Shown here: in pieces, positions 1 to 64,000 of the stretch | How the letters are laid out: each line of letters begins with the position of its first letter | Position numbering within the stretch: the first letter of the stretch is position 1 | Origin: an uncultured Planctomycetales bacterium | GTDB lineage: Bacteria; 4484-113; JAFGCY01 | DNA: 64,000 bases | NCBI GenBank assembly: GCA_964512635.1 | Contig: CAZEJB010000014.1 | Location: 15,704-79,703, forward strand | Reading direction: 5' to 3' | Program-made: the position numbers and the translations under genes | The notes under the pieces: generated by a model | The model's input: the letters and a program-made list of their open reading frames with translations, nothing else | What the model was told of the DNA's origin: nothing | Databases searched by the model: none

Positions 1-143
1 CTGCAGCTCAGGCTGCGCACGCTCCATTCGCATTCGCTGTCGATCTGCTGCAGATGCGCGATGACTTCCAGGGCCTGCCGGCCGATTGAGCCGGTGGCGC
101 CAAGGATGGCGACGCTGCACTTCCGTTTGCCTGAATCTGGCAC
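1..143 (-). CDS. dxr: 1-deoxy-D-xylulose 5-phosphate reductoisomerase, 5' part (runs off the window edge)
   Basis: Manual translation from GTG at 143: MPDSGKRKCSVAILGATGSIGRQALEVI. ILGxTGSIG is the DXR NADPH-binding motif. TATCAT lies 6 nt upstream. Confidence 0.85.
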   Translation of the reverse strand, partial: MPDSGKRKCSVAILGATGSIGRQALEVIAHLQQIDSECEWSVRSLSC

Positions 144-164
144 GCGGCAATGATAGCGGGGGAA

Positions 165-313
165 GGAGCCAGGGATCAGGGATCAAGATCAGAAAAGACA
201 AGGGAGCAGAAGGCGCAAACCTCCTGCTCCCCTTGTTTAGCTTCTGGCAACACCTTGGAATCAAGATCCCGAGACATCCAGTCCCTGATCCCTAATACCT
301 AATCCCTGGTCCC
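165..313. repeat. Inverted pair of degenerate 7-bp tandem arrays
   Basis: AGGGATC-like units at about 170-200 and complementary TCCCTGA/TCCCTAA/TACCTAA/TCCCTGG units at 281-313. Confidence 0.7.
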
Positions 314-318
314 TCTTT

Positions 319-3300
319 CTACTTGTCTTCCTCGCGAATACCCGCGCCGCTGCGGTTCGGGTACTTCGGCTTGGCCGGCTCGTTCCACGGACGCTCGCCG
401 AGTTCCTTGACCACTTCCTGAATCGCGCGGTCAAGCTGGGCATCCTCGCCGCGGGCCAGGATGCTCGGCGTGTTGTCGATGTCGATATCCGGGTCGACGC
501 CGTGGCCCTCGACCGCCCAGGTGCCGTTGGGCTCGAAGAAGCCGAAGTTCGGCACGCTGACCGCGGAGCCGTCAAGCATCGGCGGGCTGCCGGAGATACC
601 GATCAGGCCGCCCCAGGTGCGCTTGCCGATCAGCTTGCCCAGCTTGTAGTCGCGGAACAGCCAGGGGAAGGAGTCGCCGCCGGAGCCAGCGTTCTCGTTG
701 ATCAGCATCACTTTGGGTCCGCCGTTCATGTACCAGGGGCTGCGCCAGTTGACGCCGTCGCGGGTGGCCCAGTACTGGCGGCCGCGGCGGTTCAGGATCT
801 GGATCATCGGGTCGGGGCTCAGACCGCCGCCGTTCCAGCGCTCGTCAATGACGAGGCCCTGCATGTTGTGCTGGCCAATGAACTGGCGCATGAAGTCAGA
901 TGCGCCGCCGCCGCCGGTGTCGCGGACATAGATATAGCCGATCTTGCCGCCGGTCTTGTCGGAGACATACTGGCGGTTCATCTCGATCCAGTCGCGCAGG
1001 CGCAGCTCGCCGTCGCTGTAAATCGGGCTGACCAGGTACTTGCGCTCCTTGCCGTCCTTCATCGCGCTGGCGCTGACCGTCAGCTCGGTCGGCTTGCCCA
1101 CGGTGCCGCTGAGCAGCTCCCAGGGGTTGCCGTTCTCGCCGACCGGCTGGCCGTTGACCGCCAGCAGGAAGTCGCCTTCGTTGATGTCTATGCCGGGCTG
1201 CTCCAGCGGGCCGCGGACATCCGCTTCCCAGCTCGCGCCGCTGTAGATCTTCTTGAAGCGCACGCCGCGCTTGCCGTTGGCATCCGCAGCGTATTCAAAG
1301 TCGCAGGCGAGCTGGCCGATGCCGATGCTCTTGGGATAGTCGCCCGGGTCGCTGTAAACATAGGTATGGCCGGAGTTCAGCTCGGCGACCATCTGGCGGA
1401 TGATGTACTCCACATCGCCGCGGTTGGTCGCGAAGTCAACCAGGCTCAGCGCGCGCTTGCCGGCGGCATCCCAGTTCACACCGTGCATGTCCGGGTCATA
1501 GAAATAGTCGCGATAGCGGCTCCAGGCATCGTAAACGATGGCCTTCCACTCGTCGCGGGGATTAACCTCAACCAGCAGGCCACTGGTGTTGACCGGCTTG
1601 TCCAGCGCCGCGCCGGGCATCGCCCCGGTGATGAACACGCCGCCGTTGGCGAAGACCAGCATCTTGGAGGCGTCGGGGGTCAGCTGGTAGCCGCCGATGC
1701 CCGGCAGGATCGGGGTCTCGGCCGGGTTATCGCCTGACAGATCGAACATCGCCAGGGTCGGGGGAGCCGCAGCGCCGGCCTTGATGTAGAAAATCTTCTT
1801 GTCGCCGCCCTGCAGGTTGAAGAAGGCGCCGGAGCCGACCGGCAGGTTGATCGTGCGGGCCTCGATGCCCTCAATATCAACCTTGAGGTTCTCAACCTTG
1901 GGCTCTTCCTTCTTCTCGCCCTCGGCCGGAGCCGCCGGCGCAGCGCCCTCAGCCGGTGCCGCCGGGGCCGCGCCCTCCGCAGGCTTGTCGCCCTCGGCGG
2001 GCTTCTCCTCCGCCGGCTTGATCTCCTCGTCGTCGTTCTTCGCCGCGAAGGGCGAAGCGATGTCCGCGCGCAGCGTCGTTACGCAGAGCACGGTGGTATC
2101 GCTGAAGTTGAACTCGCCCCAGTCGCCCACCGGCGAATAGCTCGGGTTGAAGCTGCTGTCGCTGGTATAGAACAGATAATCGCCGCTCTTGTCGAGGGTC
2201 GCATTGCCGCAGCTGAAGGCCGGATTGGTTACCGGATAGGTCTTGCGGGCGGCATAGTCGCAGAGCATCACCACGCCATTGCCGCTGACCGCATCCGTGC
2301 CGTTGAAGGCCAGCCAGTTGCTGTCCTTGGCCCAGCTCAGGGTTCCGGCATTGGCCCAGGGGTCCTTGAAGAACATCCAGCTCTCGCCGTTGTCCACGGT
2401 GCAGATGAAGTTCGCCCCGGTCTTGTCGCTGAAGGCGATCTTCTTGCTGTCGGGGCTCCAGTTCAGGTTCATGCGGAAGGTGTGGCCGTCGTGGGTCAGC
2501 TGCTTCGCCTCGCCGCTGCCGTCGCTCGGCCGCAGGTAGATCTCATACTCGCCGGTGGCGTTGCTGAGGTAGGCGATCCACTGGCCGTCGGGGCTCCAGG
2601 TCGGCTCGCGCTCGGTCACGCCGTTGGTGTTGGTCAGGTTGCGCGGGAAGCCCTTCTCGGCCGGGATGGTCCAGATATCGCCGCGGGCGTTCACCGTCAC
2701 ACGCTTGGCCTGCGGCGAGATGCCGCCTTCCATAATGTTCTGGCCGGCGTCGATGGTCTGGGGCATCACGCTGATACGGTCGCCGGGCACGCTGATATCA
2801 ACCTTGCTCAGCTTCTCGGAGGCGATATCCAGCAGCCAGAGCTGGCCGCCGTTCTCCATCACGATGTCGCTGGGGCCCATCGCGGGCCACTTGGTTTCGA
2901 AGTCCTTGAAGGTCGTAACCTGGCGGCGCTTGCCGTCGGCCAGGGTATAGACCCAGATATTACGGCGATGCTCGGGGCCGGCATCGGACAGGAAATAGAT
3001 CTTGTCATTGCCATAGAACATCGGCGCCGTATCCGTGCCGGGCCAGTCGGTGAGCTGCTTGCTCTCGCCGTTCTTCAGGTTGTAGATCCAGATATTGCTG
3101 GCCGTGCCGCCCTGATAGCGGTTCCAGTTCTGGAACTCAATCCACTGCTGGTCCATCGCCACCCACTCGCCGTTGGCGCTGAAGGAGGCAAACATCGCCT
3201 CGAAGGGCGGCAGGGCCTCGGGCAGGCCGCCTGAACGGCTGGTGTAATACAGGCGGTTCTGGTGGCCGGCGTTCTCCTGCGAGGAGCCGAACACCACGCG

Positions 3301-3720
3301 GCCGTCCGGGGCATAGTCGACCATGAACACACCGCCGGGCTGGAAGCTCAGGCGCGTGGGCAGGCCGCCGTTGACGGGCAGCTCATAGATGTCGCCGTTG
3401 CCGTCATAGTTGGCGCCAAAGGCCACATGGCTGCCGTCCGGGCTGAAGCGCGGGAACTGCTCGGCCCCCGCCGGACTGGCCAGCGGGACGGCCAGGCCGC
3501 CCGTCTTGGGCGCGACCCACAGGTCGTTGTCATAGCGAAAGACGATCTTGTCCGCGCTGACATCCGGCGTGCGCAGCATGGCCGCATTCAGGGCCACGGA
3601 GCCGCCGGCAGATGCCGCCTGGGCTGTGCCGCAAAGGGCCGCTGATGCAGCCAGCACAAGCATGGCCAGCAGTGCCAGCGACGCAGTCCGCGCGCCGGCG
3701 ATGCAGGGAAGGGATACCAT
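319..3720 (-). CDS. Tricorn protease family (S41) secreted peptidase with beta-propeller, PDZ and catalytic domains
   Basis: Signal peptide, WD40-like PRFSPDG repeats, LVIDERWNGGG, and NAGSGGD catalytic Ser motif. AAGGAGG RBS precedes the ATG at 3720, so the upstream ORF extension is spurious. Confidence 0.93.
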   Translation of the reverse strand: MVSLPCIAGARTASLALLAMLVLAASAALCGTAQAASAGGSVALNAAMLRTPDVSADKIVFRYDNDLWVAPKTGGLAVPLASPAGAEQFPRFSPDGSHVAFGANYDGNGDIYELPVNGGLPTRLSFQPGGVFMVDYAPDGRVVFGSSQENAGHQNRLYYTSRSGGLPEALPPFEAMFASFSANGEWVAMDQQWIEFQNWNRYQGGTASNIWIYNLKNGESKQLTDWPGTDTAPMFYGNDKIYFLSDAGPEHRRNIWVYTLADGKRRQVTTFKDFETKWPAMGPSDIVMENGGQLWLLDIASEKLSKVDISVPGDRISVMPQTIDAGQNIMEGGISPQAKRVTVNARGDIWTIPAEKGFPRNLTNTNGVTEREPTWSPDGQWIAYLSNATGEYEIYLRPSDGSGEAKQLTHDGHTFRMNLNWSPDSKKIAFSDKTGANFICTVDNGESWMFFKDPWANAGTLSWAKDSNWLAFNGTDAVSGNGVVMLCDYAARKTYPVTNPAFSCGNATLDKSGDYLFYTSDSSFNPSYSPVGDWGEFNFSDTTVLCVTTLRADIASPFAAKNDDEEIKPAEEKPAEGDKPAEGAAPAAPAEGAAPAAPAEGEKKEEPKVENLKVDIEGIEARTINLPVGSGAFFNLQGGDKKIFYIKAGAAAPPTLAMFDLSGDNPAETPILPGIGGYQLTPDASKMLVFANGGVFITGAMPGAALDKPVNTSGLLVEVNPRDEWKAIVYDAWSRYRDYFYDPDMHGVNWDAAGKRALSLVDFATNRGDVEYIIRQMVAELNSGHTYVYSDPGDYPKSIGIGQLACDFEYAADANGKRGVRFKKIYSGASWEADVRGPLEQPGIDINEGDFLLAVNGQPVGENGNPWELLSGTVGKPTELTVSASAMKDGKERKYLVSPIYSDGELRLRDWIEMNRQYVSDKTGGKIGYIYVRDTGGGGASDFMRQFIGQHNMQGLVIDERWNGGGLSPDPMIQILNRRGRQYWATRDGVNWRSPWYMNGGPKVMLINENAGSGGDSFPWLFRDYKLGKLIGKRTWGGLIGISGSPPMLDGSAVSVPNFGFFEPNGTWAVEGHGVDPDIDIDNTPSILARGEDAQLDRAIQEVVKELGERPWNEPAKPKYPNRSGAGIREEDK

Positions 3721-4312
3721 CAGTTCCTCCTTGGAGAGCAGCAGTCGGCCACTTGGTATGCCGGCCTGCCGTGACACGGGATAAAGCCTAGCATGTGCGG
3801 ACCCGTTGCGGCGTCTGCGCCGAGGCGCGCGCTGCCCGCGGGCAGCGTTCAACAAGCTCACAGACGGGCCGGCCGGCGCAGTGGTTACCGGACAGCCCCG
3901 CTTCAGGGGCCTACAGCAGCCTCCAAAGCGTCCGAGAACGCGCATGCAGGGATAGAGCCGCGCGGGGCAGGGGAGGTAACGGGCCAGTGCGCGGACGATC
4001 CGTCCGCGTTTGTGTATTTTCCGGGAGTGCCGGGCCAGGCCCGGCATTTTTACCGGAACGCCGACCCGCCGCGCTTGCATCTCTTCCCGGAGCGCCGGTC
4101 GACCGACCGGCTTCCTGTCCCCCACGGCCGGCTGCAAGCCGGGCTCTTGCCCTGGGGCGCCAGCCATAGGCTGGCGTCCTCTCCGGCTGTTACAATCCCC
4201 GCAGATGTCCACTGCCCCGCAAAACCGGCAGCACAGCTCCGCAGGCCGCGCCGCGCCACGTCCGGTGGCACCGGCTTGCAACCGGTGGGTTTTCGCGGCT
4301 GCGCCGCGTGCT

Positions 4313-4425
4313 GGAGCGCCGGCTTCAGCCGGCATCTCCTGGGGAGCGCAGACTTCAGCCGGCATCTGCTGGGGAGCGCAGACTTCAGCCGGCATCTGCT
4401 GGGGAGCGCAGACTTTAGTCTGCAT
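4313..4425. repeat. Tandem of four GGAG-type REP-like palindromes (about 30-bp period)
   Basis: GGAGCGCCGGCTTCAGCCGGCAT, 2x GGAGCGCAGACTTCAGCCGGCAT, GGAGCGCAGACTTTAGTCTGCAT. Relatives at about 25155 and 27847-27902. Confidence 0.8.
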
Positions 4426-4486
4426 CTTCAAGCAGCGCGGACATCTTGCCCGCGTCGCCCGCTCGCGCGGATCGCGTAGCCGGCCG

Positions 4487-6094
4487 GTCATCATTGCCGG
4501 CGGGACCAACGACTGGCAGTGGACCAAGATCACGCACCAGGTTGACGCAATCGGGCGCACCAGCGACAGCAACTACCGCCAGTGGTTGAATGGCGGCAGC
4601 GAGCCTGCCGGTGATAGCCTGCAGCATGTCTACGACCAGGCCGGGCGGATGGTGCAGAACTACGACGGCACCTCCGCGTACGGCGCGACTTGGCGCTGGG
4701 CCGGCGCGGCCAACAGCCACAATGGCCCGCTCTGGGGTCCGGCTGCGGATACCTCCAGCCAGGTCAACCACAATGTTGCTGCGGGCAGTTTCAAGGGCAT
4801 CCCGGTGCGCCGTAGCTTCAGCCAGCCGACAGTCGAAGGCGACAAGCGTGAGCTCTTCGGCCAAGGCCGCCCACAGGCCAAGGACAGCGTGAGCAGCTGG
4901 CACCTCGGCATCCAGTCCGGCCCGCAGCCCGCCTCGCTGCAAGGCACTACTACCAGTCGCTTCAGCTTCATCGGCACCGTCGCCGCGACCGACATGAGCC
5001 GCGCGACCGACAGCCGTGAAGCCGGCCGCATCGGCATCTTCGGCTCTGCGCTGAGCTATGGCGGGAGCTATGGCCGTGTGACGAACGAGGCGATTGGTAG
5101 GGATGTAAATCCGCTTGGAAGGAGTGGAGGGTTCGCTCTAGTAGGCGGTTCCCAGAATTTTAACAGAATCTCCGCCGTCATACCCCTTACCATTAGAAAA
5201 GGTATGGGCAGCGGTAACTCGATTAATAATGATGGGATGCCGACTCCCGATTGCCCAGACCCAGAATGTGTAGGTGGGGGTACTAAGTACTGGGATAAAT
5301 ACGCAAAATCGGACTGCTGCATCTGGCATGCAAAGGTTTGGGAACATGATAATGAATGGGACCAATGTCTCTGCAAAGTGAGATCGTGCCGTCCCGACAT
5401 CTGCCCTGACTGCAGCTCCAGTGAATGGCGCCATATAACTGAGTGTTGCTATTGTATGGAGTGCAAAGCTCGCAATCGAGCAGATAAAAAGTGTGAGTAT
5501 CCATGCAAATTTGATTGCGCTGGTCCCAAGTGGTGCCAAATGCCTGACGACTGCTACTGCCAAGAGAAGTCAGACGGCGGTTCGGGCGATGATGGAGGAG
5601 ATGGGTTGTGCTGGATCGTAGTACCAGGAAGCAAACAGTTAGGTTCATTTATGGGCGGGTGCTACGTCCCTGGCCCAGGTGAGGAGAATGATCCAGGTGC
5701 TAATCCAGGAGGACAATTGACCTACAAATGCAGCGTCACGGCAACTCAATTGTGCCAGTCAATTCCATGTAAGAGCGGTGGAACCAAGACAGCCTATTAT
5801 GCTGCTGCAGTGAGTTGCACTTGCTTCAATTTCAAGGATACAACCCAAGGCACAGGAACCGTGAGTGTAAACTTGCCCTGCGGGAAGTCATTCTCCCCCA
5901 GCGAAAAGTCGGTGTTTGGCGGCAGAATAAAGAATGTTCTGGGACAAATTCTCTGTCCGTGCTCGGATTTTTCGGGAATCGATGGTGAGCCTCCTCCCAT
6001 TTCGTTGATGGAACGGTTTGGAACGAGGCGTGGTTCGATCACTTTTGTTTCAAACATTTCAAGAGATCTAGGAGGTAAACGGGGATGTTGTTGA
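4487..6094 (+). CDS. Orphan Rhs/YD-like core fragment fused to a Cys-rich variable C-terminal (putative toxin) domain; true start unclear
   Basis: YD-like segments (HQVDAIGR, HVYDQAGR), a DPxG-like boundary (GRDVNPLG), a visible GC drop at about 5080-5110, and about 30 Cys afterwards. Confidence 0.6.
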   Translation, partial: VIIAGGTNDWQWTKITHQVDAIGRTSDSNYRQWLNGGSEPAGDSLQHVYDQAGRMVQNYDGTSAYGATWRWAGAANSHNGPLWGPAADTSSQVNHNVAAGSFKGIPVRRSFSQPTVEGDKRELFGQGRPQAKDSVSSWHLGIQSGPQPASLQGTTTSRFSFIGTVAATDMSRATDSREAGRIGIFGSALSYGGSYGRVTNEAIGRDVNPLGRSGGFALVGGSQNFNRISAVIPLTIRKGMGSGNSINNDGMPTPDCPDPECVGGGTKYWDKYAKSDCCIWHAKVWEHDNEWDQCLCKVRSCRPDICPDCSSSEWRHITECCYCMECKARNRADKKCEYPCKFDCAGPKWCQMPDDCYCQEKSDGGSGDDGGDGLCWIVVPGSKQLGSFMGGCYVPGPGEENDPGANPGGQLTYKCSVTATQLCQSIPCKSGGTKTAYYAAAVSCTCFNFKDTTQGTGTVSVNLPCGKSFSPSEKSVFGGRIKNVLGQILCPCSDFSGIDGEPPPISLMERFGTRRGSITFVSNISRDLGGKRGCC

Positions 6095-6687
6095 GTCAAA
6101 TCCCAGTGTTCGTAGCTGTAATGGCATTGCTAGCTCAGTGCGGCGGTGATGAAACGAATGTATCTGCCACACCATCTGAAGTCGATTTCATTAGCCGAGA
6201 TATTAGTACAATTCGTGACTCTGGAGCTCTAGGGCTCATAGAAGTTTACGATTTGTTTTCCATTGAAGAGAATACGGTGGCGCTTTACGCAAATAATGAC
6301 CCGAATGAGGAATGGGTAAGGATGTGGAATTCTAATATCGAAATTGCCTATGATGGTGGAGGCAAGAATGGTTGGCAGTTGTCCACAAGTAGTGATTTCC
6401 AGGCATGCATTTTCCAGACTAGTTCAATTTGGTATGCACAAGCTAACGGACTGAGCGCAGACAGGCTTTGCGACCTATTGCGAGAAGAGGTGAAATCAGC
6501 TAAACCAGAGGTAAGTACTTCAATGACAGGAAGTAACATAATCCAATGGAGAGCGCAAGGTGTATTTATTGGAATCATAAGTAAAGAAGACTTTCTGAAT
6601 TCCGATACACCAATTGCATTTACACTGCAATTCTCAAGAGCTCCAGCTGCCGACCGTATCGAGAAACCGACGCGTCAACAGCAATGA
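6085..6687 (+). CDS. Low-GC lipoprotein, putative immunity partner
   Basis: LAQC lipobox-like signal, 10-bp overlap with the upstream ORF, and the same low GC as the Rhs tip. Confidence 0.6.
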   Translation: MLLSQIPVFVAVMALLAQCGGDETNVSATPSEVDFISRDISTIRDSGALGLIEVYDLFSIEENTVALYANNDPNEEWVRMWNSNIEIAYDGGGKNGWQLSTSSDFQACIFQTSSIWYAQANGLSADRLCDLLREEVKSAKPEVSTSMTGSNIIQWRAQGVFIGIISKEDFLNSDTPIAFTLQFSRAPAADRIEKPTRQQQ

Positions 6688-7200
6688 GGGCATCGCTTTC
6701 AAGAAGCTCCTTTTGCGGAGGTTTTGGCACCGCTATTGAACTGATAGCACTATTTGGCCAGCACTTGGCAGTTCTGAGAAGGCAACTTGGCCGCTTGACC
6801 TTACGCTGCAATGGCTGGGCTACCTGACGCAGGCAGACCATCCTCAAGTGACGAACAGCGTCGGCAGTAGGAAGATAAGTGGTAGTTTTTTTAGTCTCAG
6901 TGTTAGAACGAACTCCGCGCACAGTCGAATTTTTTATGGCGCCGACCCGCCTAGCTGCTCTCCGAGCGGCGGGAGGGGCGGAGTCGGGTTCATTTGAGAA
7001 GCAGCAAAAGCCTGATTTGATCAGGCTGGAAGCGGCTTCCAGGCCCTTCTTGTCCCTTACTACCGTAATCAGGGCCTTAGTAAGGGGTAGATTGAGCTTT
7101 GTTCCTGGCTGTGTTAGTTTGTGTAGGACTTCGGATAGCTTCAAGCAAGGACCACCATTACTGCGGACATGCCGCCATTCGCAAGCTCATGGCGGTCTAG

Positions 7201-7300
7201 GCTACGCGGGGCTAAGCCCCGTAGCGTCCCGGCTAGAAATGCCGGCCGGGGACAAGCCCCGGCCCTACGAGAACTGGGGCTGCCGGGCTTAGCCCGGCGT
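7201..7300. repeat. Cluster of REP-like hairpins
   Basis: CTACGCGGGGCTAAGCCCCGTAG, GCCGGGGACAAGCCCCGGCCCTAC and GCCGGGCTTAGCCCGGC. Confidence 0.7.
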
Positions 7301-7452
7301 ACTTTAGACCGGCGAGCGCCGGCGCGAGACGGCATGGCCGCCAGCGGCGCAGCCGCATACCTTCCGTGCGAGGCGCGCAGCGCTGAGCGCGGCCTCCGTT
7401 GTAGCATGCAGTGTGGGCAGATCGACGACCACTTGGGGCGTCGCCCACTTAC

Positions 7453-7971
7453 TCACGCCCGCTCCTGTGCCATCAGCCAGTTGCAGGGCAGGTCGCGGGT
7501 CGCCTGCTGCAAGCCCCATAACTGCTGCGTCTGCCGCATACCATCGTTTCCTGCCAGCAGGCTCGGGCTGAGATCAGCCAGGAGCAATTCGCCAGCGTGC
7601 AGGATTCGCGAGCGAATCTTGTAGAGCCCTTCGAAGTGCTTGCGCTGTTCGTCGCTGACCCCGCCATACTTGTCGAGGAAGGTTCGGTATCTCTTCAACA
7701 CGGCGTAATGGCGCTGCTCGCAGCTGGGGCAAGGATCGACCTTGACGCCGCGGTTGTCATGATCGATCAGCGTCTCCAGCGCGCCAATCAGTGCGGTCAA
7801 GGCCAGGCTTGGGGAGATAGTGATAGCCAGCATGGCCGACTGGAAGAGCGCGCAGGCCCGCAGAAAAGCGTCGCGGGTGGAATCCTCTTGGCTGCCGGCC
7901 CACTTAGGACAAAAGCGGTCCAGTTGTGCTAAACCGGCCGGCAGGCTAAAACAATCGCGCTGCGGCGCGGG
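7453..7971 (-). pseudogene. 5'-truncated HEPN (Apea-like) domain gene
   Basis: ALIGALETL, CPSC and R-x4-H (RSRILH) motifs. The frame stays open upstream of ATG 7833 to an in-frame TGA at 7974-7972 with no start codon. Confidence 0.55.
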
Positions 7972-8434
7972 TCATAGATGCGCCGTCCGGCATAGCTGTT
8001 TGCCGGAAGTGTATTTAGGCATTGGAAGGCCCCGTCACATGCTTGCTCATCCGCTCAAGTATCCCTCCGCCAAATTCCAGCCCCTGGCCCTCGTCCGCGA
8101 GTCTGGCGGGGGCGGCAGTGCCGCTGGACCAGACTTGGACCAAAGCAGGGCCAAAAGCTGCGGCCTGGACCAGACCTGGCCCAAAACTGCCGGCGCGCAG
8201 CCCATCGCGGGCCTGAAAAACAGAATCTCACGTTGCGTTTGCCGGCCAAAGGTTAAATCCGCGGGCCGCGCGGCTGGCATGAAAATGTGTTTCGACGTTC
8301 GTTTTGCGGCCGCAAAGTTAAATCCGGCGAGGGGCTGGATGGCTGCCTGTATCCGTCGTCTGCAGATCCCTGCAACAAAGTCATGCGCTGCGCAGTGGCC
8401 CGGCGGCCGCGCGCCGGCCCTTTAGAATATGCCC

Positions 8435-9691
8435 GTGCCCCATACATATGATGTCATCGTCGCCGGCGGCGGACTGGCCGGCTGCGCCGCCGCGCTGGCG
8501 GCTGTGCGTGAAGGGGCCCGGACCCTGCTGGTCGAGCTGCATGGCTATCTCGGCGGGAATGCTACCCGCGGCATGGTAGCGCCATGGCAGAGCTATCACG
8601 CCAGCCGCCCCGACCCGCAGTCCAGCGCGCTGCCGCAGCAGGTCATCGGCGGCATCGCCCAGGAGTTCGTCGACGACCTGGTCGCCCGGGGCGCCAGTCT
8701 GGGCCACATCGTCGACCCGATCGGCTTTGCCGGCAGCCTGACCCCGGTGGACGCCGATGCCCTGAAGCTCTACCTGCCGGAAAAGCTCAGCGCCGCCGGG
8801 GTTGAGATCCGCCTCGGCCAGGGCGTTGAGCTCGAACTGCTAAGCAGCGCGGCGCAGGTGGTGGATGCCACAGGCTCCTGCGCCGCCGCCCGGATGCTGG
8901 GGGCGCAGTGCAGCCTGGCCGCCGAGCGTCAGCCGATGACCTGGATGTTCACGATGCAGGGTGTGGACACGGCGGCGATCCGCGATTTCCAGCTGGCCCA
9001 TCCGCAGCAGTTCGTCCTGCATCCCCGGGTTCGGGAACTGCGCCCGGACTTCGTCGCCGTCAGCGGCTTTTTCGATCTGTGGCGCGGCGGGCGCGAACGG
9101 GGCGAGATCACGATCCCCCGCGACCGCCTGCTGTGCTTCTCCACTCCCCGGCCCGGCGAAGTGCTGATCAACAGCACCCGCATCCCGGCTGAGCATCCCC
9201 AGCCGCGCCTGGAAGGCCTGCGCCAGGTGCGTGAACTGCTGGACTGGCTGCCCCGTCATATCCCCGGCTTTTCCAGCGCCGGCCTGGGGCGGGTGGCAGA
9301 TGACATAGGAGAAAGAGAAAGCTGGCGGCTGGAAGGTAAGTACAAGCTGAGTGTTGAGGACCTGCTGAGCGGGCGGGACTTTGAAGACACGATTACCCGG
9401 GGCTGTTACCCGATCGACATTCACAGCGCCAGCAGCGACGAGCTGGCGACCCGCGAACTGGACAGCCGGGGCTGGTACAGCATCCCGCTGCGCTGCCTGG
9501 AAAGTCCGCAGGTTGAGCGCCTGCTGGTGGCCGGGCGCTGCATCAGTGCCGACCGCAGCGGCTTCGCCAGCGCCAGGACCCTGCCGACGGCAATGGCTCT
9601 GGGACAGGTTGCGGGAATGGTGGCTGCGGCCAGGGCGGTCGGTAAAAAAGTGGAAAATTTAACTTGTCTTTCCGCAACGGCGCGGGTATAA
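8435..9691 (+). CDS. FAD-dependent oxidoreductase (PF12831-like)
   Basis: YDVIVAGGGLAG Rossmann motif, LGGNATRG, DATG, YPIDIH and LLVAGRCIS. Confidence 0.88.
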   Translation: MPHTYDVIVAGGGLAGCAAALAAVREGARTLLVELHGYLGGNATRGMVAPWQSYHASRPDPQSSALPQQVIGGIAQEFVDDLVARGASLGHIVDPIGFAGSLTPVDADALKLYLPEKLSAAGVEIRLGQGVELELLSSAAQVVDATGSCAAARMLGAQCSLAAERQPMTWMFTMQGVDTAAIRDFQLAHPQQFVLHPRVRELRPDFVAVSGFFDLWRGGRERGEITIPRDRLLCFSTPRPGEVLINSTRIPAEHPQPRLEGLRQVRELLDWLPRHIPGFSSAGLGRVADDIGERESWRLEGKYKLSVEDLLSGRDFEDTITRGCYPIDIHSASSDELATRELDSRGWYSIPLRCLESPQVERLLVAGRCISADRSGFASARTLPTAMALGQVAGMVAAARAVGKKVENLTCLSATARV

Positions 9692-9693
9692 AC
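9664..9693 (+). promoter_or_regulatory. Sigma70-type promoter upstream of the rpoD leader
   Basis: TTGTCT-18 nt-TATAAC in an AT-rich stretch. Confidence 0.5.
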
Positions 9694-10134
9694 TCAAGTC
9701 CCAACGCCAGCTGGGCGGCAGGCAAAGATTAATATCGTTGCTGGAAGCCGCAAAGTAAAAGCGTTGGGCGCGTTTCAAGCTGAGGTGGGAAGTAGCGGAA
9801 GACGGGGTTGAGATGCGGTGCATTTGAGATCGCTTGCGGCACTTTATGGCCATCATTTATATATTGGCCTCCCTGTAGGGGATCTTCGCCGAAGCCGATC
9901 AGGACTGGATGCAGCGTTGTGGTGGTTGATAAGACTGGGTGGTTCGAGAAGCAGTTACAGCAGAGCAATGGCGTTATCAGACGGTTGCTTGTGGCTGGCT
10001 GACTTCTCAAAGCCGCGCTGATTTACCTGCTGCCATGCGCATGACTATTCAGTAATTGCCCTGCGTCCCGATTGATGGCTTTTTTCGCTACCTCAGCGGA
10101 GCGCTACACAAATATGTAGTGTAAGGAGCAAGCA

Positions 10135-11286
<1,152 letters not shown>

Positions 11287-11345
11287 TCCGGCCCTGGACC
11301 TGGGCCAGCCGGCAGGCTGGTTCAGTCTGGTGCAATTTGGATACA

Positions 11346-11378
11346 AAAGGGGCTGCCCAGCGGGGTGGCCCCTTTCCT
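11346..11378 (+). terminator. Probable intrinsic terminator downstream of rpoD
   Basis: AAGGGGCTGCCC...GGGGTGGCCCCTTT followed by a T-rich tail. Confidence 0.55.
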
Positions 11379-11415
11379 TTCTGCGGCGGCGGCGCGCTTT
11401 CGCTACAATGCAGAA

Positions 11416-11937
11416 GTGATCTCGAGCCGGCAGCCTTCCCGCAGCATTGTGCTAACCGGCTTCTACGGCTCCGGGGCGCTGGATGTTGGCCGGGAGCTGG
11501 GCCGCAGGATGCGCCGGCAGCTGGTGGACTGGGACAGCGAGCTGGAGCGCCGCAGCCGCCGTGACCTGCTGGCGCTGCTGAACATCGTCCCGGAGCCCCA
11601 GCCGGAGCTGCATGAGCTGCGGATAGCCTCCGAACTCCCCTTCCGCCGCGACTGTGTGATTGTGCTGGGGCCGGAGGCGGTGCGCCAGGAGGTCTGGCCG
11701 ACGCTGTATCTTGAAAACACACTTACGGTCTTCATCGACCAGCCCTTTGAGGTCCTCTGGCGGCGGATCCAGGGTGACCCGGCCTGCCGGGACTACCTGA
11801 AAAGCACCAGCCGAGAACACGCCATGGCGGCCTGGCATGAGCTCTATCCGCTCTATGAACAAGCCTGTCTGCGCCTGACTAATCCGCCTAATCCGCCGCG
11901 GCAGGCCCGGGTCATCCTGCACAGCTTCTACACTTAA
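11416..11937 (+). CDS. Shikimate kinase-like protein with degenerate P-loop
   Basis: IVLTGFYGSGALDVGRELG..LVDWD.ELE, and R..LYE at the C-terminus. The Walker A Lys is absent. Confidence 0.7.
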   Translation: MISSRQPSRSIVLTGFYGSGALDVGRELGRRMRRQLVDWDSELERRSRRDLLALLNIVPEPQPELHELRIASELPFRRDCVIVLGPEAVRQEVWPTLYLENTLTVFIDQPFEVLWRRIQGDPACRDYLKSTSREHAMAAWHELYPLYEQACLRLTNPPNPPRQARVILHSFYT

Positions 11938-11940
11938 GCC

Positions 11941-13173
11941 ATGAGTTTACAGCTGCCACGCGAAATGCAACCGCAAAAAGAGCGCCCGAGCGGCACCGGC
12001 AGCAACATGCAGCTCCTGGGGATCGTGCTGCTGATTACCATCTTCAGCGCCTGGCAGCTCTTCAATCTACCCGGGGCGCTGCTCAAAAAAGTCAGGGTTC
12101 CGGAGGACATGCTGGAGTTCGGCTTCGGCCTGGCCAGTGTCCAGATCGGCCCTGCCGGTGAGTGGATCATCCGCCGCCAGGCCTATGCCGACCGGATGGG
12201 CCGCTATGACATCAGCGCTGACGGAATCCTGACCCGCAGCAAGGAACGGGGCCTTGCCTCAGAGCCCAACCGCACTGGAACGATGACACAGCCCTATATG
12301 CGAATGGAGGGACACTCCTATCTGGATGTGGCCCCCGGCCCGGCCTATTTCACCCAGCGCCGCGAACTGCGGGCCAAAGCCGGCAAGCTCAGCCACAAGG
12401 GTAAGCCGCTGCTCAACAATGAGACCGATCCGCGGGCCCAGCTGCCCGGGGAGCACATTGAGCCGAAGATTATCGGCAAGGAAGCTGAAACCGGGCATTT
12501 CGTTGCGCTTAACATCCTGCGGGTCAGCCGCTGGCTGGCCGTCAACGAACTGCCGGAACAGGTCCGCGGTGAAGCCCAGCTGCAGTATCAGTTGCTGGAG
12601 GGTCACGACTATTACGCGGTGATCGACTCAGCCGCCTACAAAGCTCCTGACCTTTGGCTGACCACCGACAAGGGCCAGTTCCTGCACCATCTGCGGGCCA
12701 GCGAGGCCACGCTGGGCCTTCCGGAAGGCGCGCCGGCTGAGGACGGCATCGAGATTAAGGTGCTGCAGAGCATTCCGCTCAAGGATCTGCTGCCGGTGCA
12801 GAGAAATGGAATTGTCCTTGGCCGCGACCACGGCAGTGAAAGACTGTTTCTGGTCCTCCCGGACGGCCAGCGACTGTGGTTCAACCCGAATGACCTCAGC
12901 CTGCTGGGCCGCGACAAGCTGCCGGGATTCTGGCAGCGGGAGTATGGCGCCCTGACTTTTGATGTTGTCCAGCGGCTGGAGTACCCGAACTACAACATGG
13001 AAAGCGGCTGGCCGCTGACCGAAAGTGCGTTCAAGCGCATCCAGCGCATTCTGGCTTTGGTAATGCTTGGCGGCCTGCTTGGTCTCGCCTGGCTTTGGAG
13101 GACACCTTGGAGATTCATCTCGGCAGCGACCACCGCGGCTTCGAACTCAAAGAGCGAGCCCTTGAATACCTGA
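11941..13173 (+). CDS. Hypothetical membrane protein
   Basis: 410-aa ORF with host-like codon usage and hydrophobic segments near both termini. Confidence 0.7.
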   Translation: MSLQLPREMQPQKERPSGTGSNMQLLGIVLLITIFSAWQLFNLPGALLKKVRVPEDMLEFGFGLASVQIGPAGEWIIRRQAYADRMGRYDISADGILTRSKERGLASEPNRTGTMTQPYMRMEGHSYLDVAPGPAYFTQRRELRAKAGKLSHKGKPLLNNETDPRAQLPGEHIEPKIIGKEAETGHFVALNILRVSRWLAVNELPEQVRGEAQLQYQLLEGHDYYAVIDSAAYKAPDLWLTTDKGQFLHHLRASEATLGLPEGAPAEDGIEIKVLQSIPLKDLLPVQRNGIVLGRDHGSERLFLVLPDGQRLWFNPNDLSLLGRDKLPGFWQREYGALTFDVVQRLEYPNYNMESGWPLTESAFKRIQRILALVMLGGLLGLAWLWRTPWRFISAATTAASNSKSEPLNT

Positions 13174-13550
13174 GAGAGCTCGGCCACCAGTGCACGGACC
13201 ACGGCGCGCTGGGCGAAGAGCGCACGGATTATCCCGGCTTCGCCAAGGCAGTGGGGGAGGCGGTCAGCGCCGCTCCAGGCAGCCTCGGCCTGGTCTTTTG
13301 CGGCAGCGGGATCGGCATCAGCATCGCGGCAAACAAGGTACATGGCATCCGCTGCGCAGTCGCCTGGTGCGAGCATGTCAGCGAATACGGCCGCCGCCAT
13401 AACCATGCCAACTGCCTGGCCTTTGGCGCGGATGTACAGACCTGGGTCGAGGTCGAGCGCTGCCTGAACGCCTACCTTGGCGCCACCGAGGAAGGCGGGC
13501 GCCACGCCCAGCGGGTGGAGATGGTGAAGGAAATGGACGGGAAGCGCTGA
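13107..13550 (+). CDS. rpiB: Ribose 5-phosphate isomerase B
   Basis: GSDHRG, DYP, CGSGIGISIAANKVHGIRCA and HNHAN motifs. GGAGG RBS before TTG 13107. Confidence 0.93.
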   Translation: MEIHLGSDHRGFELKERALEYLRELGHQCTDHGALGEERTDYPGFAKAVGEAVSAAPGSLGLVFCGSGIGISIAANKVHGIRCAVAWCEHVSEYGRRHNHANCLAFGADVQTWVEVERCLNAYLGATEEGGRHAQRVEMVKEMDGKR

Positions 13551-13556
13551 GTTCTA

Positions 13557-13648
13557 GTAGGGCCGCACGGATGTGCGGCCGATCTTGGATCCTGCTTCCG
13601 AAACCCGCATGCCGGGAAGAAGACGGCCGCACATCCGTGCGGCCCTAC
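13557..13648. repeat. Inverted GTAG-REP doublet (REPIN-like)
   Basis: GTAGGGCCGCACGGATGTGCGGCC, a 44-nt spacer, then its exact reverse complement. Confidence 0.85.
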
Positions 13649-13659
13649 CAGTCTTGCTA

Positions 13660-14277
13660 CTAAAGCGTAACCAACACGGCCCGGCAGGGCGATGCCTCGG
13701 CACCGCCGATCTTCAGCGGCAGGCAGTGCAGTTCATAGCGCCCGGGCTTGACCTGCCGCAGATCGACATCCTCCAGGATCAGCACGTTGAAGCTGCTCAG
13801 CAGCCGGTGGACCGGAAAGTCCTCGTCGTGGCCCCGCTCGATGGAGAGGTAGTCAATCCCCACCAGCGCGGCGCCGCGGTCCAGCAGCAGCTGCGCGGTA
13901 TCCAGGCTGACATAGGCGTGGTGCTCAATGTAGCTGTCGCGCTGCAGCTCGCCGTTGAGGGTCTTGAACAGCACGGCATCGCCTTCCATGATCTGCAGAT
14001 CATCCAGCGCCTTCGGCCCGATCACGTCAATCGTGTCCACCTCCACTACGTGGGCCGTCAGCACAAAGCGCTCCAGCGGAATCTGGTCGATACTCGGCCC
14101 GTCTTCGATGAAGTGCGCCGGGGCGTCGATGTGCGTTCCAAGGTGCAGGCTGGCGCTGATCTTTGAGAGCATGTAGCCCTGGTCAACCACCATGGCGACT
14201 GCTTCAAGTTCGGTCTCTGGATCTCCGGGATAGTCGATTGTGTCGAGGCCAATGGTACGCGTGATGTCAATGAGCAT
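13660..14277 (-). CDS. Cyclase / kynurenine formamidase (KynB-like) family, copy 1
   Basis: HLGTHIDAPAHF, VGIDYLS and H..LL...ILE motifs. Confidence 0.9.
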   Translation of the reverse strand: MLIDITRTIGLDTIDYPGDPETELEAVAMVVDQGYMLSKISASLHLGTHIDAPAHFIEDGPSIDQIPLERFVLTAHVVEVDTIDVIGPKALDDLQIMEGDAVLFKTLNGELQRDSYIEHHAYVSLDTAQLLLDRGAALVGIDYLSIERGHDEDFPVHRLLSSFNVLILEDVDLRQVKPGRYELHCLPLKIGGAEASPCRAVLVTL

Positions 14278-14361
14278 AGAGAAAGTATATGGAGCGTGAG
14301 GATTCAGGAGTTGCGGCCGCCGCTGAAGAAAGGGAATTCGCTGAGATCCCAGGCGCTCTGT

Positions 14362-14985
14362 CTAGCCCTGGATCGTCATCAGCACGGCACGGCAAGGAGC
14401 CGCCTCGCCGCGTGCAACCCTAAGCGGAAAGCACAGTAGACGGTATTTCCCAGGGCTGACATGGCTCAAGTCGACGTCTTCAAGCAGCAGTATCCCTGCG
14501 CCCAGCAAGGCCCGATGAACCGGGTAGCCCTCACCACTGGCGCGTTCGATGGTTATGTAGTCCATCCCGACTATGCCGACCTGCAGTTCGATCAGCCGCC
14601 GGGCAGTTTCGATGGGAATATGGGCGTGGCGCTCAACAAAGCCTCCGCGGTCTAGCTCGCCGTTGACAGTCTTGAACAGCACTGCCTCGCCAGGACGAAC
14701 CTGCACGCCATCCAGAATCTCGGGCGGGATGGAACTGAGGGTCATCAATTCGATCACATGACATAGCGGAGTGAAGCTGTCCGGGGCGTACTGGTCGATG
14801 CTCTTGCCGCCGGAGATGAAGTGCGAAGGGGCGTCAAGATGAGTCCCGGCGTGCAGGGTCATTGTGACCTGAGTTAGCTTAAAGCCGTCAAGCTGAATGT
14901 TGGCCAGGGCTGTGAAAGCCGTCGCCGGATCACCGGGGTAAGGCATATCATCCAGACCGATAGTGCGCGAAATGTCGATGAGCAT
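14362..14985 (-). CDS. Cyclase / kynurenine formamidase family, copy 2
   Basis: HAGTHLDAPSHF and VGMDY motifs; tandem paralog of copy 1. Confidence 0.9.
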   Translation of the reverse strand: MLIDISRTIGLDDMPYPGDPATAFTALANIQLDGFKLTQVTMTLHAGTHLDAPSHFISGGKSIDQYAPDSFTPLCHVIELMTLSSIPPEILDGVQVRPGEAVLFKTVNGELDRGGFVERHAHIPIETARRLIELQVGIVGMDYITIERASGEGYPVHRALLGAGILLLEDVDLSHVSPGKYRLLCFPLRVARGEAAPCRAVLMTIQG

Positions 14986-15040
14986 GCCTGCTTAGCTTAC
15001 AACAGCGGCGTCAAATCCGCCAAAAATGTACAAGTGAGTC

Positions 15041-16057
15041 CTAATACCCCGCCTGATAGCTCCCGTCGCTGATTGCCTGCATCCATGCTTCATTGGCGAG
15101 GTACCAGTCGATAGTGCGTTTAAGGCCTTCTTCAAAGGGCACAGCGGCCTTGAAGCCCAGTTCGGTCTCGATCTTATGGCCGTCAATGGCATAGCGGCGG
15201 TCGTGACCCGGGCGGTCGGGCACGAAGCTGATTAACCCCTCAGGCTTGTCGAGCAGGTGCAGCAGGGTACGCACCAGTTCAATGTTGGGCAGCTCCGTGC
15301 CACCGCCAACGTTATAGACCTCGCCGGGCCGTCCATGTTGCAGCACGGTCCACAGCGCGCGGCAATGGTCCTCAACATAGAGCCAGTCGCGCACATGCAG
15401 TCCGTCGCCATAGACCGGCAGCGGCTCATCGCGCAGAGCCTTCTGGATCATCAACGGGATCAGCTTTTCAGGGAACTGCCTCGGGCCATAGTTATTGCTG
15501 CAGCGGGTGTTCATGATCGGCAGGCCGTGGGTGCGGAAGTAGGCGCGGCACATCAGGTCGGCGGCGGCCTTGGAGGCGCTGTAGGGGTTGTTCGGCGCCA
15601 GCGGTGAGCTTTCGGAGAACTCGCCCTCCTCGCCGAGGCTGCCATAGACCTCGTCGGTAGACACCATCAGGAAGCGCGGAACCGGCTGGCCGTTCTTATT
15701 CAGCTTCAGCAGGGCGTCCAGCAAAACCTGGGTGCCAACGATGTTGCTCTCCACGAAGGGCATCGCTGAGACGATGCTGCGGTCGACCATGCTCTCGGCG
15801 GCCAGGTGCATGATGCCGTCGAAGCTGCCCTGGCCTACCAGCTCGTCAACCAGCGCGCGGTCGGCCACATCGCCATGGACAAAGCTGTAGCGCGGGTCGT
15901 CGGCGATATCGGCGAGGTTCTGGGGGTTGCCGGCGTAGCTGAGCTTGTCCAGGTTGACCAGATTGACGATGTTGAGGCCGGACTGCTCGGACAGCAGCAT
16001 GCGGATCAGGTTCGACCCGATGAAGCCGCAGCCGCCGGTGATGAGGATTTGGTTCAC
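15041..16057 (-). CDS. rfbB: dTDP-glucose 4,6-dehydratase
   Basis: ITGGCGFIGS, DKLSYAG, HLAAES.VDRSI, STDEVYG, YSASKA and RPGHDRRYAID. Confidence 0.93.
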   Translation of the reverse strand: MNQILITGGCGFIGSNLIRMLLSEQSGLNIVNLVNLDKLSYAGNPQNLADIADDPRYSFVHGDVADRALVDELVGQGSFDGIMHLAAESMVDRSIVSAMPFVESNIVGTQVLLDALLKLNKNGQPVPRFLMVSTDEVYGSLGEEGEFSESSPLAPNNPYSASKAAADLMCRAYFRTHGLPIMNTRCSNNYGPRQFPEKLIPLMIQKALRDEPLPVYGDGLHVRDWLYVEDHCRALWTVLQHGRPGEVYNVGGGTELPNIELVRTLLHLLDKPEGLISFVPDRPGHDRRYAIDGHKIETELGFKAAVPFEEGLKRTIDWYLANEAWMQAISDGSYQAGY

Positions 16058-16066
16058 GAAGATATT

Positions 16067-16131
16067 GTAGGGCCACACGGATGTGCGGCCGTCCTTGACT
16101 GGAAAAGGGCCGCACATCCGTGCGGCCCTAC
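16067..16131. repeat. Inverted GTAG-REP doublet between divergent rfbB and tag
   Basis: Same unit as 13557 with one substitution; 17-nt spacer. Confidence 0.85.
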
Positions 16132-16155
16132 AAGAACGCATGCAACAATCCCCAC

Positions 16156-16737
16156 ATGCCCAAAGAGCTGATCCGCTGCGACTGGTGCCATTCCACGCCG
16201 CAGTACATTGCCTACCACGATGAAGAGTGGGGCGTGCCAAAGCGCGACCGCCGGCGGCTGTTTGAGGACCTGATCCTCGATGGATTCCAGGCCGGCCTGA
16301 GCTGGCGCACGATCCTGGAGAAGCGCGAGAACTTCCGCCGCGCCTTCGACAACTTCGAGCCGGAGAAGATTGCGCGCTATGGCGACCGCGAGACCTCGCG
16401 GCTGCTCGAAGACGCGGGTATAGTGCGCAACCGCCAGAAGGTCGCCGCCACTATCGGCAACGCCAAAGCGCTGCTGGCGCTGGAGCAGGAACTGGGCATT
16501 GGCTTCGAGCAGTACATCTGGGACTTCGTCAAGGGCAAGCCGGTGGTCAACAATTGGACCAGCATGGGCGAGATCCCGGCCAAGACGGAGCTGTCCGACG
16601 AAATCAGCAAGGCTCTGCTAAAGCGCGGCTTCAAGTTCGTCGGCAGCACTATCGTCTATGCCTTTATGCAGGCGGTCGGGATGGTCAACGACCACATCGT
16701 CACCTGTCATCGTTACAAGGTCGTTGGAAAGGGCTAG
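16156..16737 (+). CDS. tag: DNA-3-methyladenine glycosylase I
   Basis: RCDW, YHDEEWG, FQAGLSW, IVRNRQK, KRGFKFVG and GMVNDH. Confidence 0.93.
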   Translation: MPKELIRCDWCHSTPQYIAYHDEEWGVPKRDRRRLFEDLILDGFQAGLSWRTILEKRENFRRAFDNFEPEKIARYGDRETSRLLEDAGIVRNRQKVAATIGNAKALLALEQELGIGFEQYIWDFVKGKPVVNNWTSMGEIPAKTELSDEISKALLKRGFKFVGSTIVYAFMQAVGMVNDHIVTCHRYKVVGKG

Positions 16738-16742
16738 AGTCA

Positions 16743-17549
16743 ATGCCTGATCAAGCCGAGCTGCGCCAGCAGTCCCCTCCCGGGGAGCGCTTCGTTGATA
16801 CGCGCTCCGGCCGGATCTTCACACACACGTGGTCCGGCGCTGAATCAGAGAAGTCGCCAGTAGTTTTGCTGCACGACTCGCTGGGTTGTGTGGAGCTCTG
16901 GCGCGACTTCCCTGCGCTGCTGAGCCAGGCCCTGCAGCGAAGCGTCATTGCCTATGACCGCCTGGGCTATGGGCGCTCCGACGCCCACCATGGCGTCCTG
17001 GGCGATGATCTCGTGGAGTCGGAGTCGATGCACCTGGCAGAGATATTGGAGGCCATGGGCATCAGGGAATTCGTCGCTCTTGGCCACAGCATTGGCGGAG
17101 AAATGGCCATTGCCTGTGGATCCCGGCTGCCCGGCAGGTGTCAGGCTGTAATTGCAATAGCGGCGCAGGCCTGGCTTGAGGAGCAGACCCTGAGTACCAT
17201 TGCCAGTGCCCGCGAGCAGTTCAGCGATCCCGAGCAGTTTGAGCGCCTGAAGAAGTATCATGGCGCCAAGGCGCAGTGGGTCCTGGATGCCTGGACCGGC
17301 ACCTGGTTTCGGCCGTCTATGCGCAACTGGAGCATCCTGCCTGAGCTGCCGCTGGTGCAGGTGCCCATGCTGGTGATCCACGGTGATCGAGATGAATTTG
17401 CTTCGCTGGAACAGCCGCGCAAAGTGGCGGAGCTGGCCGGCGGGCCGGTCAGGCTCGCGATCCTGCAGGACTGCGGCCACCTGCCGCAGCGCGAGCAGCC
17501 GGAGACAGTACTGAGGCTGATTGGGGAGTTCTTGCAGGAACTCCTGTAG
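16743..17549 (+). CDS. Alpha/beta hydrolase
   Basis: LLHDSLG, YDRLGYG, GHSIGG nucleophile elbow, HGDRD and GHLPQ. Confidence 0.88.
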   Translation: MPDQAELRQQSPPGERFVDTRSGRIFTHTWSGAESEKSPVVLLHDSLGCVELWRDFPALLSQALQRSVIAYDRLGYGRSDAHHGVLGDDLVESESMHLAEILEAMGIREFVALGHSIGGEMAIACGSRLPGRCQAVIAIAAQAWLEEQTLSTIASAREQFSDPEQFERLKKYHGAKAQWVLDAWTGTWFRPSMRNWSILPELPLVQVPMLVIHGDRDEFASLEQPRKVAELAGGPVRLAILQDCGHLPQREQPETVLRLIGEFLQELL

Positions 17550-17800
17550 TAGCGGGGGATTGTCCCCGTGCGAATTTAGCCATTTAGCTGATTGCTGCTC
17601 TGTAATAGATCAAAACAGGACGCAGAGATGCAGAGGACGCTGAGTTTCGCAGAGAAGAATCCTTGATGATTCCTGGGATTCCGTCGTAGCTCGATCCGGG
17701 CTCTGCGTTCTCTGTGTCTCTGCGTCATGTGTTTGTTTTCGAAGACGGGCGGGGACAAGCCCACGCCCCTATCCGGAAGGCGGGTCAAGACCCGCCACTA
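17550..17800. repeat. GTAG-REPs plus an inverted pair of 9-bp arrays
   Basis: GACGCAGAG-type units at about 17618-17654 and complementary CTCTGCGT units at about 17700-17727. REP hairpins at about 17550, 17750 and 17780. Confidence 0.65.
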
Positions 17801-17945
17801 CAAAGCAAAAAAGCGGATGGACCTTGCGATCCACCCGCCTGTATTCCTCAAACAGAGGAACAATTCCAATGCCCAGGCTGCCCCCCGAGATGCAGCGCTG
17901 CGCCGAGTAGGAGCTCTACAGCGGCCCGCTCGTATAATCAAAGAC

Positions 17946-18587
17946 GTGGAACAGGTCACAAGGTTACTGGGGCTTTTGCCCGAAATTTACGGGCGGGGCT
18001 TATTGGACGCCAGCGGGGGCAGTTTCGCCGTGCGCGGCAGCAAGGGCGTCTATGTCAGCCCGCTGCAGGCCGGGCCGGCGCTGCGCTGGCAGCTCCAGAT
18101 CGACGACCTGGTGCTGTTCCCGGGCCCGGGGGAGGCTTCTATGGCCCGCGCCGGCCGCCAGCCCTGCCGCGACAACCGCAGCCACCGGGCGCTGCTCGCG
18201 GCAAGGCCGGACTGGAATCTCAGCATTCACGGACATTCATGGGGCCTGCTGGCCTTTGCCCTCGCGGGGGTCGATCTGCCGGTCGTGGCCGAGCACTACG
18301 CGGCTTTTAAGGCAGGCCGGGCGGCGGAGATTCACTGCCTGCCCTCGGTTACAGGCGGGCTAGCCCAGCTGCCGGAAGTGGTCGTCGCTGCCATGGGACG
18401 GCAGTTCTCGGGCCAGCCGCACGGTGCACTTCTGCTTGGCGGCAATGGCCCGCTGGTTTGCGGCAGCACAGTTGAGTCAACCTTGAGTACGCTCGAGCTT
18501 CTTGAGCAGCTGGCCCGGGCCCAGCAGTGGCGGCTGGTCAAGCCGGCGCCGCATCCCTCGGCGCCAGCGGTGCCCGAGGTCGGTTAG
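17946..18587 (+). CDS. Class II aldolase/adducin-fold protein
   Basis: RGLLDASGGSFA (cf. SGN.S), IHGHS (HxH) and a C-terminal LE.LA. GTG start follows TATAAT. Confidence 0.65.
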   Translation: MEQVTRLLGLLPEIYGRGLLDASGGSFAVRGSKGVYVSPLQAGPALRWQLQIDDLVLFPGPGEASMARAGRQPCRDNRSHRALLAARPDWNLSIHGHSWGLLAFALAGVDLPVVAEHYAAFKAGRAAEIHCLPSVTGGLAQLPEVVVAAMGRQFSGQPHGALLLGGNGPLVCGSTVESTLSTLELLEQLARAQQWRLVKPAPHPSAPAVPEVG

Positions 18588-18697
18588 CCCGGGAGCAGGC
18601 CATCCGGGAGACGGTACTGCCGGCTGACAGGATCAGAAAAAATCGGGCCACGGTTGCCCGCGGCCCATAGCCCTTGTTCCAATCCTGGCTTTCGTTC

Positions 18698-19150
18698 TCA
18701 GACCTGCGGGGTCTCGTCCGCAGTCTCATCCACCGGCGCCGGGTTAACCCGGATGTTGAGGTAGACATGGTCCGCCTCGTCAAGGCCGCTGGTGCGGAAG
18801 CGCGCTTCCATCCGCGTCGTACCGGCATCCAGCGCCTTGATCACGCCGAGGCTGTTGGCCTCCGCAATCCCGCTGGGGATGAAGTAGTAACGGCAGACCG
18901 TCGTGACCTCATCAGTGTCGGTGTTGTCGCTGTCGGCGGTAAGCCGCTTGACCGTGAAGTGATACTCCTGGCCCTCAACAAGCACAATCTCGCCGGTGTC
19001 CCGGGCCGTGGAGATCAGGCGGTTTTCATCCGCGCTGTACAGCGAGATCGTGCTGGACGGAATGCCTCCTCCCGCGCCGCAGGAGCTGAAGGCTCCGAGC
19101 GCGCAAAGAACAGCGGCGGCTGCCGCGAGGCGTGAAAACAGAGGGGTCAT
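18698..19150 (-). CDS. Lipoprotein with a probable Ig-like domain
   Basis: FSSC lipobox; IAEANSLGVIKALDAGTT resembles a Big_2 repeat. GGAGG RBS. Confidence 0.65.
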   Translation of the reverse strand: MTPLFSRLAAAAAVLCALGAFSSCGAGGGIPSSTISLYSADENRLISTARDTGEIVLVEGQEYHFTVKRLTADSDNTDTDEVTTVCRYYFIPSGIAEANSLGVIKALDAGTTRMEARFRTSGLDEADHVYLNIRVNPAPVDETADETPQV

Positions 19151-19272
19151 CAGACTGCCTCCCAAAACTTGATTCCCGTGCGCATGCAGTACTGACGCCT
19201 GGCCACTCTACTATGTTTGATGGTGGAGCCTATCCCGCATAGGCACTCCACCAGCCCGTCAAACAAAGCAAA

Positions 19273-19296
19273 GGGACGGGTTGTTATACCCGTCCC
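19273..19296 (-). terminator. Hairpin terminator downstream of glnA
   Basis: GGGACGGG-8 nt-CCCGTCCC with an A-run on the left, i.e. a U-tail on the minus strand. Confidence 0.6.
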
Positions 19297-19359
19297 CTTA
19301 GTGGCGAATTGAGACAAGCAGGGCACGCACCTTTCAGTGCCTGGCCTGCGCAGCAGCGC

Positions 19360-20700
19360 CTAGAGCACGCTGTAGTAGCGGTTGATTTCCCAGTCGGAAA
19401 CCTGGGTCCGGTACTCGTCGAACTCCTTGTACTTGACCGTCAGGTAGTTCTCGACCAGGTTGTTGCCGAGGGCGTCGCGGACCCAGTCGGAGCGCTTGGT
19501 GTGGTGCAGGGCCTCATGCAGGTTACCCGGCAGGCTGCGGATGCCGCGACGTTCGCGCTCCAGCTCGGAGAGGTGGAACAGGTTGTCGGTCTGCGCCGGC
19601 TCCAGCTCCAGCTTTTCCTCGATGCCGGACAGGCCGGCCGCCAGCATGCCGGCGAAGGCCAGGTAGGGGTTGGCCGAAGGATCCGGGCAGCGCAGTTCGC
19701 AGCGCACGCTCTTTTCCTTGCCCTTGACGAAGGCCGGCAGCCGCACCAGCGCGCTGCGGTTCTGCTGGCTCCAGGCGATATAGACCGGCGCTTCATAGCC
19801 CGGCACAAGGCGCTTGTAGCTGTTGACCGTCGGGGCCCAGAAGCTGCACAGCGGCTGGGCATACTTCAGCAGGCCGGCGATGTACTGTTTGGCCGTGGTG
19901 CTCAGGCCGTGGGGGTCAGCGGCATCCGCCATAGCGTTGGTGCTGCCGTTGAACAGGCTCTGATGGACGTGCATGCCGGAACCGTTGACGCCATAGATCG
20001 GCTTGGGCATAAAGCTCGCATAGCAGCCCGCGGCATCGGCGGCCTGCTTGACGATGTACTTATAAACAATGGCGTGATCAGCCATGACGGCCGTTTCGTT
20101 GTAGCGCAGGTCGATCTCGTGCTGGCTCTGTGCGACCTCGTGGTGGTGGTACTCCACCTGGATGCCGAGGTTCTGCAGCGCCCGGACGGCTGCATGGCGC
20201 ACCGGCGTGCCCCGGTCGGTCGGCGGGCCGCTGAAGTAGCCGCCGTGATCCAGCAGGGTGGGGCCGTTGCCCTGGGCAAAGATGAAGAATTCCAGCTCAG
20301 GGCCCATATAGCTGGTAAAACCCATGTCCTGAGCCTTCTTGACGATGCGCTTGAGCACACCACGCGGGTCACGGTCATAGGGCTCACCGTTGGGGGTGAA
20401 CAGATCGCAGAACATAAAGACCTGCTTGGGCTCATCTTTGAAGCTCGGGAGCTCGCGGAATGTGCTCAGGTCAGGCCGTGCCAGCAGGCTGGACTCTTCA
20501 ATCGAGTTGAAGCCGCTGACGGAGCTGCCATCGAAGTACATACCGTCGGTCAGGCTGCGTTCGAACTCGGTCGGGGCAATGGCAAAACCCTTGACATGCC
20601 CTTCAAGATCGACGAACCAGTGCCAGATGACTTCGATGCCTTCACGCTCGACATAAGCGAGCGCGTCTGCGGGTGTTGCCACCCGGGCTGCGCTTGACAT
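19360..20700 (-). CDS. glnA: Glutamine synthetase type I
   Basis: FDGSS, GPELEFF, HHEVAQSQHEI, FMPKP, NGSGMHVHQSL, RLVPGYEAP and ELRCPDPSANPYL. GAGGA RBS before ATG 20700. Confidence 0.95.
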   Translation of the reverse strand: MSSAARVATPADALAYVEREGIEVIWHWFVDLEGHVKGFAIAPTEFERSLTDGMYFDGSSVSGFNSIEESSLLARPDLSTFRELPSFKDEPKQVFMFCDLFTPNGEPYDRDPRGVLKRIVKKAQDMGFTSYMGPELEFFIFAQGNGPTLLDHGGYFSGPPTDRGTPVRHAAVRALQNLGIQVEYHHHEVAQSQHEIDLRYNETAVMADHAIVYKYIVKQAADAAGCYASFMPKPIYGVNGSGMHVHQSLFNGSTNAMADAADPHGLSTTAKQYIAGLLKYAQPLCSFWAPTVNSYKRLVPGYEAPVYIAWSQQNRSALVRLPAFVKGKEKSVRCELRCPDPSANPYLAFAGMLAAGLSGIEEKLELEPAQTDNLFHLSELERERRGIRSLPGNLHEALHHTKRSDWVRDALGNNLVENYLTVKYKEFDEYRTQVSDWEINRYYSVL

Positions 20701-20961
20701 GGAATGATCCTCCTCGAATGTGCCGGCCGCGGGCCGAGGGGGCAGCCCGGGCTCGTTCGGGCGGGATTTTAGCAGGCGGAATCGGGCGCTGGCCGCGCGG
20801 CGGCAGGCTATAATGACCCTCCCGCGCCCGGGGCAAAAACGGCGCGGCGGAAGCGGACAAATGCGATAGGCGCGCCCGGCGCGGATGCCGGGTAGACTTA
20901 GGTCAGGGCAGGCCGTCAGGGCCGGCCGGAGGGTTGGGCGTAGCCCAGAGTGGAGAGGAAC

Positions 20962-23900
20962 TTGTCCGCGTTTGTCCATCTGCATAATCACAGTGAGTAC
21001 TCGCTGCTTGACGGCATTGCGCGCGTCGGCGACATGGCTGCACGCCTCAAGGCGCTGGAATACGACGCCTATGCACTGACCGACCACGGCGTCATGTATG
21101 GCGCCCTCGAATTCTATCTGGGCATGCAGGCCGCCGGGATCAAGCCGATCATCGGCTGCGAGGTCTATGTCGCCAGCCGTAAGCTGACGGATAAGGACAG
21201 CCAGCTTGACCGCAAGAGCTGGCATTGCGTACTGCTGGCTCAGAACGAGACGGGCTACATCAACCTGATGCGTCTGACCTCGATCGCGCACCGCTTTGGC
21301 TATTACTACAAGCCGCGGGTCGACGTCGAGGCGATCCGGGCGCACAGCGAGGGCATCATCTGCCTCACCGCCTGCCCCAACGGCGTGGTCGCCGGTCCCT
21401 TTCATGGAAAGGCGATGGGGGACGAGGGCCACGAGTCCGAGAGCCGCGCGTCGCAAAGCCAGGGGCCAGGCAGCGGGCTGGTCGGCGGCGGGCTTGATGG
21501 CGCCGACAACGAATGCGAGGCTGGCGGGGTTACGGCGGCACACGAGGCCGCGGCACGCCGCGCGCTCGAAACCTATCTCGAAATCTTCACACCCGAGCGC
21601 TTGTTCCTGGAGATCCAGAACCACGGCATGGACATGGAACGGGCCTACAGCCCCTGGGCCGCGGATATGGCCCAACGCTACGGTCTGCGCCTGGTCGCGA
21701 CCAACGACTGCCACTATGTGGCCAAGGATGATGCCCGGGCCCACGATATCTGCCTGTGCCTGCGCGACAAGAAGCTGCTCAGCGACGAGGACCGCCTGCG
21801 CTACAGCGGGCCGGAGTATTACATCAAGACCCAGGCGGAGATGGCCGAGCTGTTCGGCGCCTATCCGCAGGCACTTGCCAATACCAGGGCTGTCGCTGAC
21901 CTGTGCAACCTGAGTCTTGACCTCAAGCGGGTCTACTTCCCGCAGATGGAAGTGCCGATCGTAGGGGCGAGTCCTGACTCGCCATCTTCTGCCGTAGGGG
22001 TGGGGCTTGTCCCTACCCGTGATGGCGGTGCCGAAGACGGGCGGGATCAAGCCCAAGCCCCTCAAGTCGGAACGGAAGATGGGCGGACACAAGGTCCGCC
22101 CCTACAGGAAACCACCACCGATCAGGCCGCGCAGGATGCCTGGCTGCGCCATCTGGTCCACGAGGGTGCGATCCGGCGCTATGGCAGCATCAGCTCCGAG
22201 CTGCAGGAACGAATTGACTATGAACTTGGCGTGATCATCCCCAAGGGTTTTACGACCTACTTCCTGATCTGCCACGACTTTTGCGACTTCGCCCGCAGCA
22301 AGGGCATCCCGGTCGGCCCCGGCCGTGGTTCCGCCGCCGGATCGGTGGTCGCCTATTGCCTTGAGATCACCGACCTGGACCCGATCAAGTACGGCCTGTA
22401 CTTCGAGCGCTTCCTCAACCCGGAGCGCATCGAGCTGCCGGACGCGGACATCGATTTCTGCTACCGCCGGCGCGATGAGGTGATCGAGCACGTCAAGAAC
22501 AAGTACGGTGCGGACCGGGTTGCGATGATCATCACCTACAGCCGCCTGAAGGCCCGCGCGGTGATCAAGGCGGTCGGCCGCACCAAGGGCATCGCCTTCC
22601 AGTACACCGATAAGGTGACCAAGGAGATCAACGGCCTCAACCCGACCATCGACGAGGCCATTGAAGGCAGCAAGGTGCTGCAGGAGATGATCCGCTCGGA
22701 CAAGGAAATCGCCGAGCTGGTCGAGGATGCCAAAAAGCTGGAGGGAATCGCGGCCTACCAGTCCGTGCACGCGGCGGGTATCGTCATCGCCCCCAGCGAG
22801 ATCAGCAACTACGTCCCGGTCCAGCCGATCAAAGACAGTGATCTGCTGGTGACCCAGTACAGCATGGACTATGTCCCCAAGGCTGGTCTGGTTAAGTTCG
22901 ATTTCCTCGGCCTGCGTAACCTGACGATGATTGAGGACACGGCGCAGTACATCCGCCGGTATGTCGACCCTAGCTTCGACGCCCGCTTTGTCCCTGAAGA
23001 CGACCCTGAGACCTACGCCATGCTGCAGCGCGGCGACAACTACGGCGTGTTCCAGTTTGAAGCGCCGCAGGTGCGCCGGATGCTGATCGACGGCCGGCCG
23101 GAGAACGTGATCGACCTCGCGGCGATCAACGCGGCCAACCGTCCCGGTCCGCTGCAGAGCGGCGGTACCGCCCAGTACCTTGAGGCCCGCAAGGCCGGCA
23201 AGCAGAGCCAGGCGCGCTTCAAGAGCATCGCGACTATCCTTGAAAGCACCGGCGGCGTGCTGCTGTTCCAGGAACAGGTGCTGGAGATCGCCAAGCAGCT
23301 CGGCGGCTTCAGCCTCGGCGAAGCGGACCTGCTGCGCAAGGCGATGGGCAAGAAGAACATGGAAGTCATGCTGGCCCAGAAGGAGAAGTTCCTGGCCGGC
23401 GCCAAGCGCATTGCCGACGAGGGCGGTGCCAGGATCCCCACCCAGGAACTGGAAGACATCTGGCAGATGATGGAGACCTTCGCGGGCTATGGATTTAACA
23501 AGGCCCACTCGGTCTGCTATGCCTGGATTGCCTTCCAGACGGCTTACCTGAAGTGCCATTATCCGCACTATTTCATGTGTGCGATGCTCAACAGCTACCT
23601 CGGCAATGCGGCCAAGCTGGCGCAGATTCTGGCGCAGTGCCGGCGGATGAAGATCCAGGTGCTGCCGCCGAGTGTTAATGACGGCGAGCTGGAGTTTACG
23701 CCGACCGCCACCACGGGGATGGGCGAGATCGGCTCGATCATCTTTGGCCTTGGCGGTATAAAGGGCCTGGGCTCTGCGGCGGTCGATGTGATCCTGGCCG
23801 AGCGCCAGCGCGGCGGTGCATTTGGTGACCTGACGGACTTCTATAAGCGCACGAAGAGCAGCGCGCTGAATAAGAAGGTGCTGCAGAGCCTGGCCTGCGC

Positions 23901-25113
23901 CGGCGCCTTTGACTGCCTCGAGCCGCAGCGCAGCAAGCTGATCCAGCGCCTCGACGATATTGATGTCTTCCTGCGCGGGCCGGAAAAGCAGTTCTCGATG
24001 TTTGACGATTTCAACGCCTCAAGCGAGAACGATAGTGTGCTGCCCAGCAAGGAAGTCACGCGTATCGACATCGCGATGCTGGAGAAGGAAGCCATTGGCC
24101 TCTTCCTCACCGAACATCCCTACGCCGACCACCCGATGTTCTTTGACGACCGCTATGTCCAGCTGGAGCGCCTGCAGGAACTGGTCAACGAAAACCCGGC
24201 ATTCTGGCAGGAACGCCCGCTGCCGGCCAAGGGAATTGTCGGACTGCTGACCAATGTGACGATCCGCATGGCCAATACCAGCAACAAGCCTTTCGCCAAG
24301 GCACGGCTTGAAGATCCGGAACGCGGCGTCGAGCTGGTCATCTGGCCGCGCACACTGGAAGCCGCCCGCGACCTGGTTACTGAAAACAACCCGGTGATTG
24401 TCTGGGGCAAGGTCCAGACGCCGGATGTTGCGGCTAGCGCCGAGCAGGGCGACGAGAGCGAAGCTTTTGAGGCGATCGAGATCATCGTCGAAAAGGTCGA
24501 GCAGTACATCCCGCCACCAGGTGGGATTACCCCACGCGGCGACCGGGAAGAGCGCAGCGCAGCACCCCGCGAGACAACGTCCGCCGCGCGAAATCCCAGC
24601 CGGCTGGCCGATCTGACGGCCAGCGACCTGGCTGCGGCTGAGGCGGTAATGCAGATATCGGATAACGCTGCAGCGGGGGCCAGTCCGGCGCCCGTCCCTG
24701 AGAGCAATCAGGACCACTTGCCGTCCTCGCAGACGCGGCTGCGGCCTGTCCTGCGCCGTGTTGATGCAGACTCGGCAAGCTTCGAAAGCGCCGATGCCGC
24801 TCAGGAAGGAAGTTCATCGCCGTCGCCGGGCCAGTCCGCCGAGGCCGCCGATGAACTGGGCAAGGGTCTTGGCATGATCACCTGGTCTGTCGACCTTAGC
24901 CAGGCCGATGCCGCCGCGCTGAAACTGCTGGCGAATACCCTTGAGCGCACCGAAGGTGAGCAGGAGGTCCGCATGCTGCTAAAGGATGTCGGCGGACAGC
25001 TGCGCCAGATCCGCGTGGGCCAGCGCTTCTTCATCGACGCCCAGCAGGCCGAGGCCATCGAACAGCAGTTCGGCTTCCTGGAACGCATACAGCGCGGCCA
25101 GCCCCAGGCCTGA
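20962..25113 (+). CDS. dnaE: DNA polymerase III alpha subunit with several in-frame insertions
   Basis: FVHLHNHSEYSLLDG, TDHG, GRGSAAGS, PDADIDF, HAAG, KFDFLGL and FNKAH, plus an OB-fold. TTG start after GAGAGGA. Confidence 0.96.
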   Translation: MSAFVHLHNHSEYSLLDGIARVGDMAARLKALEYDAYALTDHGVMYGALEFYLGMQAAGIKPIIGCEVYVASRKLTDKDSQLDRKSWHCVLLAQNETGYINLMRLTSIAHRFGYYYKPRVDVEAIRAHSEGIICLTACPNGVVAGPFHGKAMGDEGHESESRASQSQGPGSGLVGGGLDGADNECEAGGVTAAHEAAARRALETYLEIFTPERLFLEIQNHGMDMERAYSPWAADMAQRYGLRLVATNDCHYVAKDDARAHDICLCLRDKKLLSDEDRLRYSGPEYYIKTQAEMAELFGAYPQALANTRAVADLCNLSLDLKRVYFPQMEVPIVGASPDSPSSAVGVGLVPTRDGGAEDGRDQAQAPQVGTEDGRTQGPPLQETTTDQAAQDAWLRHLVHEGAIRRYGSISSELQERIDYELGVIIPKGFTTYFLICHDFCDFARSKGIPVGPGRGSAAGSVVAYCLEITDLDPIKYGLYFERFLNPERIELPDADIDFCYRRRDEVIEHVKNKYGADRVAMIITYSRLKARAVIKAVGRTKGIAFQYTDKVTKEINGLNPTIDEAIEGSKVLQEMIRSDKEIAELVEDAKKLEGIAAYQSVHAAGIVIAPSEISNYVPVQPIKDSDLLVTQYSMDYVPKAGLVKFDFLGLRNLTMIEDTAQYIRRYVDPSFDARFVPEDDPETYAMLQRGDNYGVFQFEAPQVRRMLIDGRPENVIDLAAINAANRPGPLQSGGTAQYLEARKAGKQSQARFKSIATILESTGGVLLFQEQVLEIAKQLGGFSLGEADLLRKAMGKKNMEVMLAQKEKFLAGAKRIADEGGARIPTQELEDIWQMMETFAGYGFNKAHSVCYAWIAFQTAYLKCHYPHYFMCAMLNSYLGNAAKLAQILAQCRRMKIQVLPPSVNDGELEFTPTATTGMGEIGSIIFGLGGIKGLGSAAVDVILAERQRGGAFGDLTDFYKRTKSSALNKKVLQSLACAGAFDCLEPQRSKLIQRLDDIDVFLRGPEKQFSMFDDFNASSENDSVLPSKEVTRIDIAMLEKEAIGLFLTEHPYADHPMFFDDRYVQLERLQELVNENPAFWQERPLPAKGIVGLLTNVTIRMANTSNKPFAKARLEDPERGVELVIWPRTLEAARDLVTENNPVIVWGKVQTPDVAASAEQGDESEAFEAIEIIVEKVEQYIPPPGGITPRGDREERSAAPRETTSAARNPSRLADLTASDLAAAEAVMQISDNAAAGASPAPVPESNQDHLPSSQTRLRPVLRRVDADSASFESADAAQEGSSSPSPGQSAEAADELGKGLGMITWSVDLSQADAAALKLLANTLERTEGEQEVRMLLKDVGGQLRQIRVGQRFFIDAQQAEAIEQQFGFLERIQRGQPQA
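21961..22105. repeat. Four GTAG-type REPs (two forward, two reverse) inside the dnaE coding sequence
   Basis: GTAGGGGCGAGTCCTGACTCGCC (21961), GTAGGGGTGGGGCTTGTCCCTACCC (21994), a degenerate unit at about 22039, and GGGCGGACACAAGGTCCGCCCCTAC (22081). Confidence 0.85.
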
Positions 25114-25147
25114 GCCCAGGACTGACCGCGCCTCTCGCTATGGGACG
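25035..25147 (+). repeat. 113-bp direct repeat, copy 1 (dnaE 3' end, stop codon and downstream bases)
   Basis: Matches 25895-26006 except for one substitution and one indel. Confidence 0.92.
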
Positions 25148-25371
25148 CTGTCGGAACGCCGGCTTTAGCCGGCATTCTTCCCTGTATCTCGCAGCTTGCT
25201 GCAGTCCGATCCAACGCAGAGGCGCGGAGAACGCAGAGGACCGCAGAGCTAAGCATTTGCAGCATGCTAAGACAGGCAGGAAACAGCTGGAGCAGAGGCT
25301 GGAACCCGAACTCTTGTGCCACCTCGCGATATCATTTACGGTGCAGCGCGGAGTCACTTACAGTGAATGAA

Positions 25372-25851
25372 ATGCCCAAGTCGGAGCAAAACCTGGCTAG
25401 GCTGTTGAAGTCGCTTGGTCTTGTCGTGGCGGCTTGCTCAATGTGTTTTGTTTTGGCTGAGTGCGGAAGTGCAATCTATTGGTCCCGGCCGCGAATCACG
25501 TCGATCCATAGGGTGGGTCAGGCGATTGAGGTTCACACCCAGGCATCAGCGCGTGAGCCAAAACATAGGATCACCTCTATTTACTTGGTGCTGCCCACCT
25601 CGAAGTTGAGATTGTCAGCAGAGTTTGAAAGTGTTTCAACAATTGACCATGAGCTGAGGTCCCAAGGCAGGATTATCACTGTCGCCCATCAACCAGTAAA
25701 TGGTTCCGGCGGCATGTTCGTGCTAAGCCTGCCTGAGGGGGAGCTATCGGCTGGCGAACAAGCCAAGCTGGTGATTGTTAGCATTATTGACGGTCCTTTC
25801 TCACGACAGTTAGTCAGGGATCGTATTGTGCGGCTCAAAGGCAGGATGTAA
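25372..25851 (+). CDS. Low-GC hypothetical membrane or exported protein between the direct repeats
   Basis: N-terminal hydrophobic segment; composition differs from the flanks. Confidence 0.55.
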   Translation: MPKSEQNLARLLKSLGLVVAACSMCFVLAECGSAIYWSRPRITSIHRVGQAIEVHTQASAREPKHRITSIYLVLPTSKLRLSAEFESVSTIDHELRSQGRIITVAHQPVNGSGGMFVLSLPEGELSAGEQAKLVIVSIIDGPFSRQLVRDRIVRLKGRM

Positions 25852-25894
25852 CCGCCAGGTATGGGCCACGGAAGGGGACGCCCGCGCGACAAAA

Positions 25895-26006
25895 CGACGT
25901 CCAGCAGGCCGAGGCCATCGAACAGCAGTTCGGCTTCCTGGAACGCATACAGCGCGGCCAGCCCCAGGCCTGAGCCCGGACTGACCGCGCCTCTCGCTAT
26001 GGGACG
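25895..26006 (+). repeat. 112-bp direct repeat, copy 2 (duplicated dnaE 3' end)
   Basis: See copy 1. Confidence 0.92.
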
Positions 26007-26013
26007 AGCTTAG

Positions 26014-27666
26014 TTAGATGTCTCCGCCGATGCCTTCGTCATGACCTCCGGGGTCGTCGTCGCCGGGATCATCATCACCCGGATCGTCATCACCTGGGTC
26101 GTCGTCACCTGGATCGTCATCACCTGGATCGTCATCACCTGGGTCGTCATCGCCGGGATCATCGACGCCAGGATCGTCATCGCCCGGATCGTCGTCACCC
26201 GGATCATCCACGCCAGGGTCGTCGTCGCCCGGATCGTCATCGCCGGGATCGTCCTTCAGGGTATCCGGGTCGAAGTGCTTGCCCTTGGGTGCACTGAAGT
26301 ACCACGCCGGGCTGGGCTCGGGGCCGGTCGGGCTGTTGATCCAGTCCACCCAGGCTTGAAAGCCGCTGTAGACGTTGAAGATCGACTCGCCCTCCAGCGG
26401 CCAGGCAAAGGTTGCCGGCACGATGAAGCCCAGCGGCACGCCCTTAGCGTCCACCGGGTCGCCGGGCTTCTGCCAGAGGCCCAGGCGGTACTCAGCGGCT
26501 TCTCCGGGCTTGACCAGCAGCTCAGGCTTGTACGGCAGCGGGGTATAGCTGCCCTGGGCCAGCGGCGGGTTGAAAGTCAGGGTTACGATGGCATAGTCGC
26601 CGGCGACCGGCGTAGTGCCCGCCTTGACGTTAGCGCCCCAGCCACCGGGGCTGGAGGGCAGCGCCTCAGCGGTGGGCGCGAAGACCGGCAGGCTGGTTCC
26701 GTCTATGCTGGTCCAGACGCGCTGGTCGAAGTGGCGCTGGTCGTTGGTATGCACCGCGTCGCCATTGTCATAGAACTGGTCGACCGTGGCAAAAACCCTG
26801 CTGCCGGGGAAGGCCCCGCCAATGTTCAGCTGCCAGTTGCTGGCATAGCCCGCGCCGCGCGCCAGGGCCTTGACCAGCAGGTTAATCTGCACCAGGCGGC
26901 CCTGCTTGTCGCGCAATTCTTCTGCGCGCAGCGAGCCGACATAGTCATTGAAGTCATAGTCGCTGCCGCCGTCCTTGACGTCCTCCCAGACCATCTGGGC
27001 CTGGCCGGCGTCGCTGCCCTGGGGATAGACCAGCGGGTCGGCGGTCGGCGTGGCGCTGAGGGCAAAGTCGAGGCTGAAGAAGTCGCCGGGCAGCAGCGGG
27101 CTGGCCGAGCCGTCCATGTTAAAGGGCAGCTGATAGCTGAAGACCGCCGTGTACTCACCTGTCGAGGAATGCTCGACGTCCCGCTCGACATAGCTCAGGC
27201 CGGCGCCGCGCACGACCCAGAAGCGGTCCAGCACGGTGCCGGCGGCCGCCTCATAGCAGACGTGCAGGTCGACCATGTCGCCGCTGCTGAAGGATCCGTT
27301 AGCCTCCCCGGGGACGGCTGCCTCGCCGTGGGCGCTGATGGCCATCCAGAGAAACTTGAAGCTCTCTCCGGCGGCCAGGGCCGAGCCGCGCCGCAGCGGC
27401 TTGAAGCTGACGGCTGCGCTGGCCGGGGCAAGCTGATATGCGCCGGTGCTGCCAGCAGCCTGAGTTGCCGCTTGCAGTGCGCTGGTTCCATGGCTGAGCT
27501 GCAGTCCGGTCTGGAATTTCAGGTTCAGCGCGGTCGAGCCATCCCCCGGCTTGGGGTTCTTGGGGATGTTGATCGGGGCGCCGTTATAGCCCCCGCACGA
27601 GGTCAGCAATAACACCAGGGCGGCCAGGGCGAGCAGCGCCGGCCGCGAAGCTGATTTGGGAAACAA
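26014..27666 (-). CDS. Lipoprotein with a LruC/DUF4842-like domain and an acidic DDPG-repeat tail
   Basis: LTSC lipobox, WED...DYDFND motif, P..F.WPLEG..I..VY..F..W. TTG start after GGAGG. Confidence 0.75.
   Translation of the reverse strand: MFPKSASRPALLALAALVLLLTSCGGYNGAPINIPKNPKPGDGSTALNLKFQTGLQLSHGTSALQAATQAAGSTGAYQLAPASAAVSFKPLRRGSALAAGESFKFLWMAISAHGEAAVPGEANGSFSSGDMVDLHVCYEAAAGTVLDRFWVVRGAGLSYVERDVEHSSTGEYTAVFSYQLPFNMDGSASPLLPGDFFSLDFALSATPTADPLVYPQGSDAGQAQMVWEDVKDGGSDYDFNDYVGSLRAEELRDKQGRLVQINLLVKALARGAGYASNWQLNIGGAFPGSRVFATVDQFYDNGDAVHTNDQRHFDQRVWTSIDGTSLPVFAPTAEALPSSPGGWGANVKAGTTPVAGDYAIVTLTFNPPLAQGSYTPLPYKPELLVKPGEAAEYRLGLWQKPGDPVDAKGVPLGFIVPATFAWPLEGESIFNVYSGFQAWVDWINSPTGPEPSPAWYFSAPKGKHFDPDTLKDDPGDDDPGDDDPGVDDPGDDDPGDDDPGVDDPGDDDPGDDDPGDDDPGDDDPGDDDPGDDDPGDDDPGGHDEGIGGDI
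26048..26253 (-). repeat. 15-bp coding tandem repeat, 14 x (D/V)DDPG
   Basis: Counted from the translated ORF. Confidence 0.9.
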
Positions 27667-28188
27667 GATCCACCTCCATGTGGCTGTGCCCAACACGGGC
27701 GCACGGGGCAAGCATAACCGCCCAGGCGCGTGCTCGGGCTAAAGGCGGGTTAACACCGCGTACAGCTTGGCCGGACGCTTTAAGCAAAGTGCAACCGCCC
27801 GCGTTGAGCGCTGCGCATAGCCTGTAACCCCGCACGGCATTTTTATGGAGCGCTGGGACTGGCCCGGCATCTTCGCTGGGGAGCGCAGACTTTAGACTGC
27901 ATCTCTCATTCGAGCAGCCTGGAACTTCGCTGCTATCCAAATCAAATCCAACAGGAGACGCAAAGACCCTGAGGATATGGAGGTCGTCGAGCCAGTCAGG
28001 CTGAAGTTCATGTCGACATTCCTGCACTCCGTACAGCGCAGCCGAGCAGCCCTCATTAGTCGCTGTGACTCAGTGTCTCCTGTTTGCTTTTGGATTTGCT
28101 CTGCGGCACCGCGGCTCTTTGTGAATCCCAGCTTTACGCGCCGGGGCACGACGCGCGCAGGGCGCCGCGCTGCTTTTGGGAGAATTGT

Positions 28189-28559
28189 GCGAGTGGGCCA
28201 TAAGCCGGGTTCTGTTTATGCGGCCATCTGTCTGGGCCGTCTGTCTCCAGACGGCTCATGCGGTATTGCGCGGGGGCCGGGCCAGCCTTGCCGCTTTCGC
28301 GGCTCCCACGTCTGCCTTGCACCAGGCGGGTTTGCCTGAGCCGGCGTGTTACCACGCCGCTGGTGAGCTCTTAACTCGCCGTTTCACCGTTGCCAGCGGA
28401 CTCCCTGACCGGAATTTAGGCCTTATGGCCTAGAGCTGGCTGTTTGTTTCTGTAGCGCGTTCCATGGCCTCGCGACCTCCGGGTGTTACCCGGCGCCCTG
28501 CCCTGTGGTGCCCGGACTTTCCTCGAGGTGTTAACCCCGCGGCCGCTTGGCCCACTCGC
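28189..28559 (-). ncRNA. rnpB: RNase P RNA (type A)
   Basis: GAGGAAAGTCCGGGCACC, AACAGAAACAAAC, and the 3' ACAGAACCCGGCTTAT. Complementary ends GCGAGTGGGCCA/TGGCCCACTCGC form P1. Confidence 0.95.
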
Positions 28560-28584
28560 GCAGCGATTGTACCCGGCGGGGAGA

Positions 28585-28818
28585 AATGATGATTGAAGAT
28601 TGCTGATTGATGATTTTCATGAGCGCTGAGCATGAGCCGTCAGCATGCTGCCTGCCAGCAAAAAATTATGGGTGCGTAGAGCTCGACGTCGTTTTGGGCA
28701 AAAGGTTGATCGGAAGCAGAACGACCTCCATCCAACTCGGTACTCCGGACAATCAGCAATCAGCATTCAGCATTCAGCATAAGGCACTCAGCATAAGGCA
28801 CTCAGCACTCAGCACTTC
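28585..28818. repeat. 7-bp tandem arrays
   Basis: GATTGAA/GATTGCT/GATTGAT at about 28590 and TTCAGCA/TAAGGCA/CTCAGCA at about 28755-28815. Confidence 0.7.
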
Positions 28819-28821
28819 TGA

Positions 28822-29250
28822 CTACTCCCCCATCGGCGGCTCGGGGATGTGCGTCGGGTCCTGCGGCACTTCCTGGCCCAGGCCCTGCTTGCATTTGTCG
28901 CGGTAGAACTCGGCGTCGTAGCGCTCATCCTTGAAGATCGCCGGGTCGCTCTTGGTCTGTTCAAGGAACTTCTCGAAGAAGGGCAGGGCCTCTTCAAAGC
29001 GCCCCAGCTCATAAAGTGCGCGGCCCTTGCCAAGGGTGGCCATCGCGTCGTCCGGCAGCTTGGCCAGAATCGCCTCATACTCGGTCAGCGCTGTTCCCCA
29101 GTCGCCGGCGCCCTGGGCGTTCTGCGCCGCTGTGTAGTGCATCCGCGCGCTCTTTTCGCAAGAGAACAGCGCGGACACAAGGATGCAGGCCAGCAGCACC
29201 AAAACCACGGCCTTCGGCAGCAGGCAGAAACAGCGTGTCTTGTCCGGCAT
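28822..29250 (-). CDS. TPR-containing lipoprotein
   Basis: LFSC lipobox; ATLGKGRALYELGRFEEALPFFEK is a TPR. Confidence 0.8.
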   Translation of the reverse strand: MPDKTRCFCLLPKAVVLVLLACILVSALFSCEKSARMHYTAAQNAQGAGDWGTALTEYEAILAKLPDDAMATLGKGRALYELGRFEEALPFFEKFLEQTKSDPAIFKDERYDAEFYRDKCKQGLGQEVPQDPTHIPEPPMGE

Positions 29251-29287
29251 GATGAGATGTTAGCGCGGTTGCCGGCCAGTGCAAAGC

Positions 29288-30433
29288 TCAGCGCTTGACG
29301 AGGCAGGGAATCCCGGCGCGGTAAGCCACCGCGATGCTGTCGCTGATATCAAGCTGCATCTGGGCCCGCAGGGCCTCGCCGCTGTCAAAGTCCTGCCAGC
29401 CCCGCAGCTGCTGCAGGAAGCTCAGCTTAAGCTCGCGGCCGTATAGATCACCGTCGAAGCCAATCAGATGCGCTTCAAGCACCTGGCCTGCGGCCTGTGC
29501 CGCCGGGCGGTCACTTTCAAGCAGTAGCGGCTCAATCAGGCCTTTAAGCGCGCCTGCCGGCCCGGCCGGGACCGCTTCCCGCTCCAGGACTGTCTGGCAG
29601 GCCAGCACAGTGCTCATCAGGCACAGCGCCGCCGGAAAGCAGCCGCCGTCCAGTTCAGCCAGCCCGGCATAGACACCGCCGGGTGGCGTTAGCTTGTCGG
29701 CAGGCAGGTATACATTTGCGGTGGGGATGCCCAGCACTTCGCGGCCCTTGCCCTTGCCATGCTCGACCAGTCCCAGCGAAAAAAAGCGGTAGCCCAGCAG
29801 GGCCTTGGCGCCGTCAAGATCGCCACGGACCAGCATCTGGCGGATGCGGCTGCTCTTGACATGCTGGCCGAGGGCATCAAAGGGTTCCACCAGATGGCAG
29901 TCGATTGCCAGCCGCTGCGCCAAAAGCTGACAGCCGGCCTGGCCCCCGACCATGTCGTTGCCAAGGCTGGTGTCATAACCCAGCACTATGCCCGCCAGGC
30001 CCGCAGGAGAGCCGCCGCTGCGCAAGGCGGTATCCAGCCCCTGCAGCCACTGCTCGGCGCTCTGGCCGGCCGTGGCAGGACCGTAATCCAGGATCAGCAC
30101 CGCATCCAGGTCAAGCTGGCTCAGCAGGTGCAGTTTCTCTTCAGGGGTGTTCAGGTAATGCCAGTTCGGGAAGTTCTCGCTGCGGGCGCTTTCGCCGGCA
30201 GCATCAAGGCGGTGGAAATTCTTGGGAGAGTTAGAAAAAGTAATCGCCAGGCTCAGGGCGTCGGTCGGGGAGGAGCTGCAAAGCTGGGCGCATCGTCGCA
30301 GCTGCTCAATCAGATGTCGGTGACCCCGGTGTACGCCGTCGAAGAAGCCGACGGTGATATACACCGGGCGGCGCATCTCGGCAGCCCAGTGCGAAAGCTC
30401 CATCATGTTGCGCAAGACGCGCGTTGTTGGCAC
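29288..30433 (-). CDS. ribF: Bifunctional riboflavin kinase / FAD synthetase
   Basis: VGFFDGVHRGH, KSSRIR, GKGREVLGIPTAN, GVYAG and EAHLIGFDGDLYG. Confidence 0.9.
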   Translation of the reverse strand: MPTTRVLRNMMELSHWAAEMRRPVYITVGFFDGVHRGHRHLIEQLRRCAQLCSSSPTDALSLAITFSNSPKNFHRLDAAGESARSENFPNWHYLNTPEEKLHLLSQLDLDAVLILDYGPATAGQSAEQWLQGLDTALRSGGSPAGLAGIVLGYDTSLGNDMVGGQAGCQLLAQRLAIDCHLVEPFDALGQHVKSSRIRQMLVRGDLDGAKALLGYRFFSLGLVEHGKGKGREVLGIPTANVYLPADKLTPPGGVYAGLAELDGGCFPAALCLMSTVLACQTVLEREAVPAGPAGALKGLIEPLLLESDRPAAQAAGQVLEAHLIGFDGDLYGRELKLSFLQQLRGWQDFDSGEALRAQMQLDISDSIAVAYRAGIPCLVKR

Positions 30434-30512
30434 AGGTGAAGAATAGCAGAAATGAGTCGGGGTTCTGGGGTTTTGCCCCGGGCCAGCCTGACTGGTGGAC
30501 TGCCTCGTGCAG

Positions 30513-31007
30513 CTACTTAAACTTGCGCTGGTTGTCGCGCTCGATGTCGCGCTCCTTGATGCTCTCGCGCTTGTCGTAGTGCTTCTTGCCCTGGACCAGC
30601 GCGATCAGCACCTTGACGTTTCCGCGCACGAAGTAGGCCTTCAATGGAATGATGGTCAGACCTTTCTCGATCACCTTGCGGCGCAGCTTGCGCAGCTCTT
30701 CGCGGTGCAGCAGCAGCTTGCGCTTGCGCAGCGGCTCGGGCTGCTTCTCGTGGGTGCTGGCCTGCGGGTAGGGGGGGATATTGGAGCCGACCAGCCAAAG
30801 CTCCCGGGGCTCGCCGTCCTTCGGAGAGTTGAACTCGGCGTAGGCATCGGACAGCGTGAAGCCGCCACGCCGCACCATCTTGACCTCGCAGCCGCTCAGG
30901 ACGATGCCGGCCTCGAACTCCTCGAGGATCGCATAGTCGTGATAGGCCTTGCGGTTGCTGATGGTGGGATGGCCGACGCCGCCCTCGTCTTTACCCTTCT
31001 TCGCCAC
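30513..31007 (-). CDS. smpB: SsrA-binding protein
   Basis: NRKAYHDY, EAGIVLSGCEVK, RKRKLLLHR and GKKHYDKRE. Confidence 0.95.
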   Translation of the reverse strand: MAKKGKDEGGVGHPTISNRKAYHDYAILEEFEAGIVLSGCEVKMVRRGGFTLSDAYAEFNSPKDGEPRELWLVGSNIPPYPQASTHEKQPEPLRKRKLLLHREELRKLRRKVIEKGLTIIPLKAYFVRGNVKVLIALVQGKKHYDKRESIKERDIERDNQRKFK

Positions 31008-31198
31008 GGGTGGAGGATTATATCCGGGCCGGGGCAGCGAACATTCAAATCCAACAGGAGACACAGAGGCGCAGAGAACTTTGAGGGCTGCACGCCTCCG
31101 AAGACCGAAGAGATGAATTTGAGACCTGCTCAGATCGGCAGGGAATTTGGCGCCCTCCATCCTCTCAGTGTCTCGGTGCCTCCTGTTGGTTTTCTTGA

Positions 31199-31420
31199 CT
31201 AGACTCGGCCTCTGAATACAGCAGTTATCCAGCTCAGCATTCCAACAACTGGAGCAAGGACCACTATAAATAGTACGGTCAGCCATACCGGGTCCGTGTC
31301 CAGGTCACCCTGGAAGTACATGGCCGCGTCAAAGATGCTCATGATCAGGGCTACGCCAATCACGGCGACGATGACGTGATCCTTGGGCTCCGAGCCAAAT
31401 GAGTTTCGAGGCCTGCTCAT
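31199..31420 (-). CDS. Small low-GC membrane protein
   Basis: Two hydrophobic segments in 73 aa; adjacent to a 9-bp repeat pair (31060-31197). Confidence 0.45.
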   Translation of the reverse strand: MSRPRNSFGSEPKDHVIVAVIGVALIMSIFDAAMYFQGDLDTDPVWLTVLFIVVLAPVVGMLSWITAVFRGRV

Positions 31421-31480
31421 CCTTTTGAATTGTAAGTGGCGCTGCCTGTAGAATCCTACTCTTCACGCAGGGAGACTCAA

Positions 31481-33148
31481 ATGAACAAGCTCATCCAACT
31501 CGGATTCCTGGCACTGATCGCTTTGGCACTGGCCGGCTGCCCGGCGCCGCCAAAGGACACGGGCAATTCCGGCGCTACGGGCAGCCCGACCGGCAGCGAT
31601 ACCGCCAGCGCCGACCGCCCCAGCGAGTACCGCTGGCCGCTGCCTGCCGACCCGATGGGCCTCGACCCGCTCAAGGTGACCGATACGGTAAGCGACACCG
31701 TCGCCCGGCGTATGTTCAACGGCCTGGTACGCTTCAGCCCCGAGGGCAAAGTGGTGGGTGACGCTGCAGAGAAGTGGGAGATCAGCCCCGACGGCCTCGT
31801 CTATACCTTTGCTTTGCGCAGCAAGGATGGCCAGCCCGCGCTGAAGTTCCACAACGGCGAGGTCCTGGATGCTGCAGCATTCCAATACAGCTTCAAGCGC
31901 GTGCTGGATCCCGCCAACGAATGTGAGCGCGCCAACCTGCTGGAGTATGTTGCCGGCTCGGCTGACTTTGCCAGCGGCAAAGCTCCCGAAGTTGCCGGGC
32001 TTGAGGTCGTTGACCCGCTGACCTTTAAGATCACCTTGACCAAGGCCTACGCGCCCTTCCTCGACGCCCTGTGCCTGATGAGCCTCTGCGCAGTGCCGCC
32101 GCAGGCGGCGCAGGCCGCAGGCAAGGACTTCGGCGACAACCCGATCGGATCAGGGCCCTACAAGTTCGACTCCTGGGAACGCGAGCAGCGCATCGTGCTT
32201 AAGGCGAACCCCGACTACTGGGCTGGCAAGCCGGCGATCGAGACCCTCATCTTCCGCGTGATCAAGGATGAAAACACCCGCTTTGAGGAGTTCAAGGCCG
32301 GCTCGCTTGAGCACTGCGACATCCCGCCGAGCAAGATCAGCGAGGTCAACGGCGACCCCAAGCTGAAGGCGATGATCCAGGGCGCCCCGGCGATGGACAA
32401 ATACAGCTATGCCTTCAACTGCGAGAAAGCGCCGTTCAAGGACAACACAGCCCTTCGCCAGGCCTTCAACTATGCCGTCGACAAAAAGAACATCGTCAAC
32501 AACATTTGGGGTGGCCTGGTCACCGAGCAGAAAACGATCGTCCCGGCGGGCATGTTCTACTTCATGGGCGATTCCGCGGGCTATCCATATGATGTTGAGA
32601 AGGCCAAGAGCCTGCTGGAACAGGCCGGCTATCCGGGAGGGCAGGGCCTGCCCGATCTCGTGCTCAATGTCGACCTTGCTCCGACCAATAAGCTCGTGGC
32701 CGAAGCGGTCCAGGAGGATCTGAGCAAAATCGGCGTCAATGTTCGGATTGAGACCACCGACTGGGGGCCCTTCCTGGACAAAATCTATGCTGGCGACAGC
32801 CTGTTCCACCAGAGCACATGGCTGACGGACTACCCGGATCCGGACAACTGGCTGTTCCAGCTCCTCGACAGCTCCAACTTTGGCGGCAAGGGCAATACCT
32901 CGCGCTGGTCCAACAGCGAGTTTGACAGCCTGGTGCGCGCGGCCCAGGTTGAGCTGGATGAGGCCCGCCGCGCCGAGTTGTATGGCAAGGCCGAGAAGAT
33001 TGCGCTGGACGAGGCGCCCTGGCTGCTGCTGTACTGGAAGAACAGCTCAACCCTGGTCCAGCCCTATGTTCAGGACCTGACGGTGACCCAGTTCGACCGC
33101 ACGCCGCAGCTCGGCGGCAGCTGGATCGAGAAGGTGAGCCTGAAGTAG
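31481..33148 (+). CDS. Peptide/nickel ABC transporter substrate-binding lipoprotein (family 5)
   Basis: LAGC lipobox, GLDP, MFNGL, FHNG, PIGSGPY and RQAFNYAVD. Confidence 0.92.
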   Translation: MNKLIQLGFLALIALALAGCPAPPKDTGNSGATGSPTGSDTASADRPSEYRWPLPADPMGLDPLKVTDTVSDTVARRMFNGLVRFSPEGKVVGDAAEKWEISPDGLVYTFALRSKDGQPALKFHNGEVLDAAAFQYSFKRVLDPANECERANLLEYVAGSADFASGKAPEVAGLEVVDPLTFKITLTKAYAPFLDALCLMSLCAVPPQAAQAAGKDFGDNPIGSGPYKFDSWEREQRIVLKANPDYWAGKPAIETLIFRVIKDENTRFEEFKAGSLEHCDIPPSKISEVNGDPKLKAMIQGAPAMDKYSYAFNCEKAPFKDNTALRQAFNYAVDKKNIVNNIWGGLVTEQKTIVPAGMFYFMGDSAGYPYDVEKAKSLLEQAGYPGGQGLPDLVLNVDLAPTNKLVAEAVQEDLSKIGVNVRIETTDWGPFLDKIYAGDSLFHQSTWLTDYPDPDNWLFQLLDSSNFGGKGNTSRWSNSEFDSLVRAAQVELDEARRAELYGKAEKIALDEAPWLLLYWKNSSTLVQPYVQDLTVTQFDRTPQLGGSWIEKVSLK

Positions 33149-33208
33149 CGCCGTCCTTCGAGGCGGCGGAGGGATGGCAAGGCGTAAATGGCCAATTGCT
33201 TTTGTTTT

Positions 33209-33835
33209 GTAGGGGCGGGGTAGTATCCCCGCCCCGGTGGAGCCTGCTAGCAGCTGACTAAAGCAGTCCCTGGCGCTTGAGGTGCCAGCGCAGCGGGTTG
33301 CTGACCACATACTGGCGATGGAACTCAAGGTCCTTTTCGCCGTCAAGAGAGCTATCCCAAAACCCTGGTTGCCAGAATTGCCCATCGTAAGGTGGCCAGC
33401 CAAGCTCCCTGACACCAACTCCGTACTGCTTCGTACTGTGGCGCTTGAAGTTACCGATTACGGCTGACAAGTCGGGGCGCTGAGGGAAAACCTCAAGATG
33501 TGGATGCGTGAGTCGGGTTTCGACAATGCCAAGCACTGCATGGAAGTGGTCAGGCATGACAATGTGACAGTCAAGAACCAGTCCCGGATTATGTTCTGGC
33601 ATGGCCAGCCAGATCTCCTCGATTTTCCTGCCGATTGCGTTGAGCTCCAGGCTTCCTTCTACAATTCGTCCAAACAGTGGCCTGCGCTCTGCCAGGCAGA
33701 CTGTCACGAAGTAGTTGCCACGCGTGTAATCTATGCGAGGGTCACGCATCGAGTTGCGGCTGCGATAGTCCCTAGGATCTTCAGGCATCGTGCATTGTAG
33801 CCAACAGCCGGGCGGGGATGCTACCCCGCCCCTAC
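33209..33835 (-). mobile_element. RAYT locus: transposase gene between inverted GTAG-REPs
   Basis: GTAGGGGCGGGGTAGTATCCCCGCCC at 33209 and a near-identical reverse copy at 33810-33835. Confidence 0.85.
33258..33788 (-). CDS. REP-associated tyrosine transposase (RAYT, Y1/HUH)
   Basis: NYFVTVC, VMPDHFH (HUH), FKRHS, FWQPGFWD and QYVVSNP (catalytic Tyr). Confidence 0.9.
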   Translation of the reverse strand: MPEDPRDYRSRNSMRDPRIDYTRGNYFVTVCLAERRPLFGRIVEGSLELNAIGRKIEEIWLAMPEHNPGLVLDCHIVMPDHFHAVLGIVETRLTHPHLEVFPQRPDLSAVIGNFKRHSTKQYGVGVRELGWPPYDGQFWQPGFWDSSLDGEKDLEFHRQYVVSNPLRWHLKRQGLL

Positions 33836-34089
33836 AAGAAGATAAAGTGGGCTCTTGCTGTGCAAGCAGCCCGGAGATCCGCGCCAAGAGCAATGTCGCC
33901 CGAAAGAAGCGTGGGTCGCTGGCCAGGATTCTTCAACTCCCAGCGATATGCTTCGACCAACCTAATACAATAGGCGCCTTGTCGGACAGACCCACAGTTG
34001 ACCCGCCGGGAAGCGGGAATACGGGACAAAGTCCCGCGCTCCAACCTGAGCAGCCGGCCGGCTCGCCGCGGCGACTGCGTCTCCCGCCC

Positions 34090-35076
34090 CTGCTCGCCTT
34101 CGTGCTGAGGCGGCTGCTGCTGTCGATCCCGGTGCTCTTTGGTGTGACCTTCATATGCTATGGCATCCTGTCCGCCGCACCCGGTGACCCGGTGCGGATC
34201 ATCATGGGCCAGCACTATGACCCGGTCATTGCCGAACAGATCCGCAAAAGCTGGGGCCTTGACCAGCCCTGGCTGGTCCAGTACAGCCGCTTCCTCTGGC
34301 GCACGGCCCACGGCGATCTGGGACACAGCTATGCCAAGCGCACAGCGGTCGGTCCGTTTATCCTGGATAAGTTCGGCAACACCCTGCAGCTCACGCTGGT
34401 AGCTATGACGATCGCCATCGTGTTTGGCATGTCCGCGGGGATCGTCTCAGCGGCCTGGCCGCGCAGTCCGGCGGACGCCGCACTGATGATCCTCGCCGTG
34501 GCCGGCATTTCTATTCCGGTCTTCTGGCTTGGCATGTTGCTGCAGGTTAGCTTCGCCGCCAAACTTGGATGGCTGCCGGTCAGTGATATGAGCTACAGCG
34601 GCGACCTGACGACGCTCTGGAAGAGCAGCGGATCTTATCCAGCCTTCTGGTGGCAGGCCTACGGGCGCTACTTCGTGCTGCCGGGCCTGACGCTGGGCAC
34701 CGTGCCGATGGCGATCATCGCGCGGCTGACGCGCTCCAGCATGCTGGAGGTGCTCAATCAGGACTACATCCGCACCGCGCGGGCCAAGGGGCTGTCCTGG
34801 CCGCGGGTCGTGCTTACCCACGCCCTGCCCAACGCGCTGATCCCGGTGATCACCGTGATCGGCAACAACTTCGCGGCGCTGTTGACCGGCGCCGTGCTGA
34901 CCGAGACAGTGTTTGCCTGGCCTGGCCTCGGGCGCGTGATGGTCGAGGCGATCAGCCAGTTTGACTACCCGGTGGTCATGGGCGGCGTGATCCTGATGGC
35001 CTGCGTCTTCGTGCTGATCAACCTGCTCGTAGACATCACCTACGGCCTGATCGACCCACGCGTGAGGGCCGCCTGA
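34090..35076 (+). CDS. Peptide ABC transporter permease (OppB/DppB-like); start uncertain
   Basis: PGDP, GLDQPWLVQY, GDLG, and the EAA loop DYIRTARAKGL. Confidence 0.9.
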   Translation: MLAFVLRRLLLSIPVLFGVTFICYGILSAAPGDPVRIIMGQHYDPVIAEQIRKSWGLDQPWLVQYSRFLWRTAHGDLGHSYAKRTAVGPFILDKFGNTLQLTLVAMTIAIVFGMSAGIVSAAWPRSPADAALMILAVAGISIPVFWLGMLLQVSFAAKLGWLPVSDMSYSGDLTTLWKSSGSYPAFWWQAYGRYFVLPGLTLGTVPMAIIARLTRSSMLEVLNQDYIRTARAKGLSWPRVVLTHALPNALIPVITVIGNNFAALLTGAVLTETVFAWPGLGRVMVEAISQFDYPVVMGGVILMACVFVLINLLVDITYGLIDPRVRAA

Positions 35077-35990
35077 TGCAGCTGATCGCACGCCTGTGGA
35101 AGAACCCGCTGACCGCTCTGGGAATGGTGCTGGTTGCGGCGGCTATCACGGCCGCAGTGCTGTGCCCCTGGCTGTCGCCCTTTGACCCGACCAGCCAGTT
35201 CCGGGGCTATCAGTTCAAGCCGCCCGGAAGCAGGTTCACAGAAGAAGACCGCCAGACGGAGCAGGGGGAGGGTGGCAAGGCCGGCAGCAGCTTCGCCATG
35301 GGTACAGACATCCACGGGCGCGACGTGCTCAGCCGCGTACTGTATGGCGCGCGCATCAGCATGCTGGTCGGCGTTGTCGCCACGCTGCTGAACCTGCTGA
35401 TCGGCGTGGCCATCGGCATCCTTGCCGGGTTCTACGGCGGCTGGCTGGATAGCCTGCTCATGCGCGTTACCGACACTTTCTTTGCCTTTCCCGGAACGCT
35501 GTTGGCGATCATCATCCTGGCAACTTTGAGCGCCAGCCTGGGGGACAGCTATGACCCCGGCATGCTGGGGCTCTTCCTGGCGCTCGGGCTGACCGGCTGG
35601 ACCGGCATCGCGCGCGTCATCCGGGGCACGGTGCTGTCGCTGAAAGAGCGCGAGTTCGTTGAGGCCGCCCGGGCCATCGGCTGCCGTGACCTGCGCATCA
35701 TGCTGGTCCACATCCTGCCAAACTGCATGGCGCCGGTGATTGTGCTGGGGACCATGCAGGTTGCTTACAACATCCTGAGCGAAGCGGGGCTGAGCTTTCT
35801 GGGGCTTGGTGTGCAGGCTCCGGCGGCAAGCTGGGGCGGCATGCTGGCCGATGCACGGCCCTTCTTCAAGGAGAACTGGTGGTGGGGGCTTTTCCCCGGG
35901 CTGGCGCTTGGACTGGCCGTGTTGGGCTTCAATCTCTTCGGAGATGGCCTCAGGGACGTGCTTGATCCGCGCTTGCGGGCACGCAGCTAG
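35076..35990 (+). CDS. Peptide ABC transporter permease (OppC/DppC-like)
   Basis: GTDIHGRDVLSR, YGARIS, EFVEAARAIG, HILPN and SFLGLG. Confidence 0.92.
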   Translation: MQLIARLWKNPLTALGMVLVAAAITAAVLCPWLSPFDPTSQFRGYQFKPPGSRFTEEDRQTEQGEGGKAGSSFAMGTDIHGRDVLSRVLYGARISMLVGVVATLLNLLIGVAIGILAGFYGGWLDSLLMRVTDTFFAFPGTLLAIIILATLSASLGDSYDPGMLGLFLALGLTGWTGIARVIRGTVLSLKEREFVEAARAIGCRDLRIMLVHILPNCMAPVIVLGTMQVAYNILSEAGLSFLGLGVQAPAASWGGMLADARPFFKENWWWGLFPGLALGLAVLGFNLFGDGLRDVLDPRLRARS

Positions 35991-36020
35991 GGGCTGGACT
36001 GGAGGCTGTCTGCCGAGGTC

Positions 36021-36392
36021 TTAGGCTGCCGGGGCGGATGCCAGATCCAGCGGGCTGAGCGGAGGGGCATCCAGTGCATCTTCCAGCGAGCTGAACAGGC
36101 GGAAGCGCTTTTCAAGCTTGGTCAGATACAGCAGCTCGACAATCCCGGCCTTCATCCGCGCCAGATGGATAAATCCGCCGCGGGCGGTGACCATCTTCAG
36201 GGCGCTGACCAGTGCACCCAGGCCGCAGGAATCCATGATGTCCAGCTTGGCCATATCGATGACCACAGCATAAATGCTGGTCTCTTCAAGCGCTGTGGCA
36301 AAGACCTCGTTGAACTTGCTGACAGTGAACATCCCCAGCTCCCCGCTGAGGTCGACTACCAGCCGGTTGTTCTCGATCCTGTAATCAATCAT
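36021..36392 (-). CDS. STAS-domain anti-sigma-factor antagonist (RsbV/SpoIIAA-like)
   Basis: LSGEL, VIDMAKLDIMDSCGLGAL with the phospho-acceptor Ser. GAGGT RBS. Confidence 0.88.
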   Translation of the reverse strand: MIDYRIENNRLVVDLSGELGMFTVSKFNEVFATALEETSIYAVVIDMAKLDIMDSCGLGALVSALKMVTARGGFIHLARMKAGIVELLYLTKLEKRFRLFSSLEDALDAPPLSPLDLASAPAA

Positions 36393-36688
36393 GTCGCTAC
36401 CTCGTTCCAACCACCCGTTACCATGCCTGGGGCACGGCAAAGCCTACCTGACAGCAATATGCTGTGTGGCCGTTCTAAGCCATATTTGGCAGCACTTTAA
36501 CGTTGTCCTAATCGGACAGCCTGGAAAACTGCACCAATTCGATTGCACTTATCGGCCTTTCTTTTGGCGCCTTGAAGACGTTTCACAGGCGCGCAAGCTG
36601 GGTAAGACAGTTTTGAGGACGGCACAGGGCCCGCTGAGGACACCGGGGGCCGGACTTTAACCCTGTCACCACCGGGAGGGTGGTTCCG

Positions 36689-37123
36689 ATGAATGCAAAG
36701 ACTGCCAACTTAGTTGAGCTCAAAGTCCCCGTCAGCGCGGACTATGTCTCAGTAGTGCGCCTGCTGGTCTCCGGCCTCGGCAATCGTCTGGGGCTGCCGG
36801 TTGATGAGCTTGAGAATCTCAAGCTGATGATCGGCGAGGCCTTCCTGACCGTGGTTGCCAAGGCTGAAAATGCTATTGGACTGATGCACCTGACCTGGAA
36901 GCAGGAAGGGGCGCGCATCACGGTCTCCCTTTCTGACCCGAGCGGCAAGCACAAGAGCATTGCCAGCACGAATTCCGCCAGCCTGGCCCTGCTCCAGAGC
37001 ATGGGTGGCGAGCTCAGTTCTCAGGTCATCGATGGCGTGCCGCAGCTTGACCTCGGTTTCACGATCCGCTATAAGGAAGACCGGCCCCACATCTTCAATG
37101 ACAAGGAAAACGGACGAGCCTGA
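36689..37123 (+). CDS. RsbW/SpoIIAB-like anti-sigma factor with degenerate ATP-binding boxes
   Basis: LKVP..ADY.SVVRL.VSG....G...DE.E.LK..IGEA N-terminus; lies directly before the sigma gene. Confidence 0.75.
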   Translation: MNAKTANLVELKVPVSADYVSVVRLLVSGLGNRLGLPVDELENLKLMIGEAFLTVVAKAENAIGLMHLTWKQEGARITVSLSDPSGKHKSIASTNSASLALLQSMGGELSSQVIDGVPQLDLGFTIRYKEDRPHIFNDKENGRA

Positions 37124-37940
37124 GCCCAAGGTGCTTCTGCAGGTCCCGGATCTGCCGGAGGACGATGGCAAGGAACAAGAGCGCGCCGAAGAGCGCGCTC
37201 TTTTTGCTCGCTACAAAGCTGCTCCCAGTGAACGCCTCGAAGGCGAGCTGGTAGAGAAGTTCAAGCCCCTGGTCTACCGCATTGTCCACAAGTTCCGCTT
37301 CAACCCGGACCAGTTTGACGACCTTGTTCAGGTAGGCACTGTCGGGCTCCTGCTGGCGATCCGCCGGTTTGATCTTGAAACCGGCTTCCGTTTCAGCACC
37401 TATGCCTGGACCACCATCCAGGGTGAGATCCAGCGCTACTTCCGCGACAAGACCTGGGCCGTCAATGTGCCCCGCGACCTGAAGGAAAAGTCGCTGAAGG
37501 TCTTCAACGCGCGCAACGAGTACATCAACGACAACGGCCATGAGCCAACTGTGGCCGAGTTATGTCGCCGAACCGGTTTCTCCGACGAGACAATTCAGGA
37601 AGCGCTCGAGCTGGGATCCGCTTACCACCCCCAGAGCTACATGGAAAACAGCTCTGAAGGCGACGCGACCTATGCCATGGACAGCGACGGCGAAGGCTCT
37701 GAAACCACCGACATGGGTGTAACCAAGCGCAGTATCTTCTGGGAGAGCCTGCTGGGCCACCTGACCGATACGGAAGCCAAGGTGGTGCGGATGTACTTCT
37801 TCGACCAGCTGACCCAGAAGGAAATCGCCGACAGCCTCGGAACCAGCCAGATGAACATCAGCCGCATCACACGCCTGGCGCTGGGCAAGCTGCGCCACCT
37901 GCTGGTCCCGGAAGATATGGAAAGCCTCGGGACGATTTAG
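37098..37940 (+). CDS. Alternative sigma factor, SigB/SigF/SigG family
   Basis: DDLVQVG.VGL, FD...G.RFSTYA..TI.GEI.RYFRDK.W and TQKEIA..LG.SQM.ISR. Confidence 0.92.
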   Translation: MTRKTDEPEPKVLLQVPDLPEDDGKEQERAEERALFARYKAAPSERLEGELVEKFKPLVYRIVHKFRFNPDQFDDLVQVGTVGLLLAIRRFDLETGFRFSTYAWTTIQGEIQRYFRDKTWAVNVPRDLKEKSLKVFNARNEYINDNGHEPTVAELCRRTGFSDETIQEALELGSAYHPQSYMENSSEGDATYAMDSDGEGSETTDMGVTKRSIFWESLLGHLTDTEAKVVRMYFFDQLTQKEIADSLGTSQMNISRITRLALGKLRHLLVPEDMESLGTI

Positions 37941-38067
37941 CAGTCGTCGAGAGGCGCCACGCCGAGAGGCAGGAACTAAAAGCGAGATATCTTTCCTTCC
38001 AAGCGAGCGCTCAACACTCCATATGAACCCCGGGCCTGCCTGAGCGTCAACTATGATGTAGGCTCAA

Positions 38068-40035
38068 GTGGACCGCTTCTTCCTCAACCCATGGATGCTG
38101 GCGATGGCCGGGCTGGCCGGCGGCATTGTGCTGCTCTACATCCTGCGCCTCAAGCGCAAGAAGGTGCGCGTCAGCTCGACATTGCTCTGGGAACGGGTAA
38201 TCCACGACTCCAAGGCCAACGCGCCCTGGCAAAAGCTGCGCAAAAACTGGCTGATGATCCTGCAGATCATCGCCCTGTGCCTGCTGGCGCTGGCGCTGGC
38301 GCGGCCCTTCATCTTCGGCTCAGCCCTGCTCGGTGGCCGCACTGTGGTCGTGCTGGATACAAGTGCATCCATGCTGGCGGCTGACGAAGACCCGGACCGG
38401 CTCGGCCGTGCGATGATCGAGGCCGGCAAGGTACTCTCAGATCTGCGCCAGTCCGACGAGGGCATGGTCATCGCTGCCGGTCCGACGCCCAGCCTGTTGT
38501 GCGCCTTTACCAACGACAAGAACCGCCTGCTCGACGCCGTGCGCGAAGCGCGGAAGTTTGCCGGCGGCCGCGCTGACCTTAACGCCGCGCTGAAACTGGC
38601 CTCGTCGGTCAGCACTGGATCAGCCTCCCGGGTGGTGATCTTCTCCGACGGTGCGGTGGACGACCTGGACCCCTTTGCCGTCAGTGATCTGAAGATCAAC
38701 TTCTTTCCGCTTGGCCAGGACACAGAAAATCTGGGCATCACCGGCGCTGGCGCCCGGCGCAATCCGCTGACAGGCCAGTACGAGCTGTTTGTGGCGATGC
38801 AGAGCTTTTTTGGCACGCCGCAGGAAGTCGACGTTACGGTGCAGCGCGAGGACGGCGACGTAATTGATGTTCGCACTGTCCATTTTGATCCTGGTGATCG
38901 CCAGGAGGTCCTGCTTCAGAACCTCCCTTACATCGCCGAGCCGATCAAAGTCAATCTGGATTTCAAGGACAAGCTGCAGGCCGACAACGAGGCCTATGTG
39001 GTCATGCCGCGCAAGGCGGAATACCGCGTCGCGCTGTGCAGCGACGGCAAGAGCTTCCTGCTGCGCAAGGTCCTGTCCAGCCTCAGCGATGTGCTCTACT
39101 ACGAATACAAAGGCGGCAAACTGGTTGCGGCCAATGATGCTGCCAACGCCTCAGACGACGGCAGCGCGAAGATTGACGTTTTCATCGTTGAAGGCGGCGC
39201 GCAGGTGCCGATGGACGACACCGCAAGCTATCTGTTCCTCGACACCAGCAGCCACCCCCTGCTTCCGGTGATCCCCGGCGCACGCGTCGAGACGGACTTC
39301 AATGCCAGCCCGCCCGTGATTCCAGCCGTGGTTGGACTCGACCGTTCGAGCCCGCTGCTGCGCTATGTGAACTTCAGCGATCTGCGACTGAAGTCAATGC
39401 GGCAGGTTCAGCTCAAGCCCTGGGGCCGCAGCGTGGTGGATGCCAGTGTCGGCCCGCTGGTGGTCGAGGGTGAGCTGAACGGCCAGCGTTCGCTCTATCT
39501 GGCCTTTGACGTCTATGAAAGCGATCTGCCGCTGCGGGCCGCCTTTCCGATTTTCATGGCCAACGCTGTGCGCTACCTTAGCGAGCAGAGCCAGGGCTCC
39601 ATCGGCCGATCGGCGCAGTCCGGCGCAAGGGTCGATCTGCTGGCTCCGCCGGATACAACCCTGGTTGAGGTCGCTGACCCAGGCGGCGCCCGAAGCTCGA
39701 TCAAACTAAGCGCGCGGGACTTCACGCTCAGCCGCACCAACCAGGTTGGAATCTATCGCCTGCAATACAAGGATGCAGCCGGGGCTGATCTCGGCCGCCA
39801 GCTCGTACCTGTCAGCCTCGTTTCGGCAGAAGAGAGCAACATCGCGCCCGCCGCTACGCTGAAGGTTCAGGGTGCCGAAGAGGCTCTGGCCGGCATCGGT
39901 GCCGGGGATAAGCTGCAGGAGATTGCCGGCACCAAACAGGTGCGGGTCAACCGCGAGTTCTACCTGTGGCTGATCCTGGCAGTTCTGGCCTTGATCACCT
40001 TCGAGTGGTGGCTGTACCATACCCGGGCGCTTTAG
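38068..40035 (+). CDS. BatA N-terminal + VWA domain membrane protein
   Basis: NPWML..., LLYIL.L.R, ALARP, VLDTSASM (MIDAS), IFSDG and a C-terminal EW.LYH TM segment. Confidence 0.85.
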   Translation: MDRFFLNPWMLAMAGLAGGIVLLYILRLKRKKVRVSSTLLWERVIHDSKANAPWQKLRKNWLMILQIIALCLLALALARPFIFGSALLGGRTVVVLDTSASMLAADEDPDRLGRAMIEAGKVLSDLRQSDEGMVIAAGPTPSLLCAFTNDKNRLLDAVREARKFAGGRADLNAALKLASSVSTGSASRVVIFSDGAVDDLDPFAVSDLKINFFPLGQDTENLGITGAGARRNPLTGQYELFVAMQSFFGTPQEVDVTVQREDGDVIDVRTVHFDPGDRQEVLLQNLPYIAEPIKVNLDFKDKLQADNEAYVVMPRKAEYRVALCSDGKSFLLRKVLSSLSDVLYYEYKGGKLVAANDAANASDDGSAKIDVFIVEGGAQVPMDDTASYLFLDTSSHPLLPVIPGARVETDFNASPPVIPAVVGLDRSSPLLRYVNFSDLRLKSMRQVQLKPWGRSVVDASVGPLVVEGELNGQRSLYLAFDVYESDLPLRAAFPIFMANAVRYLSEQSQGSIGRSAQSGARVDLLAPPDTTLVEVADPGGARSSIKLSARDFTLSRTNQVGIYRLQYKDAAGADLGRQLVPVSLVSAEESNIAPAATLKVQGAEEALAGIGAGDKLQEIAGTKQVRVNREFYLWLILAVLALITFEWWLYHTRAL

Positions 40036-40040
40036 TTCTT

Positions 40041-40155
40041 AGAGCGCGGGACTGTGTCCCGTATCCCTGGTCAGCTTCGCATTGTCAGGATTCGTGCTTA
40101 TTCCAAGTCTCAGTGTCCTTTAAGGACGAAGAATACGGGACACAGTCCCGCGCTC
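40041..40155. repeat. Inverted GGAG-type REP doublet
   Basis: AGAGCGCGGGACTGTGTCCCGTAT, then ATACGGGACACAGTCCCGCGCTCC. Confidence 0.8.
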
Positions 40156-40157
40156 CA

Positions 40158-41177
40158 TCAGAGGAGCTTCATCATCTCCCGGGCCAGCATACGGTTAAGG
40201 CGGTGGCCGCTGCGAAATGCTGTGACACGCCCGCTCCACTCCGCCGGCACGATATAGAGATCACCGATAAGGTCCAGCACCTTATGCCGCGCGTACTCGT
40301 CGGGGAAGCGCAGGGGACTGTCGGGGACCATCTCGGAGCGCGGACGATCCGTCCGCGAATCTTCAGGGAGCGCGGGACTGTGTCCCGTATCTTCGTCCGG
40401 AAGCGGACCACTGGTCCGCGCTCCGGTCTGCGGACTTAAGTCCGCGCTCCCAGCAGGCCGGATCACCAGCGCGTCCTCGCTGTGCGTGTTCTTCAACAGT
40501 CCCGCTGCGCTCAGCGCCTCGCCTTCGCGCTGAGTAATGAAGGTCCGCGCCGGGAGGATGCCGTCGACTGCCCACTTTCTTGTGATGTCACCAAAGCAGA
40601 CTCGCTGCTCTCCGAGTTCAGGATGACTGAAGGAGTAGTCGATGCTCAGTCGATAATCGGTTATGTCGCGGTTTCGTTCGATCAATATGTAGCTGCCATT
40701 CTCATCTTCGACCCTCAACTGCTCTACTGGCAGAATGGGTCGGTTTGCCGCCATGTACTCCACTCCCGCGGACGCGATCTCGTCATAGAGCGTCCTGGCC
40801 GAACCGTCGTGATTCGGCAGTTCAGTGCCGTTGTCCACCACAATGCGGCAGTGGTCGATGCCGGCGGCCCAGAGCGCGCAAAAGACATGCTCAATCACCA
40901 GCAGGGGCGGGCCGCCCTCGCCGGGCGGGAGCAGGGCCGTACAGTTGGGCAGCTCGAGGTAGCGCTCAGGCAGGGCGGGGTAGCGGTAGCCCTCGTGTTC
41001 AATCAGGATGCCGTGCGCGGCAAACTCCGGCGTGCTTTTCTCGACGTCGTAGGGGATTCCCCCGCGCTCGCATTCCTCGGGCGACAGCGCCGGGCGGATC
41101 TTGCAGGAACACTTGCTGCCAGAGAACAAACCCCTGCCAGAGAGGCCGACGCCGTGCTTGATGGTAGCTGAATGCAT
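40158..41177 (-). CDS. lpxC: UDP-3-O-acyl-N-acetylglucosamine deacetylase with an in-frame REP-derived insert
   Basis: G.GL.SG, IEH..CAL...GID, ELP..DGSA, I..ARTF, RF.DE..RHK.LD.IGDL and SGH.LN. Confidence 0.9.
   Translation of the reverse strand: MHSATIKHGVGLSGRGLFSGSKCSCKIRPALSPEECERGGIPYDVEKSTPEFAAHGILIEHEGYRYPALPERYLELPNCTALLPPGEGGPPLLVIEHVFCALWAAGIDHCRIVVDNGTELPNHDGSARTLYDEIASAGVEYMAANRPILPVEQLRVEDENGSYILIERNRDITDYRLSIDYSFSHPELGEQRVCFGDITRKWAVDGILPARTFITQREGEALSAAGLLKNTHSEDALVIRPAGSADLSPQTGARTSGPLPDEDTGHSPALPEDSRTDRPRSEMVPDSPLRFPDEYARHKVLDLIGDLYIVPAEWSGRVTAFRSGHRLNRMLAREMMKLL
40335..40451. repeat. Four GGAG-type REPs inside lpxC
   Basis: Units at 40335, 40367, 40402 (reverse) and 40429 (reverse). 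The second is essentially identical to the intergenic REP at 40041. Confidence 0.88.
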
Positions 41178-41265
41178 CGCAGCTAGTTATAGATGATGGC
41201 GGATGGCGGATGGCGGATGGCAGAGATGGAGGAATGAGGGTAGGGGCGCACGGCGTGCGCCCGGC

Positions 41266-41688
41266 TCACTTGACTAGTCTGATTGGCAAGCCCAATCCCT
41301 GAACTGACTCAACAAACTCTTGACGACCTCGGTCGGGCAACGATGCTTCCCACCAAGGCAGAACGTAACTTGAATGCGATTGCATAGGGTTATCGGGCAA
41401 TAGGATCGATCGATATCGGTAGTCAATGTCAGAGAGCGATTGTCTGAAGACAACATAGTCGGGCGATGTCTTATCCGAATAGGACGTTATGGCCTCTTCG
41501 AGCAGACGTCGGACGTCAAGGTCAAACATCAGTTCATCATAAATGTCGCCATAGCCAGATTCGCACGTCCCGACAAGCCTGTCCCATCCTTGCAATAGAT
41601 CCCACACAGCCACTGGCCGTCCATAACTCACCACAGTTCTCCAAACGAACTCTGCAAAAGGACCGTTTCGAAATTCTAGTGCCTTCAT
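41266..41688 (-). CDS. Low-GC hypothetical protein carried between inverted REPs
   Basis: 140-aa ORF with a GGAG RBS; AT-rich compared with the flanks. Confidence 0.6.
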   Translation of the reverse strand: MKALEFRNGPFAEFVWRTVVSYGRPVAVWDLLQGWDRLVGTCESGYGDIYDELMFDLDVRRLLEEAITSYSDKTSPDYVVFRQSLSDIDYRYRSILLPDNPMQSHSSYVLPWWEASLPDRGRQEFVESVQGLGLPIRLVK

Positions 41689-41815
41689 TTTGTGTGAATC
41701 AACTCCTCGAAATCACTCCGCAGCGCAAGCTATACGCCGGGCGCACGCAGTGCGCCCCTACATGTCTTCCCAGCGCCACGTTCCATCTGCCATCTGACAT
41801 TTGCCATCTGCCATT

Positions 41816-44815
41816 CTATGAGACCAGCTCCTTCAGCAACTCCCTCAGACTGAGTTGCGCGCTCGGCTTGACCTGGCTGGGGTCGGAGATGTCGCCAAAG
41901 ACGTCGTCGAAGAGGCCCTGCTTCTCTTTTAACATCTTCAGCAGCTTCTCCTCAACCGTGTTGCGGCACAGCAGGTTGATCACCACCACGCTGCCCTGCT
42001 GGCCCATGCGATGCGCGCGGGCGACGCGCTGCGCCAGCTTGGCCGGGTTAAAGGGCAGGTCGTAGTTGACCACCAGGCTGGCCGCCTGCAGGTTCAGGCC
42101 GGTGCCGCCGGCGTCAGTGCTGATCAGGATACGGCTCTTGCCCTCCTGGAAACGCTCGACCAGCTCGCGGCGGCCCTGGGCATCCACCCCGCCGTGCAGG
42201 AAGGCCGGGGCATAACCCGCAGCCGTCAGCTCGCGCAGCAGGATCTCGCCCATTCGCGTCCACTGGGTGAAGATGATCGCCTGGCGATCCAGCGTGCGGA
42301 TCTCGTCCTCAAGGATTGCGTTCAGCTCCGTGAGCTTCTGGCTTTCGCGCTGGCTCGGTTCGATCAGCTCCGGCGTGTCACAGACCTCGCGCAGGCGTTG
42401 CAGCAGGGTCATGGCGTTGTTGGTCGCCAGCTTGTCCCACTGCTCCTTGCTGAGCAGCATGCTGGTCTCGCCCTGCAGGTCCTTATAGAATGCGCGCTGG
42501 ATGTCGGTCAGGCTCAGCCAGCGCTCCATCTCGATCAGCGGCGGCAGTTCGGTGAGCGTCTGGGTCTTTGTGCGTCGCAGGGTCAGGGCCGCGATCTTGC
42601 GGCTGACTTCCTCGACCTTCTGATAGCCCTGGATGCCGCCGAAGCGGTCGAGGATCACGTAGCGGTCGCGGAAGGCCAGCGGGTTGGCGCCGAGAGCCCT
42701 GGGCTCGATGAACTTCATGATGGTGTAGAGCTCCATCAGCTGGTTCTCCAGCGGCGTACCGGTCAGGACAAACAGGTAGGGGCTGGCGAGGCTGAAGACC
42801 GACTGCGCGGTCTTGGTACGGAAGTTCTTGACGCGCTGGGCCTCGTCAAGGATCAGGATGTCGGGGGCCAGGGCCTTGAGCTGCTCGATATCGCGGTGGA
42901 CCAGCTCGTAGTTCACGATGTAGAAGAAGGGCATGTCCGCCGGGTCGTGGAAGATGCCGGGGAGCTGCTGCGCCTTGCCGGATGCCCTGGCATCCGCCTT
43001 GCCGGGCGGGCTGGCCAGGATCTGGTCCAGCAGCGCATCGGCTTCATCGCGCGCGCTGGCCTTCCTGGCCGCACGACCTGCCGGGGCAGGAGGGTCTTTA
43101 GCCTGCTGCGCCGCCGCAGCGCCTGTGGCGCGATCAAAGACTGCCGCCGCCCGATAGATCGATTCCCGCTCGTCCGGCCCGCCGCCAATAACCTCGCAGC
43201 GCAGTCCGGTGAAGCGCTGGATCTCGGACTGCCACTGGTACTTCAGCGAGGCCGGGCAGACAATCAGCGCGCGCTTCAAACCCTGCTTCTGTTTCAGGTA
43301 GAAGGCGGCGGTCATACTCTGCAGGGTTTTGCCGAGGCCCATGTCATCTGCCAGCAGGGCCCGCCGGTTGCTGACCAGAAAGGCCACCCCTTCGCGCTGA
43401 AAGGGGTAGAGCTTGGCTTTCACCGGCGTATCAGAATGGAGCGCGGAGTCTTCGGTGGGGCGGCCGGGCCGCTCAGAATGGAGCGCGTCTTCGGTGGGGC
43501 GGCCCTCAGTGGCCGCCTTCTTCTTATTCTCTGGCTTTGGCAGTCCCCACCACCAAACCCACTTATAGCCCTGTTCATTCGGCCAGCGCTTGTGAGGATT
43601 ATTCAAGATGTACTGCGCTTTCTCGAGAAGTTCGTCATCGTCTCGCATTATCCTATCGAGATACTCATCTTGCCAAAGGGACCCCACATAGCCTAACTCC
43701 TTTTGTGCAGTGTGGGCCGTAAATGATTTCCAGGAATGGACAACGTCCTCAAGGTAGTGCCCGGGCATAGGTTGCATGAGAACATGAACATGGTCGTCCA
43801 TCACGACGTAAGCAAAGAGGTGGTAACGCTGAGTGTCAAAGTGATGAATGGCACTGGCCACCAAATCACGGGCAGCTGGGCTCAGAGTTTGGTGCTTTTT
43901 GTTCAGCCTCCAGGTTACAAAGTAAGTTGAGTTACTTAGACGCCAGTGGGGAAGTCGGTGCCGATATTGAGAAAAATCGTCTTTGGCAGCTGGGATGGCG
44001 GCCAGTGACGGCCGCCCCACCGAAGAGTCCCGCGCTTCATCCTCGGCGCCCTCGCCGGCGATCCACTGTTCAAGCTCCTCCGCCAGCGTCTTTAGTCCCT
44101 CATAGTGATCCAGCACGGGCTTCACTGTTGGGTGTATGCGCACCTGCGCGCCGGCGACGTGCAGCCTGGCGACCAGTTCGGGGCAGTCCAGGGGCTGGCG
44201 CAGGGTATGCACCTGGTCGATATGCGCGGCAAGAATGCTGTGCAGTTCCGGCAACAGGAACTGCTCGGCGTGATAGGCCTGCACCTGGCGGAAGAAGGAA
44301 ATCGACTCTTCGAAACTGATCGCCCGGGCGCCGAACTCCTTCAGGGCCAGAGTGAAGCCCTTGTCGAAGCGCAGCTGGCCCTTGGCCCGGCGCAGCAGCT
44401 TCTCCAGGCGCCAGACATCAAAGTTGTCCCGCAGCGCTCCTTCCGTGCAGTACTCGCGCAGCAGGTTCTGCAACGGCCTGGCCGCCTCATGCGCCGGTGC
44501 GCTGACCAGGAAGCGCACTGACTGCGGCCCTTCGATGCCACGCTGCTTAGCACCGCTGAAGAGCACCACATAGCGCTGCATATGCGCGTCATAGGCCTTC
44601 TGCAGCGCTTCCCAGTCAGTGCCGGCAAAGAAACGGTCCGCCCGCGCGTCGCCGAGTTCTGCCAGCAGACTGGGGTAGGCCGAGTAGTCGCTGAGCGCAA
44701 AGCCGAAGCTGAAGTACTGGTTGATGATCCGGCGTATGTGCGGCGGCAGGCGCTGCTTGTCACCGCTGAAGCGGATCTCATCGCCGTTCTTGCCACCAAC
44801 TACCAGACGCGCCAC
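41816..44815 (-). CDS. SNF2-family helicase/ATPase with an internal RAYT transposase domain
   Basis: YPFQREG, LADDMGLGKT, LDEAQRVKN, LTGTPLEN, IFTQW and GG.GLNLQ.A..V...D.P.NPA...QR.ARAHRMGQ. Confidence 0.92.
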   Translation of the reverse strand: MARLVVGGKNGDEIRFSGDKQRLPPHIRRIINQYFSFGFALSDYSAYPSLLAELGDARADRFFAGTDWEALQKAYDAHMQRYVVLFSGAKQRGIEGPQSVRFLVSAPAHEAARPLQNLLREYCTEGALRDNFDVWRLEKLLRRAKGQLRFDKGFTLALKEFGARAISFEESISFFRQVQAYHAEQFLLPELHSILAAHIDQVHTLRQPLDCPELVARLHVAGAQVRIHPTVKPVLDHYEGLKTLAEELEQWIAGEGAEDEARDSSVGRPSLAAIPAAKDDFSQYRHRLPHWRLSNSTYFVTWRLNKKHQTLSPAARDLVASAIHHFDTQRYHLFAYVVMDDHVHVLMQPMPGHYLEDVVHSWKSFTAHTAQKELGYVGSLWQDEYLDRIMRDDDELLEKAQYILNNPHKRWPNEQGYKWVWWWGLPKPENKKKAATEGRPTEDALHSERPGRPTEDSALHSDTPVKAKLYPFQREGVAFLVSNRRALLADDMGLGKTLQSMTAAFYLKQKQGLKRALIVCPASLKYQWQSEIQRFTGLRCEVIGGGPDERESIYRAAAVFDRATGAAAAQQAKDPPAPAGRAARKASARDEADALLDQILASPPGKADARASGKAQQLPGIFHDPADMPFFYIVNYELVHRDIEQLKALAPDILILDEAQRVKNFRTKTAQSVFSLASPYLFVLTGTPLENQLMELYTIMKFIEPRALGANPLAFRDRYVILDRFGGIQGYQKVEEVSRKIAALTLRRTKTQTLTELPPLIEMERWLSLTDIQRAFYKDLQGETSMLLSKEQWDKLATNNAMTLLQRLREVCDTPELIEPSQRESQKLTELNAILEDEIRTLDRQAIIFTQWTRMGEILLRELTAAGYAPAFLHGGVDAQGRRELVERFQEGKSRILISTDAGGTGLNLQAASLVVNYDLPFNPAKLAQRVARAHRMGQQGSVVVINLLCRNTVEEKLLKMLKEKQGLFDDVFGDISDPSQVKPSAQLSLRELLKELVS
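43431..44020 (-). mobile_element. RAYT domain with inverted GTGG-type REPs, inserted in frame in the SNF2 gene
   Basis: RHRLPHW, TYFVTWRL, VMDDHVH (HUH), WKSFTA, LWQDEY.DRI.R and QYILNNP. REPs at 43494-43517 and 43997-44020. Confidence 0.9.
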
Positions 44816-44858
44816 GACCCTATGTTAGCGTGACCCCTGAGAGTACTTAACATCAGCC

Positions 44859-45083
44859 TCAGCGCAGGTAGAGCTCCCAAAGTACGATCAGCACGGCAAG
44901 GCCCACAAACACAGCAATCGGCCAGTAGCTGGAAGAGCCAGCCTCTTCCTCTAACGACACCACAAAAGCGCTTTCAGGCTCGCGCAGTTCTTCCTCGTCG
45001 CGGCGTTCAAGCTCAAGGTTCGCGCGCATCTGGACGCGATAGTCATGCTCATCCTGATCAAGTTTCTGCCGCCAGTCGCTCAT
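44859..45083 (-). CDS. Small membrane protein
   Basis: 74 aa with a charged N-terminus and a C-terminal TM helix. Confidence 0.5.
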   Translation of the reverse strand: MSDWRQKLDQDEHDYRVQMRANLELERRDEEELREPESAFVVSLEEEAGSSSYWPIAVFVGLAVLIVLWELYLR

Positions 45084-45148
45084 AAAAGGGAGTATATCCG
45101 TGCGGCTGCTAATTTGCCGCCGGACGGTCTGGGTATCATTGCTCTGCC

Positions 45149-45730
45149 ATGAATTCAAGCCGGCATGAGCAGCTTCGCCAGCAGGCCGCGGCACTGCGCG
45201 GACTCGAGCGTATTGTGCTGGTGGGCTGCAGCGGCGCGGGCAAGAGCACGCTCTCACGCTGGCTTGGGCCGGCGCTTGGCCTGCCGGTCGTGCACCTGGA
45301 CCGCGAATTCTGGCTTCCCGGCTGGGTCGAGCCGGATCGCGATCAATGGCGGCAACGTGTTGCCGAGCTGCTTGCCGAGCCCCACTGGGTCATGGACGGA
45401 AACTTCAGCAACACCTTTGAGCAGCGTGTTGAGCGCGCCCAGGCGGTGATCTTCCTGGATTTTCCGCGCTGGCTGTGTATCAATCGCGTGCTGGGCCGTG
45501 TGGTGAAGGACTATGGACGTACCCGGGCTGATATGACTCCGGGATGCAATGAGCGCTTCGACTGGGGCTTCATGGTCTGGATCTGGAACTATCCCCGGCG
45601 CAGCCGGCCGAAGATTGTCGAAATTCTGAACCGTCATCAGGAGCACAAGCAGATGCTCATCCTGAGGCATCCGGCCGAGATTGATATCCTGAGGCAGGGC
45701 CTGGAGGAGTCTGGGCCGCTCAGGCGTTGA
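45149..45730 (+). CDS. Topology modulation protein / adenylate kinase-like (FlaR family)
   Basis: GCSGAGKSTL, HLDREFWLPGW, WVMDGN and IFLDFP. Confidence 0.85.
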   Translation: MNSSRHEQLRQQAAALRGLERIVLVGCSGAGKSTLSRWLGPALGLPVVHLDREFWLPGWVEPDRDQWRQRVAELLAEPHWVMDGNFSNTFEQRVERAQAVIFLDFPRWLCINRVLGRVVKDYGRTRADMTPGCNERFDWGFMVWIWNYPRRSRPKIVEILNRHQEHKQMLILRHPAEIDILRQGLEESGPLRR

Positions 45731-46004
45731 TGGCGCCACAGGAAGGGCAGAAACGCACTTCGTCGCCGATGTTTACACCGCAGCTGGTGCAGCGCCGCGG
45801 CTCAGGTTCGCTTGCCATGGCGGCCTGCGCCTGGGCTTCGGCGGCCTTCTCAGCCTCCCAGGCACGGCGCTGTTCATCCACCTGACGGTTCTGGTGCGCC
45901 AGGTTCAGCAGGATAATGCGCACCAGCAGAAACATGACTGCCACTGGCAGCACGAGCGCAAGTGCTGTTCTGACCCACGGTATGAAGAGCAGGTCTTCAA
46001 ACAT
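45720..46004 (-). CDS. Small membrane protein with a C-terminal zinc ribbon
   Basis: TM segment followed by CTSCG...FCPSCG. Confidence 0.75.
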   Translation of the reverse strand: MFEDLLFIPWVRTALALVLPVAVMFLLVRIILLNLAHQNRQVDEQRRAWEAEKAAEAQAQAAMASEPEPRRCTSCGVNIGDEVRFCPSCGAINA

Positions 46005-46065
46005 GGCGTTCCCCCCGGCGTTTCCTGCTGGCACTAATTCTAGCGCCTCGCGCTAAAATCTGGCT

Positions 46066-47277
46066 ATGGCAACTATGCTTCAGGACGTCCTGCCCGGCGT
46101 CAACATCAGCGAACCCACGCGCAACGGCCACCCCGAGGTGGTCGCCAACCGCCGTTTTCTGCACACGATTCCTGAAATCGGCCTGCAGGAGTTTCAAACG
46201 GCGGAGTTCATTGAAAGCCGCCTTGACGCCCTGGGGCTGGCGCATGAGCGCTGCACCCCGACCGGCATCCTGAGCATGATCAATGGCCGCAACCCCGACA
46301 GCGGTCCAGTGGTTATGCTGCGCGCCGACATCGACGCATTGCCGATCCTGGAAGCCACCGCCCACGAATACGTCTCCACCCGCCCGGGCTTCATGCACGC
46401 CTGCGGCCATGACACCCACACGGCGATGCAGATCGGCGTGGCCCGCCGCCTGGTCAGCGAAGGCTTTGACAAGGGCCGCGTTAAGCTCTGCTTCCAGCCC
46501 GGTGAGGAAGGCCACCACGGCGCGGAGAAGATGATCGCCGCCGGGGCACTGGAGAACCCGAAGGTTCAGTACTGCTACGGCCAGCACATCTGGGCCGGCA
46601 GCCCGACGGGCCAGATCCTGATCCAGGGCGGCCCGGTGATGGCCGGCGTCGACCGCCTGGAGATCAGCCTGACCGGCAAGGGCACCCATGCGGCCCAGCC
46701 GCAGAGCGGCTATGACACGGTCTATGCCGCCGCCCAGGTAATCACCGCGCTGCAGACAGTCATCAGCCGCAATATCGACCCGCTCGAGGCGGGCGTGGTG
46801 ACGGTGGCGATGATCAACGGTGGCACCGCCCACAACATCATCCCGGAAAAAGTCGAGCTGGTTGGAACGATCCGCTGGTTCGACAACGAGACCCACGAGA
46901 TCATCAAGAAGCGCGTGCCCGAAGTCGTCACCGGCATCGCCAATGCCCTGCAGGTCCAGGCCGATGTGCGGATCATCCACGAGCACTTCCCGACAGTGAA
47001 CGATGACAACATTGCCGAGATCGTGCGCCAGGAAGCGGTGCAGATCGTCGGCGAAGCCAACGTGATCACTCGCCAGCGTACGATGGGCGCCGAGGACTTT
47101 TCCGACTTCGCCCGCGAAGCGCCGGGGGCCTTTGCCTTTGTCGGCGCGCAGAACCCCTCCAAGGACTGCGTCTGGCCGCACCACCACCCCAAGTTCAACG
47201 TCGACGAGGATGCCTTCGCCATCGGTTCCGAGCTTATGCACCGCGTCTGCCTGCGCCTGCTGGAACTGCCGGGCTAG
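46066..47277 (+). CDS. M20D amidohydrolase
   Basis: RR.LH..PE, LRADIDALP, MHACGHD.H, QPGEE, GAEDF and HHHPKFNVDE. Confidence 0.92.
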   Translation: MATMLQDVLPGVNISEPTRNGHPEVVANRRFLHTIPEIGLQEFQTAEFIESRLDALGLAHERCTPTGILSMINGRNPDSGPVVMLRADIDALPILEATAHEYVSTRPGFMHACGHDTHTAMQIGVARRLVSEGFDKGRVKLCFQPGEEGHHGAEKMIAAGALENPKVQYCYGQHIWAGSPTGQILIQGGPVMAGVDRLEISLTGKGTHAAQPQSGYDTVYAAAQVITALQTVISRNIDPLEAGVVTVAMINGGTAHNIIPEKVELVGTIRWFDNETHEIIKKRVPEVVTGIANALQVQADVRIIHEHFPTVNDDNIAEIVRQEAVQIVGEANVITRQRTMGAEDFSDFAREAPGAFAFVGAQNPSKDCVWPHHHPKFNVDEDAFAIGSELMHRVCLRLLELPG

Positions 47278-47278
47278 T

Positions 47279-47725
47279 GGAGCGCGGACCCATGGTCCGT
47301 ATCTTCTGCGCTGCGACAAGCCAATGTGGTGCGGGGATCAACCACAAAGATCACAAAGGTTCACGAAGAACACGAAGAGTAGGAATAGAGCCTGGAAGCT
47401 GCCTCTGAGCTGTCATTCTGATGTAGCCAAGGGGGCTGGCAGAGTCTTAGCCTTAGTGCTCTTGGTGCTGCTTGGTGGGCCTGATGTTGAGAAAAGCCAT
47501 GTCCAGCTGTTCTGCTTTGCGTTCTTCGCGAGCTTTACGCTGTGATCTTTGTATGGCAGGTCCGGGACGGCCGAACTGGGGTAGGGGCGCACAGAGTGCG
47601 CCCGGCATTTGGCTCGCTGCCCAGAGCAGCGAATGACAATACCAATCCAATTCGCGGCCCCGGTAGGGGCCGGGCGCACGCGGTGCGCCCCTACAAGGCA
47701 AAAACGGACCATGGGTCCGCGCTCC
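47279..47725. repeat. Nested repeat array: a GGAG-REP pair enclosing a 9-bp array pair and a GTAG-REP doublet
   Basis: Outer REPs at 47279 and 47702-47725; 9-mers at about 47342-47376 and 47515-47550; GTAG doublet at 47581-47694. Confidence 0.8.
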
Positions 47726-47752
47726 ATCCTGAGCGCCGCATAGAATAGAAGC

Positions 47753-49075
47753 GTGATCGCTTACCCCTCACCCCGTGCGGCAGCTTTCGGCCTTGGCCTG
47801 GTGCTGCTGGCGGTGCTGGGTTATCTGTGGCCGCAGGCCTTTATGCTGGCCCGGGCGGGGGCGGGTGTACTGGTCGTGGTCATGCTGCTCGACCTCTGGT
47901 TTTCAGCCCGTGCGCTCTATGGCAAGCTTAAGCTTGTCCGCGACTATCCGGTGAACACCACCGTAGCCCGCCCGCGCAAGGGCTGGCACCGCATAGAAAA
48001 CAGCTCGCGCATCCGCATCCGCGCGCGGGTCTATGAGGACTCGCTGCCCCTGATCGACAAAGATGTCGACCCGGCCTGGAAGTCCATCGGCCCGCGCTCG
48101 AGCCTGCGCCTGCCACTGAGCATCACCGTGCACAAACGCGGCGAGGTGCCGCTCGGCGGCGCATCCCTGCGCCTGCTGGCGGGTCTGGGTCTGTGGATAC
48201 TGCAGTACCGCTTCGAGCCCGGCAATGTTGCCCGGGTCTATCCGCTGATCGAGGAGCTGGTACGCGGCGACCTGTTCGCTCACCGCCGGCGGCTCTACGG
48301 CATCGGCCAGCATCAGAGCAAGAAGTTCGGCCGCGGCACGGAGTTCGACCAGCTGCGTGAGTACAGCCCCGACGACGAGTACCGCATGATCAACTGGAAG
48401 GCCACCGCCCGCGCCGGCAAGCCGGTGGTCAACCAGTACCAGGTTGAGCAGAGCCGCGACCTGATGCTGCTGGTGGACACCGGCCGGCTGATGCACACCG
48501 AGATCGCCGGGCGACCGCGCCTGGACCGCTATCTGGACGCCGCGGTGCATCTGGCCTATCTGGCCCTCAACCAGCGCGACAGGGTTGGGATGATCGTTTT
48601 CGACAACGAGGTGCGGCGTTATGTCGCCCCCGGCCACCGTCCGCGCCAGCTTGACGATCTGATTGAGGCGGTCTTTGACCTCGAGCCGCGCTTTGTGGAG
48701 AGCGACTACGGCCGCGCCGTGACCACCCTGAAGCACCGCCAGCCCAAGCGCGGCCTGGCCGTGCTGTTTACCGACCTTGTGGACTCGATTTCCAGCAAGG
48801 CCGCGGTGGCGCACCTCTCGCGCCTGGCGCGCACGCACCTGCCGGTGATCTGCATCCTCGACGACCCGCAGGTGCCGGCCATGGCGGCGGCCCCGGCGGA
48901 GAGCCTGGACGACGCCTACACCAAAGCAGCGGCGGAGAAGTTCATTTCCGAAAAGCGCCGCACCCTGCAGCAGCTGCGCACGCGCGGCTGCCTGATCGTG
49001 AATGTCGCCGCCGACCGCCTGAACGCCTCGCTGGTGAACCAGTACCTCGAGGTCAAAGCGCGGAACATGCTGTAG
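47753..49075 (+). CDS. DUF58 domain protein (MoxR-associated)
   Basis: GTEFDQLREY..DD..R.INWKATAR, LLVDTGR.M and DRVG. Confidence 0.9.
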   Translation: MIAYPSPRAAAFGLGLVLLAVLGYLWPQAFMLARAGAGVLVVVMLLDLWFSARALYGKLKLVRDYPVNTTVARPRKGWHRIENSSRIRIRARVYEDSLPLIDKDVDPAWKSIGPRSSLRLPLSITVHKRGEVPLGGASLRLLAGLGLWILQYRFEPGNVARVYPLIEELVRGDLFAHRRRLYGIGQHQSKKFGRGTEFDQLREYSPDDEYRMINWKATARAGKPVVNQYQVEQSRDLMLLVDTGRLMHTEIAGRPRLDRYLDAAVHLAYLALNQRDRVGMIVFDNEVRRYVAPGHRPRQLDDLIEAVFDLEPRFVESDYGRAVTTLKHRQPKRGLAVLFTDLVDSISSKAAVAHLSRLARTHLPVICILDDPQVPAMAAAPAESLDDAYTKAAAEKFISEKRRTLQQLRTRGCLIVNVAADRLNASLVNQYLEVKARNML

Positions 49076-49077
49076 AA

Positions 49078-49352
49078 GGGTCAAGTCGGAAGGCGAAAGG
49101 CGCAAGGTGAAAGGACCAAGACAGCAGAAGCTAAAAGGAAGAAAGATCGAGAGAAGGCAGAACAAGGAGTTAGGAACCAGGAACTTGAGAACAGGGATCT
49201 AACAAAGAGGTAGTGGTACGTGGAGCGCCTGCGCCAATCCCTGCATTCGGTTTGAGCCTGGAAGACGAGCGTGCCTATTGCCGCGCTGCTACTCTTCCCC
49301 TTCGACTTTCGACATTCGACTTCCGCCTTCCGCCTTGAGCCTTTCGCCTTCT
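49078..49352. repeat. Inverted pair of degenerate 7-bp arrays
   Basis: AAGGCGA-like purine-rich units at 49080-49200; TTCGACT/TCCGCCT units at about 49295-49352. Confidence 0.65.
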
Positions 49353-49353
49353 C

Positions 49354-49950
49354 CTATCCCAGTCCTTTCAGACTCAGGTACTCGAACACCTGCGCCCAGG
49401 CTTTGCCGCGGTGGCTGCGGGCGTTCTTCGCCTCGGGGTCCATCTCCGCGAAGGTCTGGCCCAGTTCGACATCCTCAAACACCGGGTCATAGCCGAAGCC
49501 GCTGCGGCCGCGGGGCTCCAGCGCAATGCGGCCGGGCGTCACCCCGCGCCAGGTGTGCAGCAGGTGGCCATTGATCGCCAGCGCGGTATAGGCAATGAAG
49601 TGCGCTGTGCGCAGCTGGCCCTCGCCAAGGCGTTCCAGCAGCAGCTCAATCCGCTCCGGATCGCTGGGCGCCACGCGCTTGCTGTCCACCCCCGGCCAGC
49701 CCAGCAGAGCCTCCACCTGCAGGCCGCTGTCTTCGGCTACCACTGGCGGCTCAATGCCATGCTCACGGCGCAGCCAGAGGCTGTACTTCACCGCCTTGAT
49801 GGCGGCGTTCTCTTCAAGGGTATCGCCGTCCTCAACAATGTCCGGTGCACCGGGCCAGTGGCTGATGGCCTGCAGCTCAAACTGCGCGGCAGCCGGCAGC
49901 GCGCGGATCTCGCGCAGCTTGTCGGAGCTCTGGGTGCCAAGGACAATCAT
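49354..49950 (-). CDS. rdgB: Non-canonical purine NTP pyrophosphatase (Ham1/RdgB)
   Basis: K.REI, E.G.T.EENA.IKA, AEDSGL.VEAL.G.PG, GFGYDPVF and KN..SHRG. Confidence 0.9.
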   Translation of the reverse strand: MIVLGTQSSDKLREIRALPAAAQFELQAISHWPGAPDIVEDGDTLEENAAIKAVKYSLWLRREHGIEPPVVAEDSGLQVEALLGWPGVDSKRVAPSDPERIELLLERLGEGQLRTAHFIAYTALAINGHLLHTWRGVTPGRIALEPRGRSGFGYDPVFEDVELGQTFAEMDPEAKNARSHRGKAWAQVFEYLSLKGLG

Positions 49951-50189
49951 TGGAGGCACATTGTAGCGGTGACTTGCTGTGATGAGTGCTTCGATCCTTG
50001 GACCTGTCTCGAGTCCTGAATTCAGAGTCCAGACTCGACTATGTTCTTCAGGCCCGATGAGCATGGACTTGCAACGCCACTTAGGTGAGATGCAGCAGCA
50101 AGTCGCTATTCAGGACACAGGACTCTGGACTCAGGACTCAGGACTCCTCACGGGACGCGCGGGCAGGGCCGCGCTGCTACAGCCCGAGG

Positions 50190-52151
50190 TTACTCCAGCC
50201 GGTACTCCCCATTGCCGATGCTCAGCACATCACCGGCAAAGACGGCCTGTGGGATGCCGGGCTGGACCGGATTGCCGTTCACGCGGGTACCGTTGGTCGA
50301 GCCCATGTCCAGCAGCGTCGCTCCGCCGGCCTCCAGCTTGATCACCGCGTGACGGCGGCTGACCTGTGAGTCGTTCAGCGGGATAGACCCCTCGCCGCGG
50401 CCGATGGAGTTGTCGCCGCTGTGCAGCTCAAAACGCTGGGTCGCGTGCGGACCGCTCATGGACACAATCGACTTGGGTGCGACCTTCATCACCCCGCCGG
50501 CGGCAGCCACAGCGCCGGCTATTGCCGCAGCGCCGGCGCTGCCCGGGGCGGCCGCGGCTCCTCCGGCCAGCTGCGCCGCTTCGCTCAGCTCCGCCGCATC
50601 GATCCTGTTGAAGACTTCGCTGTCGACCTCCACTTCAAGCCCGGCGCCCGGTCGGCTGACCCGCTCGTGGAAGACGAACTGCGTCATGCCAAGTATGAAG
50701 CGGTCGCCATCCCGCAGCAGGCGGCGGGAGAGCATCCTTGGCCCCATCAGGATCGGCGAGGCCGGGTCCACTGCTTCCAGCAGGAAGCCCTCATGCGTTT
50801 CCTTGAAGGCAGCATGCAGCGGCAGGATCGTCGGGTCGCGGGCGACGCGCACTTCGCAGCCCTCAAGGCTGCCGATGTCGCCGCCCAGCGCGCCCAGGGC
50901 ATAGTCGCGACCCTCCAGAGGCGTGATCATCACCGTCACCCAGGCCTTGCGCGCCAGCTTGAAGATCGTCGCCAGGATCAGCACCAGCATCATCAGGGCG
51001 ATGGCGATCAGGCCGGGGATCAGGCTTCGGGCCAGCAGCTTGGCCAGGCCCGGGCTGCGATAGCTATACTGCCCGGGGTCGAAGCCCTGCACAGTCTTCA
51101 GCCCGACTTCGAGGTCAATAATCGTTCCCGCCTCGCTTTCCAGCGGGCTGGTGTACTCCAGCAGGTACTCGTTTTGAATCTGATGCAGGATCTGCTCATA
51201 GACGTTGGCCAGGTCCTGCTGGCTGGGTGAATCGAGGTAAACACCGCCGGTGCGGGTGGCGATGTTGCCCAGAGCGGCGCGGTCAATCTGCGCACCCAGC
51301 CCGAGGCAGTAGATCGAAAAGCCCTTGTTCTGCTGCTGGGCATTCTCGTCATAGAACTTCAGCACGGTCGCCGGGGACTCCAGACTCTTGTTGTCCAGGC
51401 CGTCCGACAGCACGATCAGCGCTTTGCGGGCCGGATCGGTGTCCGCCAGCAGTTCTTCCACGCCAAGCTGAATGCCGTCCCACAGCGCCGTCTGTCCATA
51501 GGGCGACAGCACGTCGGAACGGCGCAGCAAGGCCTCGTGATCATCCGTCAGCGGGACCTCACGAATCGCGGCGTCGCTGAAGGTGATCAGGCCGACGCGG
51601 TCCCGGGGCTGCAGCTGCTTGACGAAAGCCTGCAGCGCCTCGATCTCGGCCGACATGGCCGGTTCCATCGAACCCGAAATGTCCACCACGAAGATGAGGG
51701 CCAGCGGCAGTTCCAGCTCGTCGCGGTTGGCGAAGTGCACATCCGCCGCCCCGGTGCCGCCCTCGGTGACGACGAAATCGCCTTCGTTCAGCGTCCGGAT
51801 TGGTATGCCGAGGCTGTCGGTGACCGAGACAAAGGCGCGCATCGTGGGGAACTTGCTGACGTCCACCTGGCTGACGCGCACCTTGACGCCCTTGGCATAC
51901 TTCAGGAAGGGGTCGTCGTGCTCGCTGTGCTCCTCGCCTTTCTGGGTCGGGGATTGCTTGCTCTGGTTGCAGGGGTTGCCCGTCACCTGCCCGCGGTTGG
52001 AGCCGGACTGGCTGCCATTTCCAGGGGCGCTGGGATTACTCTGTGCCAGAACGGGGGTGACAGCGGCCAGGATCAGGAAGCAGGACAGGGATGCCAGCCT
52101 CAGCAGCCCGCGGCCCGGTCGATTCACTCTGGGGCCGGCAGACGGGCTCAT
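50190..52151 (-). CDS. Exported VWA-domain protein with a TM segment and cytoplasmic FHA domain(s)
   Basis: VVDISGSM (MIDAS), TALWD, LSDG, IGR..G and VSRRHA..D.GSTNGT.VNG. Confidence 0.85.
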   Translation of the reverse strand: MSPSAGPRVNRPGRGLLRLASLSCFLILAAVTPVLAQSNPSAPGNGSQSGSNRGQVTGNPCNQSKQSPTQKGEEHSEHDDPFLKYAKGVKVRVSQVDVSKFPTMRAFVSVTDSLGIPIRTLNEGDFVVTEGGTGAADVHFANRDELELPLALIFVVDISGSMEPAMSAEIEALQAFVKQLQPRDRVGLITFSDAAIREVPLTDDHEALLRRSDVLSPYGQTALWDGIQLGVEELLADTDPARKALIVLSDGLDNKSLESPATVLKFYDENAQQQNKGFSIYCLGLGAQIDRAALGNIATRTGGVYLDSPSQQDLANVYEQILHQIQNEYLLEYTSPLESEAGTIIDLEVGLKTVQGFDPGQYSYRSPGLAKLLARSLIPGLIAIALMMLVLILATIFKLARKAWVTVMITPLEGRDYALGALGGDIGSLEGCEVRVARDPTILPLHAAFKETHEGFLLEAVDPASPILMGPRMLSRRLLRDGDRFILGMTQFVFHERVSRPGAGLEVEVDSEVFNRIDAAELSEAAQLAGGAAAAPGSAGAAAIAGAVAAAGGVMKVAPKSIVSMSGPHATQRFELHSGDNSIGRGEGSIPLNDSQVSRRHAVIKLEAGGATLLDMGSTNGTRVNGNPVQPGIPQAVFAGDVLSIGNGEYRLE

Positions 52152-53131
52152 GCTTCCACCTTAAACAGGCTGGTTCCAAAACGCAGCGTATCCCCGGGCG
52201 CCAGCTCCATCATGGTCACCCGCTGCTCATTGACAAACGAACCGTTCGTCGAGCCATGATCGGTCAGCGTGGCAATGCCGTCCGGCGCCACACTGATCAT
52301 GGCGTGCCGGCGGGAAACCTGGCTGTCGTCAGCCAGCAGGATCTCGGCGTCCTGTCGGCCGACCGTGTGCTCGCCGGGGCTGAGGGCAAAGCTCTGGCCC
52401 ACATACAGCCCGCCGATGCCCTGCAGGCGGCTGACCGGAGCAGTGCTGCGCTGAACAGCGGCTGCGCTCGCCGAGCCAAAGCCCGCGGCGGCTGCATCCG
52501 CTCCGACGGCCGTGGCCATGCTTACGTTCAAAGGAGAAAGATCGACAGGGATCGGGGGCAGCTCCGGCTGGGCGCTGCTGCTGGCAGGGACGCCGTGGCC
52601 GAGGTCTGCGCCGTTGACTGAGGGTGCCCCGGCCGTGCTGGCCGCCGCAGCAGCGGGCGCGCCGGGCAAGGGCCGGTCATAGCGCGAAGCGGAAATGGTG
52701 CCGGGCAGGCGACCCGCATTGACCTTGTCCAGGATCAGGCGCGTGACCAGCAGCGCCAGCATCAGGCCGGCGATGCCCATCGCGGCCCAGAAGGCCAGGT
52801 TCAGTTGCTGCATCGCTGCAGGGCCGCCGGGCAAGGTCACCAGTGTCGGCCCGTCTTTCTGGAACAGCCAGGGGAAGGATACCCAGCCGCCAAGGGCGAC
52901 ACACAGGCATCCCAGCACGCGGACGTAGTGGTTGTCGACCACCTCTGCCACCACCATCGCCAGCCAGCCGGCAACGAGGAAGGAGACAATCGCCAGCGCA
53001 TCCCGCGCGCCGCCGTCGGGCAGCTTGGCGCTGAGCAGGCTGACATAGCGATGGGCTACCAGCGCGACCGATCCGCCGCAGAGCAGCACCAGCAGGCGCA
53101 GCAGCCACTTGTTGTAAAAGAGGAAAACCAT
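52148..53131 (-). CDS. Membrane protein with a C-terminal FHA domain
   Basis: Four TM segments; VGR, VSRRHA and DHGSTNGSFVN. Confidence 0.85.
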   Translation of the reverse strand: MVFLFYNKWLLRLLVLLCGGSVALVAHRYVSLLSAKLPDGGARDALAIVSFLVAGWLAMVVAEVVDNHYVRVLGCLCVALGGWVSFPWLFQKDGPTLVTLPGGPAAMQQLNLAFWAAMGIAGLMLALLVTRLILDKVNAGRLPGTISASRYDRPLPGAPAAAAASTAGAPSVNGADLGHGVPASSSAQPELPPIPVDLSPLNVSMATAVGADAAAAGFGSASAAAVQRSTAPVSRLQGIGGLYVGQSFALSPGEHTVGRQDAEILLADDSQVSRRHAMISVAPDGIATLTDHGSTNGSFVNEQRVTMMELAPGDTLRFGTSLFKVEA

Positions 53132-53258
53132 CCCGGCAATCTTAGGCTATGCCACAGGCGCGGCGTCGCCACACTTTGGACTGCCTTTGTGCTCCGATTG
53201 TTGCAAAACGACTCAAGGCCAGCCCGCGGCCCAGCCCGGTCTGGTTTATGATCTTGCC

Positions 53259-53711
53259 GTGGAAACTCCTGATTCAACCCTGCGCGACATCACCGCTCTG
53301 GTGGACAACAGCATGGCTCACGCCACTGAGTGCCTGAAGAAACATGCGGCCTTTGTCCCCTTCAGCGTGGTCATCATGCTGGATGACACCTACCGCGTCT
53401 ACTCCAGCAGCCGTGACCAGACTGCCGGGGACTATCAGGAACTGCTGGGGCAGATGGCCGGCCTGTTAGGCGCCGCCTACGAGAATGGCCAGATCCGGGC
53501 CAGCGCCCTGGGTGTCCGGGTAGCAGCGCAGATGACACCGGGAGAGCTGCACCAGGACACTCTGCTGCTTGAGCTTGAGCATCTGGACGGCTCGGCGATG
53601 AAGTACTTCATCCCGATCGAAAAGCCGGTCTTCGGCGCGCCGCGCCTCGGCAAGGCTGTGGCTGCCCCGCATAAGCGCCGCTTCGTGCCCGACCCGGGCC
53701 AGGATGGATAG
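53259..53711 (+). CDS. Hypothetical protein
   Basis: Host-like codon usage; TATGAT-N6-GTG start. Confidence 0.6.
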   Translation: METPDSTLRDITALVDNSMAHATECLKKHAAFVPFSVVIMLDDTYRVYSSSRDQTAGDYQELLGQMAGLLGAAYENGQIRASALGVRVAAQMTPGELHQDTLLLELEHLDGSAMKYFIPIEKPVFGAPRLGKAVAAPHKRRFVPDPGQDG

Positions 53712-53717
53712 AGGCAT

Positions 53718-53910
53718 GTAGTGGCCCACTGCGTGCGCCTTGGAGCCTGATCCGTGTAGAGGCGCACTGCGTGCGCCTTTCCTAAATCCTCAGAAGGCGC
53801 ACGCGGTACGCCACTACAAAGACCACGGACACGCCGGTCATTGCGGCAGGAAAAGGGCCGCATTTCTGCGGCCCTTGTATCAATATTCTCCATCTGCCAT
53901 CTGCCATCAG
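53718..53910. repeat. GTAG-REP cluster, terminator hairpin and 7-bp array
   Basis: REPs at 53718, about 53756 and 53795-53817; AAGGGCCGCA..TGCGGCCCTT at about 53853; CCATCTG units at about 53890. Confidence 0.7.
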
Positions 53911-53921
53911 GCGTCTGGCGT

Positions 53922-56003
53922 CTACTCGTCGTCGTCCTTCTTGGCCGTGGCCTGGTGGTGCTTGACGATCTCGGCCTGGACATTGCTCGGCACCTGCTCG
54001 TAGTGGCTGAAGGCCATTTCGTAGTAGCCCTGGCCCTGGGTCATCGAACGCAGGCTGTTGATGTACTGGTACAGCTCGGCCAGCGGCACCTGAGCCACCA
54101 GCACGCGCATGTCACCGCTCTGCTCCATGCCGCTGACACGGCCGCGGCGGGTGTTGAGGTCGCCCATGATGTCGCCCATATAGTGCTCAGGCGTATATAT
54201 GGTGACATTGTATACAGGCTCCAGAAGGATCGGCCCGGCCTTCTCGAAGGCCAGCTTGAAGCCCATGCGGCCGGCCATCTTGAAGGACAGTTCGTCGGAG
54301 TCGACGCTGTGGGCGCTGCCGAAGAAGACTGTCGCCCGCAGGTCGATTACCCGGCTGCCGGACAGCGGACCGTGCTCCATCGTCTCGATGATGCCCTTTT
54401 CCACGGCGGGGATGAAGCGGTTGGGAATCACGCCGCCGACCACGGCATCAACAAACTCAAACCCCGTGCCGCGCTCCAGAGCTTCAAGCCGGATATGCGC
54501 GTCGCCAAACTTGCCGCGGCCGCCGGTCTGCTTCTTAAACTTGCCCTGGGCCTCGGCCTTGCTGGTGATCGTCTCGCGGTAGGCGATCCGCGGCTTCTTC
54601 CACTGCACCTGAACGTGGTTCTTGTTCTTGACATAGTTGGCGGCTACATCAATATGCAGCGGCCCCATGCCATAGACCAGCATTTCCTTGGTCTCTTCTT
54701 CCTGATGCAGCTTGAAGGTCGGGTCCATGTGGCTGTAGACATGCAGCGCCGAGATGACCTTCTCAAGGTCGTTCTTGTCCTCGACGTTAACCGCCTCATA
54801 GGAGACCGCGCTGGGGTAGTGGATCTCAGGGTAGATGATCGCTGACTCTTTCAGGCACAGCGTATCGCCAAGGCGCGTGCCCTTCAGCTTCACCGTTGCC
54901 ACCAGATCGCCGGCACTGGCGTTGGGCACATCCTCACGCGTCTTGCCGCGCATGACAAGCAGGGTAGAGATCTTCTCCTGCTCACCCGTGCGCGGGTTGT
55001 AAACCGTATCGCCGGGCTTGATGCTGCCGCTCAGGACGCGCATCCACAGCACTTCACCAAGCTGGCCCTCCAGGGTCAGCTTGAAGATCTGAGCGCTGAA
55101 GGGAGCGGCATCACTAAGCGGGCGCGTGTCTTCGCCGCCGTTGGGCTTCTGGCCGGTCATGCTGCCGTGGAAGCTGGGGTCGGGCAGACTGTGGTGGATC
55201 AGCTCCAGCAGACGGCCCATGCCGATGTTCTGCTTGGCGCTGCCGCCGACCACCGGGCAGATCGCGCCCTTCTTCACGCCTTCCAGCAGGGTGTGCAGCA
55301 GCTCTTCCTCACCGATGGCCTCGTCAAGCATGTAGCGCTCCATCAGCGCGTCATCCAGCTCAACGATTGACTCAATCAGCGAGGTACGGGCAGCTTCAAT
55401 TGCCTCCGACATCTCTGCCGGCGGATCGCTTTCCACAACCTGGCTGCCCTGGCGGCTGTAGACCTTGCGGTTCAGCACGTTGACCACGGACTTCAGGTTG
55501 GACTGCTCGCCGACCGGGATAACAAAAGGCACAACGCTCTTGCCGAAGGCCGCTCGCAGCTGCTCCAGCACGCGGCTGTAGCTGCTGTTTTCCTTGTCGA
55601 GCTGGCTGATGAAGAAGGCGCGGGCCACGTTCATCTGCTCGGCATAGCGCCAGGCCTGGCGGGTCTGCGGTTCGATGCCAGCCACGCCGTTAACCAGGAT
55701 CACCGCACCCTCAACCACCGACAGGGCGCTGATCGCCTCGCCGATGAAGTCGAGATATCCCGGGCAGTCCACGACGTTGTAATGCAGGCCGTTGTAGTTG
55801 AAAGGGAGTACTGTGCTGTAGATCGAGTAGCGCCGCTTGAGTTCTTCGGGGTGATAGTCGGAAACAGTGTTGCCCTCTTCGATGGTGCCCATACGCGTGG
55901 TCACACCCGCGTAATTGAGCAGCGCCTCGGCGAGGGTTGTCTTGCCGGAGCCACCATGGCCCAGCAGAGCGACATTGCGCTTGTTTGCGACCGGTACCGC
56001 CAT
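53922..56003 (-). CDS. fusA: Elongation factor G-like paralog (EF-G2 type)
   Basis: GHGGSGKTTL, DCPG, and EF-G domains III-V (IAYRETI, KKQTGG.G.FG, P.LLEP). Confidence 0.85.
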   Translation of the reverse strand: MAVPVANKRNVALLGHGGSGKTTLAEALLNYAGVTTRMGTIEEGNTVSDYHPEELKRRYSIYSTVLPFNYNGLHYNVVDCPGYLDFIGEAISALSVVEGAVILVNGVAGIEPQTRQAWRYAEQMNVARAFFISQLDKENSSYSRVLEQLRAAFGKSVVPFVIPVGEQSNLKSVVNVLNRKVYSRQGSQVVESDPPAEMSEAIEAARTSLIESIVELDDALMERYMLDEAIGEEELLHTLLEGVKKGAICPVVGGSAKQNIGMGRLLELIHHSLPDPSFHGSMTGQKPNGGEDTRPLSDAAPFSAQIFKLTLEGQLGEVLWMRVLSGSIKPGDTVYNPRTGEQEKISTLLVMRGKTREDVPNASAGDLVATVKLKGTRLGDTLCLKESAIIYPEIHYPSAVSYEAVNVEDKNDLEKVISALHVYSHMDPTFKLHQEEETKEMLVYGMGPLHIDVAANYVKNKNHVQVQWKKPRIAYRETITSKAEAQGKFKKQTGGRGKFGDAHIRLEALERGTGFEFVDAVVGGVIPNRFIPAVEKGIIETMEHGPLSGSRVIDLRATVFFGSAHSVDSDELSFKMAGRMGFKLAFEKAGPILLEPVYNVTIYTPEHYMGDIMGDLNTRRGRVSGMEQSGDMRVLVAQVPLAELYQYINSLRSMTQGQGYYEMAFSHYEQVPSNVQAEIVKHHQATAKKDDDE

Positions 56004-56336
56004 TCGCCTTCCCCTGAGGAAAAAGATGCCCCGCCGCCGGATGAGGACGGGATAAAGAATTATAGAGGACAGACAGCCCCCGGCAAGCCTGTGGGAGAGG
56101 TTGAGCGCTTTGCCCAGATTGCGTGAGGCTTCAGCCTTGTCGAGGATCAGCCAGCGGAGTTTGAGACAAGGGCAGGGAGAGACGGTTGCCGGGAGTTGTT
56201 ACCACCCGAAGGTCCGCTAAAGCAGACCCGCACGTTGCCTGTCACCGAGAGGTCCCGCTCTTGACTGCAAGGCCAATTCAGACAAATTCAGTATCACTCA
56301 AAATAATTCCGTGATTGCCGATAAGAAATTACCTAT

Positions 56337-57689
56337 ATGGATTACAATACGCGCCCGATGTCAGACGTGATGGCCACCTTCAACGACCGCAAGCGCAGCA
56401 TCCCCGAGCTCGCGCGCATGATCCAGCCGGGGATGCACGCCTATATCCACAGCAACGCCGGTATTCCGATCGAGCTGCTGACCGCGTTCACCGAGTACGC
56501 GCTGCACGAAGATGGCGCGCATCTCAAGGACCTCACCTTTACGCATCTGCTTACGCTCGGTGAGCTGCCTTACCTTTGCAGCGAACTGAAGCATCGTGTG
56601 CGCCACAACTCGCTGTTTGCGGCGGCGAACTGCCGCAATGCGATCAACAAGGGCGCGGCCGACTGGAACCCGATCCACCTTAGTGACGTTCACCGGCTGA
56701 TCGACGACAGCGGATCCAGACGCGATCCCAGAATGCATATTGACGTGGCCCTGATCCAGGTCAGCCCGCCGGATGAGCATGGCTTCTGCAGCCTTGGCGT
56801 TGCCACGGAGATCCTGCCGACTGTGCTGCGCAAGGCCGAACTGGTCCTGGCCGAGGTTAACCCGCGCATGCCGCGTGCGCTCGGCGAGTGCTTCGTGCAT
56901 ATCTCGCGCATTGACGCTCTGGCCGAGGTTGACCACGAACTGCCCGAACTGCCGCGGGCCGAGATAACAGAGCAGCACATGGCCTGCGGCGCGCATGTCG
57001 CCGGCCTGATCGAAGACGGCGACTGCCTGCAGACCGGTATCGGCGGTTTGCCTGATGCCGTCCTGGGTTTGGTCAAGGATCGCCGCGGCCTCGGGATGCA
57101 CAGCGAGCTCTTCAGCGACGGCGTGGTCGAACTGGTTGAAGCCGGTGTCATTACCGGCGAGCGCAAGAACCTGCATCCCGGCAAAGTGGTGGCCGGCTTC
57201 GTCATCGGCAGCCAGCGGGTTTACGAGTTCATCCATGACAATCCGCTAATCGAGATGCAGCCGCAGAACTACGTCAACGACCCCTTCGTGATCGCCCAGA
57301 ACGACAACATGGTGGCGATCAACAGCGCGCTGCAGATCGACCTGACCGGCCAGGTAGTGGCCGACAGCATGGGGCCGCAGATCGTCTCCGGCTTCGGCGG
57401 CCAGGTCGACTTCATGCGCGGCGCGGCGCGGGCCAAGCGCGGCCGGCCGGTGATCGCAATGCCGGCGACGGCCAAGGGCGGGACGCTTAGCCGCATTGTG
57501 GCCCAGCATCCCCAGGGCTACGCGGTCACGACCAGCCGCGCGGACGTGCGCTGGGTGGCCACCGAGCACGGCATCGTCAACCTCTTCGGCCTGAACATCC
57601 GCCAGCGCGCCAAGGCGCTGATCGAGCTGGCCGAGCCGCAGTTCCGCGAAGGCCTGCAGGAAGAGGCGATCAAGCTCGGGCTGCTGTAG
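56337..57689 (+). CDS. Acetyl-CoA hydrolase / 4-hydroxybutyrate CoA-transferase family
   Basis: VSPPDEHGFCSLG, EVNPRMP, LQTGIG..P, HSE, SG.GGQVDF.RGA and VATEHG. Confidence 0.92.
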   Translation: MDYNTRPMSDVMATFNDRKRSIPELARMIQPGMHAYIHSNAGIPIELLTAFTEYALHEDGAHLKDLTFTHLLTLGELPYLCSELKHRVRHNSLFAAANCRNAINKGAADWNPIHLSDVHRLIDDSGSRRDPRMHIDVALIQVSPPDEHGFCSLGVATEILPTVLRKAELVLAEVNPRMPRALGECFVHISRIDALAEVDHELPELPRAEITEQHMACGAHVAGLIEDGDCLQTGIGGLPDAVLGLVKDRRGLGMHSELFSDGVVELVEAGVITGERKNLHPGKVVAGFVIGSQRVYEFIHDNPLIEMQPQNYVNDPFVIAQNDNMVAINSALQIDLTGQVVADSMGPQIVSGFGGQVDFMRGAARAKRGRPVIAMPATAKGGTLSRIVAQHPQGYAVTTSRADVRWVATEHGIVNLFGLNIRQRAKALIELAEPQFREGLQEEAIKLGLL

Positions 57690-57710
57690 GGGCCGAGCAT
57701 GCTCGGCCCG

Positions 57711-57760
57711 GGAGCGCGGGACTCGCCCGTATCTTGATGGAGCGCGCGACTCGCCCGTTA
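57711..57760. repeat. Two tandem GGAG-type REPs
   Basis: GGAGCGCGGGACTCGCCCGTAT and GGAGCGCGCGACTCGCCCGTTA. Confidence 0.7.
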
Positions 57761-57865
57761 CTCGCCGTCATCCTTTCCAGGCTCATCAAGCAAGAGAGCG
57801 AACGCCAGTCACCGCATCACGTCTGACTGCTTGGACGTTGCAGAACCTCTGGCCATTCCCTGAGA

Positions 57866-58531
57866 GTGAAGGACATCTTGTTTCGGTCGAGCATCCCAAA
57901 GAAGAGCAAGCTGGCAATGCTGCTGGCGGGGCTTGGCGCCTTGGTGTTGCTTGCTCTGCTCACAAACACTCTGGTTCTGAGAAAAAATGCAAGGTATGTA
58001 CCCCTCAACGGTTGGAAAACCGAATCTGAACTCGCTGAAGAGATGCGAAGTGTCAAGTATCTTTCGTTTCCATATAGGGCCGAGTTAGCTAATGGGAATC
58101 TGCATGTCGACTGGTACCTTGGGCTGGGAACGGTATCGAGGAGCCTCGTCGTGGTCCCGCATCACCAGGAGCTTCTCAGTATCTTGGGTAAGAGCTCAGA
58201 TATCTGCTGGGCTATGTCCGACTCGACTTTCGTACTAAACAACAAAGAGACTGCTGCCTTGGCGTTCACGCTCTCTGAGGAGGACGCTGCCCCAGATTCC
58301 ATTGCGCATATCGACTTTGAGATCAAGCAGTCAATGATCGGTAGAAACACCCACCGGGTTAGTTTTAATCTGGGGAAATGCCCCCATGGTGTAGTCCAAA
58401 TGCTGCGAGAAGGCGAAGTAGACCTGGTGATTCCACTGTCAGGACCCAGGGAAGGATTCTGCCAGGTGCTTCTTCCCAGGAATTGCCTGGGTGAGCTGGG
58501 GAGTGTCATGGCCCATTTCGCAGGAAACTAG
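57866..58531 (+). CDS. Low-GC hypothetical protein with an N-terminal TM segment
   Basis: 221-aa ORF starting with GTG. Confidence 0.6.
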   Translation: MKDILFRSSIPKKSKLAMLLAGLGALVLLALLTNTLVLRKNARYVPLNGWKTESELAEEMRSVKYLSFPYRAELANGNLHVDWYLGLGTVSRSLVVVPHHQELLSILGKSSDICWAMSDSTFVLNNKETAALAFTLSEEDAAPDSIAHIDFEIKQSMIGRNTHRVSFNLGKCPHGVVQMLREGEVDLVIPLSGPREGFCQVLLPRNCLGELGSVMAHFAGN

Positions 58532-58604
58532 CCGCCAAGATCTCGGCATTCTCCCTACAGGGTGTTGCACAATTCAATCAATGGTGTATAATTGACACTA
58601 TTAG

Positions 58605-59204
58605 ATGAGTTGCCTTGAGATCTTTGGCGTTGTGACAGGACTGATTTCGGTCTGGCTGACCGTTCGTCAGAACATCTGGTGCTGGCCCACGGGTATAATC
58701 AGCGTTGTCGCATACGGCTACTTGTTCTTCAACATCAAACTCTACGCAGACATGGGTCTGCAGGTGTTCTTCCTCGCGGCTGGCGTGTTTGGGTGGTATC
58801 AGTGGCTTCACGGGGGTCGTGATCGCAGCGCCTTGAAGATTGGACTGCTACCCGCATGGCAGCGTTGGCTTGTGGTGGCGGCTTCGCCTGGTTTGATCTG
58901 GGTGATTGGCAGGCTGCTCGACGTTTACACTGACGCCTCTATCCCTTACTGGGACTCAACAATCAGCGGACTCAGCATACTCGCTCAAGTCCTGCTCGAC
59001 CGCAAGATTCTGGAGAACTGGTACATCTGGATACTCGTCGATGTAATTTCCATCGGGGTCTACGTGTACAAAGAGATTTACCTCACCGCAGGACTCTATC
59101 TGGTCTTCCTTGTTCTTGCTTGCATGGGGCTGCTGCACTGGCAGGCACAGTATGGGCGGCAAAGGAGTGGTCCGGGTGAGCCTGCTGTTGGAGAGATCCC
59201 ATGA
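58605..59204 (+). CDS. pnuC: Nicotinamide riboside transporter
   Basis: EIFGVVTG, W.W..G, LYAD..LQ, G..QW, D.....S, ENW..WI.VD and Y. Confidence 0.92.
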   Translation: MSCLEIFGVVTGLISVWLTVRQNIWCWPTGIISVVAYGYLFFNIKLYADMGLQVFFLAAGVFGWYQWLHGGRDRSALKIGLLPAWQRWLVVAASPGLIWVIGRLLDVYTDASIPYWDSTISGLSILAQVLLDRKILENWYIWILVDVISIGVYVYKEIYLTAGLYLVFLVLACMGLLHWQAQYGRQRSGPGEPAVGEIP

Positions 59205-60220
59205 ATGGTGGCACAACACTCGTAAGGGGCCAGGGGCTGGTGCTAGGAAAATTCATGCCGCCACACCTGGGCCATCAACTGTTGTTTGACTTTGCTCAAA
59301 CGTTCTGCGAAGGTCTGCACATACAAGTGTGTACGTTGCCTGATGACCCGATTGACGGAGAACTGCGCTTTCAATGGGTTAAAGAGATGGCTCCTCGCGC
59401 AAATGTCGTCCACCAGTCAACGGTAGTTCCTCAAAGTCCCGAGGAGCACCCCGAATTCTGGTCGCTGTGGAAGGCTGCGATCCGGCAGCAGTTTCCGGGC
59501 GTAGAGTTTGACTACTTTCTGGCTTCCGAGCTTTACGGCTGGCGCGTTGCTGAGGAGTTGGGTGCTGAGTACGTGCCGGTGGATCGTCTGAGAGCTCAAA
59601 TGGACATCTGCGCCACGGTCATCCGAGATAAACCCTTAGAAAACTGGGATTACCTTCCACCAGGTCCGCGAGCCTACTACTCAAAACGGGTTTGCCTGGT
59701 TGGCCCGGAATCAGTTGGTAAATCGACCCTTGCCCGCAGATTGGCGCAAAAGTTCGAGACCGTTTGCGTGGATGAGTATGCCAGGGCCTTGCTGGATGAG
59801 TACATACTGCAAGGCATTCGTAAGGATGGCGAGGTTTGGCCGGAGGACTTTGCGGTGATTGCGCGCGGTCAGGCAGCCTCAGAAGACGCGCTGGCGCGTC
59901 AGGCTAATCGCTTGTTGATCTGCGACACCGACTTGTTGACGACCTGCTTCTTTGCCAACTTCTTCCTTGGAACCTGTCCAGATTGGCTTGAGCTTGAAGC
60001 TAGCTCTCGCAGGTATGACCTGTATCTGCTGCTGGATAGCGATTGCCCCTGGGTTGATGACGGTCAGCGCTGCATGAGCCAGGCGCAGCGCGACGAAGCC
60101 GTAGACTGGTGGAAGCGTGAGTTGGACCGGCTTGGACGCAGTTATGTACTAATTGGTGGCACATACGCCGAACGGGAAGAGCGCGCAACGCATGCAGTCA
60201 CGACGCTTCTTTCACTCTGA
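59201..60220 (+). CDS. nadR: NadR-type NMN adenylyltransferase / ribosylnicotinamide kinase
   Basis: GKFMPPHLGH, GPESVGKSTL, EYAR, CDTD and PWVDDG.R. Confidence 0.88.
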   Translation: MNGGTTLVRGQGLVLGKFMPPHLGHQLLFDFAQTFCEGLHIQVCTLPDDPIDGELRFQWVKEMAPRANVVHQSTVVPQSPEEHPEFWSLWKAAIRQQFPGVEFDYFLASELYGWRVAEELGAEYVPVDRLRAQMDICATVIRDKPLENWDYLPPGPRAYYSKRVCLVGPESVGKSTLARRLAQKFETVCVDEYARALLDEYILQGIRKDGEVWPEDFAVIARGQAASEDALARQANRLLICDTDLLTTCFFANFFLGTCPDWLELEASSRRYDLYLLLDSDCPWVDDGQRCMSQAQRDEAVDWWKRELDRLGRSYVLIGGTYAEREERATHAVTTLLSL

Positions 60221-60283
60221 GTTTAAGTCATACGCTCGAACTGCATACGGAACAAAGCGTGCTCCATAGAGTAGATTCCAGGT

Positions 60284-60913
60284 ATGGGACAACTCATCGA
60301 TATTTCACGCCCCATCCAGCCGGAGGTGCTCCTGCATCCCGGCGACCCGCGGCCGATGCTGTCGCGCTATAAGGACATGGCGCGCGGGGATGACTACAAC
60401 CTGACCCAGCTCAGCATGGGCATCCACACGGCGAGCCACTTCGACTTCCCGCAGCACATGGACCCGCATGGCGCGAGCTGCGAGGACATTCCCCTGGAGC
60501 GCTTCATCGTGACCGCGCATGTAGTCGACTGCGGCACGGCGCCGGCGGTCACCCGCGAGCAGCTTGAGTACGTGAAGGTCGAGGCCGGCGATGCGGTTTT
60601 GCTCAAGACCCTCAACGGCGAGTCCTCCCAGGACCGCATGCGCAAACCCTGGGTCCATATCACACCGGAGGCCGCGCAGTGGTGCGTCGACCGCCGGGCC
60701 GGCATCGTCGGCGCGGACTATATCGAAGTCGAAAGCGGCCTCAACGAGGGCAAGTACCCTGTGCACCACACCCTGCTCGGCGCCGGCATCCTGCTGCTCG
60801 AGAACATCGACCTGCGAAAGGTCGCTGCCGGCACCTACCGCCTGTATTGCTTCCCGCTGCTGATACCCGGCTGCGAAGGCAGTCCCTGCCGCGCAGTGCT
60901 TGAAGTCATGTAG
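60284..60913 (+). CDS. Cyclase / kynurenine formamidase family, copy 3
   Basis: HTASHFDFPQH, VGADY and GSPCRA. Confidence 0.88.
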   Translation: MGQLIDISRPIQPEVLLHPGDPRPMLSRYKDMARGDDYNLTQLSMGIHTASHFDFPQHMDPHGASCEDIPLERFIVTAHVVDCGTAPAVTREQLEYVKVEAGDAVLLKTLNGESSQDRMRKPWVHITPEAAQWCVDRRAGIVGADYIEVESGLNEGKYPVHHTLLGAGILLLENIDLRKVAAGTYRLYCFPLLIPGCEGSPCRAVLEVM

Positions 60914-60914
60914 G

Positions 60915-61345
60915 GAAATGGCGGATGAAGGATGAAGGATGACGGATGAAGGATGACGGATGGCGGATGACGGATGGCGAATAGCTGATGGTTGATGGCG
61001 GAGGGCTCATTTCGGAGGACGAATGGCAAATGGCGAAGGGAGAGGCGCGTGGAGCGCACCCGGGCAGGCAGTCTGCGAGCTGCTGGGTCATGAGTAGGGG
61101 CGCACAGAGTGCGCCCGGCCCATCGCGATAGGCTGGATTTGGATGACAAGTTGGCCTTGTATCAAAGCGGAGCTAGTCATTAGCGATCCGAAGCGTTCAA
61201 TATTGTTGCCGGGCGCACTCTGTGCGCCCCTACGCCTCTTCGTTGTGGCTCTGCATAGGGTTACCCGTACACGCTCCACGCGCACCTGTATCCCCATTCG
61301 CGTTCCGCCAATTAGCCATTAGCCATCAGCCATTAACCATTCGCC
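60915..61345. repeat. Inverted 7-bp arrays enclosing a GTAG-REP doublet
   Basis: GATGAAG/GATGACG/GATGGCG units; REPs at 61094 and 61211-61233; CCATTAG/CCATCAG units. Confidence 0.8.
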
Positions 61346-61363
61346 ATCAGCCCTCCGCCATTT

Positions 61364-62323
61364 CTACTGTCCCGGCTCGGGCGGCGGCAGCTCGACCTTA
61401 TTCACGGCCCGCGCATTACCCCGCAGCACCACGACCAGGCCGACGACGATCACCACCGCGCCGGCGATGGTCAGGCTGCCGGGCAGCTCATGCAGCGTCA
61501 GCATCGCGATCAGGATCGTATACAGCGGCTGCGTCTGGTTCAGCAGCATCACCTGGCTGACCGGCAGATAGCTCAGCGCCAGCAGGTAGGTGTTGCGCGC
61601 CAGGATCGGGCCGATCAGCGCGCTGGCCGCCAGCCAGAGCCACTGCACGGCGCCCAGCGTGGGCCAGCCCGGCTCAAGCAGCAGCCAGCCGCAGCAGAAG
61701 ATCAGCGCCAGGCTCCAGCCGCGATACAGCACCAGCCGTGGCACGCTGACCGCGCGCAGGGCCAGCTTGCCGGCGACCTGCGAGAAGCCCAGGGTCAGCG
61801 CGGAGAGGATGGAGAAGGCGAAGCCCAGGCCCGACCCGCTGAGCGCGCCCCAGCGCACCAGCGCGACACCGGCGGCGGTAATGCCGATGCCCAGCCACTG
61901 CCGCGCGCTGAAGCGCTCCTTCAGCCACCACATGCCAAGGGCAATGCCGACGACGGCTTCAAGCCGGCTGAGGATTGCCGCCACGTGCGCCGGAATCAGG
62001 TCAACGCTGAGCCAGACGCAGATAACGCCCAGCGCCGAGGCCAGGCAGTGGATCGCCACCCACAGCCAGTGGCGGCGGAAGTTATGCGGGTCGGCGCCGC
62101 TGGCCTCCAGGCTCGGCATTTGTCCGCGGCTGCTCAGGCCGTCCCAGACCGTGTTGACGAGGGCGGCCATGATGTAGGTGATAGCCGCGAAGCGCCAGGC
62201 CCCGACATAACCCAGCGCGTACTTGCCGATGACGAAGTTGGCGGCGGCGCTGAGGGCGTAGCCCTGGGTGAAGAGCAGGCCGGTCTCCAGTTGTTTCGCG
62301 CGGCCTGCGGCGGGTGGCGTCAC
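61364..62323 (-). CDS. EamA/DMT family transporter
   Basis: About 10 TM segments in two repeats; LKERFS and L.HELP. Confidence 0.88.
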   Translation of the reverse strand: MTPPAAGRAKQLETGLLFTQGYALSAAANFVIGKYALGYVGAWRFAAITYIMAALVNTVWDGLSSRGQMPSLEASGADPHNFRRHWLWVAIHCLASALGVICVWLSVDLIPAHVAAILSRLEAVVGIALGMWWLKERFSARQWLGIGITAAGVALVRWGALSGSGLGFAFSILSALTLGFSQVAGKLALRAVSVPRLVLYRGWSLALIFCCGWLLLEPGWPTLGAVQWLWLAASALIGPILARNTYLLALSYLPVSQVMLLNQTQPLYTILIAMLTLHELPGSLTIAGAVVIVVGLVVVLRGNARAVNKVELPPPEPGQ

Positions 62324-62515
62324 ATGAGCAGCATAGCAGGGGAGATGCTGGATGCTGGATGCTAGCTAGGAGCTTTGAGGAGACTCGACGCGGTCCGTAC
62401 ATTGATCGGGATGGAGTATTGCGGAACTTGTGTCCTTGCCTTTTTTCACTAGCATCCAGCATCTGGCATCCAGCATCTTCCCAATTCCTTGCAGTCATAC
62501 TGACATGATGCTAGA

Positions 62516-63136
62516 ATGTCCACAGTGGATACAGTCAACACCAAGCGGAGCTATACCAGTCCTCTGCGCGAGCAGCAGGCCGAGCAGACCCGCGAGCGGA
62601 TTCTGGAGGCGATGGCCGAGGTTCTGGAGGATGAAAATCTCCAGGAAGTGACCTTTGCTGCCGTCGCCAAGCAGGCGATGGTCTCTGAGCGGACCGTCTA
62701 CCGCCACTTCCCGACGAAGGAAGATCTGCAGACCGCCTTCTACTGGTGGGTCAACAAGCAGATCGGTATGGGCCAGTATCCGCAGAACCCCGAAGAACTG
62801 GTCAGCATGCCGCCCGTGGTCTTCGAAGGCTTTGACCGTTATGAGCAGATGGTGCGCGCCCACATGCGCAGCCACGCCGGCGAGGAGCTGCGTGAAAAGC
62901 AGGTCCAGGGCCGCCAGCAGGCCTACCGCAAGATGCTTGGCGAGGTTATGGAAGGTCTGCCGCAGAAGCACCAGCTCGCCGGTTACGGGGTGCTGCAGCT
63001 CCTGTTCAGCCCGCGGGCCTGGGAGTCCATGAAGGAAAACTGGGGACTCACCGGCAAGCAGGCCGGTCAGGCTTCCTCCTGGGCGATTACAGTCCTGCTG
63101 CGCGAGCTGGCCCGGATGAAGGCCGAAGGAAAATAG
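62516..63136 (+). CDS. TetR family transcriptional regulator (start may be GTG 62525)
   Basis: TRERILEA, TFAAVAKQAMVSERTVYRHFPTKEDL. Confidence 0.92.
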   Translation: MSTVDTVNTKRSYTSPLREQQAEQTRERILEAMAEVLEDENLQEVTFAAVAKQAMVSERTVYRHFPTKEDLQTAFYWWVNKQIGMGQYPQNPEELVSMPPVVFEGFDRYEQMVRAHMRSHAGEELREKQVQGRQQAYRKMLGEVMEGLPQKHQLAGYGVLQLLFSPRAWESMKENWGLTGKQAGQASSWAITVLLRELARMKAEGK

Positions 63137-63316
63137 GGCAGGTTAGGATCTGCCTGGCCTGGAACATTTCCCGCTCGGCTGCGTCTGATAGATTGCCATC
63201 ACTAAGGCGGGGTCACGAGCCCCGCCCTTTTCTTTGCCTCGGCCTCTTCCCTTCGTTTTGAATCACTGCGCAGTCTCGTCCACCACCCATTCAAACGCTG
63301 CTCTGCTCGTTTAGCC

Positions 63317-63501
63317 TTGACTTTGACGCTGTGAATAGTTATACTTGTCGTGTGTATAGTAATATGCTGGAGGACGAGCAAATGCGCGAGTACTGTGAGC
63401 AGAGTATCTACACAGGCGAATACATATCCACAGCAGATGGAGGGGCTTATCCACAAAGTTGTCCCCAAAGGGGCTTGTCGGACGGCTACCTCTGTGATAA
63501 T
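63317..63501 (+). promoter_or_regulatory. Sigma70 promoter and DnaA-box cluster (candidate oriC / dnaA control region)
   Basis: TTGACT-17-TATACT (63317-63345); perfect TTATCCACA at 63447; near-boxes at 63330, 63351, 63424 and 63459. Confidence 0.6.
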
Positions 63502-64000
63502 TTAACAGCCCGAGCCGCTGAGGAGAACTATGCGTCGCAGGATGCAGTTTATCCCGAAGCTGAAGTCCTGGGCCAGATTGACCGGGATCCCCAGCAAAGG
63601 GCGGCACGGAGGGTTGAAGCGGGTGAAGCTGCTGCATCGACCTGGCGCCCCTGGTCAGATCCGTCCCTTCAGGCAGCCTACGCCCCCTTCATTCCAGAAT
63701 TGAATGATCGATTGTTCTGCATCCCGGGACAGTACTGCCCCGGTTGTGGAGACTGACTGTGGGGGGGCCGCATGATGGCCCGCGTGACATAAAGCACGGA
63801 TGCTGAGGCCAGAAAGACGACGACGACGCACACCCCACTGCCCTTGCTGCGCAGGCAGCCCCGCGGCGGTGCATCCGCCGATGAAAACGGCCCGCGGGCC
63901 GCACTGGTCTTGAACGATAAGGCGTAAGACGGGTTTAGGAAGAATAGGCAGAAAAACAGGATTGGAGTCCGCTCCTGCGGATAATCCTGTTTGGGAGACG

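Follow-up and report, generated by a model that had tools for sequence, protein, structure and literature searches.

An in-frame cluster of REP-type palindromes in the lpxC gene of an uncultured bacterial lineage

The locus studied here raises the question of how a cluster of REP-type palindromes came to lie within the reading frame of lpxC, and whether a gene so interrupted still encodes a working enzyme. In Pseudomonas and E. coli, the REPs of REPIN/RAYT systems and of BIME-type clusters are extragenic by definition (Nunvar 2010; Bertels and Rainey 2011; Ton-Hoang 2012). In contrast, the four units detected in lpxC are translated, which matches a known class of exceptions, the intragenic REPs. 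The analysis was carried out on the window, i.e., the whole 64-kb stretch of DNA, and the counts of REPs as well as the search for lpxC paralogues were confined to it.

The lpxC gene, encoding UDP-3-O-acyl-GlcNAc deacetylase (339 aa), was located at positions 40158..41177 of the minus strand and identified by its ORF, Pfam, phmmer against PDB, AF2, and Foldseek. At 40335-40451, where the preliminary description had placed four translated GGAG-type palindromes, mapping of the individual units confirmed four hairpins with the head GGAGCGC, two per orientation, lying in frame within the gene. The cluster comprised 117 nt of REP units encoding ...AGSADLSPQTGARTSGPLPDEDTGHSPALPEDSRTDRPRSE on the minus strand in a sense frame without a stop codon, and the distance from the RP codons to the MVP codons was 123 nt. 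The first unit, U1 (core B; 40335-40364, plus strand; GGAGCGCGGACGATCCGTCCGCGAATCTTC; stem 8, loop 3), consisted of the GGAGCGC head, the hairpin CGCGGACG-ATC-CGTCCGCG, and an AATCTTC tail, and its 19-nt hairpin was also found, identical, in intergenic DNA at 3990-4008. It was followed by U2 (40367-40394, plus strand; GGAGCGCGGGACTGTGTCCCGTATCTTC), U3 (core A; 40399-40425, minus strand; coding strand GGAGCGCGGACCAGTGGTCCGC), and U4 (40427-40451, minus strand; coding strand GGAGCGCGGACTTAAGTCCGC), with U2 and U4, an extra 30-nt unit, present in the window lineage only. The layout was that of two nested heads-out pairs. Since the two forward units are translated in different frames, they give rise to no peptide repeat; the loop encoded by the insert is rich in Ser, Pro, Arg, Asp, and Glu. 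A CRISPR-like reading of the 32-nt spacing was rejected, as the units vary in sequence and orientation and have no unique spacers between them. The search of the window against Rfam revealed no RNA family in or near lpxC, the sole match in the window being RNase P RNA.

Unit U2 was identical in 24 of 24 positions to each of two intergenic sequences, 40042-40065 (plus strand) and 40133-40156 (minus strand), which bears out the match to the REPs at 40041 and 40131 pointed out earlier; a further copy, at 34019-34041, had one mismatch, and chance matches to U2 were found in none of 100 dinucleotide-preserving shuffles. Together, these two REPs form a heads-out pair flanked by convergent genes, one (40041..40066, plus strand) located 5 nt past the BatA-like gene's stop codon and the other (40131..40156, minus strand) 1 nt past that of lpxC and identical to U2, tail CTTCGTCC included. 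The identity is compatible with the local copying from the adjacent REPIN that had been proposed, or with gene conversion, and U2 may have been acquired from its neighbor.

The units belong to a GGAG family represented by about 20 units in the window and characterized by a GGAGCGC head, stems of 6-8 bp, loops of 2-4 nt, and an ATCTTC-like tail. The most repeated 11-mers of the window included GGAGCGCGG(G)AC, with 10 copies, mostly intergenic, in 64 kb (approximately 1.4-3.7 expected), and a GTAG-headed repeat. Heads-out REP pairs were found at 40041/40156 and 47279/47725 and a tandem array at 4313-4427, while REPs in frame were also present within the dnaE and SNF2 genes of the window. The GGAG head differs from the canonical terminal tetranucleotide, GTAG or CGTC, and is not among the published degenerate heads GYAG, GTRG, and GTGG. 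However, a bona fide GTAG-headed family coexists in the window, and the ATCTTC tail is common to both families, so that the cluster, which had been assigned to a different REP class, is indeed an in-frame cluster of REP type but represents a head variant (GGAG vs. GTAG) of the same architecture. The GGAG family was also present in a related genome (L001). The scan of JGI metagenome contigs for GAGCGCGGGACNNNGTCCCGTAT yielded two contigs with one shared sequence and no BLAST similarity to the window.

The Pfam PF03331 match of the lpxC ORF reached 157.8 bits (cut-off 27) and was split in two by the insert. The cut-off of the TIGR00325 equivalog was missed (104.4 bits vs. 187.25), as was that of the PRK equivalog; the TIGR00325 shortfall reflects both the divergence of this LpxC and the interruption of the match by the insert. 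The zinc ligands of E. coli LpxC are H79, H238, and D242, and its catalytic residues are E78, T191, K239, D246, and H265. In the phmmer alignment to the E. coli protein, E96/H97 corresponded to E78/H79, T212 to T191, H298/K299/D302/D306 to H238/K239/D242/D246, and H325 to H265, and E96, H97, H298, K299, D302, D306, and H325 were invariant in 60 homologues. The AF2 model had a mean pLDDT of 88.6 and a pTM of 0.88, and the best 50 PDB matches listed by Foldseek were all LpxC (TMt 0.77-0.90), with LpxC structures at TMt 0.8-0.9 superposed at an rmsd of 2.2-2.7 Å. Judging by these residues and by the model, the LpxC carrying the insert looks functional, and the dN/dS of 0.14-0.28 against its orthologues (dS 0.6-1.0) indicates that the gene is under purifying selection despite the insert.

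It is highly improbable that this is a decaying or unexpressed lpxC copy, or that repeats produced the cluster as an artefact of assembly. The missed TIGR00325 and PRK cut-offs and the metagenome-type assemblies, in which repeats can misjoin, might be interpreted in this manner, but the ORF is intact with its catalytic residues complete and the dN/dS values given above, the insert site is common to the window and two further assemblies, ERR9118884 and SRR14610248, all three of them independent, L001 shows synteny at this locus, and no second lpxC was found within the 64-kb window. A weak tblastn match at 3926-4111 was rejected as a second lpxC, its similarity being that of a REP-encoded peptide. 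Among GTDB representative genomes, the scan with the LpxC protein picked out a single one, that of L001/L004 (MAG 'bacterium isolate SJ870'). The preliminary description had named, as findings that would speak against it, a second intact lpxC beside an unexpressed copy and the lack of a length excess; the gene was found to be under purifying selection, with no second lpxC in the window and with a real length excess.

This excess, noted earlier as lying before the zinc motif, was confirmed to comprise 39 residues relative to E. coli: 49 residues separated DALVI from LRF in the window LpxC, and in the phmmer alignment residues 238 and 285 of the query corresponded to residues 217 and 225 of the E. 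coli protein, that is, 46 residues were found in place of 7. The excess was retained against 56 of the 59 other aligned LpxC sequences, and the approximately 39 extra residues lie 13 residues ahead of the zinc-binding HKxxD motif. In the AF2 model, insert residues 242-282 (pLDDT approximately 52) form a coil between strands 237-241 and 283-285, and the prediction for the insert is that of a disordered loop sitting where a surface beta-hairpin turns. Compared with the LpxC structures of E. coli, P. aeruginosa, A. aeolicus, and Y. enterocolitica, the window protein shares the two-domain beta-alpha-alpha-beta fold (TM 0.8-0.9), the zinc and catalytic residues, and the HKxxD and SGH motifs; it differs in its low identity to characterized LpxC (22-24%), in the 39 extra residues at the hairpin corresponding to E. 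coli residues 218-224, in a second, clade-specific insertion at residues 30-56, and in the missing C-terminal extension of the E. coli type. Two distant LpxCs, P0017 and P0025, had 7-15 extra residues at the same loop that are not REP-derived, with no notable palindromes in these extensions and virtually no further copies of them on the respective contigs. Recurrent REP invasion was therefore rejected for these two proteins, whose extensions instead illustrate the tolerance of the loop. Since LpxC is targeted by antibiotics, it is of practical interest that, to judge by these data, the hairpin just past Insert II tolerates large insertions.

The age of the insert was assessed from orthologues, of which P0002 and P0004 bear the insert and P0003 is free of it. 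The insert-bearing orthologues, 70-78% identical overall to the window LpxC, contained the two outer units of the window at identical junctions, at a dS of 0.8-1.0 from the window; since these units are shared at the same junctions, the insert is, on this comparison, old and not a recent invasion. Of the independent invasion inferred previously, the in-frame insertion of REPs thus stands, whereas its recency does not. The close set consisted of four sequences (the window, L001, L002, and L003), two of which came from 1-kb contigs. Cores A and B were each identical in 22 of 22 nucleotides in the window, L002, and L003 and had the same junctions; the spacers between the units were homologous yet diverged, and the inner unit was different in each of these three lineages. 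The insert lengths of the four sequences were 123, 99, 102, and 12 nt, all of them multiples of three (41, 33, 34, and 4 residues). The insert was absent from L001, a syntenic orthologue (RAYT-SNF2/lpxC/BatA). In the NJ tree of the four close sequences, evaluated by a split-based bootstrap, the group of the window, L001, and L002 was supported at 100% and monophyly of the insert-bearing sequences at 0%. Since the insert-free orthologue is nested among the insert-bearing ones, the insert was probably lost in the L001 lineage.

The site in L001 may be read in another way, as its sequence CTGGAGGGCGGG resembles a REP head and could be an empty target rather than a deletion scar. The lpxC site would then be a preferred target of a RAYT-type (IS200/IS605-like) enzyme, entered recurrently and independently, and L001 would never have had REPs. 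Besides the GGAG/GGAGGGCGG of the 'empty' L001 sequence CCCCTGGAGGGCGGG, which is similar to a REP head, this reading is favored by the individual inner unit of each of the three insert-bearing lineages, by REPs with the same or a near-identical hairpin elsewhere in the window (3990 and 47279), and by the fact that recent insertion of conserved REP variants would yield identical cores. However, it would require three separate insertions of the same two variants, identical in orientation and down to the nucleotide in their junctions. Past core A, the tails of these lineages are homologous to one another (10-11 of 14 nt alike), unlike those of the A-like copies elsewhere, e.g., TATCTTC at 47300, and the nested position of L001 would demand at least two or three gains against one gain and one loss. 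Recurrent insertion at a hot spot is therefore considered unlikely, and a single old insertion with subsequent loss is preferred.

The two shared cores were the longest runs identical in all three insert-bearing sequences of the gene (22 nt each, vs. 12 nt for the next), and 0.2% of codon-column shuffles contained more than one run of 22 nt or longer. Third codon positions were identical in 15 of 15 cases in the cores and in 123 of 309 elsewhere (Fisher p = 1.7e-6), and the rare codons AGT, GGT, and GGA were preserved in the cores. Since the cores are identical at the DNA level while synonymous sites are near saturation, they appear to have been kept at the nucleotide level and not by selection on the peptide, and the comparison points to a nucleotide-level constraint on both. 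It may be observed that perfect core conservation is not what would be predicted of a purely neutral passenger.

A possible source of such constraint is retention of the insert for use by the host, as an mRNA structure affecting LpxC synthesis or stability, as a site for the RAYT-SNF2 protein, or as a regulatory or degron-like loop. E. coli LpxC levels are under tight control. The insert has been retained over a dS of approximately 1, its cores are the most conserved DNA of the gene, rare codons included, and the folding energy of the mRNA segment is -78.2 kcal/mol (z = -3.8 vs. shuffles). In L003, too, the lpxC stop codon is followed by a related REP head; of this intergenic REP, the sequence past the head and the first stem arm has diverged, whereas the intragenic cores are unchanged. 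On the other hand, L001 does without the insert while its lpxC is still under purifying selection, and neither the unit content nor the peptide sequence is conserved outside the cores; the forward units are in different frames with no peptide repeat, no compensatory changes proving a selected RNA structure were found, and REP stems are conserved between the genomes at other loci too, as in the GTAG pair adjoining lpxC, whose stem is kept in both the window and L001. Host use of the insert as a whole is accordingly regarded as quite improbable. The proposal that the cores are kept by selection as cis-acting elements of an essential envelope gene, either an mRNA structure setting LpxC output or recognition sites of the neighboring RAYT-SNF2 fusion protein, would account for their being the most conserved DNA of the gene despite near-saturated synonymous sites, and it, too, is given a low probability.

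Overall, we consider it likely that the best explanation is an ancestral in-frame REP doublet, carried as a tolerated loop and followed by turnover and loss. A GGAG-headed, heads-out REP pair (REPIN-like, approximately 100 nt) would have entered lpxC in the ancestor of a small uncultured lineage, landing in a surface beta-hairpin, at the turn that corresponds to E. coli residues 218-224. Owing to a length that was a multiple of three and a sense frame without a stop codon, the gene would have survived; to judge from the alignments and the model, the enzyme would have stayed LpxC, bearing the repeat-encoded segment as a disordered and presumably neutral loop. The cluster would then have behaved like an intergenic one, with units gained, swapped, and lost and with only frame-keeping changes surviving: in the window lineage, U4 would have been gained and the inner slot taken by U2, the same unit as in the downstream REP pair; in L002, unit B would have been duplicated; and in L001, nearly the whole insert would have been deleted. 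Upkeep of the cores could be due to REP/RAYT-linked sequence-specific recognition or homogenization, or to selection on the hairpins.

RPE-1 of Rickettsia is a single element of approximately 100-150 bp, whereas the lpxC insert is a cluster of REP units of 25-30 nt, and the two are likened here by behavior alone. The Rickettsia palindromic elements (RPE-1 and others) interrupt protein-coding genes without breaking the reading frame (Ogata et al. 2000, cited in PMC3733652 and PMC10969869). In both cases, selfish palindromes are translated as extra segments of genes that remain functional, essential ones included; the hosts differ, being a GC-rich uncultured lineage here and an obligate intracellular alphaproteobacterium there. 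Also comparable with the lpxC units are the intragenic GTAG/CGTC REPs of 'REP-decorated' proteins, whose numbers are highest in Opitutus terrae and Rickettsia conorii (Di Nocera, De Gregorio, Rocco 2013; PMC3733652). These are mostly dimers or grouped units of 20-30 aa, with clusters of 43-82 aa and a predominance of heads-out dimers; their hosts include dnaE and other replication and repair genes, and the insertions were suggested to lie in flexible loops (PMC3733652). Palindromes of head and hairpin within ORFs of known proteins, the heads-out arrangement, and dnaE as a host are common to that set and to the window, whereas the head is GGAG here and GTAG or CGTC there. The lpxC gene is absent from the supplementary files of PMC3733652, and a literature search for REPs in lpxC found none. 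Since intragenic REPs have already been described (Rickettsia RPEs; Di Nocera 2013), the lpxC case adds to a known type; an apparently ancient insert that turns over and was probably once lost, and cores that are the most conserved DNA of the gene, are two points not seen in PMC3733652. The orthologue series suggests that REP-type palindromes can settle in a core enzyme of outer-membrane biogenesis and there persist for long, turn over, and be removed without breaking the gene, and it may serve as a natural experiment on the uptake of disordered loops derived from mobile elements into proteins. The DNA-level conservation of the cores touches on the question of whether REPs are kept up by transposase recognition, homogenization, or a host function.

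With the REPIN/RAYT and BIME-type systems, the locus shares inverted doublets, a conserved head by the hairpin, clusters of mixed units, and a nearby RAYT-type Y1 HUH domain. This RAYT (REP-associated tyrosine transposase) domain, at 43550..43948 of the minus strand, corresponds to residues 290-422 of the SNF2 helicase ORF (41816-44815) and is separated by 2.4 kb from the lpxC start. It scored 35.2 bits with Pfam Y1_Tnp and 74.1 bits with NCBIfam NF047646 (cut-off 80; model positions 4-146 of 146), and the HVHVL (HUH) and YILNNP (Tyr) motifs were legible in the translation. The RAYT-SNF2 protein is accordingly a candidate enzyme for the REPs of the window and may have mobilized them. Unlike in the systems mentioned, where the RAYT gene is free-standing and flanked by REPs, the domain is here embedded in the SNF2 helicase, and this in-frame fusion may merit a study of its own.

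The lpxC ORF (40158–41177, minus strand, 339 aa; Pfam LpxC, 157.8 bits) was matched by its profile in two stretches with a break after residue 242, and 123 nt separate the codons of ...EDALVIRP from those of MVPDSPLRFPDEYARHKVLD. Positions 40335–40451 comprise four REP units of the same design, each with a GGAGCGC head, a perfect 6–8 bp GC-rich stem, a 2–4 nt loop and an (A)ATCTTC-like tail. Units U1 and U2 (starting at 40335 and 40367, plus strand) point rightward and units U3 and U4 (40399–40425 and 40427–40451, minus strand) point leftward on the plus strand, forming two nested heads-out pairs; the forward units of the insert are translated in two different frames and therefore give no repeat in the peptide. 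The BatA-like gene and lpxC are convergent, and the two REPs that lie between them, 5 nt past the BatA-like stop codon (40042–40065, plus strand) and 1 nt past the lpxC stop codon (40133–40156, minus strand), each match U2 at 24/24 nt. A further copy with one mismatch was found at 34019, and no shuffled sequence contained a match to U2. The most repeated 11-mers of the window include GGAGCGCGG(G)AC and a GTAG-headed palindrome. Judging by these repeat identities and 11-mer counts, the preliminary description of four GGAG-type palindromes in frame in lpxC, one of them equal to the adjacent intergenic REPs, was correct in every particular, unit coordinates included; the local copying that it proposed is only possible, and for one unit.

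The length excess that it had noted in LpxC proved real upon alignment. In the phmmer comparison with PDB sequences, V238 and P285 of the query paired with V217 and N225 of E. coli LpxC, leaving 46 residues at the insert site versus 7 (an excess of 39), and a comparable insert was present in only 3 of the 59 other aligned LpxC sequences. In the AlphaFold2 model (60 input sequences; mean pLDDT 88.6, pTM 0.88), residues ~242–282 were predicted to be coil (pLDDT ~52) hung between strands 237–241 and 283–285; the 50 best PDB matches listed for the model were all LpxC (TMt 0.77–0.90, rmsd down to 2.2 Å). The more distant LpxC proteins P0017 and P0025 have 7–15 additional residues, not REP-derived, at the same turn, which shows that the loop inherently accommodates changes in length. 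Along the sequence, H298 lies 13 residues past the end of the insert. Residues E96/H97, T212, H298/K299/D302/D306 and H325 paired with E. coli E78/H79, T191, H238/K239/D242/D246 and H265, whose roles are established in LpxC enzymology, and E96, H97, H298, K299, D302, D306 and H325 were invariant in 60 homologues. Pairwise dN/dS between the window lpxC and three orthologues was 0.14–0.28 (dS 0.6–1.0), and no second lpxC was found within the 64-kb window; on these sequence grounds the enzyme looks functional. Two other length features of the protein, neither of which looks REP-derived, are a ~20-aa segment of low pLDDT, LSPEECERGGIPYDVEKSTPEFAAHG, at residues ~30–56 (~41010–41090), common to the four close orthologues, and a 5-aa extension (RNRDITDY) at residues ~168–175 (~40655–40675), present in the window only.

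Only three close relatives of the window LpxC were found in a database of 5.8 billion proteins. P0002 (328 aa) and P0004 (327 aa) carry an insert at the same codon as the window, and P0003 (303 aa) has only LEGG at this site. The DNA of the three insert-bearing lineages shares a forward core A (GGAGCGCGGACCAGTGGTCCGC; U3 in the window) and a reverse core B (GCGGACGGATCGTCCGCGCTCC; U1), with identical left and right junctions and with spacers that are homologous yet diverged. The slot between the cores is occupied by U2 in the window, by a duplicate of B with one mismatch in locus L002 and by 30 non-palindromic nt in locus L003, and U4 is an additional 30-nt unit of the window upstream of core A. 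From the RP to the MVP codons the four sequences have 123, 99, 102 and 12 nt, each a multiple of three. The P0003 locus, L001, is syntenic with the window (RAYT-SNF2/lpxC/BatA-like, RAYT being the REP-associated tyrosine transposase). A split-based NJ bootstrap that included four outgroups grouped the window, L001 and L002 in 100% of replicates and recovered the insert-bearing sequences as monophyletic in 0%. The most economical history is a single ancestral insertion into lpxC of a heads-out REP doublet of ~100 nt, followed by turnover of REP units and, in the L001 lineage, by removal of the insert through in-frame deletion. Repeated insertion at a hot spot, at which the GGAG within the L001 site (CTGGAGGGCGGG) hints, is the alternative; however, the common junctions argue against it, as do the tails after core A, which are homologous among the lineages, unlike those of A-like REPs at other sites of the window. 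An independent or recent invasion, as initially proposed, was thus not borne out, given the junctions and cores shared with P0002 and P0004 and the nesting of insert-free L001 within the insert-bearing sequences.

No other identical stretch of nucleotides in the whole gene is as long as core A or core B (22 nt each, the next being 12 nt) in the three-way codon alignment, in which overall identity was 0.66. Third-codon positions were identical at 15/15 sites in the cores versus 123/309 elsewhere (Fisher p = 1.7e-6), and at least two runs of at least 22 nt arose in 0.2% of codon-column shuffles. Since divergence restarts directly outside both cores, the region as a whole cannot have been transferred recently. 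Peptide-level selection can account neither for the unchanged synonymous sites nor for the AGT, GGT and GGA codons kept in this genome of 62% GC. As for other REPs, the intergenic REP after the L003 lpxC stop codon retains only the head and first stem arm, and the REPs in the orthologous intergenic region that separates the M20 peptidase gene from the DUF58 gene have different stems in the window and in L001. The stem of the GTAG pair adjoining lpxC is unchanged between these two genomes, so the cores are explained equally well by a host function and by a process that maintains REPs throughout the genome (transposase recognition, conversion). A strong fold is predicted for the mRNA segment of the insert (−78.2 kcal/mol, z = −3.8), and the insert shows no covariation that would bear on this fold. 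Co-option of the cores as cis-acting elements is improbable. The insert is probably an ancient and still-evolving selfish element that a working LpxC tolerates in a disordered loop.

Nor do the units belong to a truly different REP class: the ATCTTC tail is common to the GGAG and GTAG families (for example, GTAGGGGCGAGTCCTGACTCGCCATCTTC at 21961), so the GGAG "second family" is, by sequence, a head variant of one architecture. The SNF2 helicase ORF (41816–44815, minus strand) also contains REPs in frame, its insert lying mainly at 43430–44020. This insert of ~215 aa (residues ~246–462), absent from orthologues of ~740 aa, is a RAYT domain between two REP-like hairpins (43997–44016 and 43498–43517) with the same stem, GGCGGCC/GGCCGCC. 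The match to NF047646 (74.1 bits; cut-off 80) has intact HUH and Tyr (YxxxNP) motifs. The insert resembles a complete REP-RAYT-REP unit translated within the helicase, and its RAYT domain is the obvious candidate enzyme for these REPs. Only four proteins of this architecture occur in the 5.8-billion-protein database; a survey of Y1 HUH enzymes, which dropped unusually long or fused proteins, does not mention it (PMC6006769). A second, low-complexity insert in the SNF2 ATPase core (…FDRATGAAAAQQAKDPPAPAGRAARKASARDEADALLDQILASPPGKADARASGKAQQLPG…; residues ~557–625, about 42940–43145), found in the window and L001 proteins only, contains a perfect 8-bp hairpin at 42979–42996. Many more distant relatives carry lpxC and the SNF2 gene on one contig (e.g., P0015/P0128, P0053/P0134 and P0029/P0138), and this adjacency seems to be conserved far outside the REP-bearing clade.

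In-frame palindromic repeats are known as the RPEs of Rickettsia (as cited in PMC3733652, PMC10969869), and intragenic GTAG/CGTC REPs were described in several bacteria, with dimers encoding 20–30 aa and clusters 43–82 aa, dnaE among the hosts and flexible loops suggested as the sites occupied (Di Nocera et al. 2013, PMC3733652). Given these precedents, the lpxC cluster belongs to a known phenomenon. The gene lpxC is absent from the supplementary files of that study, and a literature search for REPs in lpxC found no paper. What is new is another host gene, an orthologue series revealing the age, turnover and loss of the insert, and the nucleotide-level conservation of REP cores. The window dnaE (20950–25113, plus strand) likewise holds two GTAG-headed REPs in frame (21961–22105) between the PHP domain of DNA polymerase III alpha and its polymerase domain, GTAGGGGCGAGTCCTGACTCGCCATCTTC and, reversed, GAAGATGGGCGGACACAAGGTCCGCCCCTAC, the segment being translated as ...VGASPDSPSS...GTEDGRTQGPPLQ....

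The GTAG REP pairs 41240/41736 and 61094/61208 each lie inside inverted heptamer arrays (41190–41815 and 60915–61365; GATGGCG ×4 facing CCATCTG ×4.6, and ATGACGG-type ×8 facing GCCATYA-type), which suggests a larger composite inverted-repeat element. Between the arms of the pair separating lpxC from the SNF2 gene is a 140-aa ORF (41266–41688, minus strand) with no Pfam or NCBIfam match. The same two arms are just 49 nt apart at the syntenic positions 5897–5964 of L001; thus, ~430 bp appear to have been inserted into the window doublet. A dense intergenic REP cluster (3980–4440) comprises at least five GGAG-type units with differing stems (3990–4176) and a 30-nt tandem array of GGAG units (4313–4427; 3.8 copies, 92% matches) that includes "hybrid" units with two unmatched stem arms. 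The only Rfam family at gathering score in the window was bacterial class A RNase P RNA (28186–28558, minus strand, 214 bits). A 15/45-nt tandem repeat (26051–26253; 13 or 4.4 copies) inside overlapping long ORFs at 26014–27711 probably encodes a repetitive acidic peptide.

Follow-up and report, generated by a model that had tools for sequence, protein, structure and literature searches.

A predicted orphan immunity gene between the arms of a REP dimer at the SNF2-lpxC junction of an uncultured Planctomycetales bacterium

Background

REPs and RAYT transposases are among the commonest bacterial repeats, and their mode of movement, and whether any gene carriage by them occurs, are still unsettled. 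Among the described structures close to the locus analysed here is the REPtron, a tnpA-REP (RAYT) gene flanked by REPs (Nunvar 2010; Ton-Hoang 2012, PMC3333891; Di Nocera 2013, PMC3733652). REPs also occur as head-to-head dimers, for which spacers of 20-100 bp have been published; they commonly lie within 20 bp of gene 3' ends, and their presence within replication and repair genes has been reported (Di Nocera et al. 2013, PMC3733652). Dimers of this kind are known as REPINs or BIMEs (Bertels and Rainey 2011, PMC3116915; Di Nocera 2013), and REPINs are thought to be copied together with their spacer as one unit. According to passages of Ton-Hoang et al. 2012 (PMC3333891), TnpA-REP of E. coli cuts and rejoins single-stranded REPs in vitro, and REP/BIME units could sequester whole genes; the same passages state that the mechanism of movement is unknown.

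Here we describe a REP dimer that encloses a gene other than a transposase gene. It lies in a 64,000-nt stretch of DNA (hereafter, the window) from an uncultured Planctomycetales bacterium, and it was compared with the orthologous junction of three related genomes and with REP-bearing loci of metagenome contigs.

Results

Layout of the locus

The intergenic region downstream of an SNF2-family helicase gene and upstream of lpxC reads, from left to right at 41195-41814, as a heptamer array, a REP, a minus-strand ORF of 140 aa (ORF140), a second REP and a mirror-image array. The left array, (GATGGCG) x3.9, occupies positions 41195-41221 of the plus strand (TRF, 100% matches), extends imperfectly to ~41232 and is separated from the lpxC start codon by 18 nt. 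The left REP (REP-L; 41240-41265, plus strand) is a 26-nt unit of the class that we call B, with GTAGGGGCGCACGGCGTGCGCCC at 41240-41262; it is composed of a GTAG tag on the outer side, the stem GGGCGCAC, the loop GGC, the stem GTGCGCCC and a GGC tail. ORF140 (41266-41688, minus strand), the predicted orphan polymorphic-toxin immunity gene, is the sole ORF between the arms, and its TGA stop lies 0 nt from the REP at 41240-41265. Its leader of 47 nt (41689-41735, minus strand) is part of the same low-GC insert and contains GAGGAG 14 nt upstream of the ATG. The sole promoter-like match in the region overlaps the ORF140 start codon, and transcription of ORF140 would probably be by read-through out of the SNF2 gene. 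The right REP (REP-R; 41736-41761, minus strand) is again a 26-nt class-B unit, inverted relative to REP-L. It is followed by the right array, (CCATCTG) x4.6, at 41783-41814 of the plus strand (TRF), the unit of which matches the reverse complement of the left unit except at one position; this array ends 1 nt from the SNF2 stop codon.

Both arms have GTAG, a perfect 8-bp stem and a 3-nt loop, as expected for GTAG-tagged REPs, in which a 5' GT[AG]G precedes a palindromic stem-loop of 20-40 nt and which occur as many dispersed copies, most of them intergenic. Together they form a head-to-head dimer with the GTAG tags outside, which is the type described by Di Nocera et al. 2013 (PMC3733652). A repeat finder paired the two REPs as arms that are 96% complementary and 470 nt apart, and the outer array regions as 44-nt arms that are 73% complementary. 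The DNA between the REPs has 49% GC, compared with 62% for the window. The preliminary description of this DNA had reported a symmetric composite of arrays and REPs around a single 140-aa ORF at 41190-41815, and this layout is borne out, with an inter-REP length of 470 nt.

Class-B REPs are strongly overrepresented in the window. The sequence GTAGGGGCG occurs in 10 copies (0.49 expected), always as a plus copy followed by a minus copy, and the hairpin GGGCGCACnnnGTGCGCCC has 7 matches (0.13 expected). Class-B REP copies in the window number six, and further dimers lie at 47581-47694 (spacer of 62 nt between 26-nt units) and at 61094-61233 (88 nt). Outside the window, the same REP was found on >120 metagenome contigs; the five that were inspected range from 49 to 70% GC. 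A hairpin census detected several GTAG-REP classes in the window, most of them in dimers whose GTAG tags face outwards. At 21961-22105, a 1387-aa ORF (20950-25113, plus strand) for a putative DNA polymerase III alpha, judged from its translation, includes three in-frame GTAG REPs, two forward and one reverse.

Comparison with known systems

The locus resembles a REPtron in having a single small gene between inverted GTAG-tagged REPs with the tags outside, ~520-630 bp overall. True REPtrons are present in the window at 33209-33835 and in the relative L006 at 3991-4622. In the former, REPs at 33209-33234 and 33810-33835 flank a free-standing 176-aa RAYT gene. The preliminary description had presented our locus as a mirror of this one; the likeness holds for the REP arms only, since the RAYT locus is devoid of heptamer arrays, and its REPs, with the hairpin GGGGCGGGG..., are of a class other than B. 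Unlike the product of a REPtron gene, ORF140 is not a Y1 (HUH) transposase and has no Pfam or NCBIfam match. Moreover, no RAYT flanked by REPs of the class of its arms was found within the 64-kb window; class-B REPs do flank RAYT ORFs in the loci L111, L032 and L043.

Two inverted REPs of the same class in an intergenic region also recall the REPINs and BIMEs (Bertels and Rainey 2011, PMC3116915; Di Nocera 2013). Unlike in a REPIN, the spacer here is 470 nt long and protein-coding; the orthologous dimer in the closest relative, with 24 nt, does have the short spacer of the published dimers. In addition, class-B spacers (24, 62 and 88 nt; 20-95 nt in metagenome loci) have no sequence relation between copies, in contrast to the copying of dimer and spacer as one unit that is assumed for REPINs. 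The locus fits the gene sequestration by BIMEs that passages of Ton-Hoang et al. 2012 (PMC3333891) propose for codA-cynR of E. coli, where whole genes are enclosed via TnpA-REP recombination. The genes considered in those passages are resident neighbours, whereas here the gene is foreign and an empty dimer is available in a relative, which gives polarity.

A MITE or a transposon with terminal inverted repeats would be expected to have a target-site duplication and multiple near-identical copies. No direct repeat was seen at the outer borders of the unit, the gene-bearing unit is single-copy, and the array units vary by locus. Integron cassettes (attC) and IS200/IS605 elements share with our locus a promoterless single-gene unit, folded palindromic bounds that are recognised in single-stranded form, and an HUH/Y1 enzyme family nearby. 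In IS200/IS605 elements, the hairpin ends are on the same strand and tnpA is inside the element. Unlike in these elements, the GTAG tags here lie on different strands, and the arms enclose no tnpA.

The REP dimer is older than the gene

The gene downstream of ORF140 is lpxC (40158-41177, minus strand; Pfam LpxC, E = 4.9e-46), and the upstream neighbour is the SNF2-family helicase gene (41816-44815, minus strand), which matches SNF2, Helicase_C, Y1_Tnp and REP_Tyr_transpos (74 bits). The order of SNF2-RAYT followed by lpxC is kept in all three relatives (L002, L005 and L006), and ORF140 is found in none of them. In the closest relative, L002 (MAG SJ870), the SNF2 core is 93% identical to that of the window, and LpxC shares 82% of the aligned residues (identity of 72% in the top tblastn segment). 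The 155-bp junction of L002 contains GCAGGGGCGCACAGAGTGCGCCCGGC, 24 nt and GCCGGGCGCACTCTGTGCGCCCCTAC, the same REP dimer in the same place without the gene. It has no heptamer arrays, with only CCATACTGCAGCATC preceding the conserved ATCTATAACT at the orthologous site. The flanks conserved between the window and L002 comprise the SNF2 end, CTACCC after the REP, CATCATCTATAACT and the lpxC start (ATG). The junction is reduced to 18 bp in L005 and measures 286 bp in L006, where it contains REPs and arrays and no ORF.

Since L002 has this REP pair at the corresponding position, 24 nt apart, the dimer is older than the gene at this junction, and the gene landed in the dimer spacer. The window and L002 are mutual closest relatives and both outgroups are without the gene, so that a gain in the lineage of the window is the parsimonious explanation. 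The 470-nt insert exactly fills the space between two intact 26-nt REP units. No remnants of the ancestral 24-nt spacer are recognisable at the insert ends, the non-coding spacer being too diverged to tell. The outer flanks and the REP arms are resident, not imported; on the outer side of REP-R the sequence is conserved in L002.

The foreign origin of the gene is also apparent from its composition: GC3 of ORF140 is 0.50, compared with 0.75-0.82 in lpxC, the SNF2 gene, BatA and the upstream binding-protein gene (about 0.75-0.87 for the neighbours overall). The preliminary description had thus rightly called the gene foreign and inserted, and the empty lpxC-SNF2 junction that it suggested looking for is present in L002, L005 and L006. 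It had also considered that the ORF might be syntenic in relatives without REP arms; the opposite is seen in L002, where synteny extends to the REP arms and the ORF is missing.

ORF140 belongs to an unnamed conserved family

ORF140 alone gave no matches in Pfam, NCBIfam, PADLOC or the sequences of the PDB, and a word-indexed search for homologues returned only the self-match (7 matches with a profile). An exhaustive HMMER search was required to reveal the family, which comprises 118 representatives at E <= 1e-3, the best of them 38% identical to ORF140. Members are acidic helical proteins of ~135 aa (nearly all 110-145 aa) with a median pI of 4.73 (4.75 for ORF140); those with names are annotated as "hypothetical protein", mostly from Streptomyces and Actinopolyspora. 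In the family alignment W35, R60, D89, W112 and W113 are invariant and G45-Y46 and E52 are near-invariant, and all of these residues are present in ORF140. AlphaFold (AF2) with the family alignment gave a compact helical model of ORF140 with a pLDDT of 92.5, in comparison with a poor model (pLDDT 45) from the single sequence. Pfam searches with 60 family members produced stray matches only, the best match of the family profile in the PDB (a gas vesicle protein, E = 0.037) is not credible, and a Foldseek search of the good model against the PDB and BFVD found nothing below E = 1.

Thus, ORF140 is a real, intact gene of an unnamed conserved family; the earlier statement that no family is recognised does not hold. 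Two other origins were considered for the ORF. A chance ORF is ruled out by the conserved family and the kept invariant residues, and a decayed RAYT by the lack of similarity, with no match to Y1_Tnp or REP_Tyr_transpos.

The family is associated with a polymorphic-toxin domain

Nine distinct contexts of other family members were viewed, and a toxin gene is upstream in four of them (L003, L134, L008 and L130/L131). In L003 the family gene directly follows the gene for a protein of 1320 aa that combines ALF repeats with a pretoxin-HINT (PT-HINT) domain, and in L134 it is located 2 nt downstream of a gene for a 2888-aa RHS/YD-shell toxin. In L130/L131 it comes after an orphan toxin C-terminal fragment of 116 aa, itself preceded by an Rhs + PT-HINT toxin with an immunity gene of its own; in L008 it is preceded by a truncated ORF. 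The remaining contexts are stand-alone genes or genes among toxin-antitoxin genes.

The last 70-130 residues of the four upstream proteins are mutually homologous (E 1e-13 to 1e-22). They define a toxin C-terminal domain of ~100-130 aa with the motifs PDMPEF ... GD ... G.FG.R ... G.I.TFF, encoded at L003 5530-5919, L134 4690-4999, L130 4558-4908 and L008 1-213. The proteins to which the domain is fused are of the Rhs, YD-shell or ALF/PT-HINT type, and an ORF140-family gene always follows the domain. Searches of the domain against Pfam and NCBIfam gave nothing credible. The family and its partner toxin domain are therefore both new, being absent from Pfam, NCBIfam and the PDB.

Because family genes are located in four unrelated genomes directly after Rhs/PT-HINT toxins that share one C-terminal domain, the ORF140 family is assigned by genomic context to polymorphic-toxin immunity proteins, presumably paired with this one domain. 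As in known polymorphic-toxin systems, one immunity family goes with one toxin family, and the family genes are positioned right after the toxin C-terminus. The window departs from the latter arrangement: no homologue of the toxin domain was found in its 64 kb, and ORF140 is accordingly classed as a putative orphan immunity gene. Its product is predicted to neutralise a toxin delivered by competitors. The immunity-type character proposed for the cargo in the preliminary description agrees with its pI of 4.75 and with the position of family members behind a shared toxin domain.

A comparable situation is known from the AID clusters (Ross et al., bioRxiv 10.1101/471110; PMC12247911), in which immunity genes gained horizontally without a toxin presumably protect against the toxins of competitors. 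Unlike the AID clusters, which are arrays with recombinases or integrative elements in Bacteroidales, the present case is a single gene in a REP dimer of an uncultured bioreactor bacterium.

Heptamer arrays are a separate class of bracket

Many intergenic regions of the window, and of other metagenomes, are enclosed by two 7-nt tandem arrays in inverted orientation. In the window, pairs without REPs are found at 170-310, 28587-28816, 49085-49350 and 62344-62477, and pairs enclosing degenerate or intact class-B REPs at 53700-53908 and 60918-61362. Elsewhere, array brackets are present at L018 5124-5386, L030 350-560, L037 8492-8957, L039 3013-3183, L097 10844-11188 and L006 9050-9140. The first five have the same array architecture and are unrelated metagenome contigs of 49-70% GC. 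The array units vary between loci, the two arms within one locus match, and the interiors often hold REPs or a terminator-like hairpin. The orthologous junction of L006 shows the opposite nesting, its CACAGAG arrays being enclosed by the REPs.

The preliminary description had included the arrays in the arms of the cassette. This assignment is contradicted by the L002 dimer without arrays, the array pairs without REPs and the reversed nesting in L006, which together define the heptamer arrays as a separate class of bracket and not as cassette arms. At the junction itself, the arrays arose after the split from L002. Target-site duplication is ruled out as their origin, since the arrays are inverted rather than direct. 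Inverted heptamer arrays bracketing intergenic regions thus constitute a widespread feature, for which no description was found in the literature searched on such arrays around REPs or intergenic regions. The window also contains tandem repeats of longer period, namely 30 nt x3.8 at 4313-4427 and 15/45 nt x13/4.4 at 26051-26253, the second of which looks like a coding repeat.

Replacement of a RAYT module within the SNF2 gene

Embedded in frame in the SNF2 gene is a RAYT (Y1 transposase) module, with HVH as the HUH motif and the tyrosine in YILNNP. In the window, the module is edged by 33-nt inverted repeats (43488-43520 and 43994-44026) that are 91% complementary, and its GC3 is 0.57, compared with 0.78-0.87 for the remainder of the gene. 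Corresponding modules were identified at L002 7563-8238, L005 2223-2812 and L006 6771-7488. In all four related genomes the module is at the same site of the SNF2 gene, but the inverted repeats and RAYT subtypes differ; the SNF2 homologues P0007 and P0011 are without a RAYT module. Between the window and L002, the module (Y1 block) is 43% identical, in contrast to 87% and 93% for the flanking domains. The module of the window is closer to that of L005 (62%), and the module of L002 to that of L006 (50%). This discrepancy in identity and the nearer match of the window module to L005 indicate that the RAYT module was replaced, at a fixed repeat-bounded site, since the divergence of the window and L002.

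A palindromic repeat family, GGAGCGCGGGACnnnGTCCCGTAT, was also noted in this region. It has 4 copies in the window (0 expected), at 40367-40390, 40041-40064 / 40133-40156 and 34019-34042, and it also forms the bounds of the RAYT module in L002. The copy at 40367-40390 is contained in a 37-aa in-frame insertion of lpxC that is missing in L002, L005 and L006.

Other cargo between class-B arms

The search for other cargo covered matched class-B arms in 120 metagenome loci and 0.9 Mb of class-B-bearing DNA. No other case of non-RAYT cargo between matched arms was found in it; the long spacers contained RAYTs or a RAYT remnant. The remnant is in the class-B dimer at L012 7997-8213, the 171-nt spacer of which still encodes a RAYT fragment (..MPNHVHML..), suggesting that long spacers may be decayed REPtrons. 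In L028 (4852-5233) a small ferredoxin gene is placed between two REPs of different classes, a look-alike produced by independent REPs. Neither a second copy of the gene cassette nor a close homologue of ORF140 was found in the collections searched, and no REPs were seen beside the other ORF140-family members viewed. Apparent empty-site or circle "joints" in Logan contigs of two bioreactor runs proved to be other loci that share the array or the REP, and not excisions.

Discussion

How the gene may have arrived

We propose, with moderate confidence, that an orphan immunity gene was acquired horizontally into the spacer of a pre-existing head-to-head REP dimer via REP-to-REP exchange. A donor of lower GC would have carried the segment flanked by the same REP class, and recombination at the REPs would have swapped it into the resident dimer. 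The exchange could have involved either i) RAYT-catalysed cleavage and joining of folded single-stranded REPs, comparable to the in vitro activity of E. coli TnpA-REP, or ii) short-homology recombination between the 26-nt REPs. Intact REPs, one complete gene with its stop at the REP, and resident flanks form the picture expected when a REP-flanked donor segment recombines within the REPs. The class-B REP is common to organisms of differing GC and flanks RAYTs in other loci, which further counts for the exchange, and the swap of the RAYT module in the SNF2 gene gives independent support for exchange at repeats. Against it, no donor was found, the nearest ORF140 homologue being 38% identical, and the 64-kb window has no class-B-flanked RAYT, its free-standing and SNF2-embedded RAYTs using other REP classes. 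We also know of no demonstration in vivo of RAYT-driven movement of anything above the size of a REP doublet.

The main rival explanation is break repair at the centre of the palindrome, which we consider rather unlikely. The dimer centre, prone to breakage as a hairpin or cruciform, would have caught a random foreign fragment by end joining or microhomology repair, with no catalytic part for REPs or RAYTs. The position of the insert at the centre of a nested palindrome suits this explanation, and so do the missing cognate RAYT in the window and the lack of a second cargo with matched arms in the 0.9 Mb of class-B-bearing DNA. REP loops are, moreover, known as targets of IS elements. An instance is ISPpu9, which is placed in REPs in passages of PMC12288879. 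Break repair accounts less well for the precision of the insertion: both 26-nt REP units are fully intact, and the insert ends at the natural stop of the gene, 0 nt from the REP, and begins just 47 nt before its ATG. Exactly one whole gene would rarely be the outcome when a random fragment is captured. Spacer remnants, too, were not recognised.

The two further explanations are less likely than break repair. The reading of the preliminary description, that the whole composite of array, REP, gene, REP and array is a non-autonomous cassette moved in trans by a RAYT, seems improbable. It draws on the symmetric arms and on the recurrence of the array-REP...REP-array arrangement at 53700-53908 and 60918-61362 and in L018, L030, L037 and L097; another contig of the same metagenome has a similar array with a class-B REP 585 nt further. 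Yet the REP pair is resident, with a flank conserved in L002, whose pair has neither arrays nor gene and is already in part a stepwise intermediate. The array units differ by locus, arrays also occur without REPs, the nesting is reversed in L006, and with inverted GTAG tags the two ends are located on different strands, which is not so in IS200/IS605. The gene is also present in one copy only, and since neither a second cassette copy nor further non-RAYT cargo between matched arms was found in the DNA searched, it is unproven that the composite moves as a unit. What stands of the earlier interpretation is a foreign immunity-type gene at the place where a REPtron would hold its RAYT, without the arrays as arms. 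Finally, it is very improbable that the gene is ancestral here and was lost in the relatives, or that REPs came independently to each side of an old gene: REPs do build up at gene ends (as at the L028 ferredoxin gene) and the RAYT remnant decaying between the arms in L012 means that inter-arm deletion occurs, but the loss would be required in L002 and again in L005/L006, the GC3 of 0.50 is far from the 0.75-0.87 of the genome, the arms are of the same class and 96% complementary, and the 24-nt spacer of L002 has no gene remnant.

REP dimers as possible gene slots

Returning to REP-to-REP exchange, it could be extended to a more general scheme, speculative and in our judgement doubtful, in which REP dimers of this lineage are exchangeable gene slots and inverted-REP segments are swapped horizontally among genomes sharing a REP class via single-strand cleavage and joining of the RAYT type. 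Two segments would be represented here, namely the immunity gene in an intergenic slot and the RAYT module in an in-frame slot of the SNF2 gene. The same process might give rise to the inverted heptamer arrays that bracket such sites in many genomes, or use them as a cofactor.

Conclusions

At this locus, a REP dimer or REPtron-like structure contains cargo that is not a transposase, and an empty homologue of it survives in a relative. The locus provides a before/after pair, with an empty dimer in the closest relative and one complete foreign gene in the dimer here, and ~2 kb away a RAYT module has been swapped at a fixed repeat-bounded site within the SNF2 gene. With the insert and the module swap, defined substrates are at hand for a direct test of the gene sequestration proposed by Ton-Hoang et al. 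If true, the reading of REP dimers as exchangeable slots would amount to a cassette system similar to integrons in its logic.

Follow-up and report, generated by a model that had tools for sequence, protein, structure and literature searches.

RAYTs are usually viewed as domesticated transposases, encoded by stand-alone single-copy genes, through which REP and REPIN repeats spread, and their expression, retention and exchange are still debated. In a REPtron, a RAYT gene, for example that of TnpA_REP in E. coli (PDB 4ER8), is flanked by cognate inverted REP hairpins (Ton-Hoang 2012, PMC3333891; Corneloup 2021, PMC8266576; Bertels 2017, PMC5581495). Intragenic REPs and Rickettsia palindromic elements are in-frame palindromes whose translation products form linkers or surface peptides in proteins that function (Di Nocera 2013, PMC3733652). 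In a phylogenomic survey, 'unexpectedly long' TnpA_Y1 proteins were dropped as fusions or errors (PMC6006769). The arrangement described below, a RAYT within a larger open reading frame, is not described in the literature that we searched on RAYTs with SNF2, on helicase fusions or inteins, or on a REPtron within an ORF; these searches did recover the known work on intragenic REPs.

A RAYT and its REPs within an SNF2 reading frame

The DNA analysed here is a 64-kb stretch, referred to throughout as the window, and the features of the locus are collected in Table 1. The host gene encodes an SNF2-family ATPase whose core motifs are conserved and intact: Walker A (GLGKT), the DEAQ box and motif VI (QRVARAHRMGQ, matching QRxxRxxRxGQ). 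Pfam recognises SNF2-rel_dom at aa 472-816 (145 bits) and Helicase_C at aa 834-938 (90 bits) of the protein, and the nearest solved structure, using the orthologue P0010 (which has no insert) as the query, is the SsoRad54-like 1z63 (E 1e-48). None of the NCBIfam equivalog cut-offs for named bacterial SNF2 subfamilies (RapA, DrmD, ZorD, pilus-regulating Snf2, SCO1167) was reached, the top score being 254.6 bits where 1100 was required and the remainder also falling far under theirs; on these scores the host is a member of an unnamed subfamily. Its N-terminal domain gave no match in a Pfam search and is modelled by AF2 with a pLDDT above 90. Comparison of the window gene with its counterpart at the sister locus L001 gave a dN/dS of 0.14-0.18, indicating that purifying selection acts on the host gene.

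Table 1. Coordinates of the host gene, the RAYT domain and the associated REPs in the window.
Feature	Position	Strand	Basis
Host SNF2-family ATPase ORF with insert	41816..44815	-	999 aa, GTG start; ORF list and Pfam
Family-specific N-terminal domain, aa 1-262	44030..44815	-	Kept in all orthologues
Upstream (5') composite REP	43994..44043	-	Inverted repeats, codon view, hairpin fold, REP-B consensus
Complete RAYT (Y1 HUH) domain, aa ~280-425	43541..43978	-	Pfam, NCBIfam, homologue alignment, AF2, fold comparison
Out-of-frame TAA inside AATAAGAAGAAG	43525..43527	-	Codon view; alignment with stand-alone RAYTs
Downstream (3') REP-A copy 1	43473..43520	-	Inverted repeats, codon view, hairpin fold
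Downstream partial REP-A copy 2 (GGCCGCCCCACCGAAGACTCCGCGCTCCATTCTGA), tandem duplicate	43431..43472	-	Repeats, codon view
SNF2 ATPase core, aa 466-999	41816..43420	-	ORF translation, Pfam, orthologue alignment

An earlier note on this DNA had reported the hallmarks of a RAYT inside this ORF, and our analysis confirms that observation. The motifs LPHW, YFVTW, DDHVHVL, WQDEYLDRIMR and AQYILNNP lie at aa 288-408, between the N-terminal domain and the ATPase core, with DDHVHVL forming the HUH motif and the catalytic Tyr located within AQYILNNP. Pfam assigns aa 294-405 to Y1_Tnp (PF01797; 35.2 bits against a cut-off of 23). The NCBIfam model REP_Tyr_transpos (NF047646) is matched over positions 4-146 of 146 (74.1 bits, E 1e-20), narrowly missing its equivalog cut-off of 80 bits when scored within the 999-aa protein. 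Stand-alone RAYTs of ~150 aa match the insert at E 1e-54, with 55-63% identical residues along 90-97% of its length, and the two align end to end, with the insert lacking the Met and the stop.

The AF2 model presents the RAYT as a confident domain (pLDDT 85-97) flanked by two disordered, REP-encoded linkers. The first Foldseek match to this domain is 4er8_A, TnpA_REP in complex with a REP hairpin (E 1.1e-8, rmsd 2.4 Å), with the TnpA proteins of ISDra2 and IS608 ranking below it (E 1e-6 to 1e-5); the predicted fold is nearer to TnpA_REP than to IS200/IS605 TnpA. A PDB sequence search with the RAYT segment returned only IS200-type TnpA, the match to TnpA_REP requiring the fold comparison.

The lower GC content ascribed to the segment is borne out: GC is 0.47-0.52 over 43525-43975 versus 0.62-0.68 in the flanking DNA, and GC3 is 0.43-0.63 in the insert versus 0.77-0.97 elsewhere in the host gene. 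There is no in-frame stop within the insert, and its reading frame runs without a break into the SNF2 ORF at either end. Nor is there a start of its own, as no ATG or TTG lies upstream of the RAYT core and the sole GTG before it sits within a REP and has no well-spaced Shine-Dalgarno. The window RAYT does not form a separate gene delimited by a start and a stop codon, and these data support the central proposal of the earlier note, that the RAYT could be expressed only in fusion with the host protein. The TAA listed in Table 1 coincides with the point at which the stand-alone homologues terminate and may be what is left of the stop codon that once ended the RAYT, now bypassed via a frame shift. 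A promoter/terminator scan returned two sigma-70-like matches, both in the 3' part of the RAYT, and no promoter-like match upstream of it; because such scans are unreliable for this lineage, the result was excluded from the evidence.

The RAYT is bracketed by an inverted REP pair, again as first proposed. The two arms (43488-43520 and 43994-44026) are 33 nt each and pair at 30 of 33 positions (91%), against a best pairing of 26/33 in 200 shuffles of the region, giving the REP-hairpin flanks of a REPtron. Either arm carries a GGCGGCC-N6-GGCCGCC hairpin, with a 7-bp GC stem and a GGTGGGG head; the pattern of this hairpin type, REP-A, is GGCGGCC-N6-GGCCGCCCCACC. The upstream composite REP consists of a REP-B-type head (GGATGAAGCGCGGGAC), recognised with a consensus built from dispersed copies, followed by the REP-A hairpin GGTGGGGCGGCC-GTCACT-GGCCGCC, and its translation includes EDEARDSSVGRPSLAAI. 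Downstream, REP-A copy 1 runs from the hairpin GGCGGCC-ACTGAG-GGCCGCC through CCACCGAAGAC to the tail GCGCTCCATTCTGA and is translated as AATEGRPTEDALHSE. The short tandem duplication (43431-43465 / 43473-43504) was also found, and REP-A copy 2 has a decayed orthologue in L001 (11445-11486; 79% identity, counted by hand). Codon views place both REP arms within the translated SNF2 ORF, and orthologues do not have them; the predicted junction peptides of the chimera include EDEARDSSVGRPSLAAIPAAK and AATEGRPTEDALHSER. An intein was rejected, since Pfam detected no Hint or intein family, in agreement with the lack of visible intein motifs noted before, and the REP-encoded junctions (SSVGRPS..., ...GRPTED) have no terminal His-Asn followed by Cys/Ser/Thr.

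Filled and empty alleles, and other host genes

The insert is absent from ~30 syntenic orthologues (~740 aa), as are its REPs, and filled and empty loci share the gene order M20 peptidase-SNF2-LpxC; all loci compared come from metagenome assemblies. Four of ~35 orthologues are filled. They belong to three separate clades and always carry the insert in the same disordered linker; the REP type differs in each of them, and their RAYTs fall into two subfamilies. Every filled orthologue (4/4) has its own inverted REP pair, which flanks the RAYT in L001, L002 and L003 as it does in the window, and an insert GC3 below that of the host gene. Each of the three clades has an empty sister, P0003 being 82% identical to P0010 and P0004 76% identical to P0015. 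Because these sister alleles without the insert exist, an old fixed domain architecture is ruled out. The mostly empty orthologues, the full-length RAYT match and the flanking REP hairpins together uphold the earlier view that a whole REP-RAYT unit lies in frame. A search of GTDB representative genomes for the N-terminal domain recovered three loci, L001 and two empty 'Planctomycetales' MAGs; the corresponding metagenome scan recovered 11, one of them filled (the same protein as P0003), and no new filled allele came from either.

The cassettes do not follow the host gene. The host parts of the window protein (P0001) and its L001 sister (P0002) are 90% identical, with a dS of ~0.5. Their RAYTs share 44% identity, are separated by a 35-aa indel and have a saturated pS of 0.86; on these values the two RAYTs are non-orthologous. 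The outer REP head is shared by both genes, and so is a decayed REP-A copy that is orthologous between them, indicating that the site already bore REP remnants in their common ancestor. Given these shared remnants, one RAYT cassette has probably replaced another while the site was already occupied. The distribution may also stem from a single ancient insertion in frame that was lost many times; the short-type RAYTs of P0001 and P0003 are NJ sisters, mutual best matches and each other's nearest known relatives, with a bootstrap of only 30%.

REP heads pair with RAYT types in most cases. GGTGG heads accompany the short-type RAYT and GGAGCGCGGG-like heads the long-type RAYT in L001, L021 and L022, the exceptions being L003 and L020, where a long-type RAYT is found with different heads. 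REP-B, which flanks the RAYT of L001, has three more copies in 23 kb of the L001 contig and four in the window. REP-A has no further copy in the 64-kb window outside this locus, so current mobilising activity of the window RAYT is unsupported. REPs without a RAYT lie in frame within the LpxC gene of the window and the SNF2 gene of P0014; the LpxC cluster is missing from the L001 LpxC, which is 82% identical.

The same arrangement occurs in other genes. Of the 150 representatives that match the L001 RAYT best, 15 are at least 405 aa long, and Pfam finds a host family next to Y1_Tnp in nine of these 15 and in one 385-aa FabA protein. In-frame REP-RAYT-REP units were verified in valyl-tRNA synthetase (valS), a DUF1156 methyltransferase and a creatininase-family gene, extending the RAYT-in-gene fusions beyond the one first noticed, and a HAD hydrolase and FabA are further host proteins with a RAYT. 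These cases indicate that the in-frame arrangement is general and reaches beyond SNF2. The NCBI product name for the 1016-aa SNF2 orthologue is just 'transposase'.

Passenger, relic or enzyme

These data allow us to propose, with a probability of roughly 0.6, that the in-frame REPtron in the SNF2 linker is a selfish, non-splicing, intein-like passenger and probably an active HUH nuclease. The unit is seated in the disordered linker that joins the N-terminal domain to the ATPase core. As it brings along neither promoter nor start nor stop, the RAYT would be produced only via translation of the host gene. It would fold independently, tethered by the REP-encoded disordered peptides, and the SNF2 protein would keep working because the linker tolerates an additional domain. 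The RAYT is predicted to be, most likely, still active as a single-stranded DNA HUH nuclease on its REPs. Persistence would follow from expression being provided by the host and from the harm that imprecise deletion would do to a constrained gene. The site turns over, with different REP/RAYT cassettes in related lineages, and the probable swap between the window and L001 may have occurred by recombination between shared REP tails.

Decay is one alternative. Under it the RAYT would be a tolerated relic, a neutral and catalytically irrelevant spacer domain that was inserted or inherited in frame and awaits decay or deletion. The confinement of REP-A to one locus of the window would suit such a relic, as would the duplicated and partly truncated downstream REP, the REP-B heads truncated at both junctions of the insert, and the clear tolerance of RAYT-less REP inserts in LpxC and P0014. 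The RAYT itself argues otherwise. In a family alignment of 14 sequences (12 stand-alone RAYTs and the window and P0003 inserts) all 31 invariant columns are present in both inserts, because the alignment includes them; the HUH motif and catalytic Tyr are kept in both, and the catalytic motifs are kept in the other two filled orthologues as well. At the dS of ~0.5 seen for the closest pair a neutral sequence would have gained stops, yet no frameshift or stop was found across ~590 nt of AT-richer insert in the seven verified loci. We regard a relic as unlikely.

The earlier note had left open whether the RAYT is a silent hitchhiker or part of a domesticated enzyme. In the latter case the SNF2 translocase and the RAYT would be selected as one helicase-nuclease, in which, for example, ATP-driven translocation or supercoiling extrudes REP hairpins, which the HUH domain then nicks, and recurrent capture in the same linker would reflect a functional advantage. 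The occupation of this linker in three clades exceeds the expectation for random insertion and could indicate a functional tie to the SNF2 protein; the four different cassettes are all in frame with catalytic residues intact, and both partners are constrained or intact. Fusions of HUH nucleases to helicases are also known elsewhere, for example in Helitron Rep-Hel and relaxases. Against this, only 4 of ~35 orthologues have the insert while their sisters do not, the inserts retain foreign codon usage and REP inverted repeats in the style of a mobile element, and AF2 places the RAYT on long disordered tethers. The same units are found in ValRS, the methyltransferase, the creatininase-family protein, the HAD hydrolase and FabA, and it is because REP-RAYT-REP units lie in frame in unrelated genes such as the first three of these that the selfish passenger is favoured over a helicase-nuclease, which we consider rather improbable; of the two options first offered, the hitchhiker is the one that fits.

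Misjoining of a mobile element into the SNF2 gene, or a gene-calling error, is very improbable: MAGs and metagenome contigs are used throughout and REP-like repeats can mislead assemblers, but four independently assembled orthologues have the insert in the same linker with both junctions in frame, P0003 is present in ENA and JGI records (possibly from shared reads), host motifs run on at either side of the insert, and the window and L001 flanks are orthologous through the junctions.

The selfish-passenger reading can be extended to a lifestyle among RAYT REPtrons, and here we see the balance as even. Some of them would have an unrecognised lifestyle as open-ended in-frame residents, intein-like without splicing, expressed by the host, shielded from loss by purifying selection on the host gene and exchangeable as cassettes via their REP tails, in hosts as different as an SNF2 ATPase and an essential aminoacyl-tRNA synthetase. 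If true, it could help explain the vertical persistence of some single-copy RAYTs. A RAYT translated as an internal domain would represent a new strategy of persistence and expression for a bacterial mobile element, in frame and without splicing, and a functional fusion would be the first SNF2-HUH nuclease. The filled and empty alleles provide a natural set for studying RAYT excision, insertion and cassette exchange. For annotation, the product name of the 1016-aa orthologue and the removal of long TnpA_Y1 proteins from the survey cited above are a warning.

Comparison with known systems

The window unit resembles described REPtrons and RAYTs in its Y1 HUH domain, its motifs, its closest fold and the inverted REP hairpins at its flanks; the REP head mostly covaries with RAYT subtype, and copies of the L001-type REP are scattered. 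Known RAYTs form separate genes, each bounded by a start and a stop codon, whereas the window RAYT ORF is open at both ends and is read as an internal domain of a host protein. Another difference is that the REP type flanking the window RAYT is seen at one locus only within the 64 kb. The translated in-frame palindromes in the LpxC of the window and the SNF2 of P0014 are like intragenic REPs and Rickettsia palindromic elements, which are short and non-coding (20-150 bp), whereas the window element carries a complete transposase.

As with inteins that contain homing endonucleases, an element encoding a nuclease lies in frame in a conserved gene, and it would be expressed by the host and shielded from imprecise loss. 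In contrast to inteins, it has no Hint domain and no splicing junction residues, the RAYT presumably stays in the mature protein, the predicted chemistry is HUH/Tyr on single-stranded DNA hairpins, and the DNA ends are REPs. With IS200/IS605 elements (TnpA Y1) it shares a homologous Y1 fold and subterminal hairpins at both ends, and the single-stranded DNA mechanism with seamless excision of those elements is an expected likeness. It differs from them in having no TnpB partner, a sequence nearest to the RAYT clade, no sign of multiple copies and an in-frame intragenic site. Finally, in common with HUH-helicase fusions (Helitron Rep-Hel, relaxase-helicases), the window ORF joins an HUH nuclease and an NTP-driven motor in one polypeptide. 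The motor in those fusions is an SF1 helicase, C-terminal, ancient and universal, whereas the window pairs the nuclease with an SF2/SNF2 double-stranded DNA translocase through a patchy, recent, REP-bounded insertion.

The RAYT segment of the SNF2 protein

Profile searches of the 999-aa SNF2 protein placed Pfam Y1_Tnp at aa 294-405, after the N-terminal region and ahead of the ATPase core (SNF2-rel_dom, aa 472-816; Helicase_C, aa 834-938). The earlier note had assigned this segment to the REP-associated Y1 HUH transposases (RAYTs). The assignment stood with Pfam, at 35.2 bits against a gathering cut-off of 23; the NCBIfam REP-associated tyrosine transposase model scored 74.1 bits, slightly below its 80-bit equivalog cut-off, in an alignment that covers its positions 4-146 of 146. 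The insert contains LPHW, YFVTW, DDHVHVL, WQDEYLDRIMR and AQYILNNP, every hallmark motif listed in that note. GC is 0.47-0.52 over 43525-43975 and 0.62-0.68 outside, and GC3 drops from 0.77-0.97 to 0.43-0.63. Each arm of the bracketing inverted repeat carries a 7-bp GC hairpin, GGCGGCC-N6-GGCCGCC, with a GGTGGGG head; across 200 shuffled versions of the region, 33-nt inverted matches reached at most 26/33. On a codon-level reading both REP arms are translated, and the embedded insert has neither a stop codon nor a plausible start of its own. Together, Pfam, the NCBIfam alignment, repeats and composition bear out the earlier picture of a RAYT set into the SNF2 ORF, including its lower GC, bracketing palindromes, tandem duplication and uninterrupted frame.

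Features of the window and of the compared loci (window coordinates unless a locus is named)
Feature	Position	Strand	Details
SNF2 ORF	41816-44815	minus	999-aa protein
Inverted repeat bracketing RAYT	arms 43488-43520 and 43994-44026		33 nt; 30/33 positions paired
Tandem duplication of downstream arm	43431-43465 / 43473-43504
Window REP pair			GGCGGCC-N6-GGCCGCCCCACCGAAGA
L001 REP pair			CGGGACAATGTCCCGCGCTCCATCC; 37 nt, 95% complementary
L002 REP pair			CACGGACAnnnTGTCCGTG; GGTGG heads
L003 REP pair			27-nt unit GACCCCAGTnGCGCAACTGG...; four in tandem upstream, inverted downstream
Decayed downstream REP-A copy	43431-43472; L001 ~11445-11486		79% identical (hand count)
REP-B copies	34022, 40041, 40136, 40367
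REP insert of LpxC	~40333-40454 (ORF 40158-41177)	minus	37 aa in frame, AGSADLSPQTGARTSGPLPDEDTGHSPALPEDSRTDRPRSE; four REP-B-like hairpins
REP doublet and 30-nt tandem repeat of P0014	L023 2130-2185 and 2655-2744		in frame, no RAYT
P0002 gene	L001 10001-13051		1016 aa
REP-RAYT-REP in valS	L020 3629-4347		in frame; ValRS residues ...HFWYMRYPL before it, VATTRPETMLGD after
REP-RAYT-REP in DUF1156 methyltransferase	L021 1741-2394		in frame; 27-nt inverted repeat, 93% complementary
REP-RAYT-REP in creatininase family	L022 3780-4478		in frame; 25-nt perfect inverted repeat
Putative sigma-70-like promoter matches	43598-43676	minus	TTGGCA-18-GATAAT (10/12); TCGAGA-17-AATAAT (9/12)
Low-complexity insertion	~42940-43150 (aa ~556-625)		GC-rich; ~55-65 aa (…ATGAAAAQQAKDPPAPAGRAARKASARDEADALLDQILASPPGKADARASGKAQQ…)
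LpxC-SNF2 intergenic region	41195-41809		638 nt
GTAG-type REPs bracketing it	41239 and 41740		inverted; GTAGGGGCGCAC-N4-GTGCGCCC
140-aa ORF	41266-41688	minus	no Pfam match
GTAG-type REP pairs without cargo	~47566-47702, ~53703-53819, ~61079-61241
Divergent Y1/HUH-like ORF	33258-33893	minus	HIVMPDHFHAVL ... YVVSNP; Y1_Tnp 18 bits, below threshold
169-aa ORF	L003 5135-5644		Y1_Tnp 21 bits, below threshold
Hairpin repeat GGGGAGCGCAGAC-TTYAG-YCKGC	4308-4427; 27875-27904		30-nt tandem array; lone copy 23 kb off
15-nt coding tandem repeat	26009-26293		at least 14 overlapping copies

In a 5.8-billion-protein collection, the closest relatives of the insert are stand-alone RAYTs of ~150 aa (E 1e-54, 55-63% identity, 90-97% coverage). 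Aligned with twelve stand-alone RAYTs, it extends from their initiator Met position to a few residues short of their stop; in the 14-sequence alignment of these twelve with the window insert and that of P0003, a second insert-bearing orthologue, both inserts keep 31/31 invariant columns. Judged by its sequence, the insert is an entire RAYT rather than a fragment. Precisely at the homologues' end point, an out-of-frame TAA (43525-43527) lies within AT-rich AATAAGAAGAAG, a sign that a frame shift may have taken the reading past the original stop. The intact catalytic core and the lack of stops over ~590 nt argue that the RAYT domain is probably maintained and not decaying.

AlphaFold modelled the RAYT core of the segment confidently, and its top solved-structure match was E. 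coli TnpA_REP in its REP-hairpin complex (4er8_A, E 1e-8, rmsd 2.4 Å), ranking above IS200/IS605 transposases. In the full-length model (mean pLDDT 83) the RAYT (290-420) is a confident separate domain, and the disordered stretches on either side, 264-289 and 421-461, are the REP-encoded peptides. Two putative promoter matches, directed into the ATPase core, lie in the RAYT's 3' part, where AT content is higher. The low-complexity insertion inside ATPase lobe 1, common only to the window and P0002, is partly disordered in an AF2 model.

Filled and empty linkers among SNF2 orthologues

A search with the full protein returned ~30 close orthologues of ~740 aa that have the SNF2 domains without Y1_Tnp, the empty allele for which the earlier note had proposed to align relatives; only P0002, P0003 and P0004 carry Y1_Tnp besides the window's protein (P0001). 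In the alignment the insert falls in a single linker of low conservation, which joins the family-specific N-terminal domain to the helix before YPFQ, and filled and empty loci share the gene order M20 peptidase-SNF2-LpxC. Representative genomes and metagenomes, scanned with the N-terminal domain as query, gave empty sites only, except for a second P0003 record (its ENA and JGI records possibly share reads); two empty-site MAGs are labelled uncultured Planctomycetales. Every locus compared derives from metagenomes. Compared with its closest relative, the P0002 locus L001 (NCBI MAG 'bacterium SJ870'), the window shows a host dS of ~0.5 and a host dN/dS of 0.18 (N-domain) and 0.14 (ATPase core); the SNF2 gene has thus remained under purifying selection while bearing an insert. 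Automatic names hide or mislabel this architecture: P0002 is just 'transposase [bacterium]' at NCBI, and P0004 is 'superfamily II helicase/REP element-mobilizing transposase RayT' at JGI.

An inverted REP pair surrounds the RAYT in 4/4 filled orthologues, with four different REP kinds, and in all four GC3 of the insert is below that of the host gene. The host-part tree places filled genes in three clades, to each of which we assign an empty sister; P0003 pairs with P0010 (82% identity) and P0004 with P0015 (76%), and the third clade is the P0001/P0002 pair. Two RAYT subfamilies cut across this tree, with P0001 close to P0003 (62%) and P0002 to P0004 (51%). The short-type RAYTs of P0001 and P0003 are mutual best matches, yet sisters in just 30% of bootstraps. 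The three filled clades may reflect either separate insertion events or a single ancient insertion that was precisely lost many times. At L003, the P0004 locus, the SNF2 gene with its RAYT is preceded, 1.4 kb upstream, by an ORF weakly similar to Y1_Tnp.

The host parts of P0001 and P0002 are 90% identical, their RAYTs just 44%, with a 35-aa indel and saturated synonymous sites in the RAYT region. Both loci have the outer upstream sequence AGGATGRAGCGCGGGAC, with a head of the type flanking L001's RAYT (REP-B), and an orthologous, partly decayed downstream copy of the REP flanking the window's RAYT (REP-A). Since these outer REP sequences are shared despite such dissimilar RAYTs, the simplest reading is that the linker was already occupied in the common ancestor and the cassette exchanged later, possibly via recombination between shared REP tails.

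REP families and other host genes

REP-B is dispersed: the 23-kb L001 locus has three further copies, and the window has four. REP heads and RAYT subtypes tend to covary, GGTGG heads occurring with the short type; in L001, L021 and L022 the long type comes with GGAGCGCGGG-like heads, while L003 and L020, also long-type, have other heads. The REPs around the inserted RAYTs read as genuine REP systems; the weak point is the window's own RAYT, since REP-A was found nowhere outside the RAYT locus within the 64-kb window. REPs also lie in frame on their own. L001 LpxC, 82% identical, lacks the LpxC insert of the window, as do three other orthologues, and the doublet in P0014, a RAYT-less SNF2 orthologue, occupies a loop of the N-terminal domain and includes a GGCGGCC-AGGGAC-GGCCGCC hairpin, like REP-A; the P0014 linker holds a 30-nt tandem repeat in three copies.

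The LpxC-SNF2 intergenic region, 155 nt in L001, also has heptamer repeats (GGATGGC)n in the window, and its GTAG-type REPs enclose the 140-aa ORF. The divergent Y1/HUH-like ORF stands alone, with an SBP_bac_5 gene on one side and an ABC permease on the other, and adjoins the REP-B copy at 34022-34042; it may be a second RAYT-like gene of the source genome.

Among the best 150 matches to L001's RAYT (HMMER, 1.84 billion representatives), 15 are proteins of at least 405 aa, and a host Pfam family stands beside Y1_Tnp in nine of these 15 and in one 385-aa FabA protein. Hosts in this one-query census include valyl-tRNA synthetase, two DUF1156/D12 methyltransferases, a creatininase-family protein, a metallophosphatase, a HAD hydrolase, a 4Fe-4S protein, a DnaE C-terminal fragment and a DinG-like helicase fragment. 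The earlier note had suggested looking for further RAYT-in-gene fusions, and the three loci examined at DNA level (L020, L021 and L022, from other metagenomes and MAGs) each hold such a unit in frame. The RAYT in valS, with GTAG-type REPs on either side as a 47-nt inverted pair, has intact HVH and Tyr motifs. In-frame RAYT residence, to judge from these loci, is not SNF2-specific.

A proposed in-frame passenger and known REP systems

The best-supported reading is an in-frame REPtron (a RAYT with its inverted REPs) carried as a host-expressed, tethered passenger. The REPtron would reside in a permissive, disordered linker of the SNF2 gene, and the RAYT would be expressed by the host gene's own signals and fold as a tethered extra domain on a still functional host protein. 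The breadth of host genes, patchy distribution, foreign codon usage and retained REP ends point to a selfish passenger; they favour the intein-like hitchhiking without splicing that the first reading had offered, and speak against its alternative of an enzyme coupling helicase to nuclease. REPs cluster next to existing REPs (BIMEs), and recurrence at one linker could reflect reuse favoured in this way, survival under selection limited to in-frame insertions at permissive sites, or recombination exchanging cassettes. That the recurrence marks a real functional link of the RAYT to this SNF2 protein seems to us unlikely.

The literature covers stand-alone RAYT/REPtron systems and their structure well (PMC3333891, PMC3479197, PMC8266576, PMC5581495), and intragenic in-frame REPs and Rickettsia RPEs are already known (PMC3733652). 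A phylogenomic survey set aside 'unexpectedly long' TnpA_Y1 proteins, taking them for fused genes or errors of annotation (PMC6006769), and our literature search found no published account of in-frame carriage of the transposase itself. The passenger reading would thus describe a new form of a known type of element: it shares in-frame carriage with intragenic REPs and RPEs, but, in contrast to these and to stand-alone REPtrons, what appears to be carried in frame within the host gene is the transposase.
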